In this document: positions 1-64,000 of the stretch, in pieces
How positions within the stretch are numbered: position 1 is the stretch's first letter
How the letters are laid out: each line of letters starts with the position of its first letter
NCBI GenBank assembly: GCA_964558645.1
Contig: CAZLEV010000004.1
Coordinates: forward strand, 171,442 to 235,441
DNA length: 64,000 nt
Reading direction: 5' to 3'
Origin: an uncultured archaeon
Lineage (GTDB): Archaea > Asgardarchaeota > Thorarchaeia > Thorarchaeales > Thorarchaeaceae
Position numbers and translations under genes: made by a program
Notes under the pieces: generated by a model
The model's database searches: none
Told to the model about the DNA's origin: nothing
Seen by the model: the letters and a program-made list of their open reading frames with translations, nothing else

Positions 1-594
1 CCGTCCCTTGTACTCAGGAGGGATTGCGTGAGCCCCGAGAAAGGTGGAGATGATCTCAGTGGGCAACATCTCGCAGAGAGCCCCTGCAGCTCTGAGCATC
101 TTCAGTTCGTTCTCTGTATCAAGACCGTATCCGCTCTTTGCCTCGATGGTTGTTGTTCCTCGGGCTAACATGCCATCAGCAAACGAGAATGCATTACTTC
201 GAAGCTCGCTGAGTGTTGCAGAACGTGTTGCTCGGAGAGTATTCAGTATCCCTCCTCCCGACTCGAGTATCTCCATGTACGACTTGCCGGCGAGCTTCAT
301 AGCGAAATCATGTTCCCGTGAGCCACCAAAGACAAGGTGGGTATGACTATCTACAAACCCCGGCAGGGCAAACATGTCGGGAAACTCAATGGGTGGAATG
401 GCAGGTTCTTCGTCTACTGCAGAGAGCACACTCGGTGTTGTTCCAGCAGCAATAATCCGGCCCCCCTTGATTGCAACTGCCCCGTTCTCAATCATCGATA
501 GCTCTCTCATCTCGCTCCCTACCTTGGGTGCTTCACTATGCCCTGCAAGAGTCGCTAGTCTACCAATATTAGTCAGTAAGAGATCGGGCTTCAT
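1..594 (-). CDS. hutI: Imidazolonepropionase (amidohydrolase), runs off the window start
   Basis: Manual translation (absent from the ORF track): MKPDLLLTNIGRL...PGFVDSHTHLVFGGSREHDF...GGGILNTLRATR...GTTTIEAKSGYGLD...TFLGAHAIPPEY, all typical HutI motifs. Confidence 0.92.
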   Translation of the reverse strand, partial: MKPDLLLTNIGRLATLAGHSEAPKVGSEMRELSMIENGAVAIKGGRIIAAGTTPSVLSAVDEEPAIPPIEFPDMFALPGFVDSHTHLVFGGSREHDFAMKLAGKSYMEILESGGGILNTLRATRSATLSELRSNAFSFADGMLARGTTTIEAKSGYGLDTENELKMLRAAGALCEMLPTEIISTFLGAHAIPPEYKGR

Positions 595-716
595 ACTCTG
601 TCCTCATATGAGTTCTCAAGACAGGTCCCTGATTTAGGTTGTGTTTGCTTTGGAAAAGCCATAACTAATTAAGCCGGTCGCCGTCGCGTTGAACCAACCA
701 CAGAAAGGGATTGCTG

Positions 717-1298
717 ATGAAGTATCTGATCCTGAGCTGGCAGGATGTATACAATCTCACCTTGCAGCTGTCTGAGAGGGTTGTCGATAGTGGATTCAAG
801 CCAGATGTCATTGTAGGGATAGCACGCGGGGGATGGATACCGGCACGCATTCTGTCAGACGTCCTCTATGTAAGCCCCATGTGGAACGTCCGCATAGAGT
901 ACTACTCTGCCCTTGGAGTCAGCGGAAAGGAGCCAAAGATCACACAACCCTTGTCAGTACCTCTAGAGGATAGCAGCGTCCTGCTGGTTGATGAGGTTGC
1001 TGATACAGGAGACAGTCTAGCACATGCAATAGAACACGTCAAGTCACATGATGTTGCAGAGCTGAAGACAGCCGTACTCCACCTCAAGAGTGGATGCTGT
1101 GTTATGCCAGACTACTACATGCAGCTGGTTGATGCATGGACTGTCTACCCTTGGGAGATGCGAGAATCAATCATTGACCTCGTGAGGGTCTTCAAGAACG
1201 AGAATCCAGAGAGCGAGATGAACGAGATTCGTGACAGGCTTGTGTTCGAAGTAGGTTTCGAGCCTACTGTGGCCGACTACTTCATCAAGCGACTCTAG
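717..1298 (+). CDS. Purine phosphoribosyltransferase (archaeal Gpt/Hpt-like)
   Basis: VGIARGGWIPARILSD and PRPP-binding motif VLLVDEVADTGDSL; W-x-x-YPWE C-terminal motif. Confidence 0.88.
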   Translation: MKYLILSWQDVYNLTLQLSERVVDSGFKPDVIVGIARGGWIPARILSDVLYVSPMWNVRIEYYSALGVSGKEPKITQPLSVPLEDSSVLLVDEVADTGDSLAHAIEHVKSHDVAELKTAVLHLKSGCCVMPDYYMQLVDAWTVYPWEMRESIIDLVRVFKNENPESEMNEIRDRLVFEVGFEPTVADYFIKRL

Positions 1299-1315
1299 CA
1301 GAATCCCAAGGTGAA

Positions 1316-1903
1316 ATGAGCATGAGGATTGAAGATCTCACGAGCAACACAGACGAGGTGTTCGCCGGCATAGCAGAATTGCAGAATGAGAACCACCTAG
1401 CTCCAGATGACCTCATCAAGATTGCGATAGAGATGGCAAAGGATGCACTCGCCATACAGTTTCTCAACCCTCACCACATTGCAGGCGAGCTGCACCTTCT
1501 TGCCGCTGCCCAGAATGCATGGAATGCTTGGTCTGGAAGCTATTCAATTGCTCGATCCCTTGATGTGGAGATCATACTCTACGCTTCTGCACAGAGACAG
1601 ATCAAGAATGCATTCTCAGCCTTGGGACTTGAGGTAGGGCTCGGCAGTGTGGCAGTAGTCGTTATCGCAGAGAGTGAAGACTCGGTGAAGGATGTTTTGA
1701 GGAGAATGGAGCAGAGGGTGGGAGCAAGTCTTGATGAGCCATTCATCGCGGATCGAGAACGTCTGGAAAGAATTCAGCTGTTCTTTGACATCCCAGACAT
1801 TGAATTAGATGCAATATCCGAGTCGAGGGCGCTGGAGGACAGATGGGAGGCGCTCGTACGATGTGTGGTGAGCCGCGTCTCGCTCGTTGCAACCGAAGCG
1901 TGA
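1316..1903 (+). CDS. cgi121: KEOPS complex subunit Cgi121
   Basis: IARSLDVEIILYASAQRQIKNAFSALG matches the Cgi121 core motif. Confidence 0.85.
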   Translation: MSMRIEDLTSNTDEVFAGIAELQNENHLAPDDLIKIAIEMAKDALAIQFLNPHHIAGELHLLAAAQNAWNAWSGSYSIARSLDVEIILYASAQRQIKNAFSALGLEVGLGSVAVVVIAESEDSVKDVLRRMEQRVGASLDEPFIADRERLERIQLFFDIPDIELDAISESRALEDRWEALVRCVVSRVSLVATEA

Positions 1904-1908
1904 AGTCC

Positions 1909-2457
1909 TTACTCGGTATCATCGATTAGCTGCTTGATGGAGAGAATATCGTCCTCTGACTGAAGAATCGAAAGCCCCGTCCATTTTCCCACAACCTCAA
2001 TCCAGATGATCTTATCAGGTTGTTCAAGGTCAACAGGACTGGACACAAGCTCAGCAACGGCATCGATGATATCCATGGTGTCAAGTTCTGTATATCTGCT
2101 CCGCACAGTCACTCTGAACTTCTCTTCAGGCCCGATTCTACCTACAAGCGTTTCTGCTGCATCAACAATCTCAGAGATTTCCGATTTCACACAACGTTCG
2201 ATAGGCGTGAACTTGATTGCATATCTGAACTGGTATGGGTTCTCTTCAGCCAGTTCCTTCAGTTGTTCAACAACCTTGAAAGGATCCTTAGACGTCTTCA
2301 CAGCCAATAGACCAGAAATCGGAGTGATATTTGTGTCAAGATTGTCATCGCCGATAAGGTCCCCGATGAAATAGACAACCTCTGAGCGAGCAGCACTCTC
2401 TCGGTCGCGTGGCGTACTTACGATTAGATTCCAGTCGTGCAGTCGGTGTTCCCTCAC
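1909..2457 (-). CDS. THUMP-domain RNA-binding protein (Tan1-like)
   Basis: FRVTVRSR...PVDLEQPDKIIWIEVVG THUMP signature. Confidence 0.85.
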   Translation of the reverse strand: MREHRLHDWNLIVSTPRDRESAARSEVVYFIGDLIGDDNLDTNITPISGLLAVKTSKDPFKVVEQLKELAEENPYQFRYAIKFTPIERCVKSEISEIVDAAETLVGRIGPEEKFRVTVRSRYTELDTMDIIDAVAELVSSPVDLEQPDKIIWIEVVGKWTGLSILQSEDDILSIKQLIDDTE

Positions 2458-3185
2458 TTATCAGCATACACTATTCTGCTCGTCCAAAACTCAAGTGCAC
2501 CCTCGGAAACTCTGAGGCTCTCGGTCAGACGTTCCATGGAGATTTCACCCTCACGGTAGACTTTGATATTTGCCGGGGTCCCTGATTCAACCATAACGAT
2601 TGTTGAACTTTTCGATGCCTCAGAGGGCCCAGCATCGATGTACAGGTCCACTTCATCACCAAGTTGTTCTTGTGCAATGGAAACACTGAATGGGGTCTGG
2701 CCTCCGTGACGGTTTGCACTTGTACCAACTATCGGACCTTCAATCTTAGCCGCGATGCCGCGAGGGATTATATGATCCGGTACACGAATAGCAATCGAGT
2801 CCCGTCGTCCTGTGACATTGGGTGATACATCCGGTTTGGCATCAACAACGAGAGTGAGTGCTCCGGGCCAGAAGAGCTTGGCAAGAATGCTCTCAAGGTC
2901 ACTGAAATCGTGATACAACTCGCACTGAGAATAGTCAGAAAAGAGGAGCGGAAGGCCTAGGTCAGGATCCCGTCGCTTTACCTGAAGTAGCCGGTCCACA
3001 GCGGTTTCAATCCTCGGGTCACAGGCAATCCCGTAGCTGGTGTCCGTTGGGTAGACAATCACCCCACCAGAGAGCAAGATGTCTGCAGCCCTGCTAACGA
3101 TGTCTTCTGGTGATGCATCCGTTCGATATTCAAGAGTTTCCGCAGTCAATTGGCCACTCCCATCTATCCAGCAACAAACACCCAT
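2454..3185 (-). CDS. sua5: L-threonylcarbamoyladenylate synthase (Sua5/YrdC/TsaC), no C-terminal SUA5 domain; true start may be TTG at 3149
   Basis: VYPTDTSYGIAC, KRR, FWPGALTLV, IAIRVPDH, GTSANRHG, SSTIV motifs. Confidence 0.92.
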   Translation of the reverse strand: MGVCCWIDGSGQLTAETLEYRTDASPEDIVSRAADILLSGGVIVYPTDTSYGIACDPRIETAVDRLLQVKRRDPDLGLPLLFSDYSQCELYHDFSDLESILAKLFWPGALTLVVDAKPDVSPNVTGRRDSIAIRVPDHIIPRGIAAKIEGPIVGTSANRHGGQTPFSVSIAQEQLGDEVDLYIDAGPSEASKSSTIVMVESGTPANIKVYREGEISMERLTESLRVSEGALEFWTSRIVYADK

Positions 3186-3265
3186 ATGGGCGTTACGCTT
3201 TGCCCGATGAGTGATTGCCTACGCCAAAAATAGATATGCCTCTCGCCTTACTTGTAGAGTGAGGG

Positions 3266-4291
3266 ATGAACATCTACGCCATAGTTCTGGCTGCAGGAAA
3301 AGGAGACCGTCTTCTCCCGTTAACAGCAGAATATCACAAATCACTCTTCCCGGTTCTAGGAGAGAGCATTCTGCACAGGCTCCTCTCCGCCCTCATCCGC
3401 TCCGGAATTGAAGACATCACAGTCGGAGTTGGATGGCTTGCTGAACAGATTGAAACCCATCTCAAGGACTTTAGGTTTGAGAAGAAAATACATGTGGCAC
3501 ACGTAGAGAACTACGAGATCGGCCCCTTGAGAACTTTCGCTACTACTCTCCAGAGATGTTCTGCTTCAAGGCTTCTTGTATGCCCCGGGGACCTGCTAGC
3601 TGATGCAGAAGTCATCACGAGCTTCTTGGAGAGTGAGAAAAAGGCGAGAGCGCTAGTTAACATTGCAATTGATACTGCAGCCAGTAGGGGAACCAAGATC
3701 TATGGTGATGACGATGGAAAGGTGGTGAGTTTCACATCAAGTGATGCAGGGAGATACTTGGGCCGTTCTGCTATGCTCCTAGGCGTAGACATGGAGTTCC
3801 TTGATTATGTACTCGACTGTCTTCAGAGAGGGCACACCACTGTGGTTCATGCAATCGAACACGCAATTTCTCAGGGAGAGGAGGTCCAAGGTGTTCCCAT
3901 ACAGGGCGATTGGTTTGATATCGACGGGCCCACACCGTTGCTGAGATGCATGAAGCATCTGCTTGATATCACGAAGACTGCTGAGAGGGCAGACATATTC
4001 CTGACACGTGGCGATGTATTCGAAGTGGGGCAACACATAGAGTTTCCATCGGGCACCGTTATCGAGAAGGATGTTACTCTCAAAGGTCCGCTATATATTG
4101 GCAAGAGGTGTCATATATCCACAGGCTCACGCATCGGCCCATATGTTGACCTTGAAGACGATACTAGACTGGGCTCTGACGTCAGACTGACAGAGTGCCT
4201 TGCCTTCAACAATGCAGATGTTGGTGACGGCACTCATCGAGAGCAAGCAATAATATGTGGAAAGGAAGCAATCAGAGATAGGGGAAACTGA
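3266..4291 (+). CDS. Sugar-phosphate nucleotidyltransferase with C-terminal left-handed beta-helix
   Basis: AIVLAAGKGDRLLPLT...K motif, WFDID, hexapeptide repeats (IEKDVTLKGPLYIGKRCHISTGSRIGPY). Confidence 0.85.
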   Translation: MNIYAIVLAAGKGDRLLPLTAEYHKSLFPVLGESILHRLLSALIRSGIEDITVGVGWLAEQIETHLKDFRFEKKIHVAHVENYEIGPLRTFATTLQRCSASRLLVCPGDLLADAEVITSFLESEKKARALVNIAIDTAASRGTKIYGDDDGKVVSFTSSDAGRYLGRSAMLLGVDMEFLDYVLDCLQRGHTTVVHAIEHAISQGEEVQGVPIQGDWFDIDGPTPLLRCMKHLLDITKTAERADIFLTRGDVFEVGQHIEFPSGTVIEKDVTLKGPLYIGKRCHISTGSRIGPYVDLEDDTRLGSDVRLTECLAFNNADVGDGTHREQAIICGKEAIRDRGN

Positions 4292-4905
4292 TGTCGCCCA
4301 GCAGGTTCAGACTGAGAAGAGTATTCAAGCGGCCAATAGCAAGACTGGCGGCCCCAATGGCAGCAAGGGGAGTCAAACCGAACACCGTGACCTATCTCTC
4401 ACTCCTGATTGCTATCCTATCATTTCTCCTTCTGCACCTCCTTAAATCAGAACCTCTCTACGGAATTGCTATATTCATCATGGGAGTGTTAGACGGTCTC
4501 GACGGCGCCATAGCTCGTCTATCAGGTAAGAGTTCAGATGTAGGTGCCTTTCTTGACTCGGTCATCGACAAGGTCTCCGAGGGAGTCATCCTCCTTGCTG
4601 TTGCATTCCATCTTGAGGGCCAGACAATGCTTGACCTGCGGGCGGAAGTCTGGGTTGCCCTCTGCATCTTAGGTTGGCTCCTCACCAGCTATACTAGGGC
4701 AAGAGCGGACAATCTTCGTGTCGCAGACCTAGATGTGGGACTTGGAGCAAGGTCTGAACGCATCTTCACTCTCTTTCTGTTCAGTCTGGTGTCTTGGCTC
4801 AGATGGGGCATAGTTCTTGTGGCGATGATGGGGCTTCTTACAGCGGGTTACCGCTACTATCACTACACAAGAGAGATCGAAGAACGTGAGAAACAGAGGG
4901 AATAA
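4291..4905 (+). CDS. CDP-alcohol phosphatidyltransferase (archaetidylinositol-phosphate synthase-like)
   Basis: DGLDGAIAR...GAFLDSVIDK signature, PNTVT, SYTRARA, RSER; hydrophobic helices; start overlaps upstream stop. Confidence 0.9.
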   Translation: MSPSRFRLRRVFKRPIARLAAPMAARGVKPNTVTYLSLLIAILSFLLLHLLKSEPLYGIAIFIMGVLDGLDGAIARLSGKSSDVGAFLDSVIDKVSEGVILLAVAFHLEGQTMLDLRAEVWVALCILGWLLTSYTRARADNLRVADLDVGLGARSERIFTLFLFSLVSWLRWGIVLVAMMGLLTAGYRYYHYTREIEEREKQRE

Positions 4906-4981
4906 AGAGAGGGAAACACCATCATACTTAAGAGCAGCCCGAGCTAGGCCGCTCAAGAGCAATTTCGGGAGAACCGAGACT

Positions 4982-5404
4982 ATGGCCATATTCAGGGCAG
5001 ATCACTATCTTATTGCAGAATTTGATAATATCCAAGACGCAAGGGCAGACGGCGAGAAAATCCTCAAGGCCCTCAAGGAACTAGATGCATTGAAAGACCT
5101 AGCAATTGTGTCGAAGCGCATGGAAGGAAAGCAGTGGTCGGAGATTGTCGGGCGTATAGACATCCCGGAGGGCTCTAAGGCTTTCTGGGCCATGATCAAG
5201 AAAGAGGTCAATGATAGAGAGCCCTATAATCTCTTCATCCGAATTGATGTGAATGCAGAGGCGAATGACATCGAAGAGGCTCGTGAAAAGGTCAGCAAAT
5301 GGGTCGAGAGGGAGTGGGTTCCCAAGATTGAGGATAACATCTCCGTTAAGACCATCAAAGTTCTCAGACCCGAAGAGATCTACATGCCCAAACTGGACAA
5401 CTAG
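4982..5404 (+). CDS. Hypothetical protein
   Basis: Clean 140-aa ORF with protein-like composition; ATG at 4982 avoids overlap with upstream gene; no family recognised. Confidence 0.7.
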   Translation: MAIFRADHYLIAEFDNIQDARADGEKILKALKELDALKDLAIVSKRMEGKQWSEIVGRIDIPEGSKAFWAMIKKEVNDREPYNLFIRIDVNAEANDIEEAREKVSKWVEREWVPKIEDNISVKTIKVLRPEEIYMPKLDN

Positions 5405-5509
5405 CTGGTCAGTGTGGTAGGCATCTCAGTGATACTCAGACGTGGTCAGACTACTACTCAAGAGGCGGAAAGAAGCTGTACGAATCTACGCCGTGCAAGA
5501 CTGTATAGT

Positions 5510-6523
5510 CTATGATGAAAGATTCACAGCAATGATATGCAAGTTGTTTCCAACAGCCTGTACAATCTCCATCTTCTTGTCACCGTTCAAATCACCAAAT
5601 GCAATGAGGGATTCAACAGCAGACTTCTCCGTCTTCAGAGCAGTATTAGGAACCAATTGGCGACCGTCGAGACTCAAGAGGCCAATACTCGAGTCCGCAT
5701 GAGTGACAAGTATTTGGCCGGGGGAAGAAGTATCATCGCTCACATGACCCATCTTTATTCCTGTCACGGGACTGGGACCTCTGAGGTTGTCAAACTGCTC
5801 AATCCGTCCCTGAACAATCCCATAGAGAGTGAGGTTATTCTCGCATATAGTTACTATTTCATCATAACGGTCGCCGCTCACGCTCCCAGCACAGACAAGA
5901 CTCACCTTGCCTTTCGTTCCTGTTCGAATGGACTCATGAAGACGATCATCAGCGTATCTGTAGATGTAGAGCTGTTCACTATCATCGCCAAAGACGATTC
6001 GCGAATACGGAACACCTTTGCCACCTAGCTGACGAATGGAGAACACGGGATAATCGATGACTTTGTGAGCGAGCTTGTCTAGAGCCGAGTCGTACCAGCC
6101 AAAACAGCGTAGTGCCTTATCATTGGTTGATACAATGACCTCTGCATTGTTGCTCCCCATGACATTTGTAGCGCAGAGTGCAGTCGGAAGTGTACCGAGG
6201 GGGCTGCATGCCACTTCGTTCAGGCAACCATCGTCATAGTGGATTATCCTAAGGGTGTTGTCTAGGCCTCCGACAACAACATCTGGAATGCCATCCCCTG
6301 TGACATCACCTACGTCCATTGAGGACACAGGGGGGATATTCTCTATGCGGCATTCTTCCGTTAAGGAGGAAAAGGACTCGGATGATAGCTGCATCACTCT
6401 GACATCACCGTTCATGGTTGTGACAACGAGACTGTCAACCCCTTCATTCGTGAGGTCGACGAAATCAACTGAGGTGATGGCTTCCTTGAATGGAATGTCA
6501 GCAACCACTTCGAGCTCAGTCAT
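5510..6523 (-). CDS. FG-GAP/VCBS-type repeat beta-propeller protein, no signal peptide
   Basis: Repeated ~45-aa blades with DxxxDGxxD-like loops (DLTNEGVDS, DVTGDGIPDVVVG, NVMGSNNAEVIV, SVSGDRYDEIV, DLNGDKKMEIV). Confidence 0.8.
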   Translation of the reverse strand: MTELEVVADIPFKEAITSVDFVDLTNEGVDSLVVTTMNGDVRVMQLSSESFSSLTEECRIENIPPVSSMDVGDVTGDGIPDVVVGGLDNTLRIIHYDDGCLNEVACSPLGTLPTALCATNVMGSNNAEVIVSTNDKALRCFGWYDSALDKLAHKVIDYPVFSIRQLGGKGVPYSRIVFGDDSEQLYIYRYADDRLHESIRTGTKGKVSLVCAGSVSGDRYDEIVTICENNLTLYGIVQGRIEQFDNLRGPSPVTGIKMGHVSDDTSSPGQILVTHADSSIGLLSLDGRQLVPNTALKTEKSAVESLIAFGDLNGDKKMEIVQAVGNNLHIIAVNLSS

Positions 6524-6680
6524 AAGAGAGAAACCTCATGTCGGACAGAAGTCCCTTGCAGTGAGTGATTGCGAGAACAATTTAAGAGTTATTCCAATAT
6601 GGTGGAGAACCAAGAGTGCCATCACTCTGTGAATAGAGACGCGCTTAAGTTTCGCCCGTATGACATAGAGGAGACAATAG

Positions 6681-7226
6681 ATGACCTCACCGGATGACGA
6701 ATCGATGCTCAATCGGGACTATTGGAATGTTACTCCCGATGAACTGGCTGAGGAGATTAGAGCATTCACTAGCGAGTTCGGTTCATTTTCCCCAGAATGG
6801 TTTGTCGAGGTCAAGTTCCATCTCCTCAAGAGCCACGGGCTAGTGAAGGAAACCAGAAACGAGCTCTGTAGTGTTGCAATTGACAGAGGACTGTGTCCAC
6901 ACTGTGATCACCTTTACATCGCCAAGAAATGTCTTCTATGGTACGACCTCTACAAGCTGGTGAGCTGGAATATTGTCAGAAGGGCTCCCCCCTGCATTCG
7001 CATAGCTCTTACGAGAAAGAACATCAAGACCGTTGTCAACTTCCTCACGAATGCCAATCTGCTCGACCCCCCGTACTATACATCGAGGGGAGCTCCGACC
7101 TGTGCGAGTATGGAGCGGTGGGGCCTCTGCAGTCCTGATGAGTACTGCAAAGCTATGGAGTCAGGACGAACGCTGGAATATGTCAAAGTGAGAGAGAGAA
7201 TGAAACGCTCCAGGCCAACCAGATGA
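6681..7226 (+). CDS. Small Cys-rich protein resembling the Fe-S C-terminal domain of primase large subunit PriL
   Basis: APPCI...Y...APTCASMERWGLCSPDEYC resembles the PriL PPC...Y.PP.C..M...GLC...C pattern. Confidence 0.6.
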   Translation: MTSPDDESMLNRDYWNVTPDELAEEIRAFTSEFGSFSPEWFVEVKFHLLKSHGLVKETRNELCSVAIDRGLCPHCDHLYIAKKCLLWYDLYKLVSWNIVRRAPPCIRIALTRKNIKTVVNFLTNANLLDPPYYTSRGAPTCASMERWGLCSPDEYCKAMESGRTLEYVKVRERMKRSRPTR

Positions 7227-7436
7227 GCATTGATGTCTTGTGACTCCTTAAATATCGGTTTCACCTTTCGCAGTGTTGAGTCGTGACCAATGCTCCCCAG
7301 AAGGACCCACCAAGGTACACCGGAGCCCGGTGAAACGAAAGAGGCTGCACTCGGAGACCTCGATATTGAAACCGTGAATCTGATCAGGAAGACTGGCATA
7401 AGGGAGAACAGCATTGCAGGGGGAGGGCGCGATGGG

Positions 7437-8849
7437 ATGAATCAGCGGATTCTCAGGATGATAGCCGAGCATGAGAGAGTTCTGTCTCTCAGTGAGAAAC
7501 ACACCCGTCAGAAAGCAGTCCAAGACCCCGTTCATGGTGCCATACTCCTGGAACCATGGGAGCTCGATGTCGTCTCTACATGGGCCATGTTACGACTCCG
7601 CTATGTCATGCAACTTGGTCCTGCGCACTTGGTATACCCAGGTGCAACCCATACGCGCTTCCAACACTGTCTCGGAACTAACTTTCTTGCTCAGAAGTGC
7701 ATTCGAGTTGTCAACTATTGTGAGGAGATTGAGACTGCCTGCTTCAGGCCCCTATCAGATCTATTGAGTGACTATCAGCAGAAGATATTCAGAGCTGTGG
7801 CGATGCTACATGATGTTGGACACCCACCGACCTCGCACACAATAGAGTTTGCACTAAATTGCTGGGCAGGAATCTCGCACGTTGACCTAGGCGAGTACCT
7901 CATTCTGAACAGCGAACTCACCGACACTCTTGAACAGAATGACATACAGCCACAGGATGTCGTTTCAGTGCTGAGAGGGAGAACCAAAGACCCAATCCTC
8001 GAGCTGCTGTCCGACTTCGTGGACTCTCCACTTGACATTGACAAGACAGACTACCTTATTCGAGACGCACACTTCAGTGGTGTGCAGCTTGGGCTCTTTC
8101 CAGCGGAGCGCGTGCTTCTGACGAATCGTGTCGTCAAGAACAACGAAGGAAAATACATCAGAGCGTTCATGTTGAAAGCATTGCACTCGCTTGAGGCTCT
8201 CATCCTGTCACGGAACTGGATGTTCTCAGACCTCTATCTCCATCACGCGGTGAGAGTGGCAGAGGCTCTGACCAGTAAGGCGACCTACTTCAGGATAAAA
8301 GAGCTTGACCTCTCAAAGAACGAGATTGTGGGCCTCTTCACTCGCATGACAGATGGTGACCTCTATAGATGGCTTGAGGACGCACAGACTGATTTCGTCA
8401 GGGAGTATGCACTCAGAATCAGACTTCGCAGATTGCTCAAGGTAGTCCTGACAAGACCGCTGTCGTCATTTGATCCCTCCATACGCTCGAAGTTCATTCA
8501 GATGCTGCATGATATCGACCTGCTGACTAAGACAGAAGAGGAACTCGGAGATGATGTGGGCAGTGTGATTCTAGATGTCGTTGACCCAGAACTTGGAGAG
8601 CAAACACTCGGGAAGATTCCACTCCTGGTGGGCGGTGAGAGCACTGGCATGGACATTGTGAGCATCGAAAATGCCGATCAGGGCAGACCCATCATGCATG
8701 CCCTTCGTCAGCAAAAGAGAATACTTCCCACTGTCAGGGTCTACGCCGATCCGAGAGTTGCCCGAGGAGTGAGAAAGCAGTTCGAGAAGTTATTCCCTTC
8801 GCGCGAAGACGGTCATGTCGAGGATGAATACGATATGACGGATGTTTGA
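7437..8849 (+). CDS. HD-domain phosphohydrolase, SAMHD1/dNTPase family
   Basis: DPVHG, RLRYVMQLG...VYPGATHTRFQHCLG, LHDVGHPPTSH, DIDKTDYLIRD, LYLHH; ORF is open from 7290 but ATG 7437 is more plausible. Confidence 0.9.
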   Translation: MNQRILRMIAEHERVLSLSEKHTRQKAVQDPVHGAILLEPWELDVVSTWAMLRLRYVMQLGPAHLVYPGATHTRFQHCLGTNFLAQKCIRVVNYCEEIETACFRPLSDLLSDYQQKIFRAVAMLHDVGHPPTSHTIEFALNCWAGISHVDLGEYLILNSELTDTLEQNDIQPQDVVSVLRGRTKDPILELLSDFVDSPLDIDKTDYLIRDAHFSGVQLGLFPAERVLLTNRVVKNNEGKYIRAFMLKALHSLEALILSRNWMFSDLYLHHAVRVAEALTSKATYFRIKELDLSKNEIVGLFTRMTDGDLYRWLEDAQTDFVREYALRIRLRRLLKVVLTRPLSSFDPSIRSKFIQMLHDIDLLTKTEEELGDDVGSVILDVVDPELGEQTLGKIPLLVGGESTGMDIVSIENADQGRPIMHALRQQKRILPTVRVYADPRVARGVRKQFEKLFPSREDGHVEDEYDMTDV

Positions 8850-8930
8850 GATGCTCTGCTTGAGGTGGTGGTCAATCCAGCCGGGCAAGGGCGGTCTTTC
8901 AAGGGGTGATTTAGAATCGCTGCTTAGAGA

Positions 8931-9614
8931 TCAGAGTAGATTCAGAAGATGAACGGCCTTTTCCTTCACAGACGAGAATCCATATCGAACATAGACTATG
9001 CCATAGATTGCTTCTACAAGTGTTCCTTTGATGTGTTGCATCTCCGACTTGGTCTCTGCGTGAGGATCGAAATGAATACGATAGCTGTATAGATTCCAAT
9101 GATCGCAGAGCGTTGCCATGTTCTCGTTACTGACAACTGCCGCTCTCCTCTGAGTGAGCAAGCCAACCTCCTTCACGCTCGGACGCCACAGATGGTCCAA
9201 GACTGCCATCGAGATGGCAGCATCTCCTAGCAATGCGAGCACTTTGGCCATCTCCGGAACCATGCAAAGCTCCTCTAGACTCTCCAAGTCAACTGTGGAG
9301 GTTTCGTCTCTCACAAAGTGAGCCTCGATTTCAAGGAACAAGTTCTTGGTACTGGGCTGGAACATCACAATCTTGAGAAGCTCATCCTCTGTGAACTTGA
9401 CATTCAATGTCTGTTCCAGAGTGCTTCCTAGTTCAAGCTCTATCTTTTCCATCATCTGAAGGATGTGCACTAATTGACTCTCCCAGCGGTCCAGTTTGTC
9501 GAGAGTGCGTGTGTTCAGCCGGGGAGTAAGATTCCGAGTATGACGAACCGTTTCAACAAGACCTGCAACCTTCGCCTGTAAGTCAATCGCAGACCACGCA
9601 GGGCTCTCTTTCAC
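8931..9614 (-). CDS. Ribonuclease III catalytic-domain protein lacking dsRBD (Mini-III-like active site)
   Basis: LEQTLNVKFTEDELL, LALLGDAAI, GLLTQRRAAVVSNENMA, GTLVEAIYGIVYVRYG align with RNase III motifs. Confidence 0.82.
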   Translation of the reverse strand: MKESPAWSAIDLQAKVAGLVETVRHTRNLTPRLNTRTLDKLDRWESQLVHILQMMEKIELELGSTLEQTLNVKFTEDELLKIVMFQPSTKNLFLEIEAHFVRDETSTVDLESLEELCMVPEMAKVLALLGDAAISMAVLDHLWRPSVKEVGLLTQRRAAVVSNENMATLCDHWNLYSYRIHFDPHAETKSEMQHIKGTLVEAIYGIVYVRYGFSSVKEKAVHLLNLL

Positions 9615-10402
9615 ATCAAACCCTCTCCAGGGATGTAATGAGTGACAGTCGTCTTCCGATCGATGTCACGTTGCTGAAACATCGCCTGAACACCGTAATC
9701 ATTGGATAAGAGACAGAATGCAATACCAATGATGGGAGGTGCGAAAGAGAGATCAAAGACCACATTGTTCTCAGTGATCTCTTCAAGTAGGATCTTTTCA
9801 ACATGGGCGTAGGTTGACATGAGGTCGCCCGACTTTCCGCCTTCGTAGTAGCCCACCACACTCTCAGGCAGTTCGTGCCAGACCTTCTCCCACCGTTTCG
9901 TAACTCCGTCGGGAACATAACGTTCGAGGCCCTTGGATACGCCCTTACCGAATCTGGCTTTTTCTACAACCAACACAAGGCGATTGTAATGAAACTCGGC
10001 ATCCATAGCAAACCATCTCACCAAGGGGCGTGCGTCGTCAGGTCGTGAGATAGAGGTCACGACCGCTGTTGGAAGAGTGACATTGAGCACACGCCGGACA
10101 GGCTGGATTGCTCGAGGATGCAACCGATAGATTCTCTCTTGTGATTCCTTCCTGCTGGTGATTATCCCCAAGGTCTCTAGATGTTTTGTGTTGTAGTAGA
10201 GTTTCGGATCGGTAACGACAACCTCCTCAGGATCAATCTCCTTTCCTTTCTCTTCTGCTGCAGCAATCATAGCATCCCTGATCTTGTCGCGCAGGTGATT
10301 TCCATTCTTAGAACCGGTCTCGAGCTCTTCCAGAATCACTCTCCTGGCCCGGACATTCTGAATCTCTCGACGAATAACGTCATCTGCTGATTCCCAGTAC
10401 AT
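9611..10402 (-). CDS. Winged-HTH regulator with C-terminal CARF-like Rossmann domain
   Basis: N-terminal wHTH (LYYNTKHLETLGIITSRKESQERIYRL); C-terminal TAVVTSIS..., RLVLVVE, and VVFDLSFAPPIIGIAFCLLS resembling the CARF DxT/SGG motif region. Confidence 0.6.
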   Translation of the reverse strand: MYWESADDVIRREIQNVRARRVILEELETGSKNGNHLRDKIRDAMIAAAEEKGKEIDPEEVVVTDPKLYYNTKHLETLGIITSRKESQERIYRLHPRAIQPVRRVLNVTLPTAVVTSISRPDDARPLVRWFAMDAEFHYNRLVLVVEKARFGKGVSKGLERYVPDGVTKRWEKVWHELPESVVGYYEGGKSGDLMSTYAHVEKILLEEITENNVVFDLSFAPPIIGIAFCLLSNDYGVQAMFQQRDIDRKTTVTHYIPGEGLM

Positions 10403-10650
10403 CTTCGGACAACTCCAACAATATAGAAAACCTACATATTTCATATAGATATTATCCCTATCGACTGTTCTGGGTGTTACATGACTATTGTCCAGATATT
10501 ACCCTCATAGTTCATGTTCGTAAGTCGGCCCCTAGAGGCTGTCTGAAGGCATTTTAGCTGTTGTATTTCAGTACAAAGGCTATGATATATATATATGTAA
10601 GATAGTTTTTGCATAGAAACGTCGAAAAATCGAGGGAAATCCCGACAATC

Positions 10651-10658
10651 CTTAAATA
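10651..10658 (+). promoter_or_regulatory. Putative TATA box of actin gene
   Basis: CTTAAATA about 100 nt upstream of the actin ATG (10755). Confidence 0.4.
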
Positions 10659-10754
10659 CGTCAGACCGTAACTTCCTGCCAGCACAGAGTTCTGAATCTT
10701 CGGGTGAAGAATCGAAATACTATCTTTGCACAAACAAGTGAGGACCGAAATAAA

Positions 10755-11894
10755 ATGGCTGAAGACGAGTTCCTAGGAGCTAAGCCCGTAGTCATTGATA
10801 ATGGCACGGGATTGAGCAAGAACGGGTACGCCGGGGAAGATCAGCCGAGGAGCGTCTGGCCGACGCTTATTGGTTATCCCCGGTACGAGAGTATCATGAC
10901 GGACGTAGACCACTACACCAGAGACTACTACATTGGTGAGGAGGCAATCAACCTCCGAGGTGTCTTACGCCTGGTCTATCCCATCACTCATGGGGTGATT
11001 GACGACTGGGATGCAATCGAGAAGATATGGTCGTACACATTCTACAACGACCTCAAGGTTGACCCCAGTGAGAATCCAGTGCTTCTGACCGAGGCACCAT
11101 TCAACCCACGAGAGAACAGGGAGCGCATGGCAAGCGTCATGTTTGACAACTTTGGAGCGCCAGCAGTATATGTGGCCACTCAGGCAGTGCTGTCACTGTA
11201 CGCATCTGGTAGAACCACAGGTCTGGTCATCGACTCTGGCGACGGTGTGACACACATAGTCCCAATCTATGAGGGCTTTGCAATCACTCACGCCATCAGA
11301 AGAATCGACCTAGCTGGAAGAGACATTACAGAGTACTTGCGCAGGTTGCTCAGGCAGAGGGGTTACTCCTTTGTGAGCGGCGCAGAGAAAGAGATTGTGA
11401 GAGACGTAAAGGAGAAACTCTGTTACGTTGCCCTTGATCCTGAGAAGGAGAGGACCGTGGCAGACAAGGCAGGAGTCGACAAGCCCTACATGCTACCTGA
11501 TGGCGAAGTCATCACTGTGGGGGCAGAGAGATTCCAGGGTCCAGAGCTGTTCTTCAATCCAAGCGCCATTGGTCTCGACACCATGCCTCTCGACGAACAC
11601 ATCGTCGAATCAATCAAGGCGTGTGACGTTGACTTGCGACGTGACCTGTACGCAAACATTGTACTCTCGGGTGGTTCAACCATGTTCCCAGGCCTGAAGG
11701 AGAGGCTCCACAAGGAGATCACCGAACTCGTACCTGAGAACATCGAAGTACGAATCATCGCTCCACCTGAGCGCCAATACTCAGTCTGGATTGGAGGCAG
11801 CATTCTAGCCAGCCTCAAGACCTTCCAGAAGATGTGGGTGACTCGCAAGGAGTTTGAGGAAGCGGGACCAGAAGTCATCCATCGCTGTATCTAG
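10755..11894 (+). CDS. Asgard actin (eukaryote-like actin family)
   Basis: [101 protein letters not shown]. Confidence 0.97.
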
Positions 11895-11911
11895 TTCAAA
11901 CAACAAACTAA

Positions 11912-11952
11912 GAAGGTAGGGCCGCGAGCCCTCCTTCCTTCTCGTTTTTCTT
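11912..11952 (+). terminator. Hairpin plus pyrimidine-tract terminator after actin
   Basis: GAAGG(T)AGGGC-cgcga-GCCCTCCTTC followed by CTTCTCGTTTTTCTT. Confidence 0.6.
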
Positions 11953-11986
11953 GGAAATGTCTTGGTATATCACATTCAACCGCATT

Positions 11987-13255
11987 CTACCCAGGACAAT
12001 AGATGCTTCTTGGCGAGGGCTCTTCACAAATGTTTCCTCCATTAGGAACGGGCATGAATGCAATTAGCAGTGCAATGACAATGGAGAAAAGGCCGGTACC
12101 CAAGAGGAGTAGAGGATAACCTGTCATCTGAGCAATGGCTGTGAAGATAAGGGGCCCTGTTGTTCTGCCCAAGAAAGTGGCACTGTTTCTGATGCTGAGG
12201 GCCTCACCGCGATTTTCCTTGGCCACACAGTTGGTTATTCTTGAATCAATAGCAGGGACCGAGAAGCCCACACCCGTCCCGAAAATGACTGCACCCACAA
12301 CTGTTAGAAACAGGGAGGGAGCAAACCATGCTATCATAAGTCCAATTCCATGAAGGAGAAAACCGAGAGCAATCAGGCGGCTATTGGAGAGGTAGCGTGC
12401 AAAGTATCCATTACGAACTGAGAACGGGATTGAAGAAATGCTCGTCAGGGAGACCACTAGCCCGATTGTTACAGGATCGAGGCTATATGCCTTGGTCAAG
12501 AAGAAGGGAAGTGATGTCAGTATTGCTCCAAAGAAGAGCACCTCAAGGAGGACGGAGGTAGAATAGGGGACAATCATTGCACGCTGATAGAGAGCCGCAA
12601 TTGTCTCTCGAATGCTAGTCGTACTGCCGTGGTAAGCACCATCTGGTTCTTGAATGAACTTCAAGGCAATGAGACCGAGAGGGACTGCCGCGAGATACGC
12701 TAGGAATGGAGTGTTCCATGAGAATGCAACGAGGGCACCACCTAAAATCGGGAAGCCGGCTGCTCCAAGGGCTAAGACTGCATTGTTCATTCCCAGTACA
12801 TTGTTCCGTTGAACGCCTTCGAAATTGTCACTGATCAACGTGACTGTCGTGATGAAGAGACCCGCTGCTGCCGTACCCTGTATGACTCTGATGCCAAGAA
12901 TGACCCAGAAGCTCGGAGCGAAGAAGAGCATTGCACCTGATAGCCCGAAGATGAGGAGAGAAACGCCGAGAGTTGGTCGTCTTCCAAATCTGTCAACCAC
13001 CATTCCGATGAATGGAGAGAAAGCAATGCCGATGACAAAGTAGGCGCTGATGAGTAGACTAGTTTCAGCCTCGCTCACCAAGAACACGTCTCGGAGCACA
13101 GGAAGTGCGGGACTGAGAAACGGCACACCCAGAGGGGCCAGCAAAGTGCTCAGCAAGACAATCTGAACCAGTGAAGACCGCAGAGGAGTCCCATCGTCAT
13201 TAACATCCAAGTCCTCAAAAGTCCTAGAACCACTTCTTTCTTGAGTCTGCTCCAT
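11987..13255 (-). CDS. MFS transporter
   Basis: About 12 hydrophobic helices; MFS motif A GMVVDRFGRRP; RVIQG motif. Confidence 0.92.
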   Translation of the reverse strand: MEQTQERSGSRTFEDLDVNDDGTPLRSSLVQIVLLSTLLAPLGVPFLSPALPVLRDVFLVSEAETSLLISAYFVIGIAFSPFIGMVVDRFGRRPTLGVSLLIFGLSGAMLFFAPSFWVILGIRVIQGTAAAGLFITTVTLISDNFEGVQRNNVLGMNNAVLALGAAGFPILGGALVAFSWNTPFLAYLAAVPLGLIALKFIQEPDGAYHGSTTSIRETIAALYQRAMIVPYSTSVLLEVLFFGAILTSLPFFLTKAYSLDPVTIGLVVSLTSISSIPFSVRNGYFARYLSNSRLIALGFLLHGIGLMIAWFAPSLFLTVVGAVIFGTGVGFSVPAIDSRITNCVAKENRGEALSIRNSATFLGRTTGPLIFTAIAQMTGYPLLLLGTGLFSIVIALLIAFMPVPNGGNICEEPSPRSIYCPG

Positions 13256-13350
13256 CGGGTAGCCTCGAGCTAATTTACTATGGTTAAATTATAAGGCCTC
13301 GGGTTCTGCCAAATCGGGCCTTGGATGATTCGATCCACAATGAACCTTCT

Positions 13351-13947
13351 CTATTCAAGCGCGGAGAGAAACTCTTCCGTTTCTTGTCCCTCTTCAATCA
13401 ACTCAATGTCTTGAACACCAACGCGTTCAGCATCGTAGCTCCGAGCGATGATTGTTGCATCAAACCTCTCTCTTGCTGTGGCCTCTCTTCCTCTCCAGAT
13501 ATAGATGTCATCCCATGTATCGAGGATGAAGACATCATCACTCTTCAGGGACTCTCGAGAGAGTGGAACCTCTGCATAATAGGTCTCATCATTCCTTCGG
13601 TGTACTCTCCAAAGCCTGTAGTCGTGCTTCTCAACGTGAACTTTCCTGAGGATTCCCTCAGTGTCTTGTTCAGTAATCTCAAAACTTGGGAACAACGACT
13701 TGAACTCCTCAGGTTCATCGCCACCGTCGATATGGTCGATGTCAGCATGTCCCCTTCTTGCTGTATCTCTCATAACGGCCTCAGCAGCAGCAAGAAATTT
13801 CTCGTCCACGGATGAATCAGGCCCTATCCAGAGATATATCTTGGGACCTGTGTCAACAAGATAGCAGTCCCCACGACCGAATGACCCAGGTTGGGGAACG
13901 ATGACCAAATTCCCTTTTTGAATGTGATAGACTGTAAGTTCGGGCAT
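13351..13947 (-). CDS. Two-domain gelsolin (2DGel-type actin regulator)
   Basis: Two gelsolin repeats: GSFGRGDCYLVD...IYLWIG..SSVDE...GGDEPEEFKSLF and LKSDDVFILD...IYIWRG..ATARER...EEGQETEEFL. Confidence 0.92.
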   Translation of the reverse strand: MPELTVYHIQKGNLVIVPQPGSFGRGDCYLVDTGPKIYLWIGPDSSVDEKFLAAAEAVMRDTARRGHADIDHIDGGDEPEEFKSLFPSFEITEQDTEGILRKVHVEKHDYRLWRVHRRNDETYYAEVPLSRESLKSDDVFILDTWDDIYIWRGREATARERFDATIIARSYDAERVGVQDIELIEEGQETEEFLSALE

Positions 13948-14056
13948 AAAGGACTTAGAGATGGACATAGTCTTAAGTCATGTTAGTATGGCGTTTCGAC
14001 GAAATCATCTGAGACCGTCTGAGAACTCCCGCTCGATTCCTTGGGAGGTATAAGGG

Positions 14057-14794
14057 CTAATCGTCGGGAAACAAGAGGCTGCGTGTGCGGTCCAAGATCT
14101 CGGTGTATTCTGGCTGGCCAGTTGCGTATACCCAAAGGAGCCAGTCGAAAATCTCTATTTCCTTCGGATCAGTGATGTCGGCCCGCACGAGCTTCTCGAT
14201 CTTCCCCGCCCATCTGAGGCGCATGACCTCAGTGTCCAAGAGCATATCTATGAGCTGCTTCATCTCATCCTCCGAGAGGGGCAGATCAAATACTGGAAGA
14301 GCATTTCGGACTTCCTCTCGTACCGCACTCTTGAACTCCGCAGGATCGTAGTGTAAGCCAAAAGTCACAAAGTTCTCTGCTGTCCTGCGATAGTAGTCAG
14401 TTGTGCGCTTCCCTGTTCGCACTATGCCATATTTGACAACAAACCCCCCATCTATCAATCTTGGCAGATGATGATAGACTTGGTTCTTTGTGAGAGGGGT
14501 ATACTCCTCCTTTTCTTTGGCGAGCCGAAGAATCTCATATACGGATAGCTCATTTCTGTGGACAATTCGTTCGCGTATTATCCGTTCACCTGAATCCTCA
14601 TCATGAAACTCTTTGACCATCTTGTCTTCGATTCCGTCGCGTAGCATCTGCAGTATCTGCAATCTGACAGGGTCACGAAGAACTGCTGCCCTACCCTCAT
14701 CACTGACAAAATCAACACGACGCATCGGCTTCTTTCCAGCATCTGTTAGTTCAATACCTTCGATGCCATCAGGAACTGCGACCAATGCATTCAC
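14057..14794 (-). CDS. ArsR-like winged-HTH transcriptional regulator
   Basis: LRDPVRLQILQML...TKNQVYHHLPRLIDGGFV...TDYYRRTA. Confidence 0.75.
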   Translation of the reverse strand: MNALVAVPDGIEGIELTDAGKKPMRRVDFVSDEGRAAVLRDPVRLQILQMLRDGIEDKMVKEFHDEDSGERIIRERIVHRNELSVYEILRLAKEKEEYTPLTKNQVYHHLPRLIDGGFVVKYGIVRTGKRTTDYYRRTAENFVTFGLHYDPAEFKSAVREEVRNALPVFDLPLSEDEMKQLIDMLLDTEVMRLRWAGKIEKLVRADITDPKEIEIFDWLLWVYATGQPEYTEILDRTRSLLFPDD

Positions 14795-14977
14795 TCACTG
14801 AGCCGTCGGAGGAACGCCAACTTATTAACGTTCCTTGGTACAAGCTTTACTCCCCCAACATGGTTTTTTATAGCAATTTACTTTGACTCAATGGTGTCCA
14901 AACACAAACCTTTTATCGATTTCGTGAGGCAGACTGGTACAAGAGGTAAGGGCGCGTTCTGGTAGGAGGAGACTGAA

Positions 14978-16042
14978 GTGTGTCGGATATCAAAGGACAT
15001 GAGTTGTATGCAGAGAAGAGAGGACCACCTTCCACGATTGCTCATAGATACGCTTCCAAACCCGGTGTGCATAGTAGACAGGAAGAATCGTATTCGTTCT
15101 GTGAACAGAAGAGCCCTAGAACTGCTAGGCAGTACATCTGATGATGCCTTTATCGGCCACTCGCTGCTCGAATTTCTGGCACCCGAACATCGAAAACGAG
15201 CCGAAAGAGACCTTCAGAGATGCAATGACTTCATGCCTGGTAGCCCACACGAATATCATATAGTGAACAGTAGTGGAAGGAGAATCCCAATTGTTGCTAC
15301 ATCTGCGATTGTGCCGTGCGGCAATGACACAGAATGTATCGTATGCGTGGGAACACCCGCCGAAACGGAGAATAGTCTTCAGATAGGAAACAATCCTGCA
15401 TCTTCGAGAGCCATGCTCTATCTCGATATTCTGAGAAACGATGTTAGCAACCAGCTGCAGATCATCCTGTCGTCCGTGGAGCTGTTCATGCAAGACGGTC
15501 TGAAAGAGAACAAGAAACGCGAGCTCCTAGCGAATGCACTGCAAGCAGTCGACTGCTGTCAAGAGAGTATTAGGTATGCAGAGGAGATAGAACGACTGTT
15601 GGTTGAACCTCTTCGTCCTCGACGGCTTGATCTTGCAATAACTAACGCCATACTTGACATCTACAAGAACCGAGAAGACATCGATCTGACGGCAAGTTTC
15701 GGGGTAGAAGAGGGGATAGTCATGGCGGACGACTCTCTCGAGACTTTGATACGAGGATTAATCGACGAAGTATGTCGATGCAATCCAAGAGGAGATAAGT
15801 TGGTATCAATCGATGTACAGGAAACAGAGTCAGAGTATTTGATTGCCATTGCCGACAACGGACTTGGCAGATACAGATTAGAGAACAGTGTCTTCAACGG
15901 AAACCGGAAAGGACGTCTTCCAGGGATTCACGTATGTAGAACAATAGTCCAGAAGTACGGCGGCAGTCTCACTATTCTGGACAGGGTGATCAACAGTCCA
16001 CACGAGGGAGTCAGAGTAAGAATCACACTTCCTCGTTGCTAG
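14978..16042 (+). CDS. PAS-domain sensor histidine-kinase-like protein with degenerate H-box
   Basis: PAS domain (VNRRALELLG...FIGHSLLEFLAPE); H-box region YLDILRNDVSNQLQ lacks His; HATPase remnants IADNGLG and GVRVRITLP. Confidence 0.8.
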   Translation: MCRISKDMSCMQRREDHLPRLLIDTLPNPVCIVDRKNRIRSVNRRALELLGSTSDDAFIGHSLLEFLAPEHRKRAERDLQRCNDFMPGSPHEYHIVNSSGRRIPIVATSAIVPCGNDTECIVCVGTPAETENSLQIGNNPASSRAMLYLDILRNDVSNQLQIILSSVELFMQDGLKENKKRELLANALQAVDCCQESIRYAEEIERLLVEPLRPRRLDLAITNAILDIYKNREDIDLTASFGVEEGIVMADDSLETLIRGLIDEVCRCNPRGDKLVSIDVQETESEYLIAIADNGLGRYRLENSVFNGNRKGRLPGIHVCRTIVQKYGGSLTILDRVINSPHEGVRVRITLPRC

Positions 16043-16045
16043 TCA

Positions 16046-16073
16046 CTACAGAGGAGATTTCGTTTCTCTGTAG
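16046..16073 (+). terminator. Stem-loop immediately after the kinase-like gene
   Basis: CTACAGAGGAG-atttcg-TTTCTCTGTAG inverted repeat 3 nt after the stop codon. Confidence 0.45.
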
Positions 16074-16469
16074 GACTCTCCAACAAGAGGGCCACCCCCA
16101 ATGTAGAACGGCAATCCCAGTACCGTTTTGTTCAGAGTGCCTAGGCTCGGCGTGGACCTCATCGTAAGCCTAGACAACCAGAAAAGCGCAACTCCGTCAG
16201 AGCCCCATAGTTCATGGCAATCTCAACCTCTTCTGGACTTCCTATTAGGACTGCAGACTTTTTCACATTATGAGCTGAATCGGATGATGTCAGCTGTTAA
16301 TTCCGTCAGTCGCTGTTGAGGCCAGAAGGCTTGCTGAAGGACTGCCTTACTCTTGTATGGAAAACAGTCCATACCACAAAGAGAACTGCACTAATACTTG
16401 AAACGAGAGGGAATTTGTACATCTCAAAACTACTATAAGATAGGCCAGAGACGGTAGCAGTGGAGAAAG

Positions 16470-17813
16470 TTGCAAGTGTCTGAGATACCAAAAGACGCAC
16501 AGATTGCCATATTCTGGGACATCGAGAATGTCCATGATGATTTCAGAACGCATGAGAATATGATGAAAGAGTTTCGAGAGACGGGACGAGTGGTTCGTTC
16601 ATACGCGTTCGCCGATTGGGATAGCAGAAGAAGGATGGGTGAGCAACTAATGAAGATAGGTTTCGATCTCATCCACGTCCCCAGCGATATGCAAAATGCT
16701 AGCGATTTCAAGATGGGGGAGTACATTGTAGAGCATATGACCCGCTATCCCGATACCAACTGCTATGCGCTCATCACAGGAGATGGGGACTTCCTCGTTC
16801 TGACAGGTATACTGAAGTTCCGAGGTTACCATATCTGGCTAGTCAGCAATCCGCTATACACTTCGGCTGAACTCTCAGCTCTTGCTGACAGATACAGTGA
16901 TATGAAGTCGTTCCGCGGTCTTGCCTTTGAAGAACAAAGACATGTCGAGGAACCAGGCAAGCCTCTGGAGAGCCGAGCTGATAGGCGAGCCAGAGCCGCA
17001 GCAAGACTTCAGGAAACAATAAGCAAGATTCTGGAGGCCGAGAACAAGCCGGGAATCGGATGGGTCAAACATGTGATGGTATCTTTGAACCCTGATTTTG
17101 ACGAGAGAGAATTGGGATTCGAAACCTGGAAGGAATTCGTTGACTGGGCCGAGAAAAAGGGCTATGTGATCCAAGAGGGAGAGATGCCGGGCACGATACT
17201 GCGATTACCGCCCACGCCCTCTGTTGAGTCCTCTCGCTATTCTGATGAAACCAGCAGAGCATTCCAGAAACTAGTCGATATCCTGGAGAACTGCCTGAAT
17301 CATGGCAAAGACACTAATCTTGTTACACTGGGCCAGGAGGTCAAGTCCGAAGGTATTGACTATCACTCGCTCGGATACAGCAGACTGACCGATTTTGTGT
17401 CATCAGCAGAGAAGCGTGACTTCGTGAGAGTTATTCCTACCGAGGAAGAAAGCGGGCCCATAGTCCTGCCGAACTATCGAGTAGAGGATCTCAAACCTTG
17501 GTTCAAAGAGAATGTCACTAAGTACTTCGGCAAGAAGGCCAAAGTCCCTAAGGATATCTTCATCGAGAGGATAGGTCAGCTTCTGCTGGACAGCAGGATA
17601 ACACTGAAACAGCTAGAGAAGTACCTAGGAAGCAGGAAGCTTACACGAGAGTACGAGGCTATTCTAGAGGCGAGCGGTGTTCCGTTTCTACCTCCTTATC
17701 AGAAATCAATGTTGTATGTGTTTCTCGGAGAAGGTATGGATTGTGAGGAGGCAATAAAGGAGGTCAATGTCGAGTTGAAGCCTGTGAGCATTGCCCTCAG
17801 CTGTCCCGACTAG
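16470..17813 (+). CDS. NYN (LabA/DUF88) ribonuclease with two OST-HTH/LOTUS domains
   Basis: IFWDIENV, ASDFKM, ITGDGDF acidic motifs; LOTUS motifs PDFDERELGFETWKEFV and IDYHSLGYSRLTDFV. Confidence 0.85.
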   Translation: MQVSEIPKDAQIAIFWDIENVHDDFRTHENMMKEFRETGRVVRSYAFADWDSRRRMGEQLMKIGFDLIHVPSDMQNASDFKMGEYIVEHMTRYPDTNCYALITGDGDFLVLTGILKFRGYHIWLVSNPLYTSAELSALADRYSDMKSFRGLAFEEQRHVEEPGKPLESRADRRARAAARLQETISKILEAENKPGIGWVKHVMVSLNPDFDERELGFETWKEFVDWAEKKGYVIQEGEMPGTILRLPPTPSVESSRYSDETSRAFQKLVDILENCLNHGKDTNLVTLGQEVKSEGIDYHSLGYSRLTDFVSSAEKRDFVRVIPTEEESGPIVLPNYRVEDLKPWFKENVTKYFGKKAKVPKDIFIERIGQLLLDSRITLKQLEKYLGSRKLTREYEAILEASGVPFLPPYQKSMLYVFLGEGMDCEEAIKEVNVELKPVSIALSCPD

Positions 17814-17970
17814 TCGCCATACTGGTTAAGCGATATGCGGCGATATGATGAGTTTAGAGAGGATGACACTGGTTACATCAGAAGACAAGTTGTTCGGGGC
17901 TTGACGTCACATAATCTTGTTCTCTTGTTCGATGCTCTTATTTCGGACCCATGGTTGCTAACTATGCGGT

Positions 17971-18945
17971 ATGCAACTCACGATTGAACGCGCTCACAAC
18001 ATTGACGAATATCTCGAAGCATGGAGGCATCAGATACGTGACTACGAGTGGGCACGTGAATCGATTCCATTTCATTATGCCGTCGAAGAAGAGAGGCAAG
18101 AGATTCAAGAAGACTTTGAGAAGGAGCATCACTGGTTTCTCGTCGCCTATGACAAGACAGGTCGCCCGGTGGGAGTTCTGGGCATGAGACTGAACGGAGA
18201 AACCTGTGTGTTGCGAAACTGGGAGCCTGCCACCCAATCTAATCAAGCTGCGTGTATCGCACATCAGCTCTTGGACACAGGGTTCGAAACGACAAGAAAG
18301 GAAGGTGCTGTCATTGCGTTCGCACGGCTCAAGTACACCTTGCCGCTCAGAAGCAAGGCAGCCAACCTAAAGGAGAGATTGCTTGATTTTGGATTCTCCG
18401 AGAAGAGACGGGGAATCACATCAATCTGCGACCTGAACCACACTCGGTCATTGGAAGGCAAGATGCTGTTTCGTGATAGGGATGCATTCACTCTTGACGA
18501 GTTGACGGACATGACGGTGAAATCGTTTGCCTATGAAGAGGAAGACAGGAGCATCCATGGAGAATATCAGTCGGTCTCAGACCGAGAAGCCAACCGGCGC
18601 ATCATGGAGCTGATTGAGAAGGGGGTCTTTGGAAACTCACCACCTGAGCTTTGGCAGATTGCATTGGTTGATGACAGGCCGGCAGGTCTGGTGATCGGTT
18701 TCATCCCGGAATCTGAGTATCGCCCTCCGCATGGCGTAGTTGGACAGCTCTGTGTGCTCCCGGGTTTCCGCAGAAGAGGGGTGGCTACAGCATTGCTGAG
18801 GAGAATTCATCAGGAGTTCCAGTCTAAGGGATGCGAGTATGCGTTTGTGGGAACGCCTCGATCAAATCGAAGAGCGCTCAACCTCTATGAGAGAGAGGAA
18901 TATCGTAGAAGATTCGGTCAGGATGAGTTCGAGATGCGTCTATAG
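17971..18945 (+). CDS. Tandem GNAT N-acetyltransferase
   Basis: VLPGFRRRGVATALL acetyl-CoA motif, NRRALNLYEREEY; degenerate N-terminal GNAT half. Confidence 0.85.
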   Translation: MQLTIERAHNIDEYLEAWRHQIRDYEWARESIPFHYAVEEERQEIQEDFEKEHHWFLVAYDKTGRPVGVLGMRLNGETCVLRNWEPATQSNQAACIAHQLLDTGFETTRKEGAVIAFARLKYTLPLRSKAANLKERLLDFGFSEKRRGITSICDLNHTRSLEGKMLFRDRDAFTLDELTDMTVKSFAYEEEDRSIHGEYQSVSDREANRRIMELIEKGVFGNSPPELWQIALVDDRPAGLVIGFIPESEYRPPHGVVGQLCVLPGFRRRGVATALLRRIHQEFQSKGCEYAFVGTPRSNRRALNLYEREEYRRRFGQDEFEMRL

Positions 18946-19051
18946 AAGAGGGCGTCCTCACAATGTATTCAGTTCCATGTACTGCTCCAATCCCACATCC
19001 TGAGCATAATCTTATAGTGACAGATGACCCAATTGCAGATTGGCGAACAAG

Positions 19052-20389
19052 ATGTCTGACTCAGAGATGCGACCCGGCCTCACTGTCTTCTGGGATGTCG
19101 AGAACGTTCATGATATACTCGACACCCACGTGAGAATGACAGAAACTATCCGCAAATCAGGCAGGGTCATCAAGGCCTTTGCATTTGCCGATTGGGACAC
19201 CAGAAGGCGAATGGCAGAGAACCTCCATCAACTGGGCTATGACTTGATCCATATCCCAGATTCCAAAGACAATGCAGCAGATTACAAGATGGCATCATAT
19301 ATCATGGACCATGTTGTCCACTATCCCGAGACCCAGCAATACGTCATGATCACTGGAGATGGGGACTTCAACCTCATCGCCGGAGCCTTAAGAGAGCGAG
19401 GTCTCGGGCTATGGGTGATCAGTAATCCCATCATCACCTCATCTGCGCTATCGGAGCTAGCGACCAAATACGATGACATCTACTCCTTCAGACCGGTTCA
19501 CATGGATTGCTCAAGACCCGAGGACTGTGATGTGACCTCCGGAAAACTCTCCGACTATAGACGGAGAGCAGGTATGTATCTACGAGAAGCAATACAGAAG
19601 ATCACAGATGCTGGACATAAGCCGGGTCTCGGCCATGTGAAGCATGTTATGAACTCCCTCAACCCGCAGTTCGATGAGAAGGTACTGGGCTTCTCTACAT
19701 GGACTGAGTTCATTGAATGGGCAGAGTCAGAAAAATACGTTGAGAGAACAGGGGAGCCCCCCATTACTGTCTTGGCTATTCCTCCAGATGATATTCCTAG
19801 GATGTCTCAGTTGTCGCTCGAACTACAGAGCGCATTCGACTTGCTCGAAGCCGTCGTGGAGGCTAGGCTGGAAAGAGGAGAACCGACGTCTCTGGCAGAA
19901 GTCAACAATGACCTCAAGATGCAAGGATTTGAGCATGAGAGTGTAGGCTATATGCGCTTCAATGACCTGGTCTTGTCGGCAGAGAAGCGCGGGAAAATCA
20001 GAGTGGTCGCATCAGGTGAAGACACAGATGGTATCATGCTCTTTCCACAATGCACAATTGATAGAGTCAAGGAGTGGTTTGAAGAGCATGTCACAGATCT
20101 CTTTGGAAAATCTGTCAAGATTCCCAGGGCGGTCTTTCTGGAGAAGATATCCCAGATGCTACTCGAGAACCGTACAACTCTGAGGCATCTCGAGAAGTAT
20201 CTGAGAGATAACGATCTGAGGAGGACCTATCAGGACATTCTCGACGCCAGCGGGGTTCCGTTCCTGCCGCCATATCAGATGAGCATGGCATTTGTAATGC
20301 TGGGCAGAGGTAAGAGTGTCGAGGAAACTGTAGAGAGTGTCAGCGAGGAGCTTGAACCCCTGGGAATAACTCTGAAGATACCGGAGTAG
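19052..20389 (+). CDS. NYN (LabA/DUF88) ribonuclease with two OST-HTH/LOTUS domains, paralogue of 16470..17813
   Basis: VFWDVENV, AADYKM, ITGDGDF; PQFDEKVLGFSTWTEFI; FEHESVGYMRFNDLV; shared C-terminal ASGVPFLPPYQ. Confidence 0.85.
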   Translation: MSDSEMRPGLTVFWDVENVHDILDTHVRMTETIRKSGRVIKAFAFADWDTRRRMAENLHQLGYDLIHIPDSKDNAADYKMASYIMDHVVHYPETQQYVMITGDGDFNLIAGALRERGLGLWVISNPIITSSALSELATKYDDIYSFRPVHMDCSRPEDCDVTSGKLSDYRRRAGMYLREAIQKITDAGHKPGLGHVKHVMNSLNPQFDEKVLGFSTWTEFIEWAESEKYVERTGEPPITVLAIPPDDIPRMSQLSLELQSAFDLLEAVVEARLERGEPTSLAEVNNDLKMQGFEHESVGYMRFNDLVLSAEKRGKIRVVASGEDTDGIMLFPQCTIDRVKEWFEEHVTDLFGKSVKIPRAVFLEKISQMLLENRTTLRHLEKYLRDNDLRRTYQDILDASGVPFLPPYQMSMAFVMLGRGKSVEETVESVSEELEPLGITLKIPE

Positions 20390-20448
20390 GTATCCTGTAT
20401 AGAATCCATGTCATGGAAGGACATCAGCATGCTAGAAGGGACCCGTGA

Positions 20449-21423
20449 ATGACAAGCGATGCAAGGGATGAAACGAAGCAGGATGAAGAAGTAGAGAAGC
20501 GTAGGTATATCCCTCATCTTGCTGAGTTCTACTTCAAGCCCACTCATGATTGGAGCATCGCAGAGGCTAAGAGGCTATACCATTCAGCCGAGAATGACTG
20601 CGGCAACATGAGTCTGGACTCTGTTCATTTCAAAGACTGTATATCAGGGATGAAAGAGATGCCGAGGGAGTGTGTCGACCTAGTCATCGCGGATCCTCCG
20701 TTCGGGATAGATTTTGACGGCAAGAGTGGGGCATATAATCGAGATGAGAGTCTGGTTGTCAGTGGGTACGAGGAGATTGATGAGGATTACATTGCCTTCA
20801 GCGAGTCGTGGATTGGCGAGGCAGCTCGAATTCTAAACGATAGTGGGTCCATGTATATTTTCAGCGGCTGGAATAATCTCGAATATGTCTTGAGAGGCGC
20901 AAGATTGGCGGGGCTACATCTGCTCAACCATCTTATCTGGCAGTATCAGTTTGGTGTGTTCACCAAGAGGAGATTCGTTAGCAGTCACTACCACATTCTT
21001 CTCTTGGTCAAGAACAAGGACAACTACTTCTTCAACAAGCTGGAGAACTATCCCCAAGATGTCTGGAAAATAAAGCGGAGCTATCGTACCGGAAAGTCGA
21101 AGAATAGCACAAAACTGCCACTGAGAGTGGTCCAGAAGTGCATCGACTACTCTTCAGCTCCAGGGGAGATAGTACTGGACCCGTTCGTAGGCAATGGGAC
21201 CACGGCCGTCGCTGCCAAGGGAGCGCTACGACACTTCATTGGCTACGAGATAAACTCCCAACTGGAGAAAATCATTGCATCGAACCTGGCTGCCGTTGAG
21301 CCCGGTCAATTCTACATTTCGTACTCTGATAGACTTCCCTCCATTGAGGAGCTGGCCAAGAAGTATCCGAGAGCCTATCGCGAATATGTGAAGAGGGAAA
21401 ACCAAGAGAGCGGCGGAGAATAG
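20449..21423 (+). CDS. Site-specific DNA methyltransferase, N4/N6 beta class (orphan)
   Basis: Catalytic DPPF precedes SAM-binding VLDPFVGNGTTAVAA...FIGYEIN. Confidence 0.9.
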   Translation: MTSDARDETKQDEEVEKRRYIPHLAEFYFKPTHDWSIAEAKRLYHSAENDCGNMSLDSVHFKDCISGMKEMPRECVDLVIADPPFGIDFDGKSGAYNRDESLVVSGYEEIDEDYIAFSESWIGEAARILNDSGSMYIFSGWNNLEYVLRGARLAGLHLLNHLIWQYQFGVFTKRRFVSSHYHILLLVKNKDNYFFNKLENYPQDVWKIKRSYRTGKSKNSTKLPLRVVQKCIDYSSAPGEIVLDPFVGNGTTAVAAKGALRHFIGYEINSQLEKIIASNLAAVEPGQFYISYSDRLPSIEELAKKYPRAYREYVKRENQESGGE

Positions 21424-21432
21424 ACAGATTGA

Positions 21433-22890
21433 ATGAGAGGATTGGTTGCTGTGCCATATGACGAACTCTTCGAAAAGTACGGAGCAGACCGCGATCGGTT
21501 AGGCGATGTGGTTTCTCCAAGTGATGTCTTCACCCGCGAGTATGGCTCGGAGTTAACAGAATGGGAACGTGGCTTGCATCGTGATTTCAGAACACATGAA
21601 CATGGAAGAAGATACATCCACAGGGGTTTTGTGCACTATACGCGTTACATGGACCTCATTCTCTTGACTCCTAGCCCTTGGCTTGTAGAAGGCGTCTTCG
21701 TCTACCTAACCTCTGATCAAGAACCTCCAGATGAAGGAGCGTATGTCCAAGTAAGCGGAAAGAGTATAGCCTTGCCCCGACTCCTTCAGAAGGGCAATGA
21801 CATTGTTCAGGCGTTTACTGCAGAAGATATTCAAGAACTGAAAATTGACCTAATAGACCAGATTCGGCCGCCTCTATCTCTTAAGGACATCTCGGAGTTG
21901 TTGTTCGAACATGTGGGTATGGCTGAGGCAAGCAAACGAGTTTTTGCACGGTTGTTCGTATCCAGTCCACCGTTTCAGCAATCCGTCGGAGGGCTAACCA
22001 CAGGGATTCAAGCGATAGCATCCAAGACTCAGGTTCGTCGCCTCCTCTCTTTCACTCGGAGTGTCATACCTCCTACACTCAGAGGGACAAGAGGGAGGCA
22101 TCATAATGTAAGAGGATTCAGAATCTCAACTCCTAGGACTTGGAGATTGGATGCTGGAATGGTCAGCTCAACAAATCTCCGAACACTATGCATAGAGAGG
22201 CAAGACCCCCGGGGGTTCAGAGAGGTCTCCGTTGGGACACTGACCGAGAAGAGCACTGCAGTCTTGCCCGACGTTCCTCTTGCCTTGACATCAGAAGACT
22301 TCTGGGTCGAAACAAAGAGCTCAAAGCATCTTAGACTTCCCATACTGAAGTCTGTCATCACATTCCAGATGATGAACCCGAAGATATCCGTACGTTCGGT
22401 TGATGCAGCAACAAAACACGTTCTCGAACGGATGGAGAGGGTAAAGGAAAGTTTTGGGCTGGAGGAGAGTGCCTTGGCACGGGGTCACATTCTGGATGCT
22501 GATGCATTAGGAAGGCCCCTCAGCACGATTAGACTGGCCAGATCTACTGCACGAGCGTCATGGCAAGACAAAGTGAAGGCATCTGACCTTAAGCAGTCAT
22601 GGAACCAGATTCTCGAACCCGCACTGAAGGAATTCCTTGAACTGGTAGAACTAGAGTCAAGGGCTAAGGAAGACTGGGGAGAAGGGGCCCGTCTTGAGAA
22701 GTTCAACACCAAAGTTCATCGAGCAATACGACAGCTAGATAGCGGGAAGACGGGATCACTTGGGCCAAGTCTCGAAGAGATAGCTGAAGAGGCCGGAGTA
22801 GAAGTGCATGTTGCAGCCGAGAACCTAGAGAGAATGAAGAGAAACGGTGTCGTCTATGAGCCACGAACAGGGCACTACCGCCTGGTATAG
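21433..22890 (+). CDS. Degenerate MCM-like protein (OB fold, Walker-less AAA+ core, lid, C-terminal WH)
   Basis: EGAYVQVSGK (OB); RPLSTIRLARSTARASWQDKVKASD resembles the MCM sensor-2/lid RQLESLIRLAEAHAR; C-terminal LERMKRNGVVYEPRTGHYRLV resembles the archaeal MCM WH domain; no GxxGxGKS or DEFD. Confidence 0.6.
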   Translation: MRGLVAVPYDELFEKYGADRDRLGDVVSPSDVFTREYGSELTEWERGLHRDFRTHEHGRRYIHRGFVHYTRYMDLILLTPSPWLVEGVFVYLTSDQEPPDEGAYVQVSGKSIALPRLLQKGNDIVQAFTAEDIQELKIDLIDQIRPPLSLKDISELLFEHVGMAEASKRVFARLFVSSPPFQQSVGGLTTGIQAIASKTQVRRLLSFTRSVIPPTLRGTRGRHHNVRGFRISTPRTWRLDAGMVSSTNLRTLCIERQDPRGFREVSVGTLTEKSTAVLPDVPLALTSEDFWVETKSSKHLRLPILKSVITFQMMNPKISVRSVDAATKHVLERMERVKESFGLEESALARGHILDADALGRPLSTIRLARSTARASWQDKVKASDLKQSWNQILEPALKEFLELVELESRAKEDWGEGARLEKFNTKVHRAIRQLDSGKTGSLGPSLEEIAEEAGVEVHVAAENLERMKRNGVVYEPRTGHYRLV

Positions 22891-22911
22891 AGGACGGGAG
22901 AGGAGACCATC

Positions 22912-23718
22912 TTGCCAGAACTGCCTGAGCTCGAAGCCATTGCGATGAAACTGTGGGAAAGGTTCAACGGTAAGGAGGTCGAATCAGTTCGGGTGTATGA
23001 GGCTCTTGTCATTCATGCCATCACACCAGATGATTTCGTCGAAAGAATAACCAATTCGGTCTTGTCTTCCTGTGTCGCCGATGGCAAGTTCATAATCCTC
23101 AGTCTCACTGGAAACAAGAAGATTGTAGTCAATCCGATGCTGGCAGGAAGATTCAGAATCGTACAGAGAGGGCGAAGATCTCTGAAGAGAAACATCTTCG
23201 CTCTTGAATTCGGGAGCGAGAGTCTTCTGTACACTGATACTAAGAGAATGAGCAGAGTCTATCTGGTTCTTGACGACGATTTCACCGTTGTCAAGGGTTT
23301 CGCGGGACGGGGACCACAAGCGCTTGGACACGATCTTACGGAACATGCATTCCTAGACAGAATCAAGAGGTTCAGAGGACATATCAAGAATGTTCTGACG
23401 AACCAACGATTCATCACAGGCATTGGCAACGCATATGCAGACGAGGTCCTTCTCTACGCAGGAATCATGCCGTTCAGAAGAAGAGCAAGTCTGAGTACCA
23501 ACGAGATTGTCAGCCTTTACAGGGCGATGAGAGACGTCTTGTCGCGCTATCGGGACATGATGATGAAGAGGAATCTGTCGGAACTAGCCACGGAGAAACG
23601 AGACTTCCTGATGATTCATGGAAGAGGAGGGGAAAAGTGTCCGCTCTGTGGGGGGAGAATATCAGAAGTAACAGCCAATCGCTTCAAGACGAACTACTGT
23701 CAGACCTGCCAGAAATGA
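22912..23718 (+). CDS. mutM: Fpg/Nei family DNA glycosylase/AP lyase
   Basis: N-terminal PELPE, GK, H2TH motif GIGNAYADEVL, C-terminal zinc finger CPLCG...YCQTCQ. Confidence 0.9.
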   Translation: MPELPELEAIAMKLWERFNGKEVESVRVYEALVIHAITPDDFVERITNSVLSSCVADGKFIILSLTGNKKIVVNPMLAGRFRIVQRGRRSLKRNIFALEFGSESLLYTDTKRMSRVYLVLDDDFTVVKGFAGRGPQALGHDLTEHAFLDRIKRFRGHIKNVLTNQRFITGIGNAYADEVLLYAGIMPFRRRASLSTNEIVSLYRAMRDVLSRYRDMMMKRNLSELATEKRDFLMIHGRGGEKCPLCGGRISEVTANRFKTNYCQTCQK

Positions 23719-23774
23719 AGCACAAGACACTAATCTCTGACCATTCATAGTAAGCATGAAGACCTCAGTACAGG

Positions 23775-24962
23775 GTGATGAGTGTGGATGATTGGGAATT
23801 AGAATTCTTGAGAGATCTTGTAGAACTGGACACAAACAGCGAGCAGAAGAAGAACTACACCGAGTGTGCTGCTGTTGTGGTGGAGAGATGCAAAGAGGCG
23901 GGCCTTGCGGTTGAAGTCTTCGACTCGAAGCATGAGGGGGTGGCTCAGCCAAATGTGGTTGCCGAACTGAATGCTGACAGCGACCGAACAGTCCTCCTTG
24001 CGACCCACTATGATGTTGTCCCAGCAGGAGATGAAGACAAGTGGACCCGACCACCGTTCGAGCTGGTGGTTGAGAAAGACCGAGTATATGGGAGAGGTAC
24101 AACCGACAACAAAGGGAACATTGTGGCATCCGTCAGCGCTGCAAGGGCTCTATTGGAGCAAGGCTCAGCAAACGTCAACTGGAAAATACTCATCTCGCCT
24201 AATGAAGAGATTGGAGGAGAATGGGGGATCGACTATCTGATAAACGGACCCCCTAAAATACGAGGAGACTTCGGCATCGTAGTAGATTCTAGCCCTAACT
24301 ACATCAGTATGGGTGCAAGCGGCATCGTGGCGGGTACTGTGACCATAACGGGTACGCAGGGTCATGCAGGTATGCCCTTTGCCTTCACAAACGCGATACA
24401 CATCAGCATCCCGGTCATGAATGCGCTACTCCGCTTCGCAGACCTCAGAAGGAAAGTGACCTCTCAATATCCAGCTCCTCCTGAGAGCCCGTTTCAGAAT
24501 CTCTGGGGGCGGTTCTCTATGACCGTGTACAAAGCCGGCACTAAGACTAACGTAATCCCAGGCAAGGCCGAGATCTCGTTTGACTGCAGGATAATTCCTG
24601 AAGAGAATCCGGATGAAGTTGCCAATCAGATATCCAAGTTCTTGGAGAAGACACGGGAAGAAACCGGGATTCAGGTAGACGTGTCTTTCATCACAAAGGC
24701 AGACAGCTGGGTCTCGGACACAGATAACCCCTATGCACAGGCATTTCACGAATCGGTCAACTCAACCGTGGGCACATTCGTACCTATGGCTGTTGACCTG
24801 GGTGGCAATGATGGGTCCTTTTTTGTGAATGCAGGAATCCCTGCAGTATGCTATGGTACGATTGCTAAGGACAACAACTTCCACGGCATCGACGAGTTCA
24901 TGAGGCTGGATGATTTCGACAAGGTGAAAAGAGCCCTGATTCACTTTGCAGAGTCGTGTTAG
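23775..24962 (+). CDS. M20 family metallopeptidase/deacylase (ArgE/DapE-like)
   Basis: HYDVVP, GRGTTDNKG, NEEIGG, GHAG, NVIPG, FHGIDE. Confidence 0.9.
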   Translation: MMSVDDWELEFLRDLVELDTNSEQKKNYTECAAVVVERCKEAGLAVEVFDSKHEGVAQPNVVAELNADSDRTVLLATHYDVVPAGDEDKWTRPPFELVVEKDRVYGRGTTDNKGNIVASVSAARALLEQGSANVNWKILISPNEEIGGEWGIDYLINGPPKIRGDFGIVVDSSPNYISMGASGIVAGTVTITGTQGHAGMPFAFTNAIHISIPVMNALLRFADLRRKVTSQYPAPPESPFQNLWGRFSMTVYKAGTKTNVIPGKAEISFDCRIIPEENPDEVANQISKFLEKTREETGIQVDVSFITKADSWVSDTDNPYAQAFHESVNSTVGTFVPMAVDLGGNDGSFFVNAGIPAVCYGTIAKDNNFHGIDEFMRLDDFDKVKRALIHFAESC

Positions 24963-24965
24963 TCC

Positions 24966-26090
24966 ATGGTCGATGTTCATGATCTTCAGATAGGTGCTCC
25001 GGGTCCCTTCTTGCCCCCTTGGGACCGTGTCAAGAAGAATGCAGAATTGATTGATTCATTGGGATATGACAGCATGGCATTTCCCGACCATTTTGCAGGC
25101 TTCGTTCCTGAGAGTATATGGACACCAGATATTACACCGCTTGCCCTCATACAACAGTCTCCTCATACATTCTTTGAGCTCAGTTCCATCATGGCAGCCT
25201 CAGCTGTGGTCACTAAGCACGTTGATATCATATCAGCTGTAACAGAGCCAATCCGAAGGCACCCAGTTCTTCTCGCCCAGACGTTCATGACACTTGATCA
25301 CATCAGTGAGGGAAGAGCCATCCTTGGAATCGGAGCAGGTGAGGCTGAAAACATAGAACCCTATGGCCTCAGCTACTCAGGACAAGTCGGCAAACTACGG
25401 GAGGCATTGGAGATCATCACGAGAATATGGCAAACACACGAGCCATTCAACTACGAGGGGCGATTCTGGAAACTGAAAGATGGCGTGATGTCTCTGAGAC
25501 CAAGCAGGTCTGACAGGCCGCCCAGAATATGGATTGCTGCTCATGGACCAAAAATGCTGAACATCACAGCGGAGTTCGGTGATGGCTGGATTCCAACACT
25601 CTTAGACCCGACCGATTACGGTCATCGCCTGGATCAGATAATGAAAGCCAGAAAACGATTGAAGAAGGAGAATGAGTTCACCGCCGCTCTCTGGCAATGG
25701 TTCATTCTTGATGACGAGCCGGAGGAATGCAGGAGGATGATGCAGACTCCACTAGCAAAGGCCTTTGCCCTTCTCTATCCCGCAGAACTATGGACGAAAC
25801 TCGGATATGAACACCCTCTCGGCAGTGACTTCTACTCTCTGCGAGACTACATACCTATGCGGTATGGGAGAGAAACCATGCTGGAGGCCATCGATAGAGT
25901 GCCACAGGAGATCTTGGAGAGTTTCTACATTACAGGAGATGCCGACTCAGTACTGGATATACTGGAAGAGTACATGAAACACGGATTGGAGCACATCATC
26001 ATGTGGAATGTGACAGGAATGTTCGATCTTGAGAGAACGCGATCATCCTATCGAGTCATGAAGGAGATACTAGAATATGTCAAGGGGTAG
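24966..26090 (+). CDS. LLM-class (probably F420-dependent) oxidoreductase
   Basis: GYDSMAFPDH, RRHPVLLAQTFMTLDHISEGRAILGIGAGE, IWIAAHGPKML...GDGW. Confidence 0.9.
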   Translation: MVDVHDLQIGAPGPFLPPWDRVKKNAELIDSLGYDSMAFPDHFAGFVPESIWTPDITPLALIQQSPHTFFELSSIMAASAVVTKHVDIISAVTEPIRRHPVLLAQTFMTLDHISEGRAILGIGAGEAENIEPYGLSYSGQVGKLREALEIITRIWQTHEPFNYEGRFWKLKDGVMSLRPSRSDRPPRIWIAAHGPKMLNITAEFGDGWIPTLLDPTDYGHRLDQIMKARKRLKKENEFTAALWQWFILDDEPEECRRMMQTPLAKAFALLYPAELWTKLGYEHPLGSDFYSLRDYIPMRYGRETMLEAIDRVPQEILESFYITGDADSVLDILEEYMKHGLEHIIMWNVTGMFDLERTRSSYRVMKEILEYVKG

Positions 26091-26649
26091 ACTGACCCTG
26101 ATCACCACCAACGAGCATAAACTAGCTGAGCTACGCCCGCTCTTTGCAGAATATGGGGTTGACTTCGAAACCATGAATGTTGAGAAGATCGAGATAAGGG
26201 ACGATTCGGTGGAGATCGTGGCAAGGGAGGCTGCAAGACACGCGTTCGAGACTGTTCAGAAACCAGTAGTTGTCGATGATACAGGCCTCTACATCGACAC
26301 TCTAGCAGGTTTTCCAAGGGCGTATCCAGCTTTCGTACTCGAAACTATAGGCAGACAGGGAATACTCAAACTCCTTGAAGGGAAGACAGACCGCAGTGCG
26401 CGCTTTGTAACCAGTGTGGGGTATTCTGATGGACAGAACTTGTACACTTTCACAGGAGAGATGCGAGGGAAGATATCACTGGAAGAGCGTGGATCAGAGG
26501 GGTTTGGTTATGACCCCATCTTCATTCCTGAAGGCTTCGACCAAACCTACGCCGAACTCTCCTTTCAGGAAAAGACAGCCATCTCGCATAGAACTCGAGC
26601 TTTCAGTTCATTTCTCAAATGGTATCGAAACGAGTTCAACAAGTCTTAA
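26077..26649 (+). CDS. rdgB: Non-canonical purine NTP pyrophosphatase (RdgB/HAM1)
   Basis: TTNEHKLAE, VDDTGL, GFGYDPIF, SHRTRA. Confidence 0.95.
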   Translation: MSRGRLTLITTNEHKLAELRPLFAEYGVDFETMNVEKIEIRDDSVEIVAREAARHAFETVQKPVVVDDTGLYIDTLAGFPRAYPAFVLETIGRQGILKLLEGKTDRSARFVTSVGYSDGQNLYTFTGEMRGKISLEERGSEGFGYDPIFIPEGFDQTYAELSFQEKTAISHRTRAFSSFLKWYRNEFNKS

Positions 26650-26688
26650 GACCGTCCTGAGGCCTGTTTGATGCTGCTGGTGTGATTC

Positions 26689-27444
26689 ATGAAGATAAGC
26701 GAGAACGCCCTGAAGGCCCTGAGAGAACTAGGCCTCACAGAGTACGAAACTTCAGCGTATCTGGCTCTTGTTGATGGCGGCAAGATGGCGGCCTCGGATA
26801 TCAGCTCAGAATCAGGTGTGCCCTATAGCAGAATCTACGACGTTCTGGGTAGGCTCGAAGAGAAAGGTTTCATCCAGATTCAGAGGGGAAGACCAACCCT
26901 GTACATCGCCAAGGCACCTACGGAGGTTGTTCGTCTTGTGAGGCTTAACCTAGAAGAGAAACTTGACCGCTCTAGCAAGCTGGTTGTCGACGAACTACAG
27001 CCGCTGTATGAAGAAGACCAACAAGTAACGAGCAGGGATGTCTTTGTGATACATGGCCGCTCAGCCATTCTTGCCAAGGCAATAGAGATGGTCAATACCG
27101 CTCGCGAACAGATCAAGCTCTCAGTTCCCAGTCTTGACTTGGAAACCGAAGACATTGATGCAATAATTGATCGAGTTCTTGATGTGAGAACCAAGAATGT
27201 CAGTGTTCTAACGTCTGATGTGCCCGAGTCTATGAGGAATATGATTCCTAACGGGTTCCACATCCGCACTCGGGAGAGGGTATTTGGCGCAGGTCTGGTT
27301 GTTGATGAGCGGCAGACTCTTATCATGCTAGCTGGTGGAGAGAAGCAGCAGTACCTTGGAGTCTATTCTAATCACGCTGTTTTTGCAGCGATGGCATCTG
27401 CATACTTTGATTCCCTCTGGCAAGAATCCAAGCCGTTAAGCTAG
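26689..27444 (+). CDS. TrmB family transcriptional regulator
   Basis: LGLTEYETSAYLAL...SGVPYSRIYDVLGRLEEKGF...GRPTLY; PLD-like C-terminal effector domain. Confidence 0.9.
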   Translation: MKISENALKALRELGLTEYETSAYLALVDGGKMAASDISSESGVPYSRIYDVLGRLEEKGFIQIQRGRPTLYIAKAPTEVVRLVRLNLEEKLDRSSKLVVDELQPLYEEDQQVTSRDVFVIHGRSAILAKAIEMVNTAREQIKLSVPSLDLETEDIDAIIDRVLDVRTKNVSVLTSDVPESMRNMIPNGFHIRTRERVFGAGLVVDERQTLIMLAGGEKQQYLGVYSNHAVFAAMASAYFDSLWQESKPLS

Positions 27445-27583
27445 GAGGAGGTTAAATGGGGGGCACAGGACAAAAGAGATGGTAGTCTCTGCCAACAAGA
27501 CCGTCTAGGGGAGATAGAAGAAACCTACGAAGGAAGTAGGCACTCCAGACACCTCAATAGCATCTCCTGAGGAGACAACAATC

Positions 27584-28936
27584 ATGCCTGAATTCAAGAT
27601 ATCAGCGTCTGCTGACGCGCTGCTTCGCGTACTTCAAATGATAGAGAAGGGGTCATCTATCGACCTATTCAGTGACGGACCAGATGTCGAACAAGTCAGA
27701 AGAATGGTAGAAACTTATCGAGGTGGGCTTCACGATGATCTTGTGGAGCGTTTGGAGAGAGTAGCCGACTTAGGGGGACCTTCACTGGCAACACAGCGAG
27801 ACCTCTTTTCGCTCGTTACTCAACTCTGGGAGGAGAATATCTCCAGACTCAACAAGACCGAGTTGCTTGTGCTGCAGAGAGCTGTTGAGGCTCCTGGTGA
27901 GAGTATTAGTAGACTCTCTAAGCAGGTCAGAATAAGCTACTCTCGTGCGAGAAGAGGGTACCGCAAGCTAGAGCAGGCGGGAGTCTTGCATGTTGAGGGG
28001 ATGCTCAATTCTCAGTCAATCGGGCTTGAACGGATCATGGTCATTCTTGAAAATCCGAGCTTGGTTCTGGCAGGCCCCTACATTGAGAAGAGTCTCTATG
28101 TTGATGGTGCGATTCCACGATGTCACCTGGTTTTGACATGCCCCCGCGACAGAACGCGGGACTTGCTAGTATTGTTCAGGTCATTGAGGGCTACCTCGGA
28201 CAATATCTCAGCATTCCGAATCTCTGTGGGTAAGCCAAGGTTTTCGTTCCTCTATTTTGACTATGCAAGCTCTTCTTGGTTCCCTGACCTGCTCCATCAG
28301 CGATTACTCGTGCGGCAAGGGGGAGAGCCCATAACTCTCGCAGAGTCATCTAACAAGATAGAACAATATCCCGACCTCAAGAGCAATGACTTGAAGGTCA
28401 TTGACGTACTTCGAAAGAACTATCACAGCCCTATCGAGGATATCGTAAGAAAAGCAGCAATCTCTGAGAGCACCGCCTTCAAGAAGAGAAAGGCAATACA
28501 GCAAGCAGAAGCACCAGTTCTGTTGCCGCGAACACGTGTAAACATTCCCATGCTAGGCGAGAGGATAATGGTCATAGCCTCTCCCGAAACAGCAGGAGAT
28601 ATACTTCCTGCCTGGAGGGAGTTACCGCAGACCTACGTGTCACGCATAGCGAACCTGGAAGATGAGAGAGACAATAGGATCATGCTTCTTGCGGCGCTCC
28701 CTGCTGGAAGCGGAAGGAAGATTCTACAGATCTTGGAAGAGGAGATAAGCCGTGTCAACAACTATTCTGCACACACTATCTCTGCAGGGACAGAAACAAG
28801 AATGTCGATGTCCACGATGTTCGATAATAAGAGTTCGTCTTGGAAGTGGGATCACGGTGCCTTCTTCGAACCGGTCGCTTACGGTGTTGCCAGACGCGAT
28901 GCGGGTAGCGAGAACATTCCCGTTGACCTAGCATGA
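27584..28936 (+). CDS. Multi-HTH (duplicated Lrp/AsnC-like) putative regulator
   Basis: Two HTH segments (ISRLSKQVRISYSRARRGYRKLEQAGV; IEDIVRKAAISESTAFKKRK), each followed by an alpha/beta region. Confidence 0.55.
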   Translation: MPEFKISASADALLRVLQMIEKGSSIDLFSDGPDVEQVRRMVETYRGGLHDDLVERLERVADLGGPSLATQRDLFSLVTQLWEENISRLNKTELLVLQRAVEAPGESISRLSKQVRISYSRARRGYRKLEQAGVLHVEGMLNSQSIGLERIMVILENPSLVLAGPYIEKSLYVDGAIPRCHLVLTCPRDRTRDLLVLFRSLRATSDNISAFRISVGKPRFSFLYFDYASSSWFPDLLHQRLLVRQGGEPITLAESSNKIEQYPDLKSNDLKVIDVLRKNYHSPIEDIVRKAAISESTAFKKRKAIQQAEAPVLLPRTRVNIPMLGERIMVIASPETAGDILPAWRELPQTYVSRIANLEDERDNRIMLLAALPAGSGRKILQILEEEISRVNNYSAHTISAGTETRMSMSTMFDNKSSSWKWDHGAFFEPVAYGVARRDAGSENIPVDLA

Positions 28937-29069
28937 TACTCACATGATCAGTCCAAGTTTCACTACTGTTTCGGCTTGTGCCTGCAGTTTTCTGTGGCCT
29001 GTGGACCGTTGTGTATCTTCACAAGTATTATGTGGCTCTATCCTAGGATTTCTTCTTGTGGATTCATCT

Positions 29070-30005
29070 ATGTTTGATGTGACCTTTCTTGGTACGGGTG
29101 GTTCAATCCCCACAGAAGGACGCAATCTGCCCGCAATCGCAGTTCAACACGAAGGGTGGGTCCTGCTTTTGGATGCTGGGGAGGATGTTCAGCGTCAGCT
29201 AGAGAGAGCGAACATCGGTCTTAACAAGCCAATGCGTGTCTTCATCAGCCATATCCATGCAGACCATCTAATCGGACTGCCAGGCCTATTGCTGCGTTTC
29301 TCCCTGTTAGGAAGGGAAAAGCCTCTCGAGATTTTTGGTCCTCCTGACTTGGTTGAATACATCAAAGTGAACCAGAAGACGATACACCTAGGAACAACCT
29401 TTGAGACCACCGTCTATGGTGTGGAGAGCGGAGTCCTCTTTGAAGATGATGGGTTGTCTGTGAGAGCATTTGAGGTGAGTCACCGTGGAAAGGCATTTGG
29501 ATTCGAGGTCACATACCAGCGAATGACGGGAACATTCTTACCAGACCGGGCCAGAGAACTTGGAGTCCCAGAGGGCCCACTGTGGAAATCGCTCTCTGAC
29601 GGAATGACCATAGAACTCGATGACGGAATGACAGTCAGTCCTGAACAGGTGACGGAAGCGAAACCGCCCCCTATCAAGATAGTCTACTCTGGAGATACAC
29701 GACCTTGCGACAGTCTTACAGAGGCCGCTCAGAATGCGAATCTGCTGATATGTGAGGCCATGTATGCAGAAGAACACAGAGATCTAGCGGTTGAGAGAGG
29801 TCATACCACAGCAGTCCAGGCCGCGGAGATTGCTCGAGATGCAAATGTGCGGCTTCTCGCACTAACCCACTATAGTCCCAGATATGAAGCTGAAGGGGGA
29901 GAGCAGATTCTACGAGAAGCGAGAGAAGTATTCAGCAACAGTATTCTTGCACGAGACTTGATGCAGATCAGTGTCGGCCAGGACGAAACAAGAGTGAAGG
30001 ACTGA
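29070..30005 (+). CDS. rnz: Ribonuclease Z
   Basis: FLGTGGSIP, DAGE, SHIHADHLIGLPG, exosite GVPEGPLW, YSGDTRP, HTT, THYSPRY. Confidence 0.95.
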   Translation: MFDVTFLGTGGSIPTEGRNLPAIAVQHEGWVLLLDAGEDVQRQLERANIGLNKPMRVFISHIHADHLIGLPGLLLRFSLLGREKPLEIFGPPDLVEYIKVNQKTIHLGTTFETTVYGVESGVLFEDDGLSVRAFEVSHRGKAFGFEVTYQRMTGTFLPDRARELGVPEGPLWKSLSDGMTIELDDGMTVSPEQVTEAKPPPIKIVYSGDTRPCDSLTEAAQNANLLICEAMYAEEHRDLAVERGHTTAVQAAEIARDANVRLLALTHYSPRYEAEGGEQILREAREVFSNSILARDLMQISVGQDETRVKD

Positions 30006-30012
30006 AGACCTG

Positions 30013-31221
30013 CTATATGTTCAGTCCTAGGCGAACAGCCTTGAGAGGGTGGCGTGTGAGGAGGCGTTTGGCAATTGACACTCGCATCTTCTTGTATGGT
30101 CGGGACCCTGTAACAAGATCCATCATCAGTTCTCTCAAGATTGCATCCTCTGCCGCCATCTCGAAAACAAGCTCAGATGTTCTCTCTGACTTGAAGAGTA
30201 AGTCGGCAATGAGATCTGCTGTTTGAAGCTCAGGCAGGAGTTTCCTCTGAAGCTGTATGTCGTACTCCTTGATGTGAAGCGGGGATTTCCGTTTAGCGGC
30301 CTCTTCGATGATGTCAGCTGCAATCTTGGCGGAATACATGGCGTAATAGATTCCCTCACCTGTTATCGGAGAGGCCAGCCCTGCAGCATCGCCCACCAAC
30401 AAAGTTCTCCGCCCTGTAAATCGCGAACCTGTTCTACCTACAGGTACCCGGAATGAAGCCTTTCTGATAAAGTCCAGATGGATACCTTTCTCTTTTCTGA
30501 CCTTCTCAGTGAAGATTCCCCACTCACTCCGAATGTCCCCCATGAGATCCATTCGGCATCCTATTCCAATGCTGAGTTCGTTGCGTTTGGGAAAGACCCA
30601 CCCATAACCTCTATGTTGGATGCCGAAGTAGAGGTCCATGGCAGGTTCGCCAGCATCATCTCGAACTGCCATGATTCGCTCTACCTCCTCAGAATCCATC
30701 CGCACATCACCTGAGATGCAAAAGGCGATCTTCTCGGGAGGCCATTCCCAGCGAATACCAATCTCTCGGGCAACGATGCCGTCGACCCCGTCTGCGCCCA
30801 CCAAGAGCTTCCCTTTGAAGGAATCCCCCGGACATAACACTCTGACGCCGCCGCGCATCTTCTCAACTGCAACAGCACGCATATTCTCAGCCACGTCAAC
30901 ACCTGCATCACGTGCTTGTTCAACTAGAAACCTATCAAAATCGGCCCGTTTCACCATCTGGCCGACGAGGTCATCTCTGCGACACACAACTCTCCGACCC
31001 GAGGGCGAGTGGATGACGGCTGTGCGTAGCACACGATCCACAACGGGAGAAGCATCGAAGTCTATGAGATCCAGAACGCGGGGGCTCAATGCTCCGCCGC
31101 AGGGTTTGCTACGTGGATGAGTATGCTTCTCAAGCATCACGACGTCAAGTCCGACCTGTGCAAGACGCCGCGCGCAAGTTGCGCCTGCGGGTCCGCTGCC
31201 AACAACAATAACGTCATACAT
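30013..31221 (-). CDS. Geranylgeranyl reductase family flavoprotein
   Basis: VVGSGPAG, KPCGG, GADG, GYGWVFPK, VGDAAG...PITGEGIYYA. Confidence 0.92.
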   Translation of the reverse strand: MYDVIVVGSGPAGATCARRLAQVGLDVVMLEKHTHPRSKPCGGALSPRVLDLIDFDASPVVDRVLRTAVIHSPSGRRVVCRRDDLVGQMVKRADFDRFLVEQARDAGVDVAENMRAVAVEKMRGGVRVLCPGDSFKGKLLVGADGVDGIVAREIGIRWEWPPEKIAFCISGDVRMDSEEVERIMAVRDDAGEPAMDLYFGIQHRGYGWVFPKRNELSIGIGCRMDLMGDIRSEWGIFTEKVRKEKGIHLDFIRKASFRVPVGRTGSRFTGRRTLLVGDAAGLASPITGEGIYYAMYSAKIAADIIEEAAKRKSPLHIKEYDIQLQRKLLPELQTADLIADLLFKSERTSELVFEMAAEDAILRELMMDLVTGSRPYKKMRVSIAKRLLTRHPLKAVRLGLNI

Positions 31222-31296
31222 TGAGTCTCACCCAGTGATAGAAACTAATCACAATATCAATAAATCCTGCCATCTTAGGCTCGTACGGGTGCTATC

Positions 31297-32334
31297 ATGT
31301 CAGAAGAGGCCGAAGTATGTCTGATAACCACAGGGGGCACCATAGCGAGTGTCTATGACCCCGAAACACAGGGGCTAAGGCCAAGACTCTCAGTCAATGC
31401 ACTTCTTGAGAGTCTACCACGACGATCGGGCAGGGTGAAAGTGGTGAAGAGAGAATTACTTCAGCTCGATTCTGCCAATGCACAACCGCACCACTGGCAG
31501 GAGATTGCGGGTGCAATCAAGACTGTTCACGACGAGATGCCTGACATTGATGGCGTTGTCATCACTCATGGAACAGACACTATGGTGTATTCTGCGTCTG
31601 CCGTTAGCCTCATGATCCAAGACTTCGGTAAGCCGATAGTCTTCACCGGGTCTCAGATTCCAGCTGGAGTACCTTGGAGTGATGGTCCAAGGAACATGGT
31701 AGATGCATTTCGAGTCGCAGCTTTCGGGGACATTGGAGAAACATGTATTGTATTCAATGGTGAGATACATCGGCCAACGAGAACCAAGAAAGTAAGATCG
31801 AATGCATACGATGCCTTTGATTCCATGGACCCATCACCCCTTGGTGTGCTGGCACGGGACATTGTCTTATACGAAGGGCGAAAAAGACGCCATAACCTAG
31901 TGCCGAGGTTTGATACTCGAATCGATGAACGCGTGTTTCTACTCAAGGTCTTCCCAGGAATGCCTCCAAGTATTCTCTCCAAGATTGTTGATATGGGATA
32001 TCGTGGAATCATAGTAGAAGGCTTTGGGTCAGGAAACATACCTACAATGGAAAACTCAGTTGTCGGCGCCATCAGACAGGCGGTCAATCAGGGCTGTTAC
32101 GTCGTCATTTCATCCCAATGCGCTTTCGGACAGGCGGAACCATCAGTCTATGAGGTTGGAAGGGCTGCCATGGAGGCAGGAGCAATCAGCGCATATGATA
32201 TGACCTCAGAGGCTGCAGTGGTCAAATTGAGCTGGATTCTTGGTCACACTCATGATGAGGGCACAGTGAGGAAGATGATGGTCACTAGTCTCGTGGGAGA
32301 GATATCTCCAAGTCTCACCTCAGAGAGCAATTAG
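31297..32334 (+). CDS. ansA: L-asparaginase type I
   Basis: TTGGTIAS, HGTDTM, TGSQ, SQC motifs; lacks the GatD N-terminal domain. Confidence 0.85.
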   Translation: MSEEAEVCLITTGGTIASVYDPETQGLRPRLSVNALLESLPRRSGRVKVVKRELLQLDSANAQPHHWQEIAGAIKTVHDEMPDIDGVVITHGTDTMVYSASAVSLMIQDFGKPIVFTGSQIPAGVPWSDGPRNMVDAFRVAAFGDIGETCIVFNGEIHRPTRTKKVRSNAYDAFDSMDPSPLGVLARDIVLYEGRKRRHNLVPRFDTRIDERVFLLKVFPGMPPSILSKIVDMGYRGIIVEGFGSGNIPTMENSVVGAIRQAVNQGCYVVISSQCAFGQAEPSVYEVGRAAMEAGAISAYDMTSEAAVVKLSWILGHTHDEGTVRKMMVTSLVGEISPSLTSESN

Positions 32335-32407
32335 GATGACCAATGCTGTGTGTGAATCACCATCGTTCGTCCCTCCTTCCGCCCTAGACCTGAGTAAGAG
32401 CAAAACA

Positions 32408-32515
32408 TGGCGCCCGGAGTGAGATTCGAACTCACGCGTCCGTCAAGGACAGCAGCTGCCTGTCGGACCAGTGGCCACTTCCAGGCTGCCGCCGTAACCG
32501 CTTGGCTATCCGGGC
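32408..32515 (-). tRNA. tRNA-Ser(GGA) with 21-nt intron at 37/38 (32458..32478) and encoded CCA
   Basis: Acceptor stem GCCCGGA/TCCGGGC-G-CCA, anticodon stem GCAGC/GCTGC with CT-GGA-A, long variable arm, T-arm GTGAG-TTCGAAT-CTCAC. Confidence 0.93.
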
Positions 32516-32585
32516 TCGTTCCAAGAGGGACTGGTGGCTGCTTTTCATCTTTTCCATTCGGAGAGGATATCTATACTTGGAGAAA

Positions 32586-32984
32586 CTACATCCCTGCACA
32601 CCGCCTATCTGGTCTGAAAAACCCAAGGATGATGTGCTCATCCGTCTCTCGAAATTTGTAGACAAGATATCGTTGCACCTTGTTATCGATCTCCAACTGC
32701 AGGTGTCCCGTTTCTATGAACTGCCATAGGACCAATCGCGACTGTTTTCTAACCTGTTTGAATAGGCGAGGGGTGCTGTGTTCGTGAGAAGACAAGACTC
32801 CCCATCGTTCCCGGATGTACTGATTCGCCATGTCTTCGCTAGATATCAGGTTCCAATGGCCTCTTCTCTCAGAAGCCAGAATACGGTCCCTTAGTATCTT
32901 TCTTAGTCGCTTGCGAATACTCAGAGTTGAAGTACTAGGAGTCTTATTGTCCTTCGGCCGGTTGGTGTCGAGGTAGCGCGTCAT
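32586..32984 (-). CDS. Hypothetical protein, paralogue of 33285..33701
   Basis: LISSEDMANQYIRERW...LFKQVRK...YKF...IILGF aligns with its neighbour; ATG 32984 follows GGAG. Confidence 0.65.
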   Translation of the reverse strand: MTRYLDTNRPKDNKTPSTSTLSIRKRLRKILRDRILASERRGHWNLISSEDMANQYIRERWGVLSSHEHSTPRLFKQVRKQSRLVLWQFIETGHLQLEIDNKVQRYLVYKFRETDEHIILGFFRPDRRCAGM

Positions 32985-33284
32985 CACACAACTCCAGTTA
33001 GGCATTGGAACCGTTCCTTTTGAAGACCACATGGTTCGTTTCCGGAGAAGAAGTCCTTGGAACATGTGTTCCAAACCACGGTGATTTCTTTTTGTTAGAT
33101 AGCAAGAGATGGCTGATTTAAATCGCTCCAAGAGAGTGCAGGTCAGAGAAACAAGTAGCAGAATACGGCAACCATTCTCGATTCCGTCTGGATGCAAGGA
33201 CAGCGTTGACTGATTATGCCAAAGATGTGAAGCGTTGATCAGAATCTGAAACCAATGAAACATGTCGAAGATTGAAACAGAAGT

Positions 33285-33701
33285 CTAACTGAAACCGTAC
33301 TTGTACTCCTCTCCTTGAGGAATCTCCCTAAACGCCAGGATGATATTACCCCGCACATCGTCAAATTTGTGGATAAGAATCGTGTTGACGGTGTCTTCTC
33401 CCTCAATCTCTAGTCTTTCCTTGGCGAGGAGTACCTCAAACAGATGTCGTGTTCGTCGGCGTACAGCCGAGAAGAGGTTCTGGTATCGCTTTCGTTGCGA
33501 TGGGCGAATATCCCAACGATTCATGATGAAACGGTTCGCTAGCGCATTGCTGGAGATCAGAGTGGAGCGAGGTTCAGTCTGGGAAACAACTATGTTCTCT
33601 GCTAGCACTTCCTTTAGACAGTCAACAATGCCTGCTAGTTGTGACGGCGTGGGAATGGGCTCTTTCTTCAGTGATTTGCGGAGGGTCTTGTAGTCTGACA
33701 G
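33285..33701 (-). CDS. Hypothetical protein, paralogue of 32586..32984; probable CTG start
   Basis: LISSNALANRFIMNRW...LFSAVRR...HKF...IILAF; frame is open upstream of GTG 33608 to a CTG preceded by AGGAGAG. Confidence 0.6.
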   Translation of the reverse strand: MSDYKTLRKSLKKEPIPTPSQLAGIVDCLKEVLAENIVVSQTEPRSTLISSNALANRFIMNRWDIRPSQRKRYQNLFSAVRRRTRHLFEVLLAKERLEIEGEDTVNTILIHKFDDVRGNIILAFREIPQGEEYKYGFS

Positions 33702-33837
33702 AATACTCTCTCCTACTACTTGTTCTGTAGCAACCTAAAAAAGGCCTCTCACCATGGAGGTTGCTTGATGACAATCATTATAAGGTGTCTCAAAAAAGCC
33801 AGCAAGCCTCAAGCCAGTCTGAATGAGGTAATATACC

Positions 33838-34320
33838 ATGTCCGAGCAAGAGTACAACCACATAGTTAGAGTCGCCGGACGCGACATAGACGGCCAAGAG
33901 AATCTGATTCAGGGTCTCTCCCGAATAAAGGGAGTGGGTCTTAGGATGTCCAAGACCGTTGTCAGCCAATTGGGTCTAGACCCAAGGTCAAGGCTTGGAT
34001 ACCTTAATGATAAGACGATTGAGAAGATAGAAGATATGCTCGGCAATCCGGTGGAAAGCGGTTTCCCATCCTGGCAGCTGAATCGTCAGCGTGATCGGCG
34101 AAGCGGAAGAATGATACATCTGACTGGCGCAGATCTAGAATTCACTCACCAGAATGATATTGAGAGGCTTAAACGCATTCGGGCATGGCGCGGAATACGA
34201 CACTCATTGGGCCTGAAGGTCAGAGGACAGCATACAAGAACCACAGGCCGCTCAGGAATGTCAGTGGGTGTATCCAGAAAGAAACTGGTTCAGAAGGCCA
34301 GAGCTGAGAGGGAGGAGTAG
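33838..34320 (+). CDS. rps13: 30S ribosomal protein uS13
   Basis: IKGVG, WRGIRHSLGLKVRGQHTRTTGR. Confidence 0.97.
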   Translation: MSEQEYNHIVRVAGRDIDGQENLIQGLSRIKGVGLRMSKTVVSQLGLDPRSRLGYLNDKTIEKIEDMLGNPVESGFPSWQLNRQRDRRSGRMIHLTGADLEFTHQNDIERLKRIRAWRGIRHSLGLKVRGQHTRTTGRSGMSVGVSRKKLVQKARAEREE

Positions 34321-34323
34321 TCT

Positions 34324-34887
34324 ATGGGCGATCCACGTCGACAGAAAAAGAAGTATATGACTCCAAAGCGTCCCTTCGAGACCGAGAGATTTGAGCAGGA
34401 ACTCAAGCTCATAGGAACCTACGGTCTCAGAAACAAGAGAGAGCTTTGGAAGCATAGAACCGAATTGTCAAACTTCAGACGGCAGGCACGTAATCTGCTG
34501 GCAATTCCTCCAGAAGAGCGATCTCTCGAGGAGAAAGAGCTTATTGCTAAGCTTGCACGCTTGGGTATTCTGGAACAGAATGCAACGCTTGATGACGTTC
34601 TTGATCTCGAACTGCCAGAATTGCTCGAACGGAGGTTCCAGAGCGTCGTTTTCCGAAAAGGTCTTGCAAGCTCAGTATATCATGCGCGACAACTCGTTAC
34701 CCATGGTCATATAGCCCTTGACCGCGCTAAGGTCTATACACCGAGTCGAATTATAACCGTTGGAGAGGAGGACAGGATTGATTATCATCACAAGTCACCT
34801 CTAAACGACGAAACTCATCCGGCCCGCATAGCTGCTTCCGATGCCGCACAGCGGATGATTGGGGAGGAGGAGGTTCAAGAGCAATGA
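34324..34887 (+). CDS. rps4: 30S ribosomal protein uS4
   Basis: [37 protein letters not shown]. Confidence 0.97.
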
Positions 34888-35282
34888 GTCACGACGAGAG
34901 AGACAAATGGGCCGTTGCACATGTCTATGCTAGCTACAATGACACCATAGTTCATATCACAGATGTGACCGGAGCAGAAACCATCGCGCGATACTCCGGG
35001 GGTATGATGGTCAAGGCTGACAGAAATGAGTCCTCCCCCCACGCGGCGATGCAAGCGGCTTTTCAGGCTGCACGAGAGGCCAAGGATAAAGGGGTCTATG
35101 GAATTCACATTCGAGTGCGAGCACCTGGAGGACATGGCCCAAAAACACCAGGACCGGGGGCTCAAGCAGCAATACGAGCTCTAAGTCGAGCAGGATTGAG
35201 GATTGGGATTATCGACGAGGTCACCCCCATACCGCATGACGGCACGAGAAAGCCCGGCGGACGACGTGGTCGAAGAGTCTAG
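34884..35282 (+). CDS. rps11: 30S ribosomal protein uS11
   Basis: [42 protein letters not shown]. Confidence 0.97.
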
Positions 35283-35319
35283 TTGCCGGCTTGAGCATTA
35301 GGTCTAGTCCATATCGCAA

Positions 35320-36660
35320 TCATGGGACATGCCACTGTTTGATCAGTTTAGATGGTCTACCGATGTCAGTCCTCGGCTGACGGCCGAGAGGCCTTGTTAG
35401 ATGTCTTTGCGCGCATGCAGGAGGTAGATAGAGACCTGTGTTGATTTCCCGAGGAAGAATGCTCTTCACCCGCTTGGCATCTGGGGCACGCAAGCCACAG
35501 TTTGAGCATTTGTATCCCTTCTTTCTCCCAGCACTCTTCATCCGTTTTCCGCAATCGGGACAGGTTGGATTCGCCTCTTCAACATGCTCTGCGAGTTGTA
35601 CAATCATCATTCCCTCCACATTCAGTGTCAGTTCGTGTTGTCGAGATGCCGGCCTCACACCGGCGTGCAACTCGACCAGATCGCCCGGGATGAGTTTCTG
35701 CACAATCTCTCGAAACTCTCTAGTAGGCTCATAGGCCGCACAATCAACCGAACCGGATTCGTCCTCTATCTCGAAGATAACGTGTCCGCCTACTATCATT
35801 CGCGGATCCTTCGAGACTTTGCCGCGCACCCTAGCCGAAAGGTACGGCCGCAATTTGTTAATCTTTAGGAGATTCGATAGGTGAGCGTCTGTTCCCTGAT
35901 TCGTCCGAAATATGGTCCATCTCTCAACAGCCTGCTCTGAATCTATCATAGATGCTGCTTCCTTCACATCTTCAGCTTCGTTTCCACGGATACCGAACAA
36001 TACTGGATCTGGCCCATTTGGCTGTATGAGAATCTGTCCAGTTCCTTCATCTACATTGGCAAAGGTCTTGTCGCCCATCTTTCTATTCATCTCTGCAACC
36101 GAAACAGGATCGACTCCGCGCTCTTCATCATTCAGTTCAGTGCTCCGGTAGGCGATATACTCATACGTGTAATCATCGTCTAGGACGTTGCCGATGGCAG
36201 ACACTGCGCCAATGAGACCTCTCCCGTTTCCGGACGCGATATGGGGAATATCATTCTCTATGAGCATCGTGCGTACATTTCCCAGTGGTTGGACACGCCA
36301 CAACGCCTTCTCGCCGAACTCACGTATCTCTTCCGTGGGTCTTCCAAGGACCAAGACCACTCCAGGATTTGTATTGCGATAGCCGCGCTCTACATAGGAG
36401 GGAAATATCTCCCGTACAATCTCAAGCACATTTTTCGCGTATTCCTCATCGCTCTTGAATCTCAGTGCGACAGCACCGTTACCGCGAGTTCTATACGGAA
36501 CGTTAGGATTCAAGCGTATGAGATTCGGGTAATCAAGCCATTTGACACCGTCTGCGGAAAGCTTCTCGACAAGCAGGCTGGCAAAGTGGGTCGTACATCC
36601 TCCTCGTGGGCTATCTATGTCATCAAGTCCGAGATGCGCTTCAATGGCCATTCTTCTCAC
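35320..36660 (-). CDS. tiaS: tRNA(Ile2) agmatinylcytidine synthase
   Basis: GLDDIDS..GGCTTH, RLNPNVPYRTRGNG, TNQGTD, CAAYEPT, C-terminal Zn ribbon, RHLTRP. Confidence 0.95.
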   Translation of the reverse strand: MRRMAIEAHLGLDDIDSPRGGCTTHFASLLVEKLSADGVKWLDYPNLIRLNPNVPYRTRGNGAVALRFKSDEEYAKNVLEIVREIFPSYVERGYRNTNPGVVLVLGRPTEEIREFGEKALWRVQPLGNVRTMLIENDIPHIASGNGRGLIGAVSAIGNVLDDDYTYEYIAYRSTELNDEERGVDPVSVAEMNRKMGDKTFANVDEGTGQILIQPNGPDPVLFGIRGNEAEDVKEAASMIDSEQAVERWTIFRTNQGTDAHLSNLLKINKLRPYLSARVRGKVSKDPRMIVGGHVIFEIEDESGSVDCAAYEPTREFREIVQKLIPGDLVELHAGVRPASRQHELTLNVEGMMIVQLAEHVEEANPTCPDCGKRMKSAGRKKGYKCSNCGLRAPDAKRVKSILPREINTGLYLPPACAQRHLTRPLGRQPRTDIGRPSKLIKQWHVP

Positions 36661-36753
36661 GCAAGATGAGTAGAAGAGAAGGTGGTAATAATACCATTGT
36701 TGTACGAGGTAGACGGCAATCAGAGAGAAAGAATGACTGCCAACCCGATATCA

Positions 36754-37032
36754 TCAGGGTTTAGCCTGTTGTTTCAAGCATACTTCACATACAGTAGCTG
36801 CATCAACCCGTTCACCGTGATCCTCGCATACGAGTTGACCACATGTGTCACAGGCACGAGATGAGTGGTATTCCTCGCATATACGGCATCGCGTTTCCAT
36901 ACAGATAATGCATATCATATCGCCCGAAATCCAGCACTGGCTGCAAACGGGTGCCCTGCACATGTGGCAGAGATTCAGCTCATCCACTGGTTCGCCACAT
37001 ATCTCGCACGCATCTTCTGGGTCGCCAGCCAT
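36754..37032 (-). CDS. Small tandem zinc-finger protein
   Basis: Eight CxxC/CxxH pairs in 92 aa arranged as two similar halves. Confidence 0.7.
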   Translation of the reverse strand: MAGDPEDACEICGEPVDELNLCHMCRAPVCSQCWISGDMICIICMETRCRICEEYHSSRACDTCGQLVCEDHGERVDAATVCEVCLKQQAKP

Positions 37033-37093
37033 ATCGAGCACAACCAATCGGGGAAAAAGGGAATGTTGAAATCTCTTCCGAAAGCTCAATGAG

Positions 37094-37627
37094 ATGTATA
37101 TGGCGAAAGCACAGAGAATCCGGGTAATCATCTATCATGCTGAACAGTGTGATCCCAAGAAATGCACAGGGCTGCGGCTTGCTCGGATGGGTAAGGCCGA
37201 AATCGTACATTCCACTGGGAAGATCCCCTACAAGGGTGTTGTCTTGAATCCGGTATCGGAGAGAGCTCTCTCAAGAGAAGACTCTGTTGATGCGGTCAAA
37301 TCGGGAGTTGTCGCACTGGACTGCTCGTGGAAAAGGGCTGAAAAGGTATTTGCCCAAGTGTGGAGCACACGACAAAGGGCTCTACCGTATCTCGTTGCAG
37401 CCAACCCAGTCAATACATACAAGCCAATCAAACTATCAACTGCCGAGGCTTTGGCTGCGGCCCTCTATATCATGGGCTTCAAGAAGCAAGCAGAGGAACT
37501 CATGTCGGTCTTTAAGTGGGGACCGACATTCCTCACTCTGAACAAAGAACCTCTTCAAGCCTATTCGGAGTGTGAAGATAGCACTCAAGTGGTTCAGGTC
37601 CAGAAGGAGTTCATGAACGATTTCTGA
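37094..37627 (+). CDS. tsr3: SSU rRNA aminocarboxypropyltransferase Tsr3
   Basis: QCDPKKCTG, LDCSW, RALPYLVAANPVN, LSTAEALAAAL, FKWGPTFL. Confidence 0.95.
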   Translation: MYMAKAQRIRVIIYHAEQCDPKKCTGLRLARMGKAEIVHSTGKIPYKGVVLNPVSERALSREDSVDAVKSGVVALDCSWKRAEKVFAQVWSTRQRALPYLVAANPVNTYKPIKLSTAEALAAALYIMGFKKQAEELMSVFKWGPTFLTLNKEPLQAYSECEDSTQVVQVQKEFMNDF

Positions 37628-37634
37628 AAGGGGA

Positions 37635-37987
37635 TTGGCCCTGGTCCGAAGAATAGCCCCAATTCTGTTCCGTTCAGGCATGTTGCCACGCGAGAACCTT
37701 GCAACATCAGACTAAGCCTCCTACCCTACACCTCGGGTCGGCACGTCAACGATGTATTCTTGGAGTTGCTACACGGTGATGGGTCGTTTCAACCGGACCA
37801 AGACACTTCTCAGCGGATTCATCTTCCGCATCATTGTCATCTGTGGCTTGGAGGTGTCGTTTCTGTTCCCAGAGCGAGGCTCTCACCTCCCTGCTTGCAC
37901 AGGACCGGCACCGACTGTAGTTGGGAGCTTCCTCAGCTCTCATCAGAGTGATGAGTACCGTCAGTTGCGCTTTCGCTCCAGGGCCAA
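37635..37987 (-). ncRNA. rnpB: RNase P RNA
   Basis: Terminal P1 helix TTGGCCCTGG/CCAGGGCCAA; conserved regions GAGGAAGCTCC, ACAGAAAC, TGAAAC and AACAGAA...GGCTA in the expected order; about 353 nt. Confidence 0.88.
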
Positions 37988-38040
37988 GTGTTATTTCCCC
38001 TACTAGTAAATCAATATTCGCTTTAGTACATGAGAGAGGA

Positions 38041-39042
38041 TTACTCTTTGGACTGCCACATTCTCGGGTATCGCCCTCGTTCCATCAAGACTCTGTCAGT
38101 CACAGCTACAATGCCGCTCTTAGATTTTGTAATGAGGTCGCTATTCATCTTGGCAGTAGAGATGCAGACAACCTCCCCCTTGAGCGTCCTGATGGCGACC
38201 AAGTCATCGGGCTGGATACCTGTACTAAGGCGCAGGACTCCATTGGCAGCCAAATCTGCACCGTGGCAGAGAGCGTCCACGGCGCTGTCCCTGATCACTA
38301 TTTCAGGCAGATGAGCTACAGCGCTCTCCACGGGAAGAACGACCTTCCGAATCTCCCCCTCGTCACCGTCCTCTTTCCAGAAGTGATATGCATCGGTGAG
38401 GTCGTGAAGCGTGCACAGACGCTCATCCTCACTGAATTTCCCAACGCGAGTCCTTCTGAGCTCGCGCATATGCCCACCGCTCCCCAACGCCTCGCCAATG
38501 TCGAAACATAGTTTTCGGATGTAGGTCCCGGCTTGACATCCTACCCGAAATAGTACAAGCCGTCCCTTGATCTCCAGGATCTCGTTGTAGTAAACCTCTC
38601 TCACTCGCAGAATTCTCTTCACAGACGACCTGAGAGGAGGCTTCTGATACAGCTTCCCCGTGAACTCCTCTATCACGCCTCGAATATCTTCTTCAGGAGT
38701 CTTCTTATGAAGTTCAAGGACACACACATATTCCTTTCCTGCAGGGAGTAGAGCCTGCATTGCCTTTGTCGCATCGCCTATGCCAACAGGAAGGATTCCC
38801 GTCACTGCAGGGTCGAGGGTTCCTGAATGGCCGGTCTTGTCCACATCCAGAATCCGTCCGACCCATGTGGCAATCTCATGACTGGTAGGTCCGGATGGTT
38901 TGTCTAGATTTATGACGCCGTTCTGCAATAATTGCTCAACAGGAATATCCCTAGGTGCATTGAATCCGTACTCCGTATTTGTGGTATCCTCAGCCCGTAT
39001 GATGACTTCTCTCTCTTTGTCAGCGGGGAGTAGATTCGGCAT
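38041..39042 (-). CDS. cbf5: H/ACA pseudouridine synthase Cbf5
   Basis: LDKPSGPTSHE, GHSGTLDP, QKPPLRSSVKR, GTYIRKLC, PUA domain. Confidence 0.97.
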   Translation of the reverse strand: MPNLLPADKEREVIIRAEDTTNTEYGFNAPRDIPVEQLLQNGVINLDKPSGPTSHEIATWVGRILDVDKTGHSGTLDPAVTGILPVGIGDATKAMQALLPAGKEYVCVLELHKKTPEEDIRGVIEEFTGKLYQKPPLRSSVKRILRVREVYYNEILEIKGRLVLFRVGCQAGTYIRKLCFDIGEALGSGGHMRELRRTRVGKFSEDERLCTLHDLTDAYHFWKEDGDEGEIRKVVLPVESAVAHLPEIVIRDSAVDALCHGADLAANGVLRLSTGIQPDDLVAIRTLKGEVVCISTAKMNSDLITKSKSGIVAVTDRVLMERGRYPRMWQSKE

Positions 39043-39074
39043 GATAGGAACACACTGCCTAGAAAGGGATAAGG

Positions 39075-39356
39075 CTACTCCTCAATCCTAATTCTCATTC
39101 GGAACTGCTCAACAAGGTCAGCCTCTTCTAAAGCATTTAGAATCTCGTCGTCTTTGGCCCCTGCAGATATCTCCAACATCTGGTCAATCGGTTCTAGATG
39201 CCGAGTATTGCATCTGCGACGGCGAACACCATTGATACGCTTCGGGCCAGTGATAGTTACGTATCTGTCATCCTCTTTTTCAACAACGACGCAGAAGCTA
39301 CCTGCTTCTCGTCCCATAGTCTTAACGCAAATTCTACCTGGTTCAAATAGATTCAT
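39075..39356 (-). CDS. rpl14e: 50S ribosomal protein eL14
   Basis: GRICVKTMGREAG, VRRRRCNTRHLEP. Confidence 0.93.
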   Translation of the reverse strand: MNLFEPGRICVKTMGREAGSFCVVVEKEDDRYVTITGPKRINGVRRRRCNTRHLEPIDQMLEISAGAKDDEILNALEEADLVEQFRMRIRIEE

Positions 39357-39482
39357 AATCTTACACCTCAACCTGTCCCGGTCAACCGAATCATTCTGAG
39401 TCACCTCGAATGTTCATCCCGGGGGACTGGGAGAACAAGCTTCGCACTCGCATTCTCAATAAGAGCCTTACGCTAGATACTG

Positions 39483-40028
39483 TCACTTGGCAAATCTTTC
39501 GTAATAAGTTTCAATTGCACTAATTAGAACACCAACTACGCCATCGAGGTCGTATTTGGCTGTGTTCAGAACAACATCATAGATAGATGGATCTGAGATG
39601 TCAATGCCATAATACTCCTGATAACGCGCTCGTTCGCTGCCCTCACGTGTTATTGTCTCTCGTCTAGCCTCCTCGTACGGAATGTCATCGCGATCAGCAA
39701 TCCGGGCAACCCGAGTTTCAAGAGGTGCTGTGAGCAGAATCTTGAGGTCCGCATTGTCACCCGCCATCCACCCTGCGAGCTGTCCGTCGAGCACAACATC
39801 GCCCTTTTGCGCTTCTCTCCGAAGCGTGTCATCAAGAAGGCGATCGATATCCTCATTCTTCTCAGCATGCCTGCTGAATTCTGCCAGGCTCATATTCCGT
39901 TCAGCAGCCAACTGCCTGAAGATATCTCCTGCTGACACCCGCCTCAGACTGAAGTGATTGGCTAGACGGTCCGCAACTGAGCTCTTACCGGTCCCGTGAA
40001 GGCCCCCAATGGTAATGACGCGGTTCAT
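39483..40028 (-). CDS. cmk: Cytidylate kinase (archaeal)
   Basis: ITIGGLHGTGKS, SAGDIFR, RYQEYYGID; conserved position between eL34 and eL14. Confidence 0.93.
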   Translation of the reverse strand: MNRVITIGGLHGTGKSSVADRLANHFSLRRVSAGDIFRQLAAERNMSLAEFSRHAEKNEDIDRLLDDTLRREAQKGDVVLDGQLAGWMAGDNADLKILLTAPLETRVARIADRDDIPYEEARRETITREGSERARYQEYYGIDISDPSIYDVVLNTAKYDLDGVVGVLISAIETYYERFAK

Positions 40029-40029
40029 C

Positions 40030-40299
40030 CTAAAGATCTCTGGCCGCTCTAATTATGCCCCGGCGCATAGCCGCAGATGTTGCATATCCGCCGTAGGGCC
40101 TATTCGGTCGCTTTGATGACTTGCTCGACTTGTAGCTCAGACTCTTCTTAGCGTTCTTTGGAAGCTGCATGGCTACACCGGAGAGGGCACATGTTCCAGA
40201 AGAACGGTAGAAGTTCCGACGGTGTACTACTGTACGGCCTCCGGGTGTCGTTATCTTTCTGTTGGCTCTACCTTTGGTCAGGAATCCTGGACGGGGCAT
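40030..40299 (-). CDS. rpl34e: 50S ribosomal protein eL34
   Basis: TPGGRTVVH, KRPNRPYGG. Confidence 0.92.
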   Translation of the reverse strand: MPRPGFLTKGRANRKITTPGGRTVVHRRNFYRSSGTCALSGVAMQLPKNAKKSLSYKSSKSSKRPNRPYGGYATSAAMRRGIIRAARDL

Positions 40300-40412
40300 A
40301 TCATATCACCGATTGGAGATTATCGCTTCTAGCGTCCACAGACTGCCTTTACTTTTAAGGAGAACGGTGGAGCTTGCACTACCTGAGATGGAGGCGAAGA
40401 GAAGTTAGAACA

Positions 40413-40437
40413 GAGTGGGGCTGAAGTGCCCCAGCTC
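40413..40437 (-). terminator. Hairpin terminator after DUF106 gene
   Basis: Minus strand GAGCTGGGGC-acttca-GCCCCACTC followed by pyrimidine-rich TGTTCTAACTTCTCTTC. Confidence 0.5.
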
Positions 40438-40443
40438 CGAGTT

Positions 40444-41001
40444 CTATCCTGTAAGAGACACACCCATTACACGCTGGACTATCTGGCCTAGGCCAAGGCC
40501 AACCAGCATGTAGAATGCATAGAAATACAGACCGAATCCACCACCTACTGCCGTTCCGATGTATCCATCCAGGAACGGGAGAAGCTTCTGAACATTGAAG
40601 GGGATGACAGCAACAACTTCAGAACCACCTGTGACGGGGTCAGTGTAGAATCCGCTCAGTAGCGAGAATATTAGCATGAAGGGTATGATGAAGAAAAGAG
40701 AGGGTTTGCACCGTGCTCCAAGCATCTCACGCTGAATTCTATCGATGTATGCTTTTCGCCTCCGCACTTTTCTGAGGAGCTTCTCATTCTGAGTCTCTTC
40801 GGCCTTCTTCGTCATCTCTTGATACTGCTTGATTTCTGTCTGGTATCTCTTCAGACGGCGCATATCAGAGAACCGCTTCATAGCCAAGTTACTGAGACTT
40901 GTCACAAAGAGGGATGTGGCCACGATGAGTATACCCGACATCGGAGGCTCATGAAAGGTCGCATAGAACCAATTGGTCAGAATCACTAGTATGTCTTGCA
41001 T
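40444..41001 (-). CDS. EMC3/TMCO1 (DUF106) Oxa1-superfamily membrane insertase
   Basis: TM helix, coiled coil, then two TM helices; conserved position after adkA. Confidence 0.85.
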   Translation of the reverse strand: MQDILVILTNWFYATFHEPPMSGILIVATSLFVTSLSNLAMKRFSDMRRLKRYQTEIKQYQEMTKKAEETQNEKLLRKVRRRKAYIDRIQREMLGARCKPSLFFIIPFMLIFSLLSGFYTDPVTGGSEVVAVIPFNVQKLLPFLDGYIGTAVGGGFGLYFYAFYMLVGLGLGQIVQRVMGVSLTG

Positions 41002-41009
41002 TAGGTCAC

Positions 41010-41597
41010 CTACTCCATCAGCGTATCGTGGAGCTCAGCAGCTGCCATGTCTACTTGACCTTGACGATTCTTGATTATCCTTACGGTAGCACCAGTCAAT
41101 GTTCCCACAGACACTGCTGCTGCTCGACACATCTCTTGATGCACCTTGATGCTCTCCACTGCCTGCACATCGCGTTCGCGTGTTGGATCATCACTTCTAC
41201 GAGCAGCAATGTTATCGGGGTCGGCCTCGACCAGAACCACAGTCTTAGGCGAAATAGCTCTAGAAACCCACTCAGGTAGTCCAATGAGGAAGCCATTGTT
41301 GGTCTGAATCAGCGTATGTGTGTCAACGATGACTCTGGCCCTCTTGGCCTTCTCGGCAATGCGCTCCCCCGCAGACTTCTGAATCTCTCTTTGTTTCTCA
41401 GAAGGCATCTTCCGCATTTCGTCGCGGTCTTTGACCATATTCTTCGCGGACGCGGCCTCGAACATCTCGGTACCGAAATTCAGCACCAAGACCTCTTCGC
41501 CATATTTCTTCTTGATCATTACAACAGCTTTGTCAATCACAGTAGTCTTACCCACGCCAGGGATTCCCGTTACAATGACCACACTATTGTCGCTCAA
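41010..41597 (-). CDS. adkA: Adenylate kinase (archaeal)
   Basis: GIPGVGKTT, DRDEMRK, VDTH, GLP. Confidence 0.95.
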   Translation of the reverse strand: MSDNSVVIVTGIPGVGKTTVIDKAVVMIKKKYGEEVLVLNFGTEMFEAASAKNMVKDRDEMRKMPSEKQREIQKSAGERIAEKAKRARVIVDTHTLIQTNNGFLIGLPEWVSRAISPKTVVLVEADPDNIAARRSDDPTRERDVQAVESIKVHQEMCRAAAVSVGTLTGATVRIIKNRQGQVDMAAAELHDTLME

Positions 41598-41758
41598 TTC
41601 GTTCTCACCTTGTTCTTAGCGTCTAATCGATGCGACGGTTTGTCATTGATATATATCATTCTGTGGATAATACGTCTATCGTTGGCTGAAAACAGATTGT
41701 GTGCATACACAAGGTCTGTAACCCAATCAGTGCCGGTGAACTGAGTGAGAGAGGGGGC

Positions 41759-41778
41759 GGGGCCCATACATAGGCCCC
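41759..41778 (-). terminator. Hairpin terminator after secY
   Basis: Minus strand GGGGCCTA-tgta-TGGGCCCC followed by GCCCCCTCTCTCACTC. Confidence 0.5.
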
Positions 41779-41782
41779 AAAT

Positions 41783-43282
41783 CTACAGTATTCCTAGTAA
41801 GCCTGATACTCCTTCGCCACCCATCTCTGCAAGCTGTTCTTTTGCTAGCTGCTCGTAGTATTGCTTGATAATTGACACCATGAGCAGGATACCTGTACCA
41901 CTGGCAAGCGCCCCGAGAACATCAGCAAAGGCTGCAAGAACTCCGATTAGAAAACCGCCAAGTCCTGCAACAACTGGGATGTAGCGCTGAAGCAATCGCT
42001 CCAAGACCTTTTCGCTCCTTCTGAATCCAGGAACAATATATCCTGAGCCTAGCAGCTGGCGAGATACATCGCGTGGAGCAATGCCGCTTATCTCAACCCA
42101 GATAGTGCTGAATCCCCAGCATAACAGGATCATGAATCCGGCATAGAATAGCACATGTAGTATACCATCCGGTTGGGTGAATACCATGAGGCCCTGAGGC
42201 GGTGTGATATACCGCGATAGGCCTGCGGTGGCCACCATCTGTGTACTGCCCTCCTGTTGCTCAAAGACCCCGATCCAGCTGAGGAACGGGTTGGTCCCAT
42301 CTTGATTAAAGTTGGTAAAGATGATCTGTGCAAAGAATAGGATGTTTGCAAAGAGAGCCTGTGCAAGGATGACAGGTATATTAGAAGTGTAGAGCAGTTT
42401 GATAGGATACCTAGCCTTCATTCCTCGGTATCGTGCGTACTGTAGCGGTACTTCGACTCTCACACTCTCCATCCACAAAACACCGAAGAGGATTCCAATG
42501 GTGACCAGCAGTGCAAAAATGCTTGGATTATACCCGTCTCTGAAGAACAGCCAAGTGAAATCTACAGGAGGATACACCTCGCTGCCTACACCGAATACTC
42601 GCAGGATGTTGGAGATAAGAGCTGCTATGATACCCTTCGGCAGGCCAGTCCCATCCTCCGGGTAGCCTGTTGGTGCCACAGCTTCTGTGTTGAGAGTGTC
42701 AAGAGAGTTGAAGATTACTTGTCCGGCAACATTGGTCATGATAAACAAGGACACACCGGACCCAAGACCCCATCCCTTCTGGATGAGCTCGTCCATGAGA
42801 ATGACGACGATTCCAGAAACAAAGAGCTGCAGAAACACTATGACCTCTTGAGTGGGTTGGAGCTCACCATATGCTCCTCCCACGAGGTAGGCAAAGGCCT
42901 GAAAGCCAGTCATCAACATTGCAAGTACTTTCTGGCCACCCGTGAATAGGGCTCGGTCTTCAGGGTCGCTATAGTCAACATCGATTATCTTCGAACCTGA
43001 GAGGAGCTGCATTACAAGTCCTGCAGTGACAATTGGTCCTATTCCAAGCTCCATCAGTGTTCCACGTGTACTGGCTAGAATGACTCGCATGGCCCACAGA
43101 TAGTCGGTCCCGACGTCTTTGTTGACTCCATACAGAGGCATATGGCTCATAACAAGGAAGATTATGAGAACAACGATGGTCCATACAGCCTTCTCACGGA
43201 ACGAAACCTCTCTATCTGGCGCCTTTACCTCGGGCATTATACGAACCGCCGGGCTCAGGATTCGAAGAAACGTCGATGGCAT
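41783..43282 (-). CDS. secY: Preprotein translocase SecY/Sec61 alpha
   Basis: GTLMELGIGPIVTAG, GWGLGSGVSLFI, YPIKLLYTSNIPVIL, GTGILL. Confidence 0.98.
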   Translation of the reverse strand: MPSTFLRILSPAVRIMPEVKAPDREVSFREKAVWTIVVLIIFLVMSHMPLYGVNKDVGTDYLWAMRVILASTRGTLMELGIGPIVTAGLVMQLLSGSKIIDVDYSDPEDRALFTGGQKVLAMLMTGFQAFAYLVGGAYGELQPTQEVIVFLQLFVSGIVVILMDELIQKGWGLGSGVSLFIMTNVAGQVIFNSLDTLNTEAVAPTGYPEDGTGLPKGIIAALISNILRVFGVGSEVYPPVDFTWLFFRDGYNPSIFALLVTIGILFGVLWMESVRVEVPLQYARYRGMKARYPIKLLYTSNIPVILAQALFANILFFAQIIFTNFNQDGTNPFLSWIGVFEQQEGSTQMVATAGLSRYITPPQGLMVFTQPDGILHVLFYAGFMILLCWGFSTIWVEISGIAPRDVSRQLLGSGYIVPGFRRSEKVLERLLQRYIPVVAGLGGFLIGVLAAFADVLGALASGTGILLMVSIIKQYYEQLAKEQLAEMGGEGVSGLLGIL

Positions 43283-43634
43283 ACCTCAAAGTCTCCTGCA
43301 GGGTTGCTTTTTGGCTTCGAGTTGATGTATGCCTTTAAAGCTAGTGGTCTATTATAGCGATACAGCGCTAACAAGCAGGTTGCATAGAGAAGACTAGTTC
43401 TATTCACTATGAGGTGGATAATAAAGGACACCGGGGTGACATACATCGATCAAGTGAATCCACGAAGAGAGGAATGTTTCCTGTTGAGCTCATGTTTATT
43501 CTACCATACTGAGCTAGAGAATGGCTTGTTAGTTCTCTTGGATTGTTGTCTTGGAATCTTCAGGCTGCACGAAGCCGCCCGGGACCAATCACCCCAATTC
43601 CAATACTATCTACGATTGATATGAAATCAAGATC

Positions 43635-43665
43635 AAAAGAAATAGAAAGAGGGGCAATGCCCTCT
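43635..43665 (-). terminator. Hairpin plus U-rich terminator after rpl15
   Basis: Minus strand AGAGGGC-att-GCCCCTCT then TTCTATTTCTTTT. Confidence 0.55.
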
Positions 43666-43670
43666 AGTAT

Positions 43671-44132
43671 TCACGTTGACTCTTCTGCTTGTAGGTCAAT
43701 TGTACCGCCAACATCGAGAATCTTCTGCTTTGCTCGTGTACTGAGTTTCTCTGCACCCCTTAGGTCTATCTTCTTGGTGACCTGTCCCGATCCCAAGACT
43801 TTCTCGACACCTAGCTTTGATACATCAATGATGTAACGTTTGCCATTTTTCTCAGCGATGCCTCTCTCGACGTATTTATCGGCCATAGCATCAATCTCAC
43901 CGATATTCAGGACTGTGGTTTCTTCAACGACTCTCTGTGGACGCTTGAAACCCCATTTCCCGAAATAGCGAGGGTCTTCTGTCACTGTCTTGATGTAATG
44001 ATGCTTTTTGGTGCCGGCATTGCCTTTACCACCCCTCTGTCCAGATGCTCTGTGGCCTGCACTGAAACCATAACCTGCAGCTCTGCGGCCGCGCATCTTG
44101 TTAATCTTCTTCGATTTTCTCTTTCGTGTCAT
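43671..44132 (-). CDS. rpl15: 50S ribosomal protein uL15
   Basis: RGGKGNAG, FGKWGF, KVLGSG, A..KI...GG. Confidence 0.96.
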   Translation of the reverse strand: MTRKRKSKKINKMRGRRAAGYGFSAGHRASGQRGGKGNAGTKKHHYIKTVTEDPRYFGKWGFKRPQRVVEETTVLNIGEIDAMADKYVERGIAEKNGKRYIIDVSKLGVEKVLGSGQVTKKIDLRGAEKLSTRAKQKILDVGGTIDLQAEEST

Positions 44133-44150
44133 CCTCAGCTACTCCTTTGA

Positions 44151-44699
44151 TCATGATTTCTTGAGCCGGACTTCTAGAACCCCATTCCGGATGGAGGAGC
44201 TTGCGTCCCCCTTCTTGACATCGACGGGCAACTGAATTTCTTTGTGATACGGTCTCTGAGGGTTATCTGTATGAATTGTCAGTGTCTTACCCCTGACCTT
44301 GACGCTGATCTCGTCGCTCCCGACACCAGGCACTTCAGCGACTACAACAACCTCATCATCCTCCTCTAAGATGTCCACAAGTGGTTCTATTGTGCCCTGC
44401 GGACCGGTTCGCTCGTCCTCAGGAAGAGCGTTTCCAAATCTTTGAATGACTGGTTTTCCATCAGGTCCTATGCGTACTGAGAACCCCATTACAAATGGAT
44501 TAGTAGCGTTAGGTGAACGCATGAACTCCTCAAGCTCTTTCCTGTCGAACATGGGACCTTGTTCCATGTTTCTAACCATACGTTCCATCATCTCCTCCAT
44601 CTGCCTGAACATATCGTCTGAGAAGAAAGAGCCAAACCACTTTCGGAATATCTTCCGAGGGTCGTCACGTTCATCATCATTGGGATCGCGCCAAGTCAT
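44151..44699 (-). CDS. hsp20: Small heat-shock protein Hsp20 (archaeal type)
   Basis: GFSVRIGPDGKPVIQRFGN, EPLVDI, VVAEVPGV, NGVLEVRL alpha-crystallin motifs. Confidence 0.95.
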   Translation of the reverse strand: MTWRDPNDDERDDPRKIFRKWFGSFFSDDMFRQMEEMMERMVRNMEQGPMFDRKELEEFMRSPNATNPFVMGFSVRIGPDGKPVIQRFGNALPEDERTGPQGTIEPLVDILEEDDEVVVVAEVPGVGSDEISVKVRGKTLTIHTDNPQRPYHKEIQLPVDVKKGDASSSIRNGVLEVRLKKS

Positions 44700-44711
44700 T
44701 GTCTTGCACCT

Positions 44712-45197
44712 CTATATCATCTTCATAGCCAATTCACTTATGGCTTCTCCACGATAGCCAGTCGAGCCGCCCACCTCAAAAGATAGGGCAGTCTTGCCGT
44801 CATATCCTCCAGAGGGGGGAGTCAGCCGAAAGATTGGCTTGACACCTTCAACTGCATACAGGTCTGCCTCTCCAGCCGCAATCGCCTTTGCGAAGGCCTT
44901 GATTGATTTGTACTTGGAGTGCTCCTTAATGTATTCGTCAGTAAGTCGACGGTTGCCTGAGAGCCTACCTCGTTTCTCTAGCAGTTTGACAACTGTTTCT
45001 TCGTCAACTTCGCCCCACGTCAGATAGTCCTTTACCTTGGTGATCATTCCGCGGACACTCGGAGTCATTCTCAGTATCCTGGCATGATGTAACTTGCCAA
45101 GCTTGAGTTTATCCAAGGTATACTTGATCTGAGGACGAACTCGCACCTGACCTCTGACCCGGATGGCTAGAACAACTGGACGGTCTTCATCGTTCAT
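44712..45197 (-). CDS. rpl30: 50S ribosomal protein uL30
   Basis: AIRVRG, KVKDYLTWGE, FRLTPPSGG, GYRGEAI. Confidence 0.96.
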   Translation of the reverse strand: MNDEDRPVVLAIRVRGQVRVRPQIKYTLDKLKLGKLHHARILRMTPSVRGMITKVKDYLTWGEVDEETVVKLLEKRGRLSGNRRLTDEYIKEHSKYKSIKAFAKAIAAGEADLYAVEGVKPIFRLTPPSGGYDGKTALSFEVGGSTGYRGEAISELAMKMI

Positions 45198-45865
45198 TGA
45201 TCATACGCTCCTGTAATAGCCCATTCCTGAGGGGGCAACATGTGGTATGTCTTGGTCAAGGCATCAACGAAGGCCTTTGCAAAATTCGAAGAGGATCGCG
45301 ACCGACCCTTTGTTATGGACCATACATCATGTAAGCCGGCAATCCGAAGCACAATCTTCCCGACATCTGCTGTTACAAGCCCTGTGCCTTTGGGGGCGGG
45401 TCTGAGAGTCACCTTCACTGATCCAGAACGACCCACCACCTCGAAGGGAACACTATGTGGTTCATCACATCGGCATTCCCAAGAGCCACATCCTCTACGA
45501 AAGAGGGTGATGTTCATCTTGGCTCGGGTCTCGGCAGCCCGGATTGCGGGCACAAACTCGGGAGCCTTACCCATACCTAGGCCAATAATGCCCTCCCCGT
45601 TACCAACAACAACGGTGATTCTGAAACTCCTCTGTTGGCCACTATCTGATTGTCGTTGAACAAGGGTAACATCCACAGCCTCCTGCCGAAGATCAGGAAA
45701 CAACACATCCACAATCTCAGACTCTCGGATGGTGTAGTTGTTCTCAATTATCTCTTCTATGCTGTTGATATGTCCTTCCTTCACCAGCATCCCCAAATTT
45801 GTCTTGGGTTCCCAGTCTTGGACGGGGTCATGGTCGCTACGGGGTTGTCTACGTTTTCTGCTCAT
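45194..45865 (-). CDS. rps5: 30S ribosomal protein uS5
   Basis: WEPKTNLG, RRGCGSWEC, PAPKGTGL. Confidence 0.97.
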   Translation of the reverse strand: MSRKRRQPRSDHDPVQDWEPKTNLGMLVKEGHINSIEEIIENNYTIRESEIVDVLFPDLRQEAVDVTLVQRQSDSGQQRSFRITVVVGNGEGIIGLGMGKAPEFVPAIRAAETRAKMNITLFRRGCGSWECRCDEPHSVPFEVVGRSGSVKVTLRPAPKGTGLVTADVGKIVLRIAGLHDVWSITKGRSRSSSNFAKAFVDALTKTYHMLPPQEWAITGAYDQ

Positions 45866-45878
45866 CTTGATTCATCCC

Positions 45879-46640
45879 CTATTTCTTGCGTTTCCTGCCC
45901 TTCTTACCCTTGCCACGAGACAATAGCTTCTTTGGCTTGGCTTCTGTGGGCTTAGCTCGCGGAGCCTTTGCCTTCTTCTCCTTTTTGGGTTTCTTCTCTC
46001 CTTTGGGCTTTGAAGGCTTCGTTTCCTTCGGGGTCTTCTTCTTCTTTTTCTTCAGTTCTGATGCGGGAATATTCAGTATCGCATCCCGAACAGCATCAAA
46101 CTTCTTTGGAATGGTTGTTATGTTTGTCTTTCGTGAACCAACATCATTGAAAACTGGATTCTCAGACGCATCAGAGAAGTGCTCAAAAGCTTCGACAATA
46201 TGCTCACCTCGAATCCTTTCTTCTGATGGAAGAACCTCCGGGTCGTGTGCTACGTGAACGTCGGCGTCGAGAACACCATTGAGGGCCGCATATATCTTCG
46301 AGCCACGAATTGGAGGATGAAGTCCAACATCTAGTATGGCTTCATCAATCCCGCGGCTCTTTGCACGTCGTCCAGCTAACAGACCAGTCAGATAGGAGGC
46401 GGGCATATTTGCCGTTCCTGCCACCCAGCCATGATCAGTGAGCTCGCCCGAAACAGCTGTAGCTATGGTTTCGTCCCCGATTGTCTTCGCAACAACAAAC
46501 TGCACAATGGTTGTGTTATTGGTTTTTCGCACCACGAGACGGGGCTTTCTCGACAATAACAACCTGCGGCGACGATAGTAGTTAGTCTTACCCTCTCGCC
46601 GTCTTCTAAACTTGACCCTGTATGTGGGACCGCGTGCCAT
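45879..46640 (-). CDS. rpl18: 50S ribosomal protein uL18 with Lys-rich C-terminal extension
   Basis: MARGPTYRVKFRRRREGKTNY, RLVVRKTN, AILDVGL. Confidence 0.96.
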   Translation of the reverse strand: MARGPTYRVKFRRRREGKTNYYRRRRLLLSRKPRLVVRKTNNTTIVQFVVAKTIGDETIATAVSGELTDHGWVAGTANMPASYLTGLLAGRRAKSRGIDEAILDVGLHPPIRGSKIYAALNGVLDADVHVAHDPEVLPSEERIRGEHIVEAFEHFSDASENPVFNDVGSRKTNITTIPKKFDAVRDAILNIPASELKKKKKKTPKETKPSKPKGEKKPKKEKKAKAPRAKPTEAKPKKLLSRGKGKKGRKRKK

Positions 46641-46645
46641 TATCT

Positions 46646-47092
46646 TCATTCCTCCAGATTTCGCTCTGATATGTACGTCCTCAGGTGAGCGGTGTTTCTG
46701 AAGACATTGCCCTTTGCTTTCATATACAAGTCACGATAGACGCCGGGCGATATTGTTCCTTCATCTCGAAGCCTCTTCAATTCACGTCGGATTGGTCGTA
46801 TCTTCCGCATCCAACGATCCTTACCAGACAGCTTTGATGTTGCATGGCCCTTCTTTCGTCCGGGACCACTTCTTCGGCCTTTTCGGCGCTGTTTCATAGC
46901 GTGTCTTGCTCTGCCGCGGCTCACTCCGCGCTTCTGTTTCTTCTGGATTACCCCTTCGTCAATGAGCCTGCGAATATCATCCTTGGTTATTGCGAGAGAA
47001 ACTTCATCTTGAAAGTCAGAATCAATCCATACTCGCGATAGGCCAACTTTCATCACTTCAGCAGCCAATCGTTTCTGAGCAGTAAGCTTCAT
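46646..47092 (-). CDS. rpl19e: 50S ribosomal protein eL19
   Basis: QKRLAAEVMKVGLSRVWID, GPGRKKG, YRDLYMKAKG. Confidence 0.96.
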   Translation of the reverse strand: MKLTAQKRLAAEVMKVGLSRVWIDSDFQDEVSLAITKDDIRRLIDEGVIQKKQKRGVSRGRARHAMKQRRKGRRSGPGRKKGHATSKLSGKDRWMRKIRPIRRELKRLRDEGTISPGVYRDLYMKAKGNVFRNTAHLRTYISERNLEE

Positions 47093-47093
47093 T

Positions 47094-48062
47094 CTAGTCA
47101 ACCTCCAGTTCATCCATGACATCAAGCTCAGTGAAGAGGTCCTCTTCCAGGAGATCTTCTGGTGCACCCGGATTGAGTACTCTAAGCATCATTGTGTCGG
47201 CTTTCTTAATGATGGCCTGTTTCTTCCGCATCCCGACAGTTCCGCCGATACGCACCGCATGCACATCAGGGTCGAGCCCGTCCAAATCCGCAGGGCGATA
47301 AACCAGTACTTCCTCCAAGTTCGACGGATGCAAGCCTCTGACAGCCTTTGGAGTACGATAACCAGTGCTGACCATTGCTGGTCTGCCTCTCCTCTTCTCA
47401 CGTACCGCACTATCGATGCCTCGTACCTTTCTCCATGAGTCCTTAACACGCTTCCATCTGTGTGAGTGTACATTTCTGAAAGCAGGTTTTCGGCGTTTCT
47501 TCTCACGAGCAAGTCTAACAAGACGGGGGTCAACTCGATGCTCAGATGGTTTCTGTTTGGGCGTTTCCTTGGCCCGCTTTGCCTTTTTGGCAGGCTTCTT
47601 TGGCGCTGGTTTCTCTTTCGCTTCTCTCGCGGGCGGCTTCTCCGCAGCAGGCGCCTTAGACATCTTCTTTGCTGCCTTCACAATCTTCTCGGCTGTGGTC
47701 TCGCCGACTCCATCTACCTTCTCGGCCAGTTCAGAGGGATCAGTCTCTGCAATCTTGCTTAGTAGCTTATAACCAGCCTTGACTAGCTCCTGGCGAGTCT
47801 TGTCACCCACTCCCGGTAGTTTCTCAAGTGACGCATCTTTGACTAGCTCCATGGCCGCATCAATCATCTTTTCGGCTGTGACATCACCTACTCCGTCTAC
47901 TCCCTCAGCCAGTTTAGAGGGATCAGCCTCTGCTATTGCACGGACGGATTTGTAGCCGGCTTTGACGAGCTCTTGGCGAGTCTTGTCACCCACTCCCGGT
48001 AGTTCCTCAAGTGGAATGTCAAGTGAATTCCCTGCCGCTGTTTTCTTCGATTTCTTCGACAT
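47094..48062 (-). CDS. rpl32e: 50S ribosomal protein eL32 fused to two N-terminal helix-hairpin-helix domains
   Basis: C-terminal KPAFRN...WRKVRGIDS...GYRTPKAVRGLHPS; N-terminal duplicated 61-aa LPGVGDKT...GVG..TAEK units. Confidence 0.93.
   Translation of the reverse strand: MSKKSKKTAAGNSLDIPLEELPGVGDKTRQELVKAGYKSVRAIAEADPSKLAEGVDGVGDVTAEKMIDAAMELVKDASLEKLPGVGDKTRQELVKAGYKLLSKIAETDPSELAEKVDGVGETTAEKIVKAAKKMSKAPAAEKPPAREAKEKPAPKKPAKKAKRAKETPKQKPSEHRVDPRLVRLAREKKRRKPAFRNVHSHRWKRVKDSWRKVRGIDSAVREKRRGRPAMVSTGYRTPKAVRGLHPSNLEEVLVYRPADLDGLDPDVHAVRIGGTVGMRKKQAIIKKADTMMLRVLNPGAPEDLLEEDLFTELDVMDELEVD
47670..48011 (-). repeat. Intragenic tandem duplication, 183-nt period, in rpl32e
   Basis: 31-nt exact match TGGCGAGTCTTGTCACCCACTCCCGGTAGTT at 47791..47821 and 47974..48004. 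Confidence 0.9.
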
Positions 48063-48073
48063 TCTGTTGCCTC

Positions 48074-48640
48074 CTAGACAATCGATTTCACATGTTCGCC
48101 TTTGCGTTTCTTGATGACGTATATTCCGTCAAGGAATATTCGACGATCTTTGTCAGGGATGTTACAGGCCAGTTGTATATTGGCTGCAGTCTGAGACACG
48201 TTTTCGATGTCTATCCCATCGATTATCACTTCGTCCTCCTGGGCCTTGACATCCACGTCACCCATAATCCGAGCCTTTCTCGTTCCTCGCTCCCCGATGA
48301 AGTTCTTGATCCATACCTCATCGCCATGAATCTCGACATTGATTGGGAAGTGTGAATATACCACTTTCATCTCGTAGGTATACCCGTGCACTACTCCAAC
48401 AATCATATTTCGTACATGAGCAACCACTGTTCCGACCAGAGCCTTGGTGTGTTTTCTTGCGATGGGGGTTCCTGCAACTAACTCGTTACCTTCCAAGTCA
48501 ATGACAGTCTGTGGTTCAGAAAATCTTCTTTCAAGTGTCCCCTTGGGGCCGCTGACCTTGACGGTCTTCCCATCTACCTCTACTTGAACTTCATCCGGAA
48601 TCTCTATCCGTTGTTCATACAGTGAGTCTGTTTTGGACAT
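48074..48640 (-). CDS. rpl6: 50S ribosomal protein uL6
   Basis: VSGPKGTL, VYSHFPI, NFIGER, KDRRIFLDGIYV. Confidence 0.97.
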   Translation of the reverse strand: MSKTDSLYEQRIEIPDEVQVEVDGKTVKVSGPKGTLERRFSEPQTVIDLEGNELVAGTPIARKHTKALVGTVVAHVRNMIVGVVHGYTYEMKVVYSHFPINVEIHGDEVWIKNFIGERGTRKARIMGDVDVKAQEDEVIIDGIDIENVSQTAANIQLACNIPDKDRRIFLDGIYVIKKRKGEHVKSIV

Positions 48641-48651
48641 CTTGTAACCTC

Positions 48652-49044
48652 CTAGTACACGTAAGCCAGCAGTCTGCCACCAATTCCACGACGCTTTGCC
48701 TCTTCATGGGTCATTACTCCTTGCGGAGTAGTCACGATTAGAATCCCGAAGTTGTACGCCGGGAGAAATCTCTTCTCGAATCTCTCGAAACCGTCACGTC
48801 TCACAGGCAATCTTGGTTTGATGACTCCACATTTGTTTGTGCGGCCCATGAGTTGGATTCTCAATCTTCCGGCCTTTCCATCATCAATCTTTTCGAATTC
48901 GCCGATATAACCCCTTGACTGCATGACACGCAATACACGTTCGATCAGGCTTGATGCAGGTTTGACAACAACCTCTGGTTTGCCCACAAGTTCGCTGTTA
49001 TGGATAGTAGACATTGCATCTGCCAGTGGGTCTAGTAGTGTCAT
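48652..49044 (-). CDS. rps8: 30S ribosomal protein uS8
   Basis: [31 protein letters not shown]. Confidence 0.97.
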
Positions 49045-49058
49045 TCTCTCGATACCTC

Positions 49059-49235
49059 CTAGCTATACTTCCGAAACCCCAGCTTCTCAGCCGTTTCTCT
49101 GAAACAGCGCCGGCATATGTTCAATCCGTAGGAGCGGATGATTCCTTGGTGAGTTCCACAGCGTATGCATCTTCGACTGCCTTTGCCCATTTTCTTGCGC
49201 TTCTTATCAGACTCTTTGCTCGATTTACTCATCAT
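49059..49235 (-). CDS. rps14: 30S ribosomal protein uS14 (zinc-binding type), absent from the ORF track
   Basis: Manual translation [58 protein letters not shown]. Confidence 0.95.
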
Positions 49236-49243
49236 GGATCACC

Positions 49244-49837
49244 TCAAAATAGATAGGTGCGTTCTCGCTCCTTCTCAAGGATCTCAACTCCGAATTTCTC
49301 TTTGATGAATACCATACTCTCTTCGGGTGTGACCCTGTGCCTATACGGGATTCTAGCGTTTCTTCTTCTTCGTTTCTTCACTCTGTAACCTGGGCGTTCG
49401 ACACAGACGGTAACATTCATGCCCTGAATACCAAGATTCGGGTCGTATTTCACATCGGAGATATCGATGTGTTCACTTATTCCAAAGGCAAAATTACCGG
49501 ATTCGTCCCAGTTGCGAATCAGTAAGGTCTTTTCTTTCGCCTCAAGTGCTCTCTTGAGGAAGTCAATCGCTCTTTCGTCACGAAGTGTCACTCTGACGGC
49601 GATTGCCTCTTTCCGTCTAATGCCGAATTCTCTTACGGTCTGTTTGGCCCGTGACTGTGCAGGCTTCTGACCGGTAATATTCTCTAGTATGGTGGCCGCT
49701 CTGTTGAGATCATCACCGCCTCCAGTACAGATGTCAACGACAACCTTGGATATGAACGGTTGCCGCATGGGGGTTGATTCCCATTCCTCCAAGATCACTT
49801 CTTGGTTGGGCGTCAATTCATCAGGACTAGAGCTCAT
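49244..49837 (-). CDS. rpl5: 50S ribosomal protein uL5
   Basis: GQKP, FGIRRKEAIAVRVTLR, GNFAFGISEHID, YDPNLGI. Confidence 0.97.
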   Translation of the reverse strand: MSSSPDELTPNQEVILEEWESTPMRQPFISKVVVDICTGGGDDLNRAATILENITGQKPAQSRAKQTVREFGIRRKEAIAVRVTLRDERAIDFLKRALEAKEKTLLIRNWDESGNFAFGISEHIDISDVKYDPNLGIQGMNVTVCVERPGYRVKKRRRRNARIPYRHRVTPEESMVFIKEKFGVEILEKERERTYLF

Positions 49838-50589
49838 TCAGCAGCACCTCCGACTGAAGCAAGAGAAACTTCGGGCCTGTCCTCTCCAAGTACAAATATG
49901 TATTCAAGAGCAGTCTGGACCTGGTTGCCCTCAGCATCCTGAAGCCTGACTATACTAGCATGCGATCCGAAACGACGCTCAATGGATACTATCTTGCCTT
50001 CTATACCTACGTTCTTGCCACGGCTGACTATAGCATAGACACCCTTCTCAAGTGGTATGGTGGACATGTAGTCCTGATTGGGAACGCCAATCTTCACTGT
50101 GTCAAGGGTACTGAAATCTGAAGGCTTGCTTCCTTCAGGAAGAACAAGGTTTCTCCCATCATGAAGTGTCAGCTGTAGTCGCCCTCCAGAAACCATCATC
50201 TTCTTCTCAATGCGGCATAGTTTGAATGATGCCTCTGAATCGTCAATCCTCACAAGTCTCAGGCCGCCACGAACCTTTGGAACGAGCCTAAATGACTCGT
50301 TGGAGGACTCAATCCGAACTACATCCATGACTCCAACAGGATATCTGGGATCTTTCCGAACCTGTCCATCTACCTTGATCTGTCCGCCGGATAGGATGGT
50401 CTTTACCTCTCTCATAGTTTCAGCGTATCCCAGAACCTCCCGGAGTAATACAGCCAGAGTTAGCGATTCCTCTTTAGGATGTGGTCCAGGAATGGTCCGG
50501 GTTGTGAACTTCCCGTGTTTCCTCTTGATTGGCCAATGCTTCGGTGCAGGTAGTCGCTTGAGATGCTTCTTTTGACCTCTTCTCGCCAT
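49834..50589 (-). CDS. rps4e: 30S ribosomal protein eS4
   Basis: KKHLKRLPAP, PGPH, VDGQVRKD, LHDGRN. Confidence 0.97.
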   Translation of the reverse strand: MARRGQKKHLKRLPAPKHWPIKRKHGKFTTRTIPGPHPKEESLTLAVLLREVLGYAETMREVKTILSGGQIKVDGQVRKDPRYPVGVMDVVRIESSNESFRLVPKVRGGLRLVRIDDSEASFKLCRIEKKMMVSGGRLQLTLHDGRNLVLPEGSKPSDFSTLDTVKIGVPNQDYMSTIPLEKGVYAIVSRGKNVGIEGKIVSIERRFGSHASIVRLQDAEGNQVQTALEYIFVLGEDRPEVSLASVGGAAE

Positions 50590-50590
50590 T

Positions 50591-50980
50591 TCACTCTGCC
50601 TCCACGGATTCAATCATCTTCTGTTCGATGCGCTTCTTTCTCTCGTCATCCAGCTCCAACTTCACAATCTTGAGGTTTGATGGATGGAGGGGTATGGGGG
50701 CTTCTTTGCCATCGGCCTTAGTGATGCTGGCCGCATCAATGTATACTCTGACAGCACTATAGTCCACACGAGTTACTTTCCCCTCAATCTCTCTGAATTG
50801 TCCTCTCATAACACGAACCAGATCGCCCTTCTTGACCAACAGAGACCGAAATCCATACTCTTCTTGCAGGAACTCATCAAGCCTACACCTTAACATGTTC
50901 TTGTGAGTGTGCAGTGGCGACTTGTGAATTCGTCTTCTCTGCTTGCGGGGAGATTTCGGACTAGTCTTCTTTGTCAACAC
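50591..50980 (-). CDS. rpl24: 50S ribosomal protein uL24
   Basis: PRKQRR, KOW motif KKGDLVRVMRG, LHPSNL; start chosen after GAGGTTGA. Confidence 0.95.
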   Translation of the reverse strand: MLTKKTSPKSPRKQRRRIHKSPLHTHKNMLRCRLDEFLQEEYGFRSLLVKKGDLVRVMRGQFREIEGKVTRVDYSAVRVYIDAASITKADGKEAPIPLHPSNLKIVKLELDDERKKRIEQKMIESVEAE

Positions 50981-50988
50981 TATCAACC

Positions 50989-51411
50989 TCATACAATCTT
51001 CGATGCAATAGCTGCCACCCTTGGCCATTTCAGAGTCACTTCTCTTGCCATAGGTCCTCGGAGCTCTGAGCCCTGCGGTTCTCCACCAGGCTTGATCAGA
51101 ACAGCCGCGTTGTCCTCAAACTGCATCCAGCTTCCATCAGGTCTTCTGTAGGGCTGTTTCTGCCTGACAATCACAGCCTGCAAGACCTGCTTTCTGAGAT
51201 CCTGTTTGCCTTTCAGAACAGATACATTGACACAATCGCCAACGCCGGCTTTCCCAATCTTCCTGAGGTTGCCTTTGTAACCAAGTACCGTTAGTATCCG
51301 CAATACTTTTGCACCAGAGTTATCTGCGCACGTCACTTTGGCCCCTATGGGAAGCCCACGTGCTATCCTAGGAACAAATTTCTGAATTCCTCTACCAACT
51401 TTACGAGACAT
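50989..51411 (-). CDS. rpl14: 50S ribosomal protein uL14
   Basis: CADNSGAK, AVIVRQ, FEDNAAV. Confidence 0.97.
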   Translation of the reverse strand: MSRKVGRGIQKFVPRIARGLPIGAKVTCADNSGAKVLRILTVLGYKGNLRKIGKAGVGDCVNVSVLKGKQDLRKQVLQAVIVRQKQPYRRPDGSWMQFEDNAAVLIKPGGEPQGSELRGPMAREVTLKWPRVAAIASKIV

Positions 51412-51414
51412 GTT

Positions 51415-51780
51415 CTATTCCTCCTCCGGCTTCCAAGCGGAAACAACAACACACGAGATTGTCTTACTTATCGGACGGCATTCAACTACTTTCACCGAGT
51501 CGCCCACCTGAACATCGATACAATCAGGCAAACGTGCATGTTTCTTGGACCGGCGCCGTTCGTATCTAGAGTATTTCTTCACAATGCCAAGATAGTCTGT
51601 CTGAAATGTGATTGCATTACGCATCTTCGTGCTGGTCACCGTGCCCTCCATGATGCGGCCTCTAACAGGGAGACTGCCGTGGAATGGACAAAGTGGATCA
51701 TCACACACCTTCTCAGGAGGCTCCACATTCGGGATACCTATGTTGCGAACTTTCTGGTTGTTGTCAGCCATTTTCACCAT
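51415..51780 (-). CDS. rps17: 30S ribosomal protein uS17
   Basis: CDDPLCPFHGSLPVRGR, KYSRYERR, ECRPISKT. Confidence 0.97.
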   Translation of the reverse strand: MVKMADNNQKVRNIGIPNVEPPEKVCDDPLCPFHGSLPVRGRIMEGTVTSTKMRNAITFQTDYLGIVKKYSRYERRRSKKHARLPDCIDVQVGDSVKVVECRPISKTISCVVVSAWKPEEE

Positions 51781-52055
51781 CTCCTATCGAGGGGTTTCTT
51801 CAGACGTTGCTCTGGACGACCTTCAAGCAAGCGCCCATCAACCCTCACAATCTTGTTGTTGGGTAACTCGATATCGAATACATTCTGATTCTTTGGCACT
51901 CGAATCGGGTTCTCCGGTGTACGAATGTACAGCATGTTCCTTGACTCGTTTAGGACTGTGCCTGCACGACAAATGCAAGTGGGGTCAGTTGACTCCACTA
52001 TGTGCAGATGAAGTCCGACAAGTTCATGCTGAACAAGACTCTCGGGTGTGATCAT
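51774..52055 (-). CDS. rnp1: RNase P protein subunit Rpp29/POP4
   Basis: HELVGL, GTVLNESRNML, VPK, GRPEQRLKK; conserved position before rps17. Confidence 0.92.
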   Translation of the reverse strand: MITPESLVQHELVGLHLHIVESTDPTCICRAGTVLNESRNMLYIRTPENPIRVPKNQNVFDIELPNNKIVRVDGRLLEGRPEQRLKKPLDRRW

Positions 52056-52264
52056 CTTTCGCCCTCCAGTTCCACTTCTCTCTGAATCGTAAGAATTCGC
52101 GCGATGGCTCGCCGTATGGCTCGAATTCTATACGGATTCTCGCTGCCGCCTCCTGTTGCCAGTTCTATTCTAATGGTGGATAGTTCGTTGTACAGGTCCT
52201 CTAAGCGTTTGGATCGCTCTTCAGGAGTCAAATTGCGTATGTCACGTGGAGTCAGCCGAGCCAT
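52052..52264 (-). CDS. rpl29: 50S ribosomal protein uL29
   Basis: ENPYRIRAIRRAIARILT. Confidence 0.95.
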   Translation of the reverse strand: MARLTPRDIRNLTPEERSKRLEDLYNELSTIRIELATGGGSENPYRIRAIRRAIARILTIQREVELEGER

Positions 52265-53175
52265 TATTCATCCTCCCCTTCGGTATCAAGATCGTCAAGC
52301 TCTTCTAGTTCTTCCAAATCAACAGAGGGGGCCTCCTCCGAGGGCGCCTCTTCATCAGGAGTGCTATCCGAAGACGCCTCTGGCTTTGGCGGCGGAGTTT
52401 CGCGCTGTTCTGCCTCCAGTTCGGCATCCTCGACAAGCTCTAGGGCGTCAAGCTCTTCTAACTCGCGAAGTTCATCCATGTCAGTGATTCCCTCGAGGCC
52501 TTCCTCAACAGCTTCCTCGTCAGGTTCCTCTTCGTCCGTGGGCTCCTTGAGGAGCTGTGGTTCTGGCTCCTCTCTGTGCTTTGGTTTCTTCACATGAACA
52601 ACACCAGGCAGTTTCGCGCCAGGTTTCATTATGCTGACCTTGATGCCAGTAACACCAGGTTTGAGAACTGCCTTATCATAAGACGAATCAACGAATGTGT
52701 CCGCGGGTTCTCCAGTCTTTGCAACAGTGGATTGCTTGAACTTCTGATATCGTCCTCTACGACTGGATAACTTGCCCTTCACAACAATCTCACAGCCAAG
52801 AGCGCCTGCACGCATAATTCTCCTCAGAATCCAGTAAGCCATTCTACGGAAGCGAACCCCCCGTTCAAGCTGTCTTGCCAGTCTAGAGGCCATAACCTGA
52901 GCATTGAGCCACGGATTCTCTATCTCACTGACTTCAATCTGAATATTCTCTATACCGAATTCTGTTTCAAGTATGTAAGTCAATTCACGAACTTTGGAGC
53001 CTCGGCGTCCGATGACGACACCTGGACGAGAGGAGTAAATCACTACCTCTGTCCTCATGGGCATCTTCCGGATCTCAAGGCCACCATAACCTGCAGAGTT
53101 AAGCTCACGGTTCAGAAACTCATCAAGAGCTAGCTTGCGAGTGTTACGTTCGATGAAGTACTTGACTGCCGACAA
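52264..53175 (-). CDS. rps3: 30S ribosomal protein uS3 with acidic C-terminal extension
   Basis: RPGVVIGRRG KH motif, LERGVRFRR, GALGCEIVVKGKL. Confidence 0.97.
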   Translation of the reverse strand: MSAVKYFIERNTRKLALDEFLNRELNSAGYGGLEIRKMPMRTEVVIYSSRPGVVIGRRGSKVRELTYILETEFGIENIQIEVSEIENPWLNAQVMASRLARQLERGVRFRRMAYWILRRIMRAGALGCEIVVKGKLSSRRGRYQKFKQSTVAKTGEPADTFVDSSYDKAVLKPGVTGIKVSIMKPGAKLPGVVHVKKPKHREEPEPQLLKEPTDEEEPDEEAVEEGLEGITDMDELRELEELDALELVEDAELEAEQRETPPPKPEASSDSTPDEEAPSEEAPSVDLEELEELDDLDTEGEDE

Positions 53176-53640
53176 TTATGACACCTCTTCTAGAACAATC
53201 TCCACATGTGTAGTATTCTCGTTATAGGGGGTACTCCGCCCAAAGGCGCGTTCGATATACTTCTTGTATGTCCTGCCTCTGTGAGCTGCAGCATGCATAA
53301 TTCTCAGACGATCAATGTCTAGCCCCTTGTTGTCTGCGTTGGCCTCTGCATTTCTCAGCACTTTCAGAATCCTCTGGGATGTCTTCACCGGATGGCCACC
53401 AGTATGCCATTTCTTCATGCCAGAATGATGTGCTCTCTTCTTTTTGTGGCGCTTGTACGGAATCCATGCCTTCTCCTCAATAACTTCCTCGAGCAACTCA
53501 ATCGCCTTATCGAGCATCATGCCACGAATGGCCTCACATACTTCTCTCGCATGTTTCGGCGAACATCGCATGTTTCTTCCGCTGGCTATGGCAGTCCTGT
53601 CTGGGTCAATGCCAATTATGCTGTATCTGTATGACGGCAT
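53176..53640 (-). CDS. rpl22: 50S ribosomal protein uL22
   Basis: SPKHAREVC, NAEANA, RAFGR, THVEIVL. Confidence 0.97.
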   Translation of the reverse strand: MPSYRYSIIGIDPDRTAIASGRNMRCSPKHAREVCEAIRGMMLDKAIELLEEVIEEKAWIPYKRHKKKRAHHSGMKKWHTGGHPVKTSQRILKVLRNAEANADNKGLDIDRLRIMHAAAHRGRTYKKYIERAFGRSTPYNENTTHVEIVLEEVS

Positions 53641-53852
53641 GGTACCTCACTTCTGGTCTTGTGACCTATGAAAAGCCCACCTCCCGCTATTGGTAGGCAG
53701 TCTCCTCATCATGGCACCCTCAATGGCTACCCAGAACTTCCGGCACACGTATACAGGCCACTTCCGCGAGCAGAATCAAGAACCTGCACTGCTTCCTTCT
53801 GTTCCGAACAGTCACTATCAGAGAGCGACACTCAGATGCCAAAATAGTTCAC

Positions 53853-53860
53853 ATTTAAAC
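53853..53860 (-). promoter_or_regulatory. Putative TATA box for the rpl22-led operon
   Basis: GTTTAAAT on the minus strand about 215 nt upstream of the rpl22 ATG; most TATA-like element in the gap. Confidence 0.4.
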
Positions 53861-53942
53861 GTTACCAATTGCCACATGCCGAAAGGTCGACCAGCAGGTG
53901 CAAAGAACCCGGACAAACGTAGACATATGCGTATAGGGCTAG

Positions 53943-54569
53943 CTAGATTCCCATTGCTGCACTTTGCTTTAGCTCAGCAAGTAGTTTCTCACTCTGTTCT
54001 TCTATCTTCTTCTCTACTAGTGTGAATAGGTCTCTCTCGAAGGCATTTGGAAGGATCTTTACGATTCTACAGAGACGTTCCACTATTCTTTCTGCGAGCG
54101 CACTTGGTGCGACTGCCCCTCCTCTCACAATACCCAAGACCACTTCTTCGCTTACACTCGTCCTTACCACGGAGTTGATGACACTCGAGATTGTTCCTCT
54201 TGGGTCTATATAGAAAGGCAGTTGACCATGATCATGAAAGACCTCGAATCCAAGCTTCTCAATGATAGACTCAGTATACCACTCCAGACTCGACTCCTTG
54301 ATTCGGAGTTTGCTAGCGAGCTCGGTTCTTGTGAGAGGGTTGGGGTGACTCCAGGGATGTCGAGTCACCAAGTAAAGAGAGGCTGCATAGAGTGGTTCAA
54401 GTTCCCGTGGCCTTCCCTCTGTTGACACATACCTCCGGATGAGATCTAAGGCCACTGCCTCATATCGTTCATCAACATTGCTCTCCTTGAAATACTCGTG
54501 CGCATCTCGTACGATATCAACCACGTCGTGGGGGTTGAATCCGGGATGCTCCTCGTCATCGTAATGCAC
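53943..54569 (-). CDS. Hypothetical protein with a TFB/cyclin-fold-like repeat
   Basis: GRPRELEPLYAASLYLVTR...PLTRTELASKLRIKESSLEWYTESIIEKL resembles the TFIIB repeat (AAALYIACR...PRTLKEIA). Confidence 0.5.
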   Translation of the reverse strand: MHYDDEEHPGFNPHDVVDIVRDAHEYFKESNVDERYEAVALDLIRRYVSTEGRPRELEPLYAASLYLVTRHPWSHPNPLTRTELASKLRIKESSLEWYTESIIEKLGFEVFHDHGQLPFYIDPRGTISSVINSVVRTSVSEEVVLGIVRGGAVAPSALAERIVERLCRIVKILPNAFERDLFTLVEKKIEEQSEKLLAELKQSAAMGI

Positions 54570-54683
54570 TGCTACCTCTCCTTTGTATCAAGATGGGTAA
54601 CAAACGTTTCATTCACTAAGCGATATATCCGTTTTGCATCGGAAACCGAGGTAAGTATAGAACGCGCCTTTCTGCCCTGCTCC

Positions 54684-55247
54684 CTAGCGCGGACGATATA
54701 TCTTCTCAAGTGCCCATCTTAGTGCATTCCGGATTTCGTCCAGTCTTTCCTCTCCTCCATAGTTGCGGATGAAGACTCCCTGGAGAATACTGTCCTCCGC
54801 TTGGATATCAAAATCGAATGAATCCTCCCACTCTATTTCCCCATTCTCCACACGACGTTTGTCCTCCTGCTGGAAACCGCCAAGGATTCTTTCTACAAAG
54901 AATCGAGCGAATGCTCCTCGCTTGATATCATACAATGCGTGAGGGGCCGGGGTGATTGCTATCTCATCCCCTGTCACCTGCATGGTAGCAAGTTCCAGGT
55001 CCTCCGACTTGTGCCTGATCTCTAGAGTGCGGGGCCCTTCGGCCCGAGCCCCCTCCATGATGTCCTTTGGTTCAGGTTCTCCAGCTGCCAACGCAGCCTG
55101 TGCTGTTGAGAAACTACTTGCTCCAATTGTGGCATCGAGTGCCTTGACATAACCCTCGAGTTGCTGGATTCTGTCCTTCATCTTATCAAGCTCGTCCTCA
55201 AGCTCCCTCCGCAGTTCCAGTAACATCCTGACTCTGGTATCACTCAC
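54684..55247 (-). CDS. Hypothetical protein with N-terminal coiled coil
   Basis: Heptad pattern LLELRRELEDELDKMKDRIQQLEGYVKAL followed by an alpha/beta domain. Confidence 0.7.
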   Translation of the reverse strand: MSDTRVRMLLELRRELEDELDKMKDRIQQLEGYVKALDATIGASSFSTAQAALAAGEPEPKDIMEGARAEGPRTLEIRHKSEDLELATMQVTGDEIAITPAPHALYDIKRGAFARFFVERILGGFQQEDKRRVENGEIEWEDSFDFDIQAEDSILQGVFIRNYGGEERLDEIRNALRWALEKIYRPR

Positions 55248-55352
55248 TGGTGCGCACCTTCGATGGTCTGAACTCGTATCTAAATGAATCCGGTATTATA
55301 TTACCCTGTGTATTATTTGACTCCATATTTCATTTGTAGAATGAAGTCTGAG

Positions 55353-55571
55353 TCAGTCCTCAACTACCGTGATCGCGAAGTCTGGACACTCCATTTCGCA
55401 GAGGCGACACACTCTGCAGGCATCAATGTCCACGACCTCTGGCAAATAGAAGCCTCTGTTGTCCACCTGATCCCCCTTCTTCAGCACTCCGAAGGGACAT
55501 ACTGATATACAGATATGACAGCCCTTGCAGAGTTCAGCGGCAATCACAATTCGCTTTGCCTTTCGTGCCAT
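55353..55571 (-). CDS. 4Fe-4S dicluster ferredoxin (2-oxoacid oxidoreductase delta-like)
   Basis: CKGCHICISVCP and CRVCRLCEMECPDFAI. Confidence 0.92.
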   Translation of the reverse strand: MARKAKRIVIAAELCKGCHICISVCPFGVLKKGDQVDNRGFYLPEVVDIDACRVCRLCEMECPDFAITVVED

Positions 55572-55678
55572 GCTTCAGCCTCAAGAAGGCACGCCTAGTC
55601 CCTACGATATAATGCTATTCATGTGTTCATGGAGAGTACTGGTTATATACCGTCCACGCTGATGAAGTAACGAGCCAG

Positions 55679-56404
55679 GTGATACTGCTGAAGCCTTTCT
55701 TTGTATTCATGTGTCCCAAATGTCATCGATTCACCAATGCCCCGGTGGGCCAGAAGCGCAGAAGGTGTAGCTACTGTGGTAAGCTTATCGATATATCAAA
55801 GGCATCAGTTGCCATGTTCGATGATCAACACGCAGCCACAACGGCAACCAAAGAGTTCAACGCAAGCAACAGCGATGAATTCAAGAAGGCAATGGAACGC
55901 TCCAAGGATAGGATACGCGGACTCGTCCCGAGTGAGCCCATAAATGCTGCAGACATCTCGGATGATTCTGAGGCGCGAGAATTGCCAACAGGCAAAACGA
56001 AGAGGCTCATGACGCTCCTGGAACGAGAGGCTCGAAGAAAGAGTTGCTCTCTGAACCGAATTGAAGAACTCAGTTCCAGGTATCGACTCGAATGGGACTG
56101 GGTAGAAGAACAGCTCACTAAACTCGGAAACCGTGGTACTCTCATTTTTCCGCGTCCTTGGTCGGTGAAGCTGGTTGGCACCTCCGAGGGAAACTCGGAC
56201 GACGTTCCTCGTGAAGTCGATGTATCGAAGAGCATTCTACGACTGCTGAGAGAGCATGGCGGACGCCTTCCAGTAGGAAGGATTGTCAAGCACTATGGTA
56301 AGGAATCGATCTCGGAGAACTCGGTGTTCTCCTCTCTCGATCGCCTCATGAATTCCGGTGACATCTATCAGCCAGAACCGGGCATAGTGAGTCTGATTGA
56401 CTGA
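55679..56404 (+). CDS. Zn-ribbon (DUF1922-like) protein with two C-terminal winged-helix domains
   Basis: CPKC...RCSYCG; two WH-like ends (LTKLGNRGTLIFPRP; LDRLMNSGDIYQPEPG). Confidence 0.65.
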   Translation: MILLKPFFVFMCPKCHRFTNAPVGQKRRRCSYCGKLIDISKASVAMFDDQHAATTATKEFNASNSDEFKKAMERSKDRIRGLVPSEPINAADISDDSEARELPTGKTKRLMTLLEREARRKSCSLNRIEELSSRYRLEWDWVEEQLTKLGNRGTLIFPRPWSVKLVGTSEGNSDDVPREVDVSKSILRLLREHGGRLPVGRIVKHYGKESISENSVFSSLDRLMNSGDIYQPEPGIVSLID

Positions 56405-56449
56405 TTCGATGGTTTGAATAGCACTGCAGAAGACAATAGAGGTGAAACA

Positions 56450-56839
56450 ATGCCAATGGTTGAACTGGTAGCTAAGAGAATGCTACGCCGAAACCCTGAC
56501 ATCGGCTTGGGCGTAGTGGACCTGATAGTTCTACTCTGGCTCTACTCCAACCCATACGACAGCAACAGGCGCCAACTATCCAGTATGAAGAATGTTCTCA
56601 CGATGACCGAAATTGTACAGTCTCCCACAGGCACACTACAAGTGACTGATGAAGAGCTCACTCAAATCGTTCTTGCAAGTCTTCGAAGGCTCAAGGAGAA
56701 GGGGCTCTGCTATATCCGGTCTGCTGGCAGATTCTACGTCAAAGGGACTCTCACTGAGGCGGGTGTTCATCTTGTTGAGAAGTCACTCAACAGTTCATCA
56801 CTGCGAAGAGTGACCGATGAATTTGGAAACAACCCCTAA
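56450..56839 (+). CDS. Hypothetical winged-helix protein
   Basis: SLRRLKEKGLC...LTEAG wing motif; SD GAGGTGA upstream of ATG 56450. Confidence 0.65.
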   Translation: MPMVELVAKRMLRRNPDIGLGVVDLIVLLWLYSNPYDSNRRQLSSMKNVLTMTEIVQSPTGTLQVTDEELTQIVLASLRRLKEKGLCYIRSAGRFYVKGTLTEAGVHLVEKSLNSSSLRRVTDEFGNNP

Positions 56840-56902
56840 GAGTCCGGTTCACTGCAAACCAGATAGGTTCGGATGCATTTCTGAGTTGAACGGTATATCG
56901 TT

Positions 56903-57217
56903 TTAGCTATTCTCTGGTTGGAGGCTTACTTCCTCAACGAATTCCTTCCCTGCCACGACCTGATCGATTGAATGAATCACTGCACCTGCTTGCTCCAGAA
57001 TCTCTTTGATGGTTTCATACTTGATGTCATCACCCTCGATTGTGATAGCTATGCTCTCAGTGTTTTGGTCGACTTCTTTCAGAGAGATGTTTAGTCCGTT
57101 CACGTGCTCGTCTCTTGTGATCATGAGTGCAAGATCTGTGAGCCGAGGAGTGTGAGGTTTCAAAACGTCCAGAACGATTCTTCGTATGCCACTTGGCAAT
57201 ATAATTCCAAACCCCAA
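56903..57217 (-). CDS. DUF211 family protein
   Basis: IRRIVLDVLKPH...GAVIHSIDQVVAG. Confidence 0.85.
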   Translation of the reverse strand: MGFGIILPSGIRRIVLDVLKPHTPRLTDLALMITRDEHVNGLNISLKEVDQNTESIAITIEGDDIKYETIKEILEQAGAVIHSIDQVVAGKEFVEEVSLQPENS

Positions 57218-57438
57218 TGCTGACCTATTGATCAGTATGTCTTGTGCTTGCTCAGACGATTTGTTGTTAAATCTTACTACAAGGCACTTATTGTAGTAGC
57301 GTGATGGAACCGACCATCAACTGCCTCACATTTAGCGCGATTCTCCGACCATGATCCCTTGATGCCCTAATCCTTTTATTCGAGTTGAGTGAGCTCTGAA
57401 GGGAACGGGTAACCGTACATGCCGGGAAGGATTCGCAC

Positions 57439-57741
57439 GTGAAGCAAGAGAAACTGACAAAAACTAACAACGAGGTTGTTTCTGGACCCGAACATGTCGA
57501 GCAAAAGTACCCCTCGACCAGGGGAATTGACATTGACAAGGCAAACTTCAAGACACATCCACTCTGGAATATTCTGGTTGAAACCACACACAGAAGCCCA
57601 CTATATCCGAATCTTTCCGGATATGTGAGAGAGAACATCGTACCTGCAGAACCAGATATCAGTCCGAGAGAACTGGCAACAAGGCTATCTATATCCATCG
57701 GAGAAGCGCTTGTGATACTTGACGACATAATTTCAGAGTAG
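57439..57741 (+). CDS. Hypothetical protein
   Basis: 100-aa ORF ending in HTH-like ISPRELATRLSISIGEALVIL, upstream of hypD. Confidence 0.6.
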   Translation: MKQEKLTKTNNEVVSGPEHVEQKYPSTRGIDIDKANFKTHPLWNILVETTHRSPLYPNLSGYVRENIVPAEPDISPRELATRLSISIGEALVILDDIISE

Positions 57742-57800
57742 TGGCCTCAAGCAGACTTCTTTTATTCAGAGCTTTCTGGTATGATTTGGATATGGGGCCC

Positions 57801-58880
57801 ATGCTTGAACAGAATGGATTTCGAGATGCTAGATATGCTCACGCGGTTGTAGACGAAATTACGAGATTGAGTCGGAACCAAAATGTCAGAATCGTCCACG
57901 TGTGCGGAACCCATGAGGATACCATAAGTAGCAACGGCATTCGATCCCTTCTTCCCCAGACAATAGAACTGGTCGCTGGTCCTGGCTGTCCAGTGTGTGT
58001 GTGTGCTGCAGAGGATGTTGACATGGCCATTGATCTTGCCCGAAGAGGTCATACTGTGGCAACCTTCGGAGATATGATACGTGTTCCTTCAACAGATTCC
58101 TCGCTGGCTCGAGAAAAGGCTGAAGGGGCGGACGTCCGAGTTGTCTATGGCGCAAATGATGCTGTCAAAATAGCAATGGACAACCCGGACAAGGAGGTCA
58201 TCTTTGTGGCGGCGGGTTTCGAAACAACAGCACCAACAATAGCTTTGGAGGTGCTTCGGACCCCCCCTGAGAACCTCTCCGTGCTCACTTCTCTCAAGGT
58301 CATTCCGCCCGCTATGGAGCTCCTGATGAATATTGAGGGCTTCGCAGTTGATGGTTTCATCACGCCCGGACATGTTAGTGTAATCACTGGAACAGAGGTC
58401 TTTCAGCCATTGGCAAGCAAGTATCATGTGCCATGTGTAGCAGCTGGATTTGAGCCCTTGGACGTTCTGGAGAGCGTCCGCATGATACTACTCCAGATAG
58501 AAGAGGGGAGAGCCGAATCAGAGAATGAATACAGACGTGTCGTGAGACCTGGAGGAAATCCGGCAGCACAGAAGGCTCTCACTGATGCCTTCGACCTCAG
58601 GGATGCACCATGGAGGGGGCTTGGCATAATCAAAGACTCTGGATATTTCCTGAAAGAACGATTCTCGGATTTTGACGCGCGAGAGAAGTATGACTTCCCT
58701 CCAATCGAATCAGTCGATATTCTGCCGGGTTGTCTTTGTCACAAGGTGGTTCTCGGCATGGTAGACCCGGTGGATTGTCCACTATTTGGAGAACGCTGTA
58801 CTCCGGCTGATCCCTATGGGCCCTGCATGGTAGGACACGAAGGCACCTGCCGGATTAGACACGAGAACATTCCTGTCTAG
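57801..58880 (+). CDS. hypD: [NiFe]-hydrogenase maturation protein HypD
   Basis: HVCGTH, GPGCPVC, GFETTAP, PGHVS, GFEP, CPLFG..CTP..PYGPCMV..EGTC. Confidence 0.96.
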   Translation: MLEQNGFRDARYAHAVVDEITRLSRNQNVRIVHVCGTHEDTISSNGIRSLLPQTIELVAGPGCPVCVCAAEDVDMAIDLARRGHTVATFGDMIRVPSTDSSLAREKAEGADVRVVYGANDAVKIAMDNPDKEVIFVAAGFETTAPTIALEVLRTPPENLSVLTSLKVIPPAMELLMNIEGFAVDGFITPGHVSVITGTEVFQPLASKYHVPCVAAGFEPLDVLESVRMILLQIEEGRAESENEYRRVVRPGGNPAAQKALTDAFDLRDAPWRGLGIIKDSGYFLKERFSDFDAREKYDFPPIESVDILPGCLCHKVVLGMVDPVDCPLFGERCTPADPYGPCMVGHEGTCRIRHENIPV

Positions 58881-59506
58881 CGTCGATTGGCCGCGATACT
58901 CTCCAGCTCGCGAAGCTCGGCAGGAGTGTTGAGATTCTTGAAAGTGTCTAGTTCGGGATCAAACTGCTCCAAGATGACCGTTGATATGAAGAGAACATTT
59001 CGAAGCTTATCCAGCAGATCACTCATCCGGTATTTTCCTGATTCCAGAACATCCAGACCGTTTGCATATGCATGTTCCGAGAGATAGACAGCATGAAGGG
59101 GTTCGATATATCCAGAAGGCCAAGAAGGAACAACTGCGCCGTGGCCTGGAGCAAGGTCCCCAAGCATTCTCAGAAGTGTGGTGTTCGCGAGAGGTGTGTC
59201 AACCGGGAGAAGAAGTGTGTATCGAGTCTTAGCGAACTCGAATGCAGTGACTGCTCCAGTCAGGGCGCTCTTGACCGAGTCATCAGGATCACGAACAACT
59301 CGTACCCCCTGAAGTATCTCTTCGAACTGTGCAGTCTCTTGTTCTGCATTGAGCACTAGCAACGTATTAGGAGAGATTGTACTGGCAATGTCTATCATGT
59401 GCTTCACAAGAGGACGGCCATTGAATGGGGCCAGTGCTTTCTCCATCTGGAAACGGCTTGAATTTCCGCCGGCAAGAACTGCAACTGTTAGGTGTGATTC
59501 ATCCAT
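58877..59506 (-). CDS. mobA: Molybdenum cofactor guanylyltransferase
   Basis: LAGGNSSRF..EKAL, PVDTP, EPLHAVY, FKNLNTP. Confidence 0.9.
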   Translation of the reverse strand: MDESHLTVAVLAGGNSSRFQMEKALAPFNGRPLVKHMIDIASTISPNTLLVLNAEQETAQFEEILQGVRVVRDPDDSVKSALTGAVTAFEFAKTRYTLLLPVDTPLANTTLLRMLGDLAPGHGAVVPSWPSGYIEPLHAVYLSEHAYANGLDVLESGKYRMSDLLDKLRNVLFISTVILEQFDPELDTFKNLNTPAELRELESIAANRR

Positions 59507-59575
59507 TTCTCCTATCGCTCCAAGGGGGGCTCACGTGTCCTTTGATATAGGTGACTGAGAGGACAAAAACATCCC

Positions 59576-61537
59576 TCATTCATGGACCGACAGATACTCC
59601 TTTATCATTGCGGAGATCTGGCCGTCGGTATAGTGCTGTGACTTCATTGCCCCGCTTGGACATGTAGACGTGCAGGTACCACATCCCTTGCAGAGAGCTG
59701 GGTTAACATTTGCCTTTCCTCGCTCGTTTATGGTCACTGCGTTGTAGGGACACACTGAAACACAGACCCTACAACCCGCACACTTATCCTCATCCACAAT
59801 GGTGTAGTAGGGTTCAACGCTAATCCGGCCCTTGCCCATAAGAGACATCGCTCCCGAGGATGCAGCCTTCGCTTGTGCAACGGTATCAGGGATATCTTTT
59901 GGGCCCTGAGCCATACCGGCAACAAAGATACCATCATTGAAGCTGTCAACTGGTCTGAGTTTGGGATGAGCCTCCATCAGAAATCCATCAGGCGATTGGC
60001 TGAGATTGAGAGTCTTTGCGATACTCTTAGCACCCTGCGACGGAACTACTCCAGTCGAGAGAACAACAAGATCAACATCCTCAAGCTGGATAGGTTTGCC
60101 AAGCAAGGTGTCTTCTCCTCTCACAACCAAGCTATGATCGGCTTGTTCGATAATCTCACCAACCCTGCCTCGAATGAAAGTTACACCTGCCGAGGCAGTT
60201 TCCTCATAGAACTCTTCATAGCCTTTACCGAAGGTCCTGAGGTCGATATAGAAGAGATATACCTGTGCCCCTGTCTTGTCACGTATCATTCGTGCCTGCT
60301 TGATGGCTGTCATACAACAGATTCGTGAGCAATACTTGTTCGTCTTCTCGTCTCGACTACCGACACACTGGATGTAGACAAGTTTCTTTGGCTCCTGAAA
60401 GTCGGAGGGGCGAACTACATGACCTTCCGTGGGACCAGCAGCGCTCAACATGCGCTCGATCTCCATGATGTTCACAACGTTTGCAAACTCGCCGTATCCA
60501 TACTCCTCCTTCTGTGTTGCATCAAAGATATCGAAGCCTGTAGCAACAATAATAGTTCCCACTTCCAGCTTGATGATCTTCTCAGCATCATCATAGTTGA
60601 TTGCTTCAGCCTCGCATGTATCCTTGCATTTCCCGCAACGAACTGCATCCACGCCAAGGCAGCTGTTCATGTCGAGCAGATAAGCCGAAGGTACAGCCTG
60701 AGCAAATGGGATGTAAATCGCCTTACGGTACGTGAGATTGGCGTCAAACTCGGCAGGCACGTCAACTGGACATACATCGGAGCAATCGCCACAGGAAGTG
60801 CATTTGTCCTCTATAACGTATCTCGGCTGCTGTTTCACAGTGACCTCGAAATTGCCAACATAACCGTCGACATTGTCTACTTCGGCCATTGTAAGAATCT
60901 CGATATTTGGATGAGCTCCGACCTCAGCCATTCTAGGTGTGAGAATACAGCTTGAACAATCGAGAGTTGGAAATGTCTTGTCGTGTCGCGCCATCTTTCC
61001 GCCTATGCTCGGTTCTCTCTCCACAAGATAGACCCTGAAACCAGCATCTGCCAAGTCAAGTGCCGCAGAAATGCCAGCGATTCCTGCACCGATTATCAGG
61101 GTTGACTTCCTGATATCAACCTCAGATTCCTCAAGAGGTTCCAGAAGTCTGGCACGAGCCACTGCCATACGAACCAGATCGACCGCCTTTTCGGTCGCGG
61201 CCCCGGGGTCATTCGAATGAATCCAGCTGTCATGTTCACGGAGATTGGCAATCTCTAGAAGGAAGGGGTTGAGGCCGCCCTCACGCATTGTCTGTCTAAA
61301 AGTCAGTTCATGCATTCTGGGGGAACAGGCCCCAATCACAATGCGGTTCAGTTTGTGTTCTTTGATCTTATCTTTGACAATCTGTTGGCCTGGCTTGGAA
61401 CACACGTATTTGTAATCTTCAACATGAACAACATCAGGAATGGTCTTGATTTCTTCCATCACAGTGGGTATGTCCACGACGCCTGCTATGTTACTGCCAC
61501 AATGGCACAGGAAGACACCGATTCTTGCTTCAGGCAT
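59576..61537 (-). CDS. hdrA: Heterodisulfide reductase subunit A (flavin-based bifurcating subunit)
   Basis: RIGVFLCHCGSNIAG, ACSPRMHE, GAGIAG, KTFPTLDCSSCIL, QCVGSRD, CSRICC, C-terminal ferredoxin motifs; ATG 61537 preceded by GAGGAG. Confidence 0.96.
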   Translation of the reverse strand: MPEARIGVFLCHCGSNIAGVVDIPTVMEEIKTIPDVVHVEDYKYVCSKPGQQIVKDKIKEHKLNRIVIGACSPRMHELTFRQTMREGGLNPFLLEIANLREHDSWIHSNDPGAATEKAVDLVRMAVARARLLEPLEESEVDIRKSTLIIGAGIAGISAALDLADAGFRVYLVEREPSIGGKMARHDKTFPTLDCSSCILTPRMAEVGAHPNIEILTMAEVDNVDGYVGNFEVTVKQQPRYVIEDKCTSCGDCSDVCPVDVPAEFDANLTYRKAIYIPFAQAVPSAYLLDMNSCLGVDAVRCGKCKDTCEAEAINYDDAEKIIKLEVGTIIVATGFDIFDATQKEEYGYGEFANVVNIMEIERMLSAAGPTEGHVVRPSDFQEPKKLVYIQCVGSRDEKTNKYCSRICCMTAIKQARMIRDKTGAQVYLFYIDLRTFGKGYEEFYEETASAGVTFIRGRVGEIIEQADHSLVVRGEDTLLGKPIQLEDVDLVVLSTGVVPSQGAKSIAKTLNLSQSPDGFLMEAHPKLRPVDSFNDGIFVAGMAQGPKDIPDTVAQAKAASSGAMSLMGKGRISVEPYYTIVDEDKCAGCRVCVSVCPYNAVTINERGKANVNPALCKGCGTCTSTCPSGAMKSQHYTDGQISAMIKEYLSVHE

Positions 61538-61832
61538 TTTGTTCTCCTCGGATACACCCTCTAGCTTTGGCGTGTTGCAATCTACAGCCATCGGCCAGTT
61601 GGCGATACGTCTTGCGAAGACTGGGATTGAGGTAATAAAGCGTTGCGGATTATGCCGAAGTAGAGATTGTACTATAGTTACCAACTGAAAGATTCGGGCA
61701 AGTAGTCTGAGGTATACAAGAACAGAACACGTGTTCGGCAGCACTGCGTACTGTACGAGAATTAGGATGGGTAGGTTGTGCTTGTTCTGCTGAGAATGCA
61801 AGCCTCAAAAGCCTCAAGGCTATTGTAACCAC

Positions 61833-62450
61833 ATGTTAAACATCGATCTTGTTGGTCCTTTGATATCTCCTCTCGCCTTAGCGGATGTCCTTATGCATAT
61901 CTACCTTGACTGGAAGAAGGTACGGCGTGATGAATTGAACCTACAAGAATCCGATGTCACAGTAAGTACTCTACCGATGATCGCGGCGATGATCAGCACT
62001 CTGCTATCGTTTGCCCTGGTATTGATGCTGACTCTGCAATGGGCGGGCGTACTTGACATGGGCATCCTATCGGCATTGATTCCGCTCTTCAATCCTCCAC
62101 CAACAATTTGGCTGGCGGGATTGGTTCTCATTGTGGTAGGAATTCCATTCCATGCTTGGTCCCGGTGGGTAAGAAACGAGATGGCGTCTTCATGGGCGAT
62201 GAGTCAGGAGCACGTTCTGATTACGAATGGACCATATAGGTGGATAAGACATCCCTCCTATACTTCCTATGCCATCTGCTTCCTAGGGCTTTTTCTCTTG
62301 ATTCCATCCATAGTGACCACAGTCATGCTGTTCGGGATACCTGCGTACTACTCCATCGCCAAGAGGGAGGAAGAGATGCTACTGCATCAGTTTGGTGATG
62401 AGTACAGAGAATACATGAAGCGGACTGGAAGAATGTCGCCAAGAGTTTGA
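61833..62450 (+). CDS. Isoprenylcysteine carboxylmethyltransferase (ICMT/PEMT) family membrane protein
   Basis: HVLITNGPYRWIRHPSY, EEEMLLHQFGDEYREY. Confidence 0.88.
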   Translation: MLNIDLVGPLISPLALADVLMHIYLDWKKVRRDELNLQESDVTVSTLPMIAAMISTLLSFALVLMLTLQWAGVLDMGILSALIPLFNPPPTIWLAGLVLIVVGIPFHAWSRWVRNEMASSWAMSQEHVLITNGPYRWIRHPSYTSYAICFLGLFLLIPSIVTTVMLFGIPAYYSIAKREEEMLLHQFGDEYREYMKRTGRMSPRV

Positions 62451-62588
62451 CTAGATTTTCGAGGCGTAATCTCTCGCGGACGCATATTCGGGCTCACAGG
62501 AGAAGGATTGAACTGTGGGTTTTCTTTCGTGACTAGTCGAAAACCTTCACCTCTCTCACCAAAACGATAAAAAGCAACGATAAAGGCG

Positions 62589-63389
62589 ATGCCTTTAGTC
62601 CACGGAGAAGATGTCATGACCGGAAAGGTGTGGAAGTACATCAGAAATAAAATCGAGAGAGAAGGCGCACTTCATTTCTCCCTCCTAGATCCGGATCCAT
62701 TGAAGATGACCACAGAAACGGTTGTTGAATTGGCGCAGCTCTCCGAAAAGGCTGGTACGGATGCCATCATGATCGGAGGTAGTACGATTTTCGGCGTGAT
62801 TGACGATTCTGTAAGAGCCATCACGGAAGCGGTTGACATTCCCACCATTCTCTTTCCAGGTAACATCACAGGCGTTTCTGAACACGCAGATGCCATGTTC
62901 TTCATGAGTCTGCTGAATAGCACAAACCCCTATTGGATCATCGGTGCTCAGGCTTTAGGAGCAGGAAAGGTTCGACTCTCTGGTATAGAGACCATCCCAA
63001 TGGGATATCTACTGATTGCACCCGGAAAGACTGCAGCATGGGTCGGTGACGCAAAGGTCTTTCCAAGAGATAAGCCAAAGATTGTCTTGATGTATGCGCT
63101 AGCAGCCCAGTTCATGGGCTTCAAATTGGTCTACTTGGAAGGGGGAAGCGGCGCAGAAGGAGGCGGTGTGCCCACGGAAATTATCAGCACGGTATCTCAG
63201 TTCGTGGACATCCCAGTCATTACCGGTGGAGGGTTCAACGACCCAGTAGCGGTCGCGGGCGCCATAGATTCAGGAGCGTCAATTGTCGTTCAGGGCACCT
63301 ATATAGAGGAGCAGGTTCCAAAGGATGATGGAAAAGGGCTTACTGAAATCATCAAAGCGCTGAAGGATGCAGGTTCCAAGAGAGTTTAA
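62589..63389 (+). CDS. Geranylgeranylglyceryl phosphate synthase
   Basis: LLDPD, DAIMIGGS, ILFPG, SLLNS, YLEGGSGA, GGG. Confidence 0.93.
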   Translation: MPLVHGEDVMTGKVWKYIRNKIEREGALHFSLLDPDPLKMTTETVVELAQLSEKAGTDAIMIGGSTIFGVIDDSVRAITEAVDIPTILFPGNITGVSEHADAMFFMSLLNSTNPYWIIGAQALGAGKVRLSGIETIPMGYLLIAPGKTAAWVGDAKVFPRDKPKIVLMYALAAQFMGFKLVYLEGGSGAEGGGVPTEIISTVSQFVDIPVITGGGFNDPVAVAGAIDSGASIVVQGTYIEEQVPKDDGKGLTEIIKALKDAGSKRV

Positions 63390-63440
63390 ATATCCGAGCT
63401 TGGTCATTGACAGAACGATACCCAAGGGAGGAATAGCACA

Positions 63441-63833
63441 TTGTCAAGCAAGACTGAAATGCTGAATGAACTTCTTGAGGACCTTAGCCGAGCCTCCCAA
63501 GGGAACGTAGAGGCCAGCATGATAATCTCAAAATCACAGGGACTCACGATACAATCCCACTATCCCTCAGGGACTGACAAGCGTGCAGTTCCGGACGAGG
63601 ATGTGATTGCTGGCCGTGCAACGCAGATAGACATGGCCACGCGGAAGGTCTTCGGTGAGCTAAAACGCGGAGAGCTTGTTCGCATGCTTGTCGAGGGTGA
63701 CGACGGTTATGTGGTGATTTGCAATGCAGGGGAGGATGCATTACTGGCTGTTCTCACCAACAAACGTGCAAATATAGGGTACATGTTCTTTATGATGAGT
63801 CGTATTGCTACGAGAATAGCAAGCGTGCTGTGA
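63441..63833 (+). CDS. Roadblock/LC7 domain protein
   Basis: GLTIQS...ELKRGELVRMLVEGDDGYVVICNAGEDALLAVLT...NIG roadblock pattern. Confidence 0.9.
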   Translation: MSSKTEMLNELLEDLSRASQGNVEASMIISKSQGLTIQSHYPSGTDKRAVPDEDVIAGRATQIDMATRKVFGELKRGELVRMLVEGDDGYVVICNAGEDALLAVLTNKRANIGYMFFMMSRIATRIASVL

Positions 63834-63899
63834 GTGTCTTTCCGTCAGTTTTATGTGATATTAGGTTTCCATCGAGATGAAACAGCAGCATAGGTGATA

Positions 63900-64000
63900 G
63901 TGGTGTCAGATAAGGAATCATCCGAAACAAAGGAAAAGGTCACCGAGAACGAAGAGCCGGAGGACGAGTGGGAGAAGTGGCGCAGGGCAGGTGTTGTGGC
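63900..64000 (+). CDS. 5' fragment, probably type II methionine aminopeptidase
   Basis: GTG after AGGTGA; ...EWEKWRRAGVV resembles the MetAP2 first helix (EKYRKAGKIA); truncated by window end. Confidence 0.45.
   Translation, partial: MVSDKESSETKEKVTENEEPEDEWEKWRRAGVV

Follow-up and report, generated by a model that had tools for sequence, protein, structure and literature searches.

A conserved, predicted ATPase-dead paralogue of the replicative helicase MCM in Thorarchaeota

The usual picture of archaea is of a single MCM, a homohexamer, with few accessory factors. In eukaryotes six active MCM subunits are accompanied by inactive paralogues that regulate them, and MCM-BP and MCMDC2 are inactive paralogues. 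In the literature searched, in which few subscription journals were covered, no archaeal MCM paralogue with a dead ATPase is described, from Asgard lineages or others. The winged helix of Sulfolobus MCM contacts Orc1-1 bound to the origin (ORB), according to an excerpt of PMC12141716. Orc1-2 of the Sulfolobales, as portrayed in an excerpt of PMC9738581, is a paralogue of Orc1/Cdc6 that is not an initiator and instead regulates the response to DNA damage.

The window (the whole 64,000-nucleotide stretch of thorarchaeal DNA that was analysed) contains three co-oriented genes, the second of which encodes a 485-residue protein that is very probably an MCM paralogue deprived of its ATPase site, and is subsequently referred to as pseudo-MCM. 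The features of the locus are as follows.

20449-21423, plus strand: DNA methyltransferase of the beta class (N6-adenine/N4-cytosine), 324 aa, PF01555
21433-22890, plus strand: very probable pseudo-MCM, 485 aa from the ATG at 21433
21586-21837, plus strand: OB-fold of pseudo-MCM (residues 52-135; six strands, pLDDT about 90), the counterpart of subdomain C in the MCM N-terminus
21880-22467, plus strand: degenerate AAA+ core of pseudo-MCM, residues about 150-345
22486-22572, plus strand: AAA+ lid helix of pseudo-MCM, residues 352-380, homologous to the MCM sensor-2 helix
22690-22887, plus strand: C-terminal winged helix of pseudo-MCM, residues about 420-485, of archaeal MCM type (pLDDT 88-94)
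22912-23718, plus strand: Fpg/Nei DNA glycosylase/AP lyase, 268 aa, with a TTG start

The coordinates of these open reading frames confirm the sequence-only reading, an earlier account of this DNA, in its claim that the three genes are co-oriented and separated by 9 and 21 nt. A second possible start for pseudo-MCM, a GTG at 21451, gives a protein of 479 aa, and the TTG start of the Fpg gene is preceded by the SD-like GGAGAGGAG. The genes around the methyltransferase encode NYN-LOTUS, GNAT, pseudo-MCM, Fpg and M20 peptidase proteins, and a gelsolin gene is found at 13354-13977, away from pseudo-MCM and Fpg. The composition of the locus shows no anomaly, and Rfam detects no RNA families between 16000 and 28000.

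Pseudo-MCM follows the MCM chain order, in which an OB-fold is succeeded by the AAA+ core, the lid and a C-terminal winged helix. The AF2 model calculated from a diverse 50-sequence alignment has a pLDDT of 88.4 and a pTM of 0.83; an earlier model from close homologues only (22 sequences, about 60% identity) reached a pLDDT of 52.8 and was set aside. Searching the PDB with Foldseek returned MCM2-7 or archaeal MCM proteins as all of the best 50 matches, with E-values down to 5.6e-12, and a structure search of the ESM Atlas gave the protein's own unnamed archaeal clusters followed by named MCM clusters. The structural alignments begin at about residue 52, corresponding to residue 106 of SsoMCM in the OB-fold. 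Neither N-terminal subdomain A nor the Cys4 zinc finger is present, and residues 1-135 contain no cysteine. The pre-AAA helix is present in the AAA+ core, as is the SSP...GG motif; the lid helix carries the motif G-R/K-P-L-S...R-L-A-x-S-x-A-R with an invariant Arg374, and the winged helix ends in YEPR.GHYRLV. The claim of an MCM architecture for the middle protein is thus borne out by fold, profile and motif analysis, the predicted structure being that of an OB-fold plus AAA+ core with only MCM proteins among the best 50 Foldseek matches. Identity as Cdc6/Orc1 or another AAA+ protein was considered and rejected, since the OB-fold precedes the AAA+ core and MCMs alone head both structure searches.

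Significant sequence similarity to MCM is restricted to the lid and winged helix, the latter being the part nearest to MCM in sequence. The A2 profile matches SsoMCM (4fdg, 1.3e-7) and an Asgard MCM (8x7t, 7e-7), both alignments starting at the lid helix, and the winged-helix structure 2m45 (1.4e-6), with further matches to 2ma3, the MCM8 winged helix, MCM8, Mcm4, Mcm6 and Mcm7. When compared with 17 Asgard MCMs by hhalign, the family reaches an E-value of 3.8e-9 in local mode and a probability of 97.7% in global mode, and the profile also recovers the C-terminal ends of canonical MCMs (690 aa) from genomes across the Asgard group. No Pfam family is assigned to the 485-aa protein itself. Among family members, three match PF17855 (MCM_lid), and there are also matches to PF21120 (MCM_WH_arc; best 5.4e-6) and to MCM_C. 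The Pfam MCM domain, PF00493, does not match pseudo-MCM at E-values up to 1; scanning the genome with it locates the canonical MCM on contig 16 and misses the pseudo-MCM gene. Alignment of pseudo-MCM to MCM across the central AAA+ region is of low confidence at the level of single residues.

Absence of the Walker A and B motifs, also part of the sequence-only reading, was upheld by the family alignment and motif analysis. Opposite GDPGTGKS in the alignment stands a shortened loop, AIASKT in this protein, in which none of 50 family members has the conserved Lys or Gly, and GK[ST] occurs in no member of the wider family. No conserved acidic pair is found in the region aligned, with low residue-level confidence, to Walker B (IDEFDK); the only near-invariant acidic residues, E264 and D280, lie outside that position. 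In place of the arginine-finger motif SRFD this protein has PDVP, and its distant relatives have SDFP; an invariant Asp occupies the position of the Arg. Without any ATP-handling motif the protein cannot work as a motor, and it is predicted from this loss of motifs to have no working ATPase.

Comparison with archaeal MCMs of known structure (SsoMCM 4fdg/6mii, the P. furiosus MCM AAA+ domain 4r7z and Asgard 8x7t) reveals the same domain order, lid and winged helices that are homologous by sequence, and motif traces in the form of the PGD.V.G motif of the OB-fold, the pre-AAA helix, RGD (as GG-L-T) and SRFD (as SDFP or PDVP). In contrast to these enzymes, pseudo-MCM is about 200 residues shorter, lacks subdomain A and the Cys4 zinc finger, has no Walker A lysine or P-loop, Walker B, arginine finger or PS1 lysine, and escapes detection by PF00493.

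Pseudo-MCM is present with an intact reading frame in all 76 sampled genomes of the window's Thorarchaeota family, as a single copy alongside one canonical MCM elsewhere in the genome. Its dN/dS of 0.10 is lower than that of the methyltransferase and of Fpg. It is a vertically inherited core gene under purifying selection. At least 220 close homologues exist, and the number of representatives at 50% clustering is 72. An alignment of 22 homologues has 110 invariant columns, and the strong conservation covers both the OB and the AAA+ parts. Distant relatives, 20-30% identical, occur in Odinarchaeota, Methanomethyliaceae and other archaea, the first two being the only lineages named by the cluster look-ups; Walker A is absent from all of them, and the family is found in several archaeal phyla. 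With a strictly conserved MCM paralogue whose ATPase is dead, Thorarchaeota would bring a so far unrecognized player into archaeal replication or repair. The relatives in Odinarchaeota, Methanomethyliaceae and elsewhere lend this weight, and, if the assignment is true, the protein would represent a prokaryotic instance of the pseudo-helicase logic of eukaryotes. Several hundred database proteins labelled 'hypothetical' can now be named as pseudo-MCM.

The genomic surroundings of the distant homologues differ. A Methanomethyliaceae homologue lies 550 nt from an Orc1/Cdc6 gene and is flanked by AT-rich regions with inverted ORB-like repeats, a context seen in one lineage only, in three closely related assemblies whose proteins fall into one 90%-identity cluster. 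In another lineage the homologue adjoins an Mre11/Rad50-like pair, and other distant homologues have metabolic or toxin-antitoxin genes as neighbours. No convincing origin-like repeats were found beside three other distant homologues (L008, L076 and L088). Within the genome that contains the window, pseudo-MCM lies near neither MCM nor either of the cdc6 genes. The DNA-repair genes encoding Fpg, Ham1 and Mre11/Rad50 are found near pseudo-MCM in some lineages.

We propose, with a probability of roughly 0.55, that pseudo-MCM is an ATPase-dead MCM paralogue with a replication-linked, non-catalytic role, for which the methyltransferase and Fpg are mere neighbours. The protein is very probably a paralogue that diverged long ago from the archaeal replicative helicase; it kept the OB domain, the alpha/beta core of the AAA+ domain, the lid and the C-terminal winged helix, whereas its N-terminal helical subdomain, its zinc finger and all of its ATP-handling motifs are gone. 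Such a protein would most likely act without catalysis through its retained surfaces. Through the OB and AAA+ tiers it could bind DNA or stack onto MCM subunits, and when replication starts or forks are maintained it may function as an adaptor, a regulator or a decoy. A role in replication is supported by the contact that the MCM winged helix makes with Orc1-1 in Sulfolobus, by the Methanomethyliaceae homologue at ORB-like repeats near Orc1/Cdc6 and by the Mre11/Rad50-like pair elsewhere; the replication-linked binding mechanism as such is put forward tentatively, at somewhat less than even odds. It is possible, if rather doubtful, that the family constitutes an ancient archaeal regulator associated with origins or the replisome that mimics an MCM subunit and is the functional counterpart of MCM-BP; in such mimicry, for example, the MCM-type winged helix might compete for Orc1/Cdc6, or the protein might cap or join MCM rings. 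The sequence-only reading had compared the protein to MCM-BP and MCMDC2, and the shared logic stands, namely an MCM-derived protein with no working ATPase beside an active helicase. A closer link is not supported: PF09739 (MCM_bind) matches neither pseudo-MCM (E up to 1) nor anything in a six-frame scan of the genome (E up to 10), and MCM-BP is not among the listed ESM Atlas structure matches. An ESM-feature search placed a eukaryotic MCM_bind cluster at 0.84, against 0.82 for canonical MCM clusters; the former score is below threshold and serves as a lead only. The likeness to MCM-BP and MCMDC2 thus remains one of analogy, and descent of MCM-BP from the pseudo-MCM family is very improbable.

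A protein with a winged helix could equally be a transcription factor. Pseudo-MCM might on that basis regulate transcription or the DNA-damage response and have no part in the replisome, like Orc1-2 of the Sulfolobales. The winged helix is its best-kept part and also resembles, in profile searches, those of TrmB, LexA, MarR and IclR, and the proximity of Fpg, Ham1 and Mre11/Rad50 genes in some lineages fits a damage response; the scores are nevertheless highest against MCM winged helices, and the conserved OB and AAA+ parts would not be needed by a simple repressor. The excerpt of PMC9738581 does supply a precedent for a replication AAA+ plus winged-helix protein in a non-canonical role, as a damage-response regulator, beside the canonical factor. 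Orc1-2, however, belongs to the initiator AAA+ clade and, according to the same excerpt, keeps an AAA+ ATPase domain, whereas pseudo-MCM belongs to the MCM clade and its site is destroyed. With the origin-like surroundings of the Methanomethyliaceae homologue also speaking against it, a purely transcriptional or damage-related role appears unlikely. The loss of every catalytic motif might alternatively mark a functionless, decaying relic of an MCM duplication. Conservation already refutes this, given the intact frame in 76 of 76 genomes, a dN/dS of 0.10 that is below that of the neighbouring methyltransferase and Fpg, the 110 columns invariant across 22 homologues and the spread through several archaeal phyla, and the chance of a relic is negligible.

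The arrangement of the three genes led the sequence-only reading to a functional operon, a single module of methyltransferase, pseudo-MCM and Fpg. In such a module pseudo-MCM would anchor either the methyltransferase or the glycosylase at the replisome or on DNA. The tight 9- and 21-nt gaps and the SD-like sequence ahead of the Fpg start favour such a module, as does the observation that the methyltransferase and pseudo-MCM evolve at similar rates. Of 30 family loci sampled, about 27 also have the methyltransferase immediately 5' of pseudo-MCM, at gaps from -8 to about 36 nt, with a variable set of genes upstream of the pair. The three-gene operon was not borne out by the relatives. Pseudo-MCM abuts Fpg in the window's genus only; in most other genera a convergent gelsolin gene on the opposite strand stands between them, and the relocation of the window's gelsolin gene to 13354-13977 shows the abutment to be derived. 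In six genera of the family pseudo-MCM occupies the same backbone with the methyltransferase absent from the locus, three of these also lacking Fpg, and homologues outside the family never have either gene adjoining. Moreover, the entire block down to TrmB is syntenic, so the adjacency may be mere inheritance. The methyltransferase and pseudo-MCM are probably co-transcribed in most genera, as predicted from gene order, with Fpg joining them in the window's genus only. The methyltransferase and Fpg are dispensable syntenic neighbours and not obligate partners, a single tethering module is improbable, and the idea of an operon joining methylation, base-excision repair and the replisome is reduced to a genus-specific gene order. 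The other suggestion, of a restriction-modification-like or other defence module with pseudo-MCM in the effector slot, draws on the adjoining Type II-like methyltransferase and on the helicase-like proteins that some defence systems contain. Several observations speak against it: PADLOC has no match for pseudo-MCM, Fpg or the first NYN protein, pseudo-MCM has neither a nuclease domain nor ATPase motifs, and the locus is of normal composition. A universal (76 of 76), single-copy, vertically inherited gene under purifying selection in a stable housekeeping neighbourhood makes a defence function extremely unlikely.

The methyltransferase matches PF01555 at 1.3e-37 over residues 76-276, and its motif IV (DPPF, 82-85) precedes motif I (FVGNGTT, 246-252), which is the beta-class order. 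The closest solved structures are CcrM, M.MboIIA, DpnA and M.RsrI. With CcrM (PDB 6pbd), an orphan beta-class adenine methyltransferase, it shares the PF01555 fold, the motif order and the lack of a cognate nuclease nearby; it scores 99 bits, however, far under the 830 bits of the CcrM equivalog cut-off. No restriction endonuclease partner is encoded among the neighbouring genes, and PADLOC returns MTase_II and orphan-MTase models only. An orthologue is present in 77 of 81 family genomes, unlinked to pseudo-MCM in at least six genera.

The glycosylase matches PF01149 (2.1e-16), PF06831 (8.4e-15) and PF06827 (3.5e-5), all above cut-off. The NCBIfam fpg models match at 6e-40, under their equivalog cut-offs, so that the enzyme may belong to either the Fpg or the Nei subfamily. 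Judged by its motifs the enzyme looks intact: the protein begins (M)PELPE, with the catalytic Pro2-Glu3 in place, and carries an H2TH domain and a C-terminal Cys4 zinc finger (CPLC...CQTC).

The pseudo-MCM, P0002, is the second of three co-oriented genes, with intergenic gaps of 9 nt (methyltransferase/pseudo-MCM) and 21 nt (pseudo-MCM/Fpg), an arrangement that the sequence-only reading had described correctly:

20449–21423, + strand, beta-class amino-methyltransferase (PF01555 match, 1.3e-37)
21433–22890, + strand, pseudo-MCM P0002, 485 aa (below every Pfam and NCBIfam cut-off)
22912–23718, + strand, Fpg/Nei glycosylase (N-terminal Pro-Glu, H2TH domain, Cys4 zinc finger)

The methyltransferase (P0001) carries DPPF (82–85) ahead of FVGNG (246–250), and its nearest solved structures are CcrM, M.MboIIA, DpnA and M.RsrI. 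The Fpg/Nei frame opens with TTG after GGAGAGGAG, and an alternative pseudo-MCM start, GTG at 21451, is used by the database protein P0004. The genome also has a second paralogue of the methyltransferase, which shares 57% identity with P0001 across residues 16–238 and turns up at or close to the ends of two contigs (C25:38772–39437 and C9:2–667).

Against Pfam and NCBIfam P0002 reaches no cut-off, with MCM models matching weakly and in the C-terminal part only. The five motifs quoted in the sequence-only reading are all present in the order given. Close homologues form at least 220 clusters at approximately 60% identity, those with names being from Thorarchaeota, and an exhaustive profile search recovers full-length relatives at 20–30% identity, some from Odinarchaeota and Methanomethyliaceae. 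The structure predicted from a shallow alignment was poor, and a diverse alignment of 50 family members was used instead (pLDDT 88.4, pTM 0.83). The best 50 Foldseek matches of this model in the PDB are all MCM2-7 subunits or archaeal MCMs (lowest E 5.6e-12). The profile of the same alignment matches SsoMCM (4fdg, 1.3e-7), Asgard MCM (8x7t, 7e-7), MCM winged-helix structures, MCM8, Mcm4, Mcm6 and Mcm7, every one of these matches beginning at the lid helix. Comparison by hhalign with 17 intein-free Asgard MCMs, including that of the same genome, gives a local E of 3.8e-9 over the lid and winged helix, the probability of the global alignment being 97.7%. Fold, Foldseek, profile and hhalign thus all point to MCM, as had been proposed.

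The catalytic motifs of MCM were traced by global alignment and through the columns of the 50-member alignment, which bear out the claimed absence of Walker A and B. The strand–loop–helix expected to hold GDPGTGKS is shortened, with the conserved Lys or Gly in none of the 50 members; the RGD ahead of the P-loop strand is kept as an invariant GG. No conserved acidic pair is seen in the Walker B region of the family alignment, and the PS1 lysine is absent. SRFD is replaced by PDVP in P0002 and by SDFP in distant relatives, the arginine-finger position being an invariant Asp. As residues 1–135 contain no cysteines there is no zinc finger, and subdomain A is missing, since structural alignments begin at the OB fold. 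P0002 is therefore an N-terminally truncated, ATPase-dead archaeal paralogue of the replicative helicase, and its inactivity goes back to the ancestor of the pseudo-MCM family as a whole. A PF00493 search of the genome detects a single canonical MCM (690 aa, contig 16) and misses the pseudo-MCM gene. Canonical Asgard MCMs often lie in open frames of 1000–2400 aa matched piecewise by PF00493 (G286:C58, G127:C47, G154:C91), which probably contain one or more inteins. In the part of the literature covered, no description of such an ATPase-dead archaeal MCM paralogue was found.

Across 301 genomes of the phylum, a profile scan recovers a full-length pseudo-MCM in all 76 members of the window's Thorarchaeota family and in a few families besides; in the remainder the profile touches only the C-termini of true MCMs. 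Against a congener, dN/dS (Nei–Gojobori) is 0.10 for the pseudo-MCM and 0.13 for the methyltransferase, and against a more distant congener dN rises from 0.105 (pseudo-MCM) through 0.133 (methyltransferase) to 0.195 (Fpg). In one family genome (G155:C15:114799–116198) the match is in two pieces with a TGA between, which could reflect a frameshift, stop or assembly error; at G242:C1:156822–158087 it lies inside a 716-aa open frame that may represent a fusion or an extension upstream.

The methyltransferase lies immediately upstream of the pseudo-MCM at some 27 of the 30 family loci that were sampled, with variable genes farther upstream, an adjacency compatible with co-transcription. A family-wide search finds several genera whose sole methyltransferase homologue is on a different contig. 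Six such loci run NYN/Fer4, pseudo-MCM, gelsolin (opposite strand), (Fpg), M20, luciferase-like and Ham1, with the methyltransferase absent from all and Fpg also absent from three. Genera lacking the linked gene have only the second methyltransferase type, elsewhere in the genome (52–55% identity). A convergent gelsolin gene stands between pseudo-MCM and Fpg in nearly all genera; in the window it is displaced:

13354–13977, − strand, gelsolin-domain gene, about 7.5 kb upstream, 68% identical to the copy at homologue locus L002

The compact row of three genes thus reflects a local rearrangement limited to this genus. Neither methyltransferase nor Fpg adjoins any distant homologue whose neighbourhood was inspected. 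By a synteny check set beforehand, the three-gene functional module put forward earlier finds no support, with methyltransferase and Fpg missing at relatives' loci and gelsolin intervening; methyltransferase and pseudo-MCM may have a looser, non-obligatory link. Two NYN-LOTUS (OST-HTH) paralogues, 46% identical, occupy 16470–17813 and 19040–20389, with a 324-aa protein bearing a C-terminal GNAT domain between them; related genomes have a single NYN gene here, often plus a Fer4 protein.

A defence module with the MCM-like protein as effector had also been considered. It is rejected because PADLOC recognizes the methyltransferase alone in this region, neither a nuclease nor an ATPase site is present in the pseudo-MCM, and the gene is universal, vertically inherited and of ordinary composition within a housekeeping block. 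Of the suggested parallel with MCM-BP and MCMDC2, what stands is an analogy: PF09739 matches neither P0002 nor anything in the genome. A language-model feature search placed a eukaryotic MCM_bind cluster (0.84) just above canonical MCM clusters, a score below the tool's own threshold for evidence, and an Atlas structure search did not return that cluster.

The distant homologues offer other contexts. In three Methanomethyliaceae assemblies of like layout (L074, L075 and L087), which as close kin count as one observation, AT-rich stretches (17–30% GC against about 55% for coding DNA) flank the homologue on either side. They hold an element similar to GAAACGAAAT(G/A)AGGGTGTG in repeated and inverted copies, and the element resembles the ORB consensus. 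One inverted pair surrounds about 85 bp of AT-rich DNA. The homologue is 550 nt from an Orc1/Cdc6 gene; in L074 (GCA_038872915.1) Cren7 lies upstream and TFB farther out:

700–4543, region with the pseudo-MCM homologue (1504–2946) and AT-rich DNA on both sides
3066–3082 (+) and 3169–3191 (−), ORB-like elements around the ~85-bp AT-rich stretch
3169–3204 / 3393–3428, 36-nt inverted pair

The inverted pair and AT-rich core match the ORB–DUE–ORB layout described for oriC1 (PMC12141716), and the locus resembles a replication origin in which the homologue is embedded. In L077 (JGI 3300031576) the homologue (3136–4545), immediately preceded by a 423-aa protein of no family, is upstream of Metallophos and SMC_N genes (5292–8855) that look like a Mre11/Rad50-like pair.

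The winged helix is the best-kept likeness of the pseudo-MCM to MCM, and in Sulfolobus the MCM winged helix contacts ORB-bound Orc1-1 during helicase recruitment (PMC12141716). The main rival reading builds on this domain: the protein would be a winged-helix regulator comparable to Orc1-2 (PMC9738581). The OB and AAA+ tiers, which in MCM make the ring contacts, are strongly conserved too. Together with the winged helix and the origin-like and Mre11/Rad50-like contexts, this tentatively favours a non-catalytic adaptor, decoy or regulator (probability roughly 0.35–0.4), which would act on MCM, Orc1/Cdc6 or DNA. The pseudo-MCM gene is on contig 4 of its genome. Contig 16 carries the canonical MCM and, about 5 kb from it, one of the genome's two Orc1/Cdc6 genes (44772–51303), and the chromosomal origin may be in that region.
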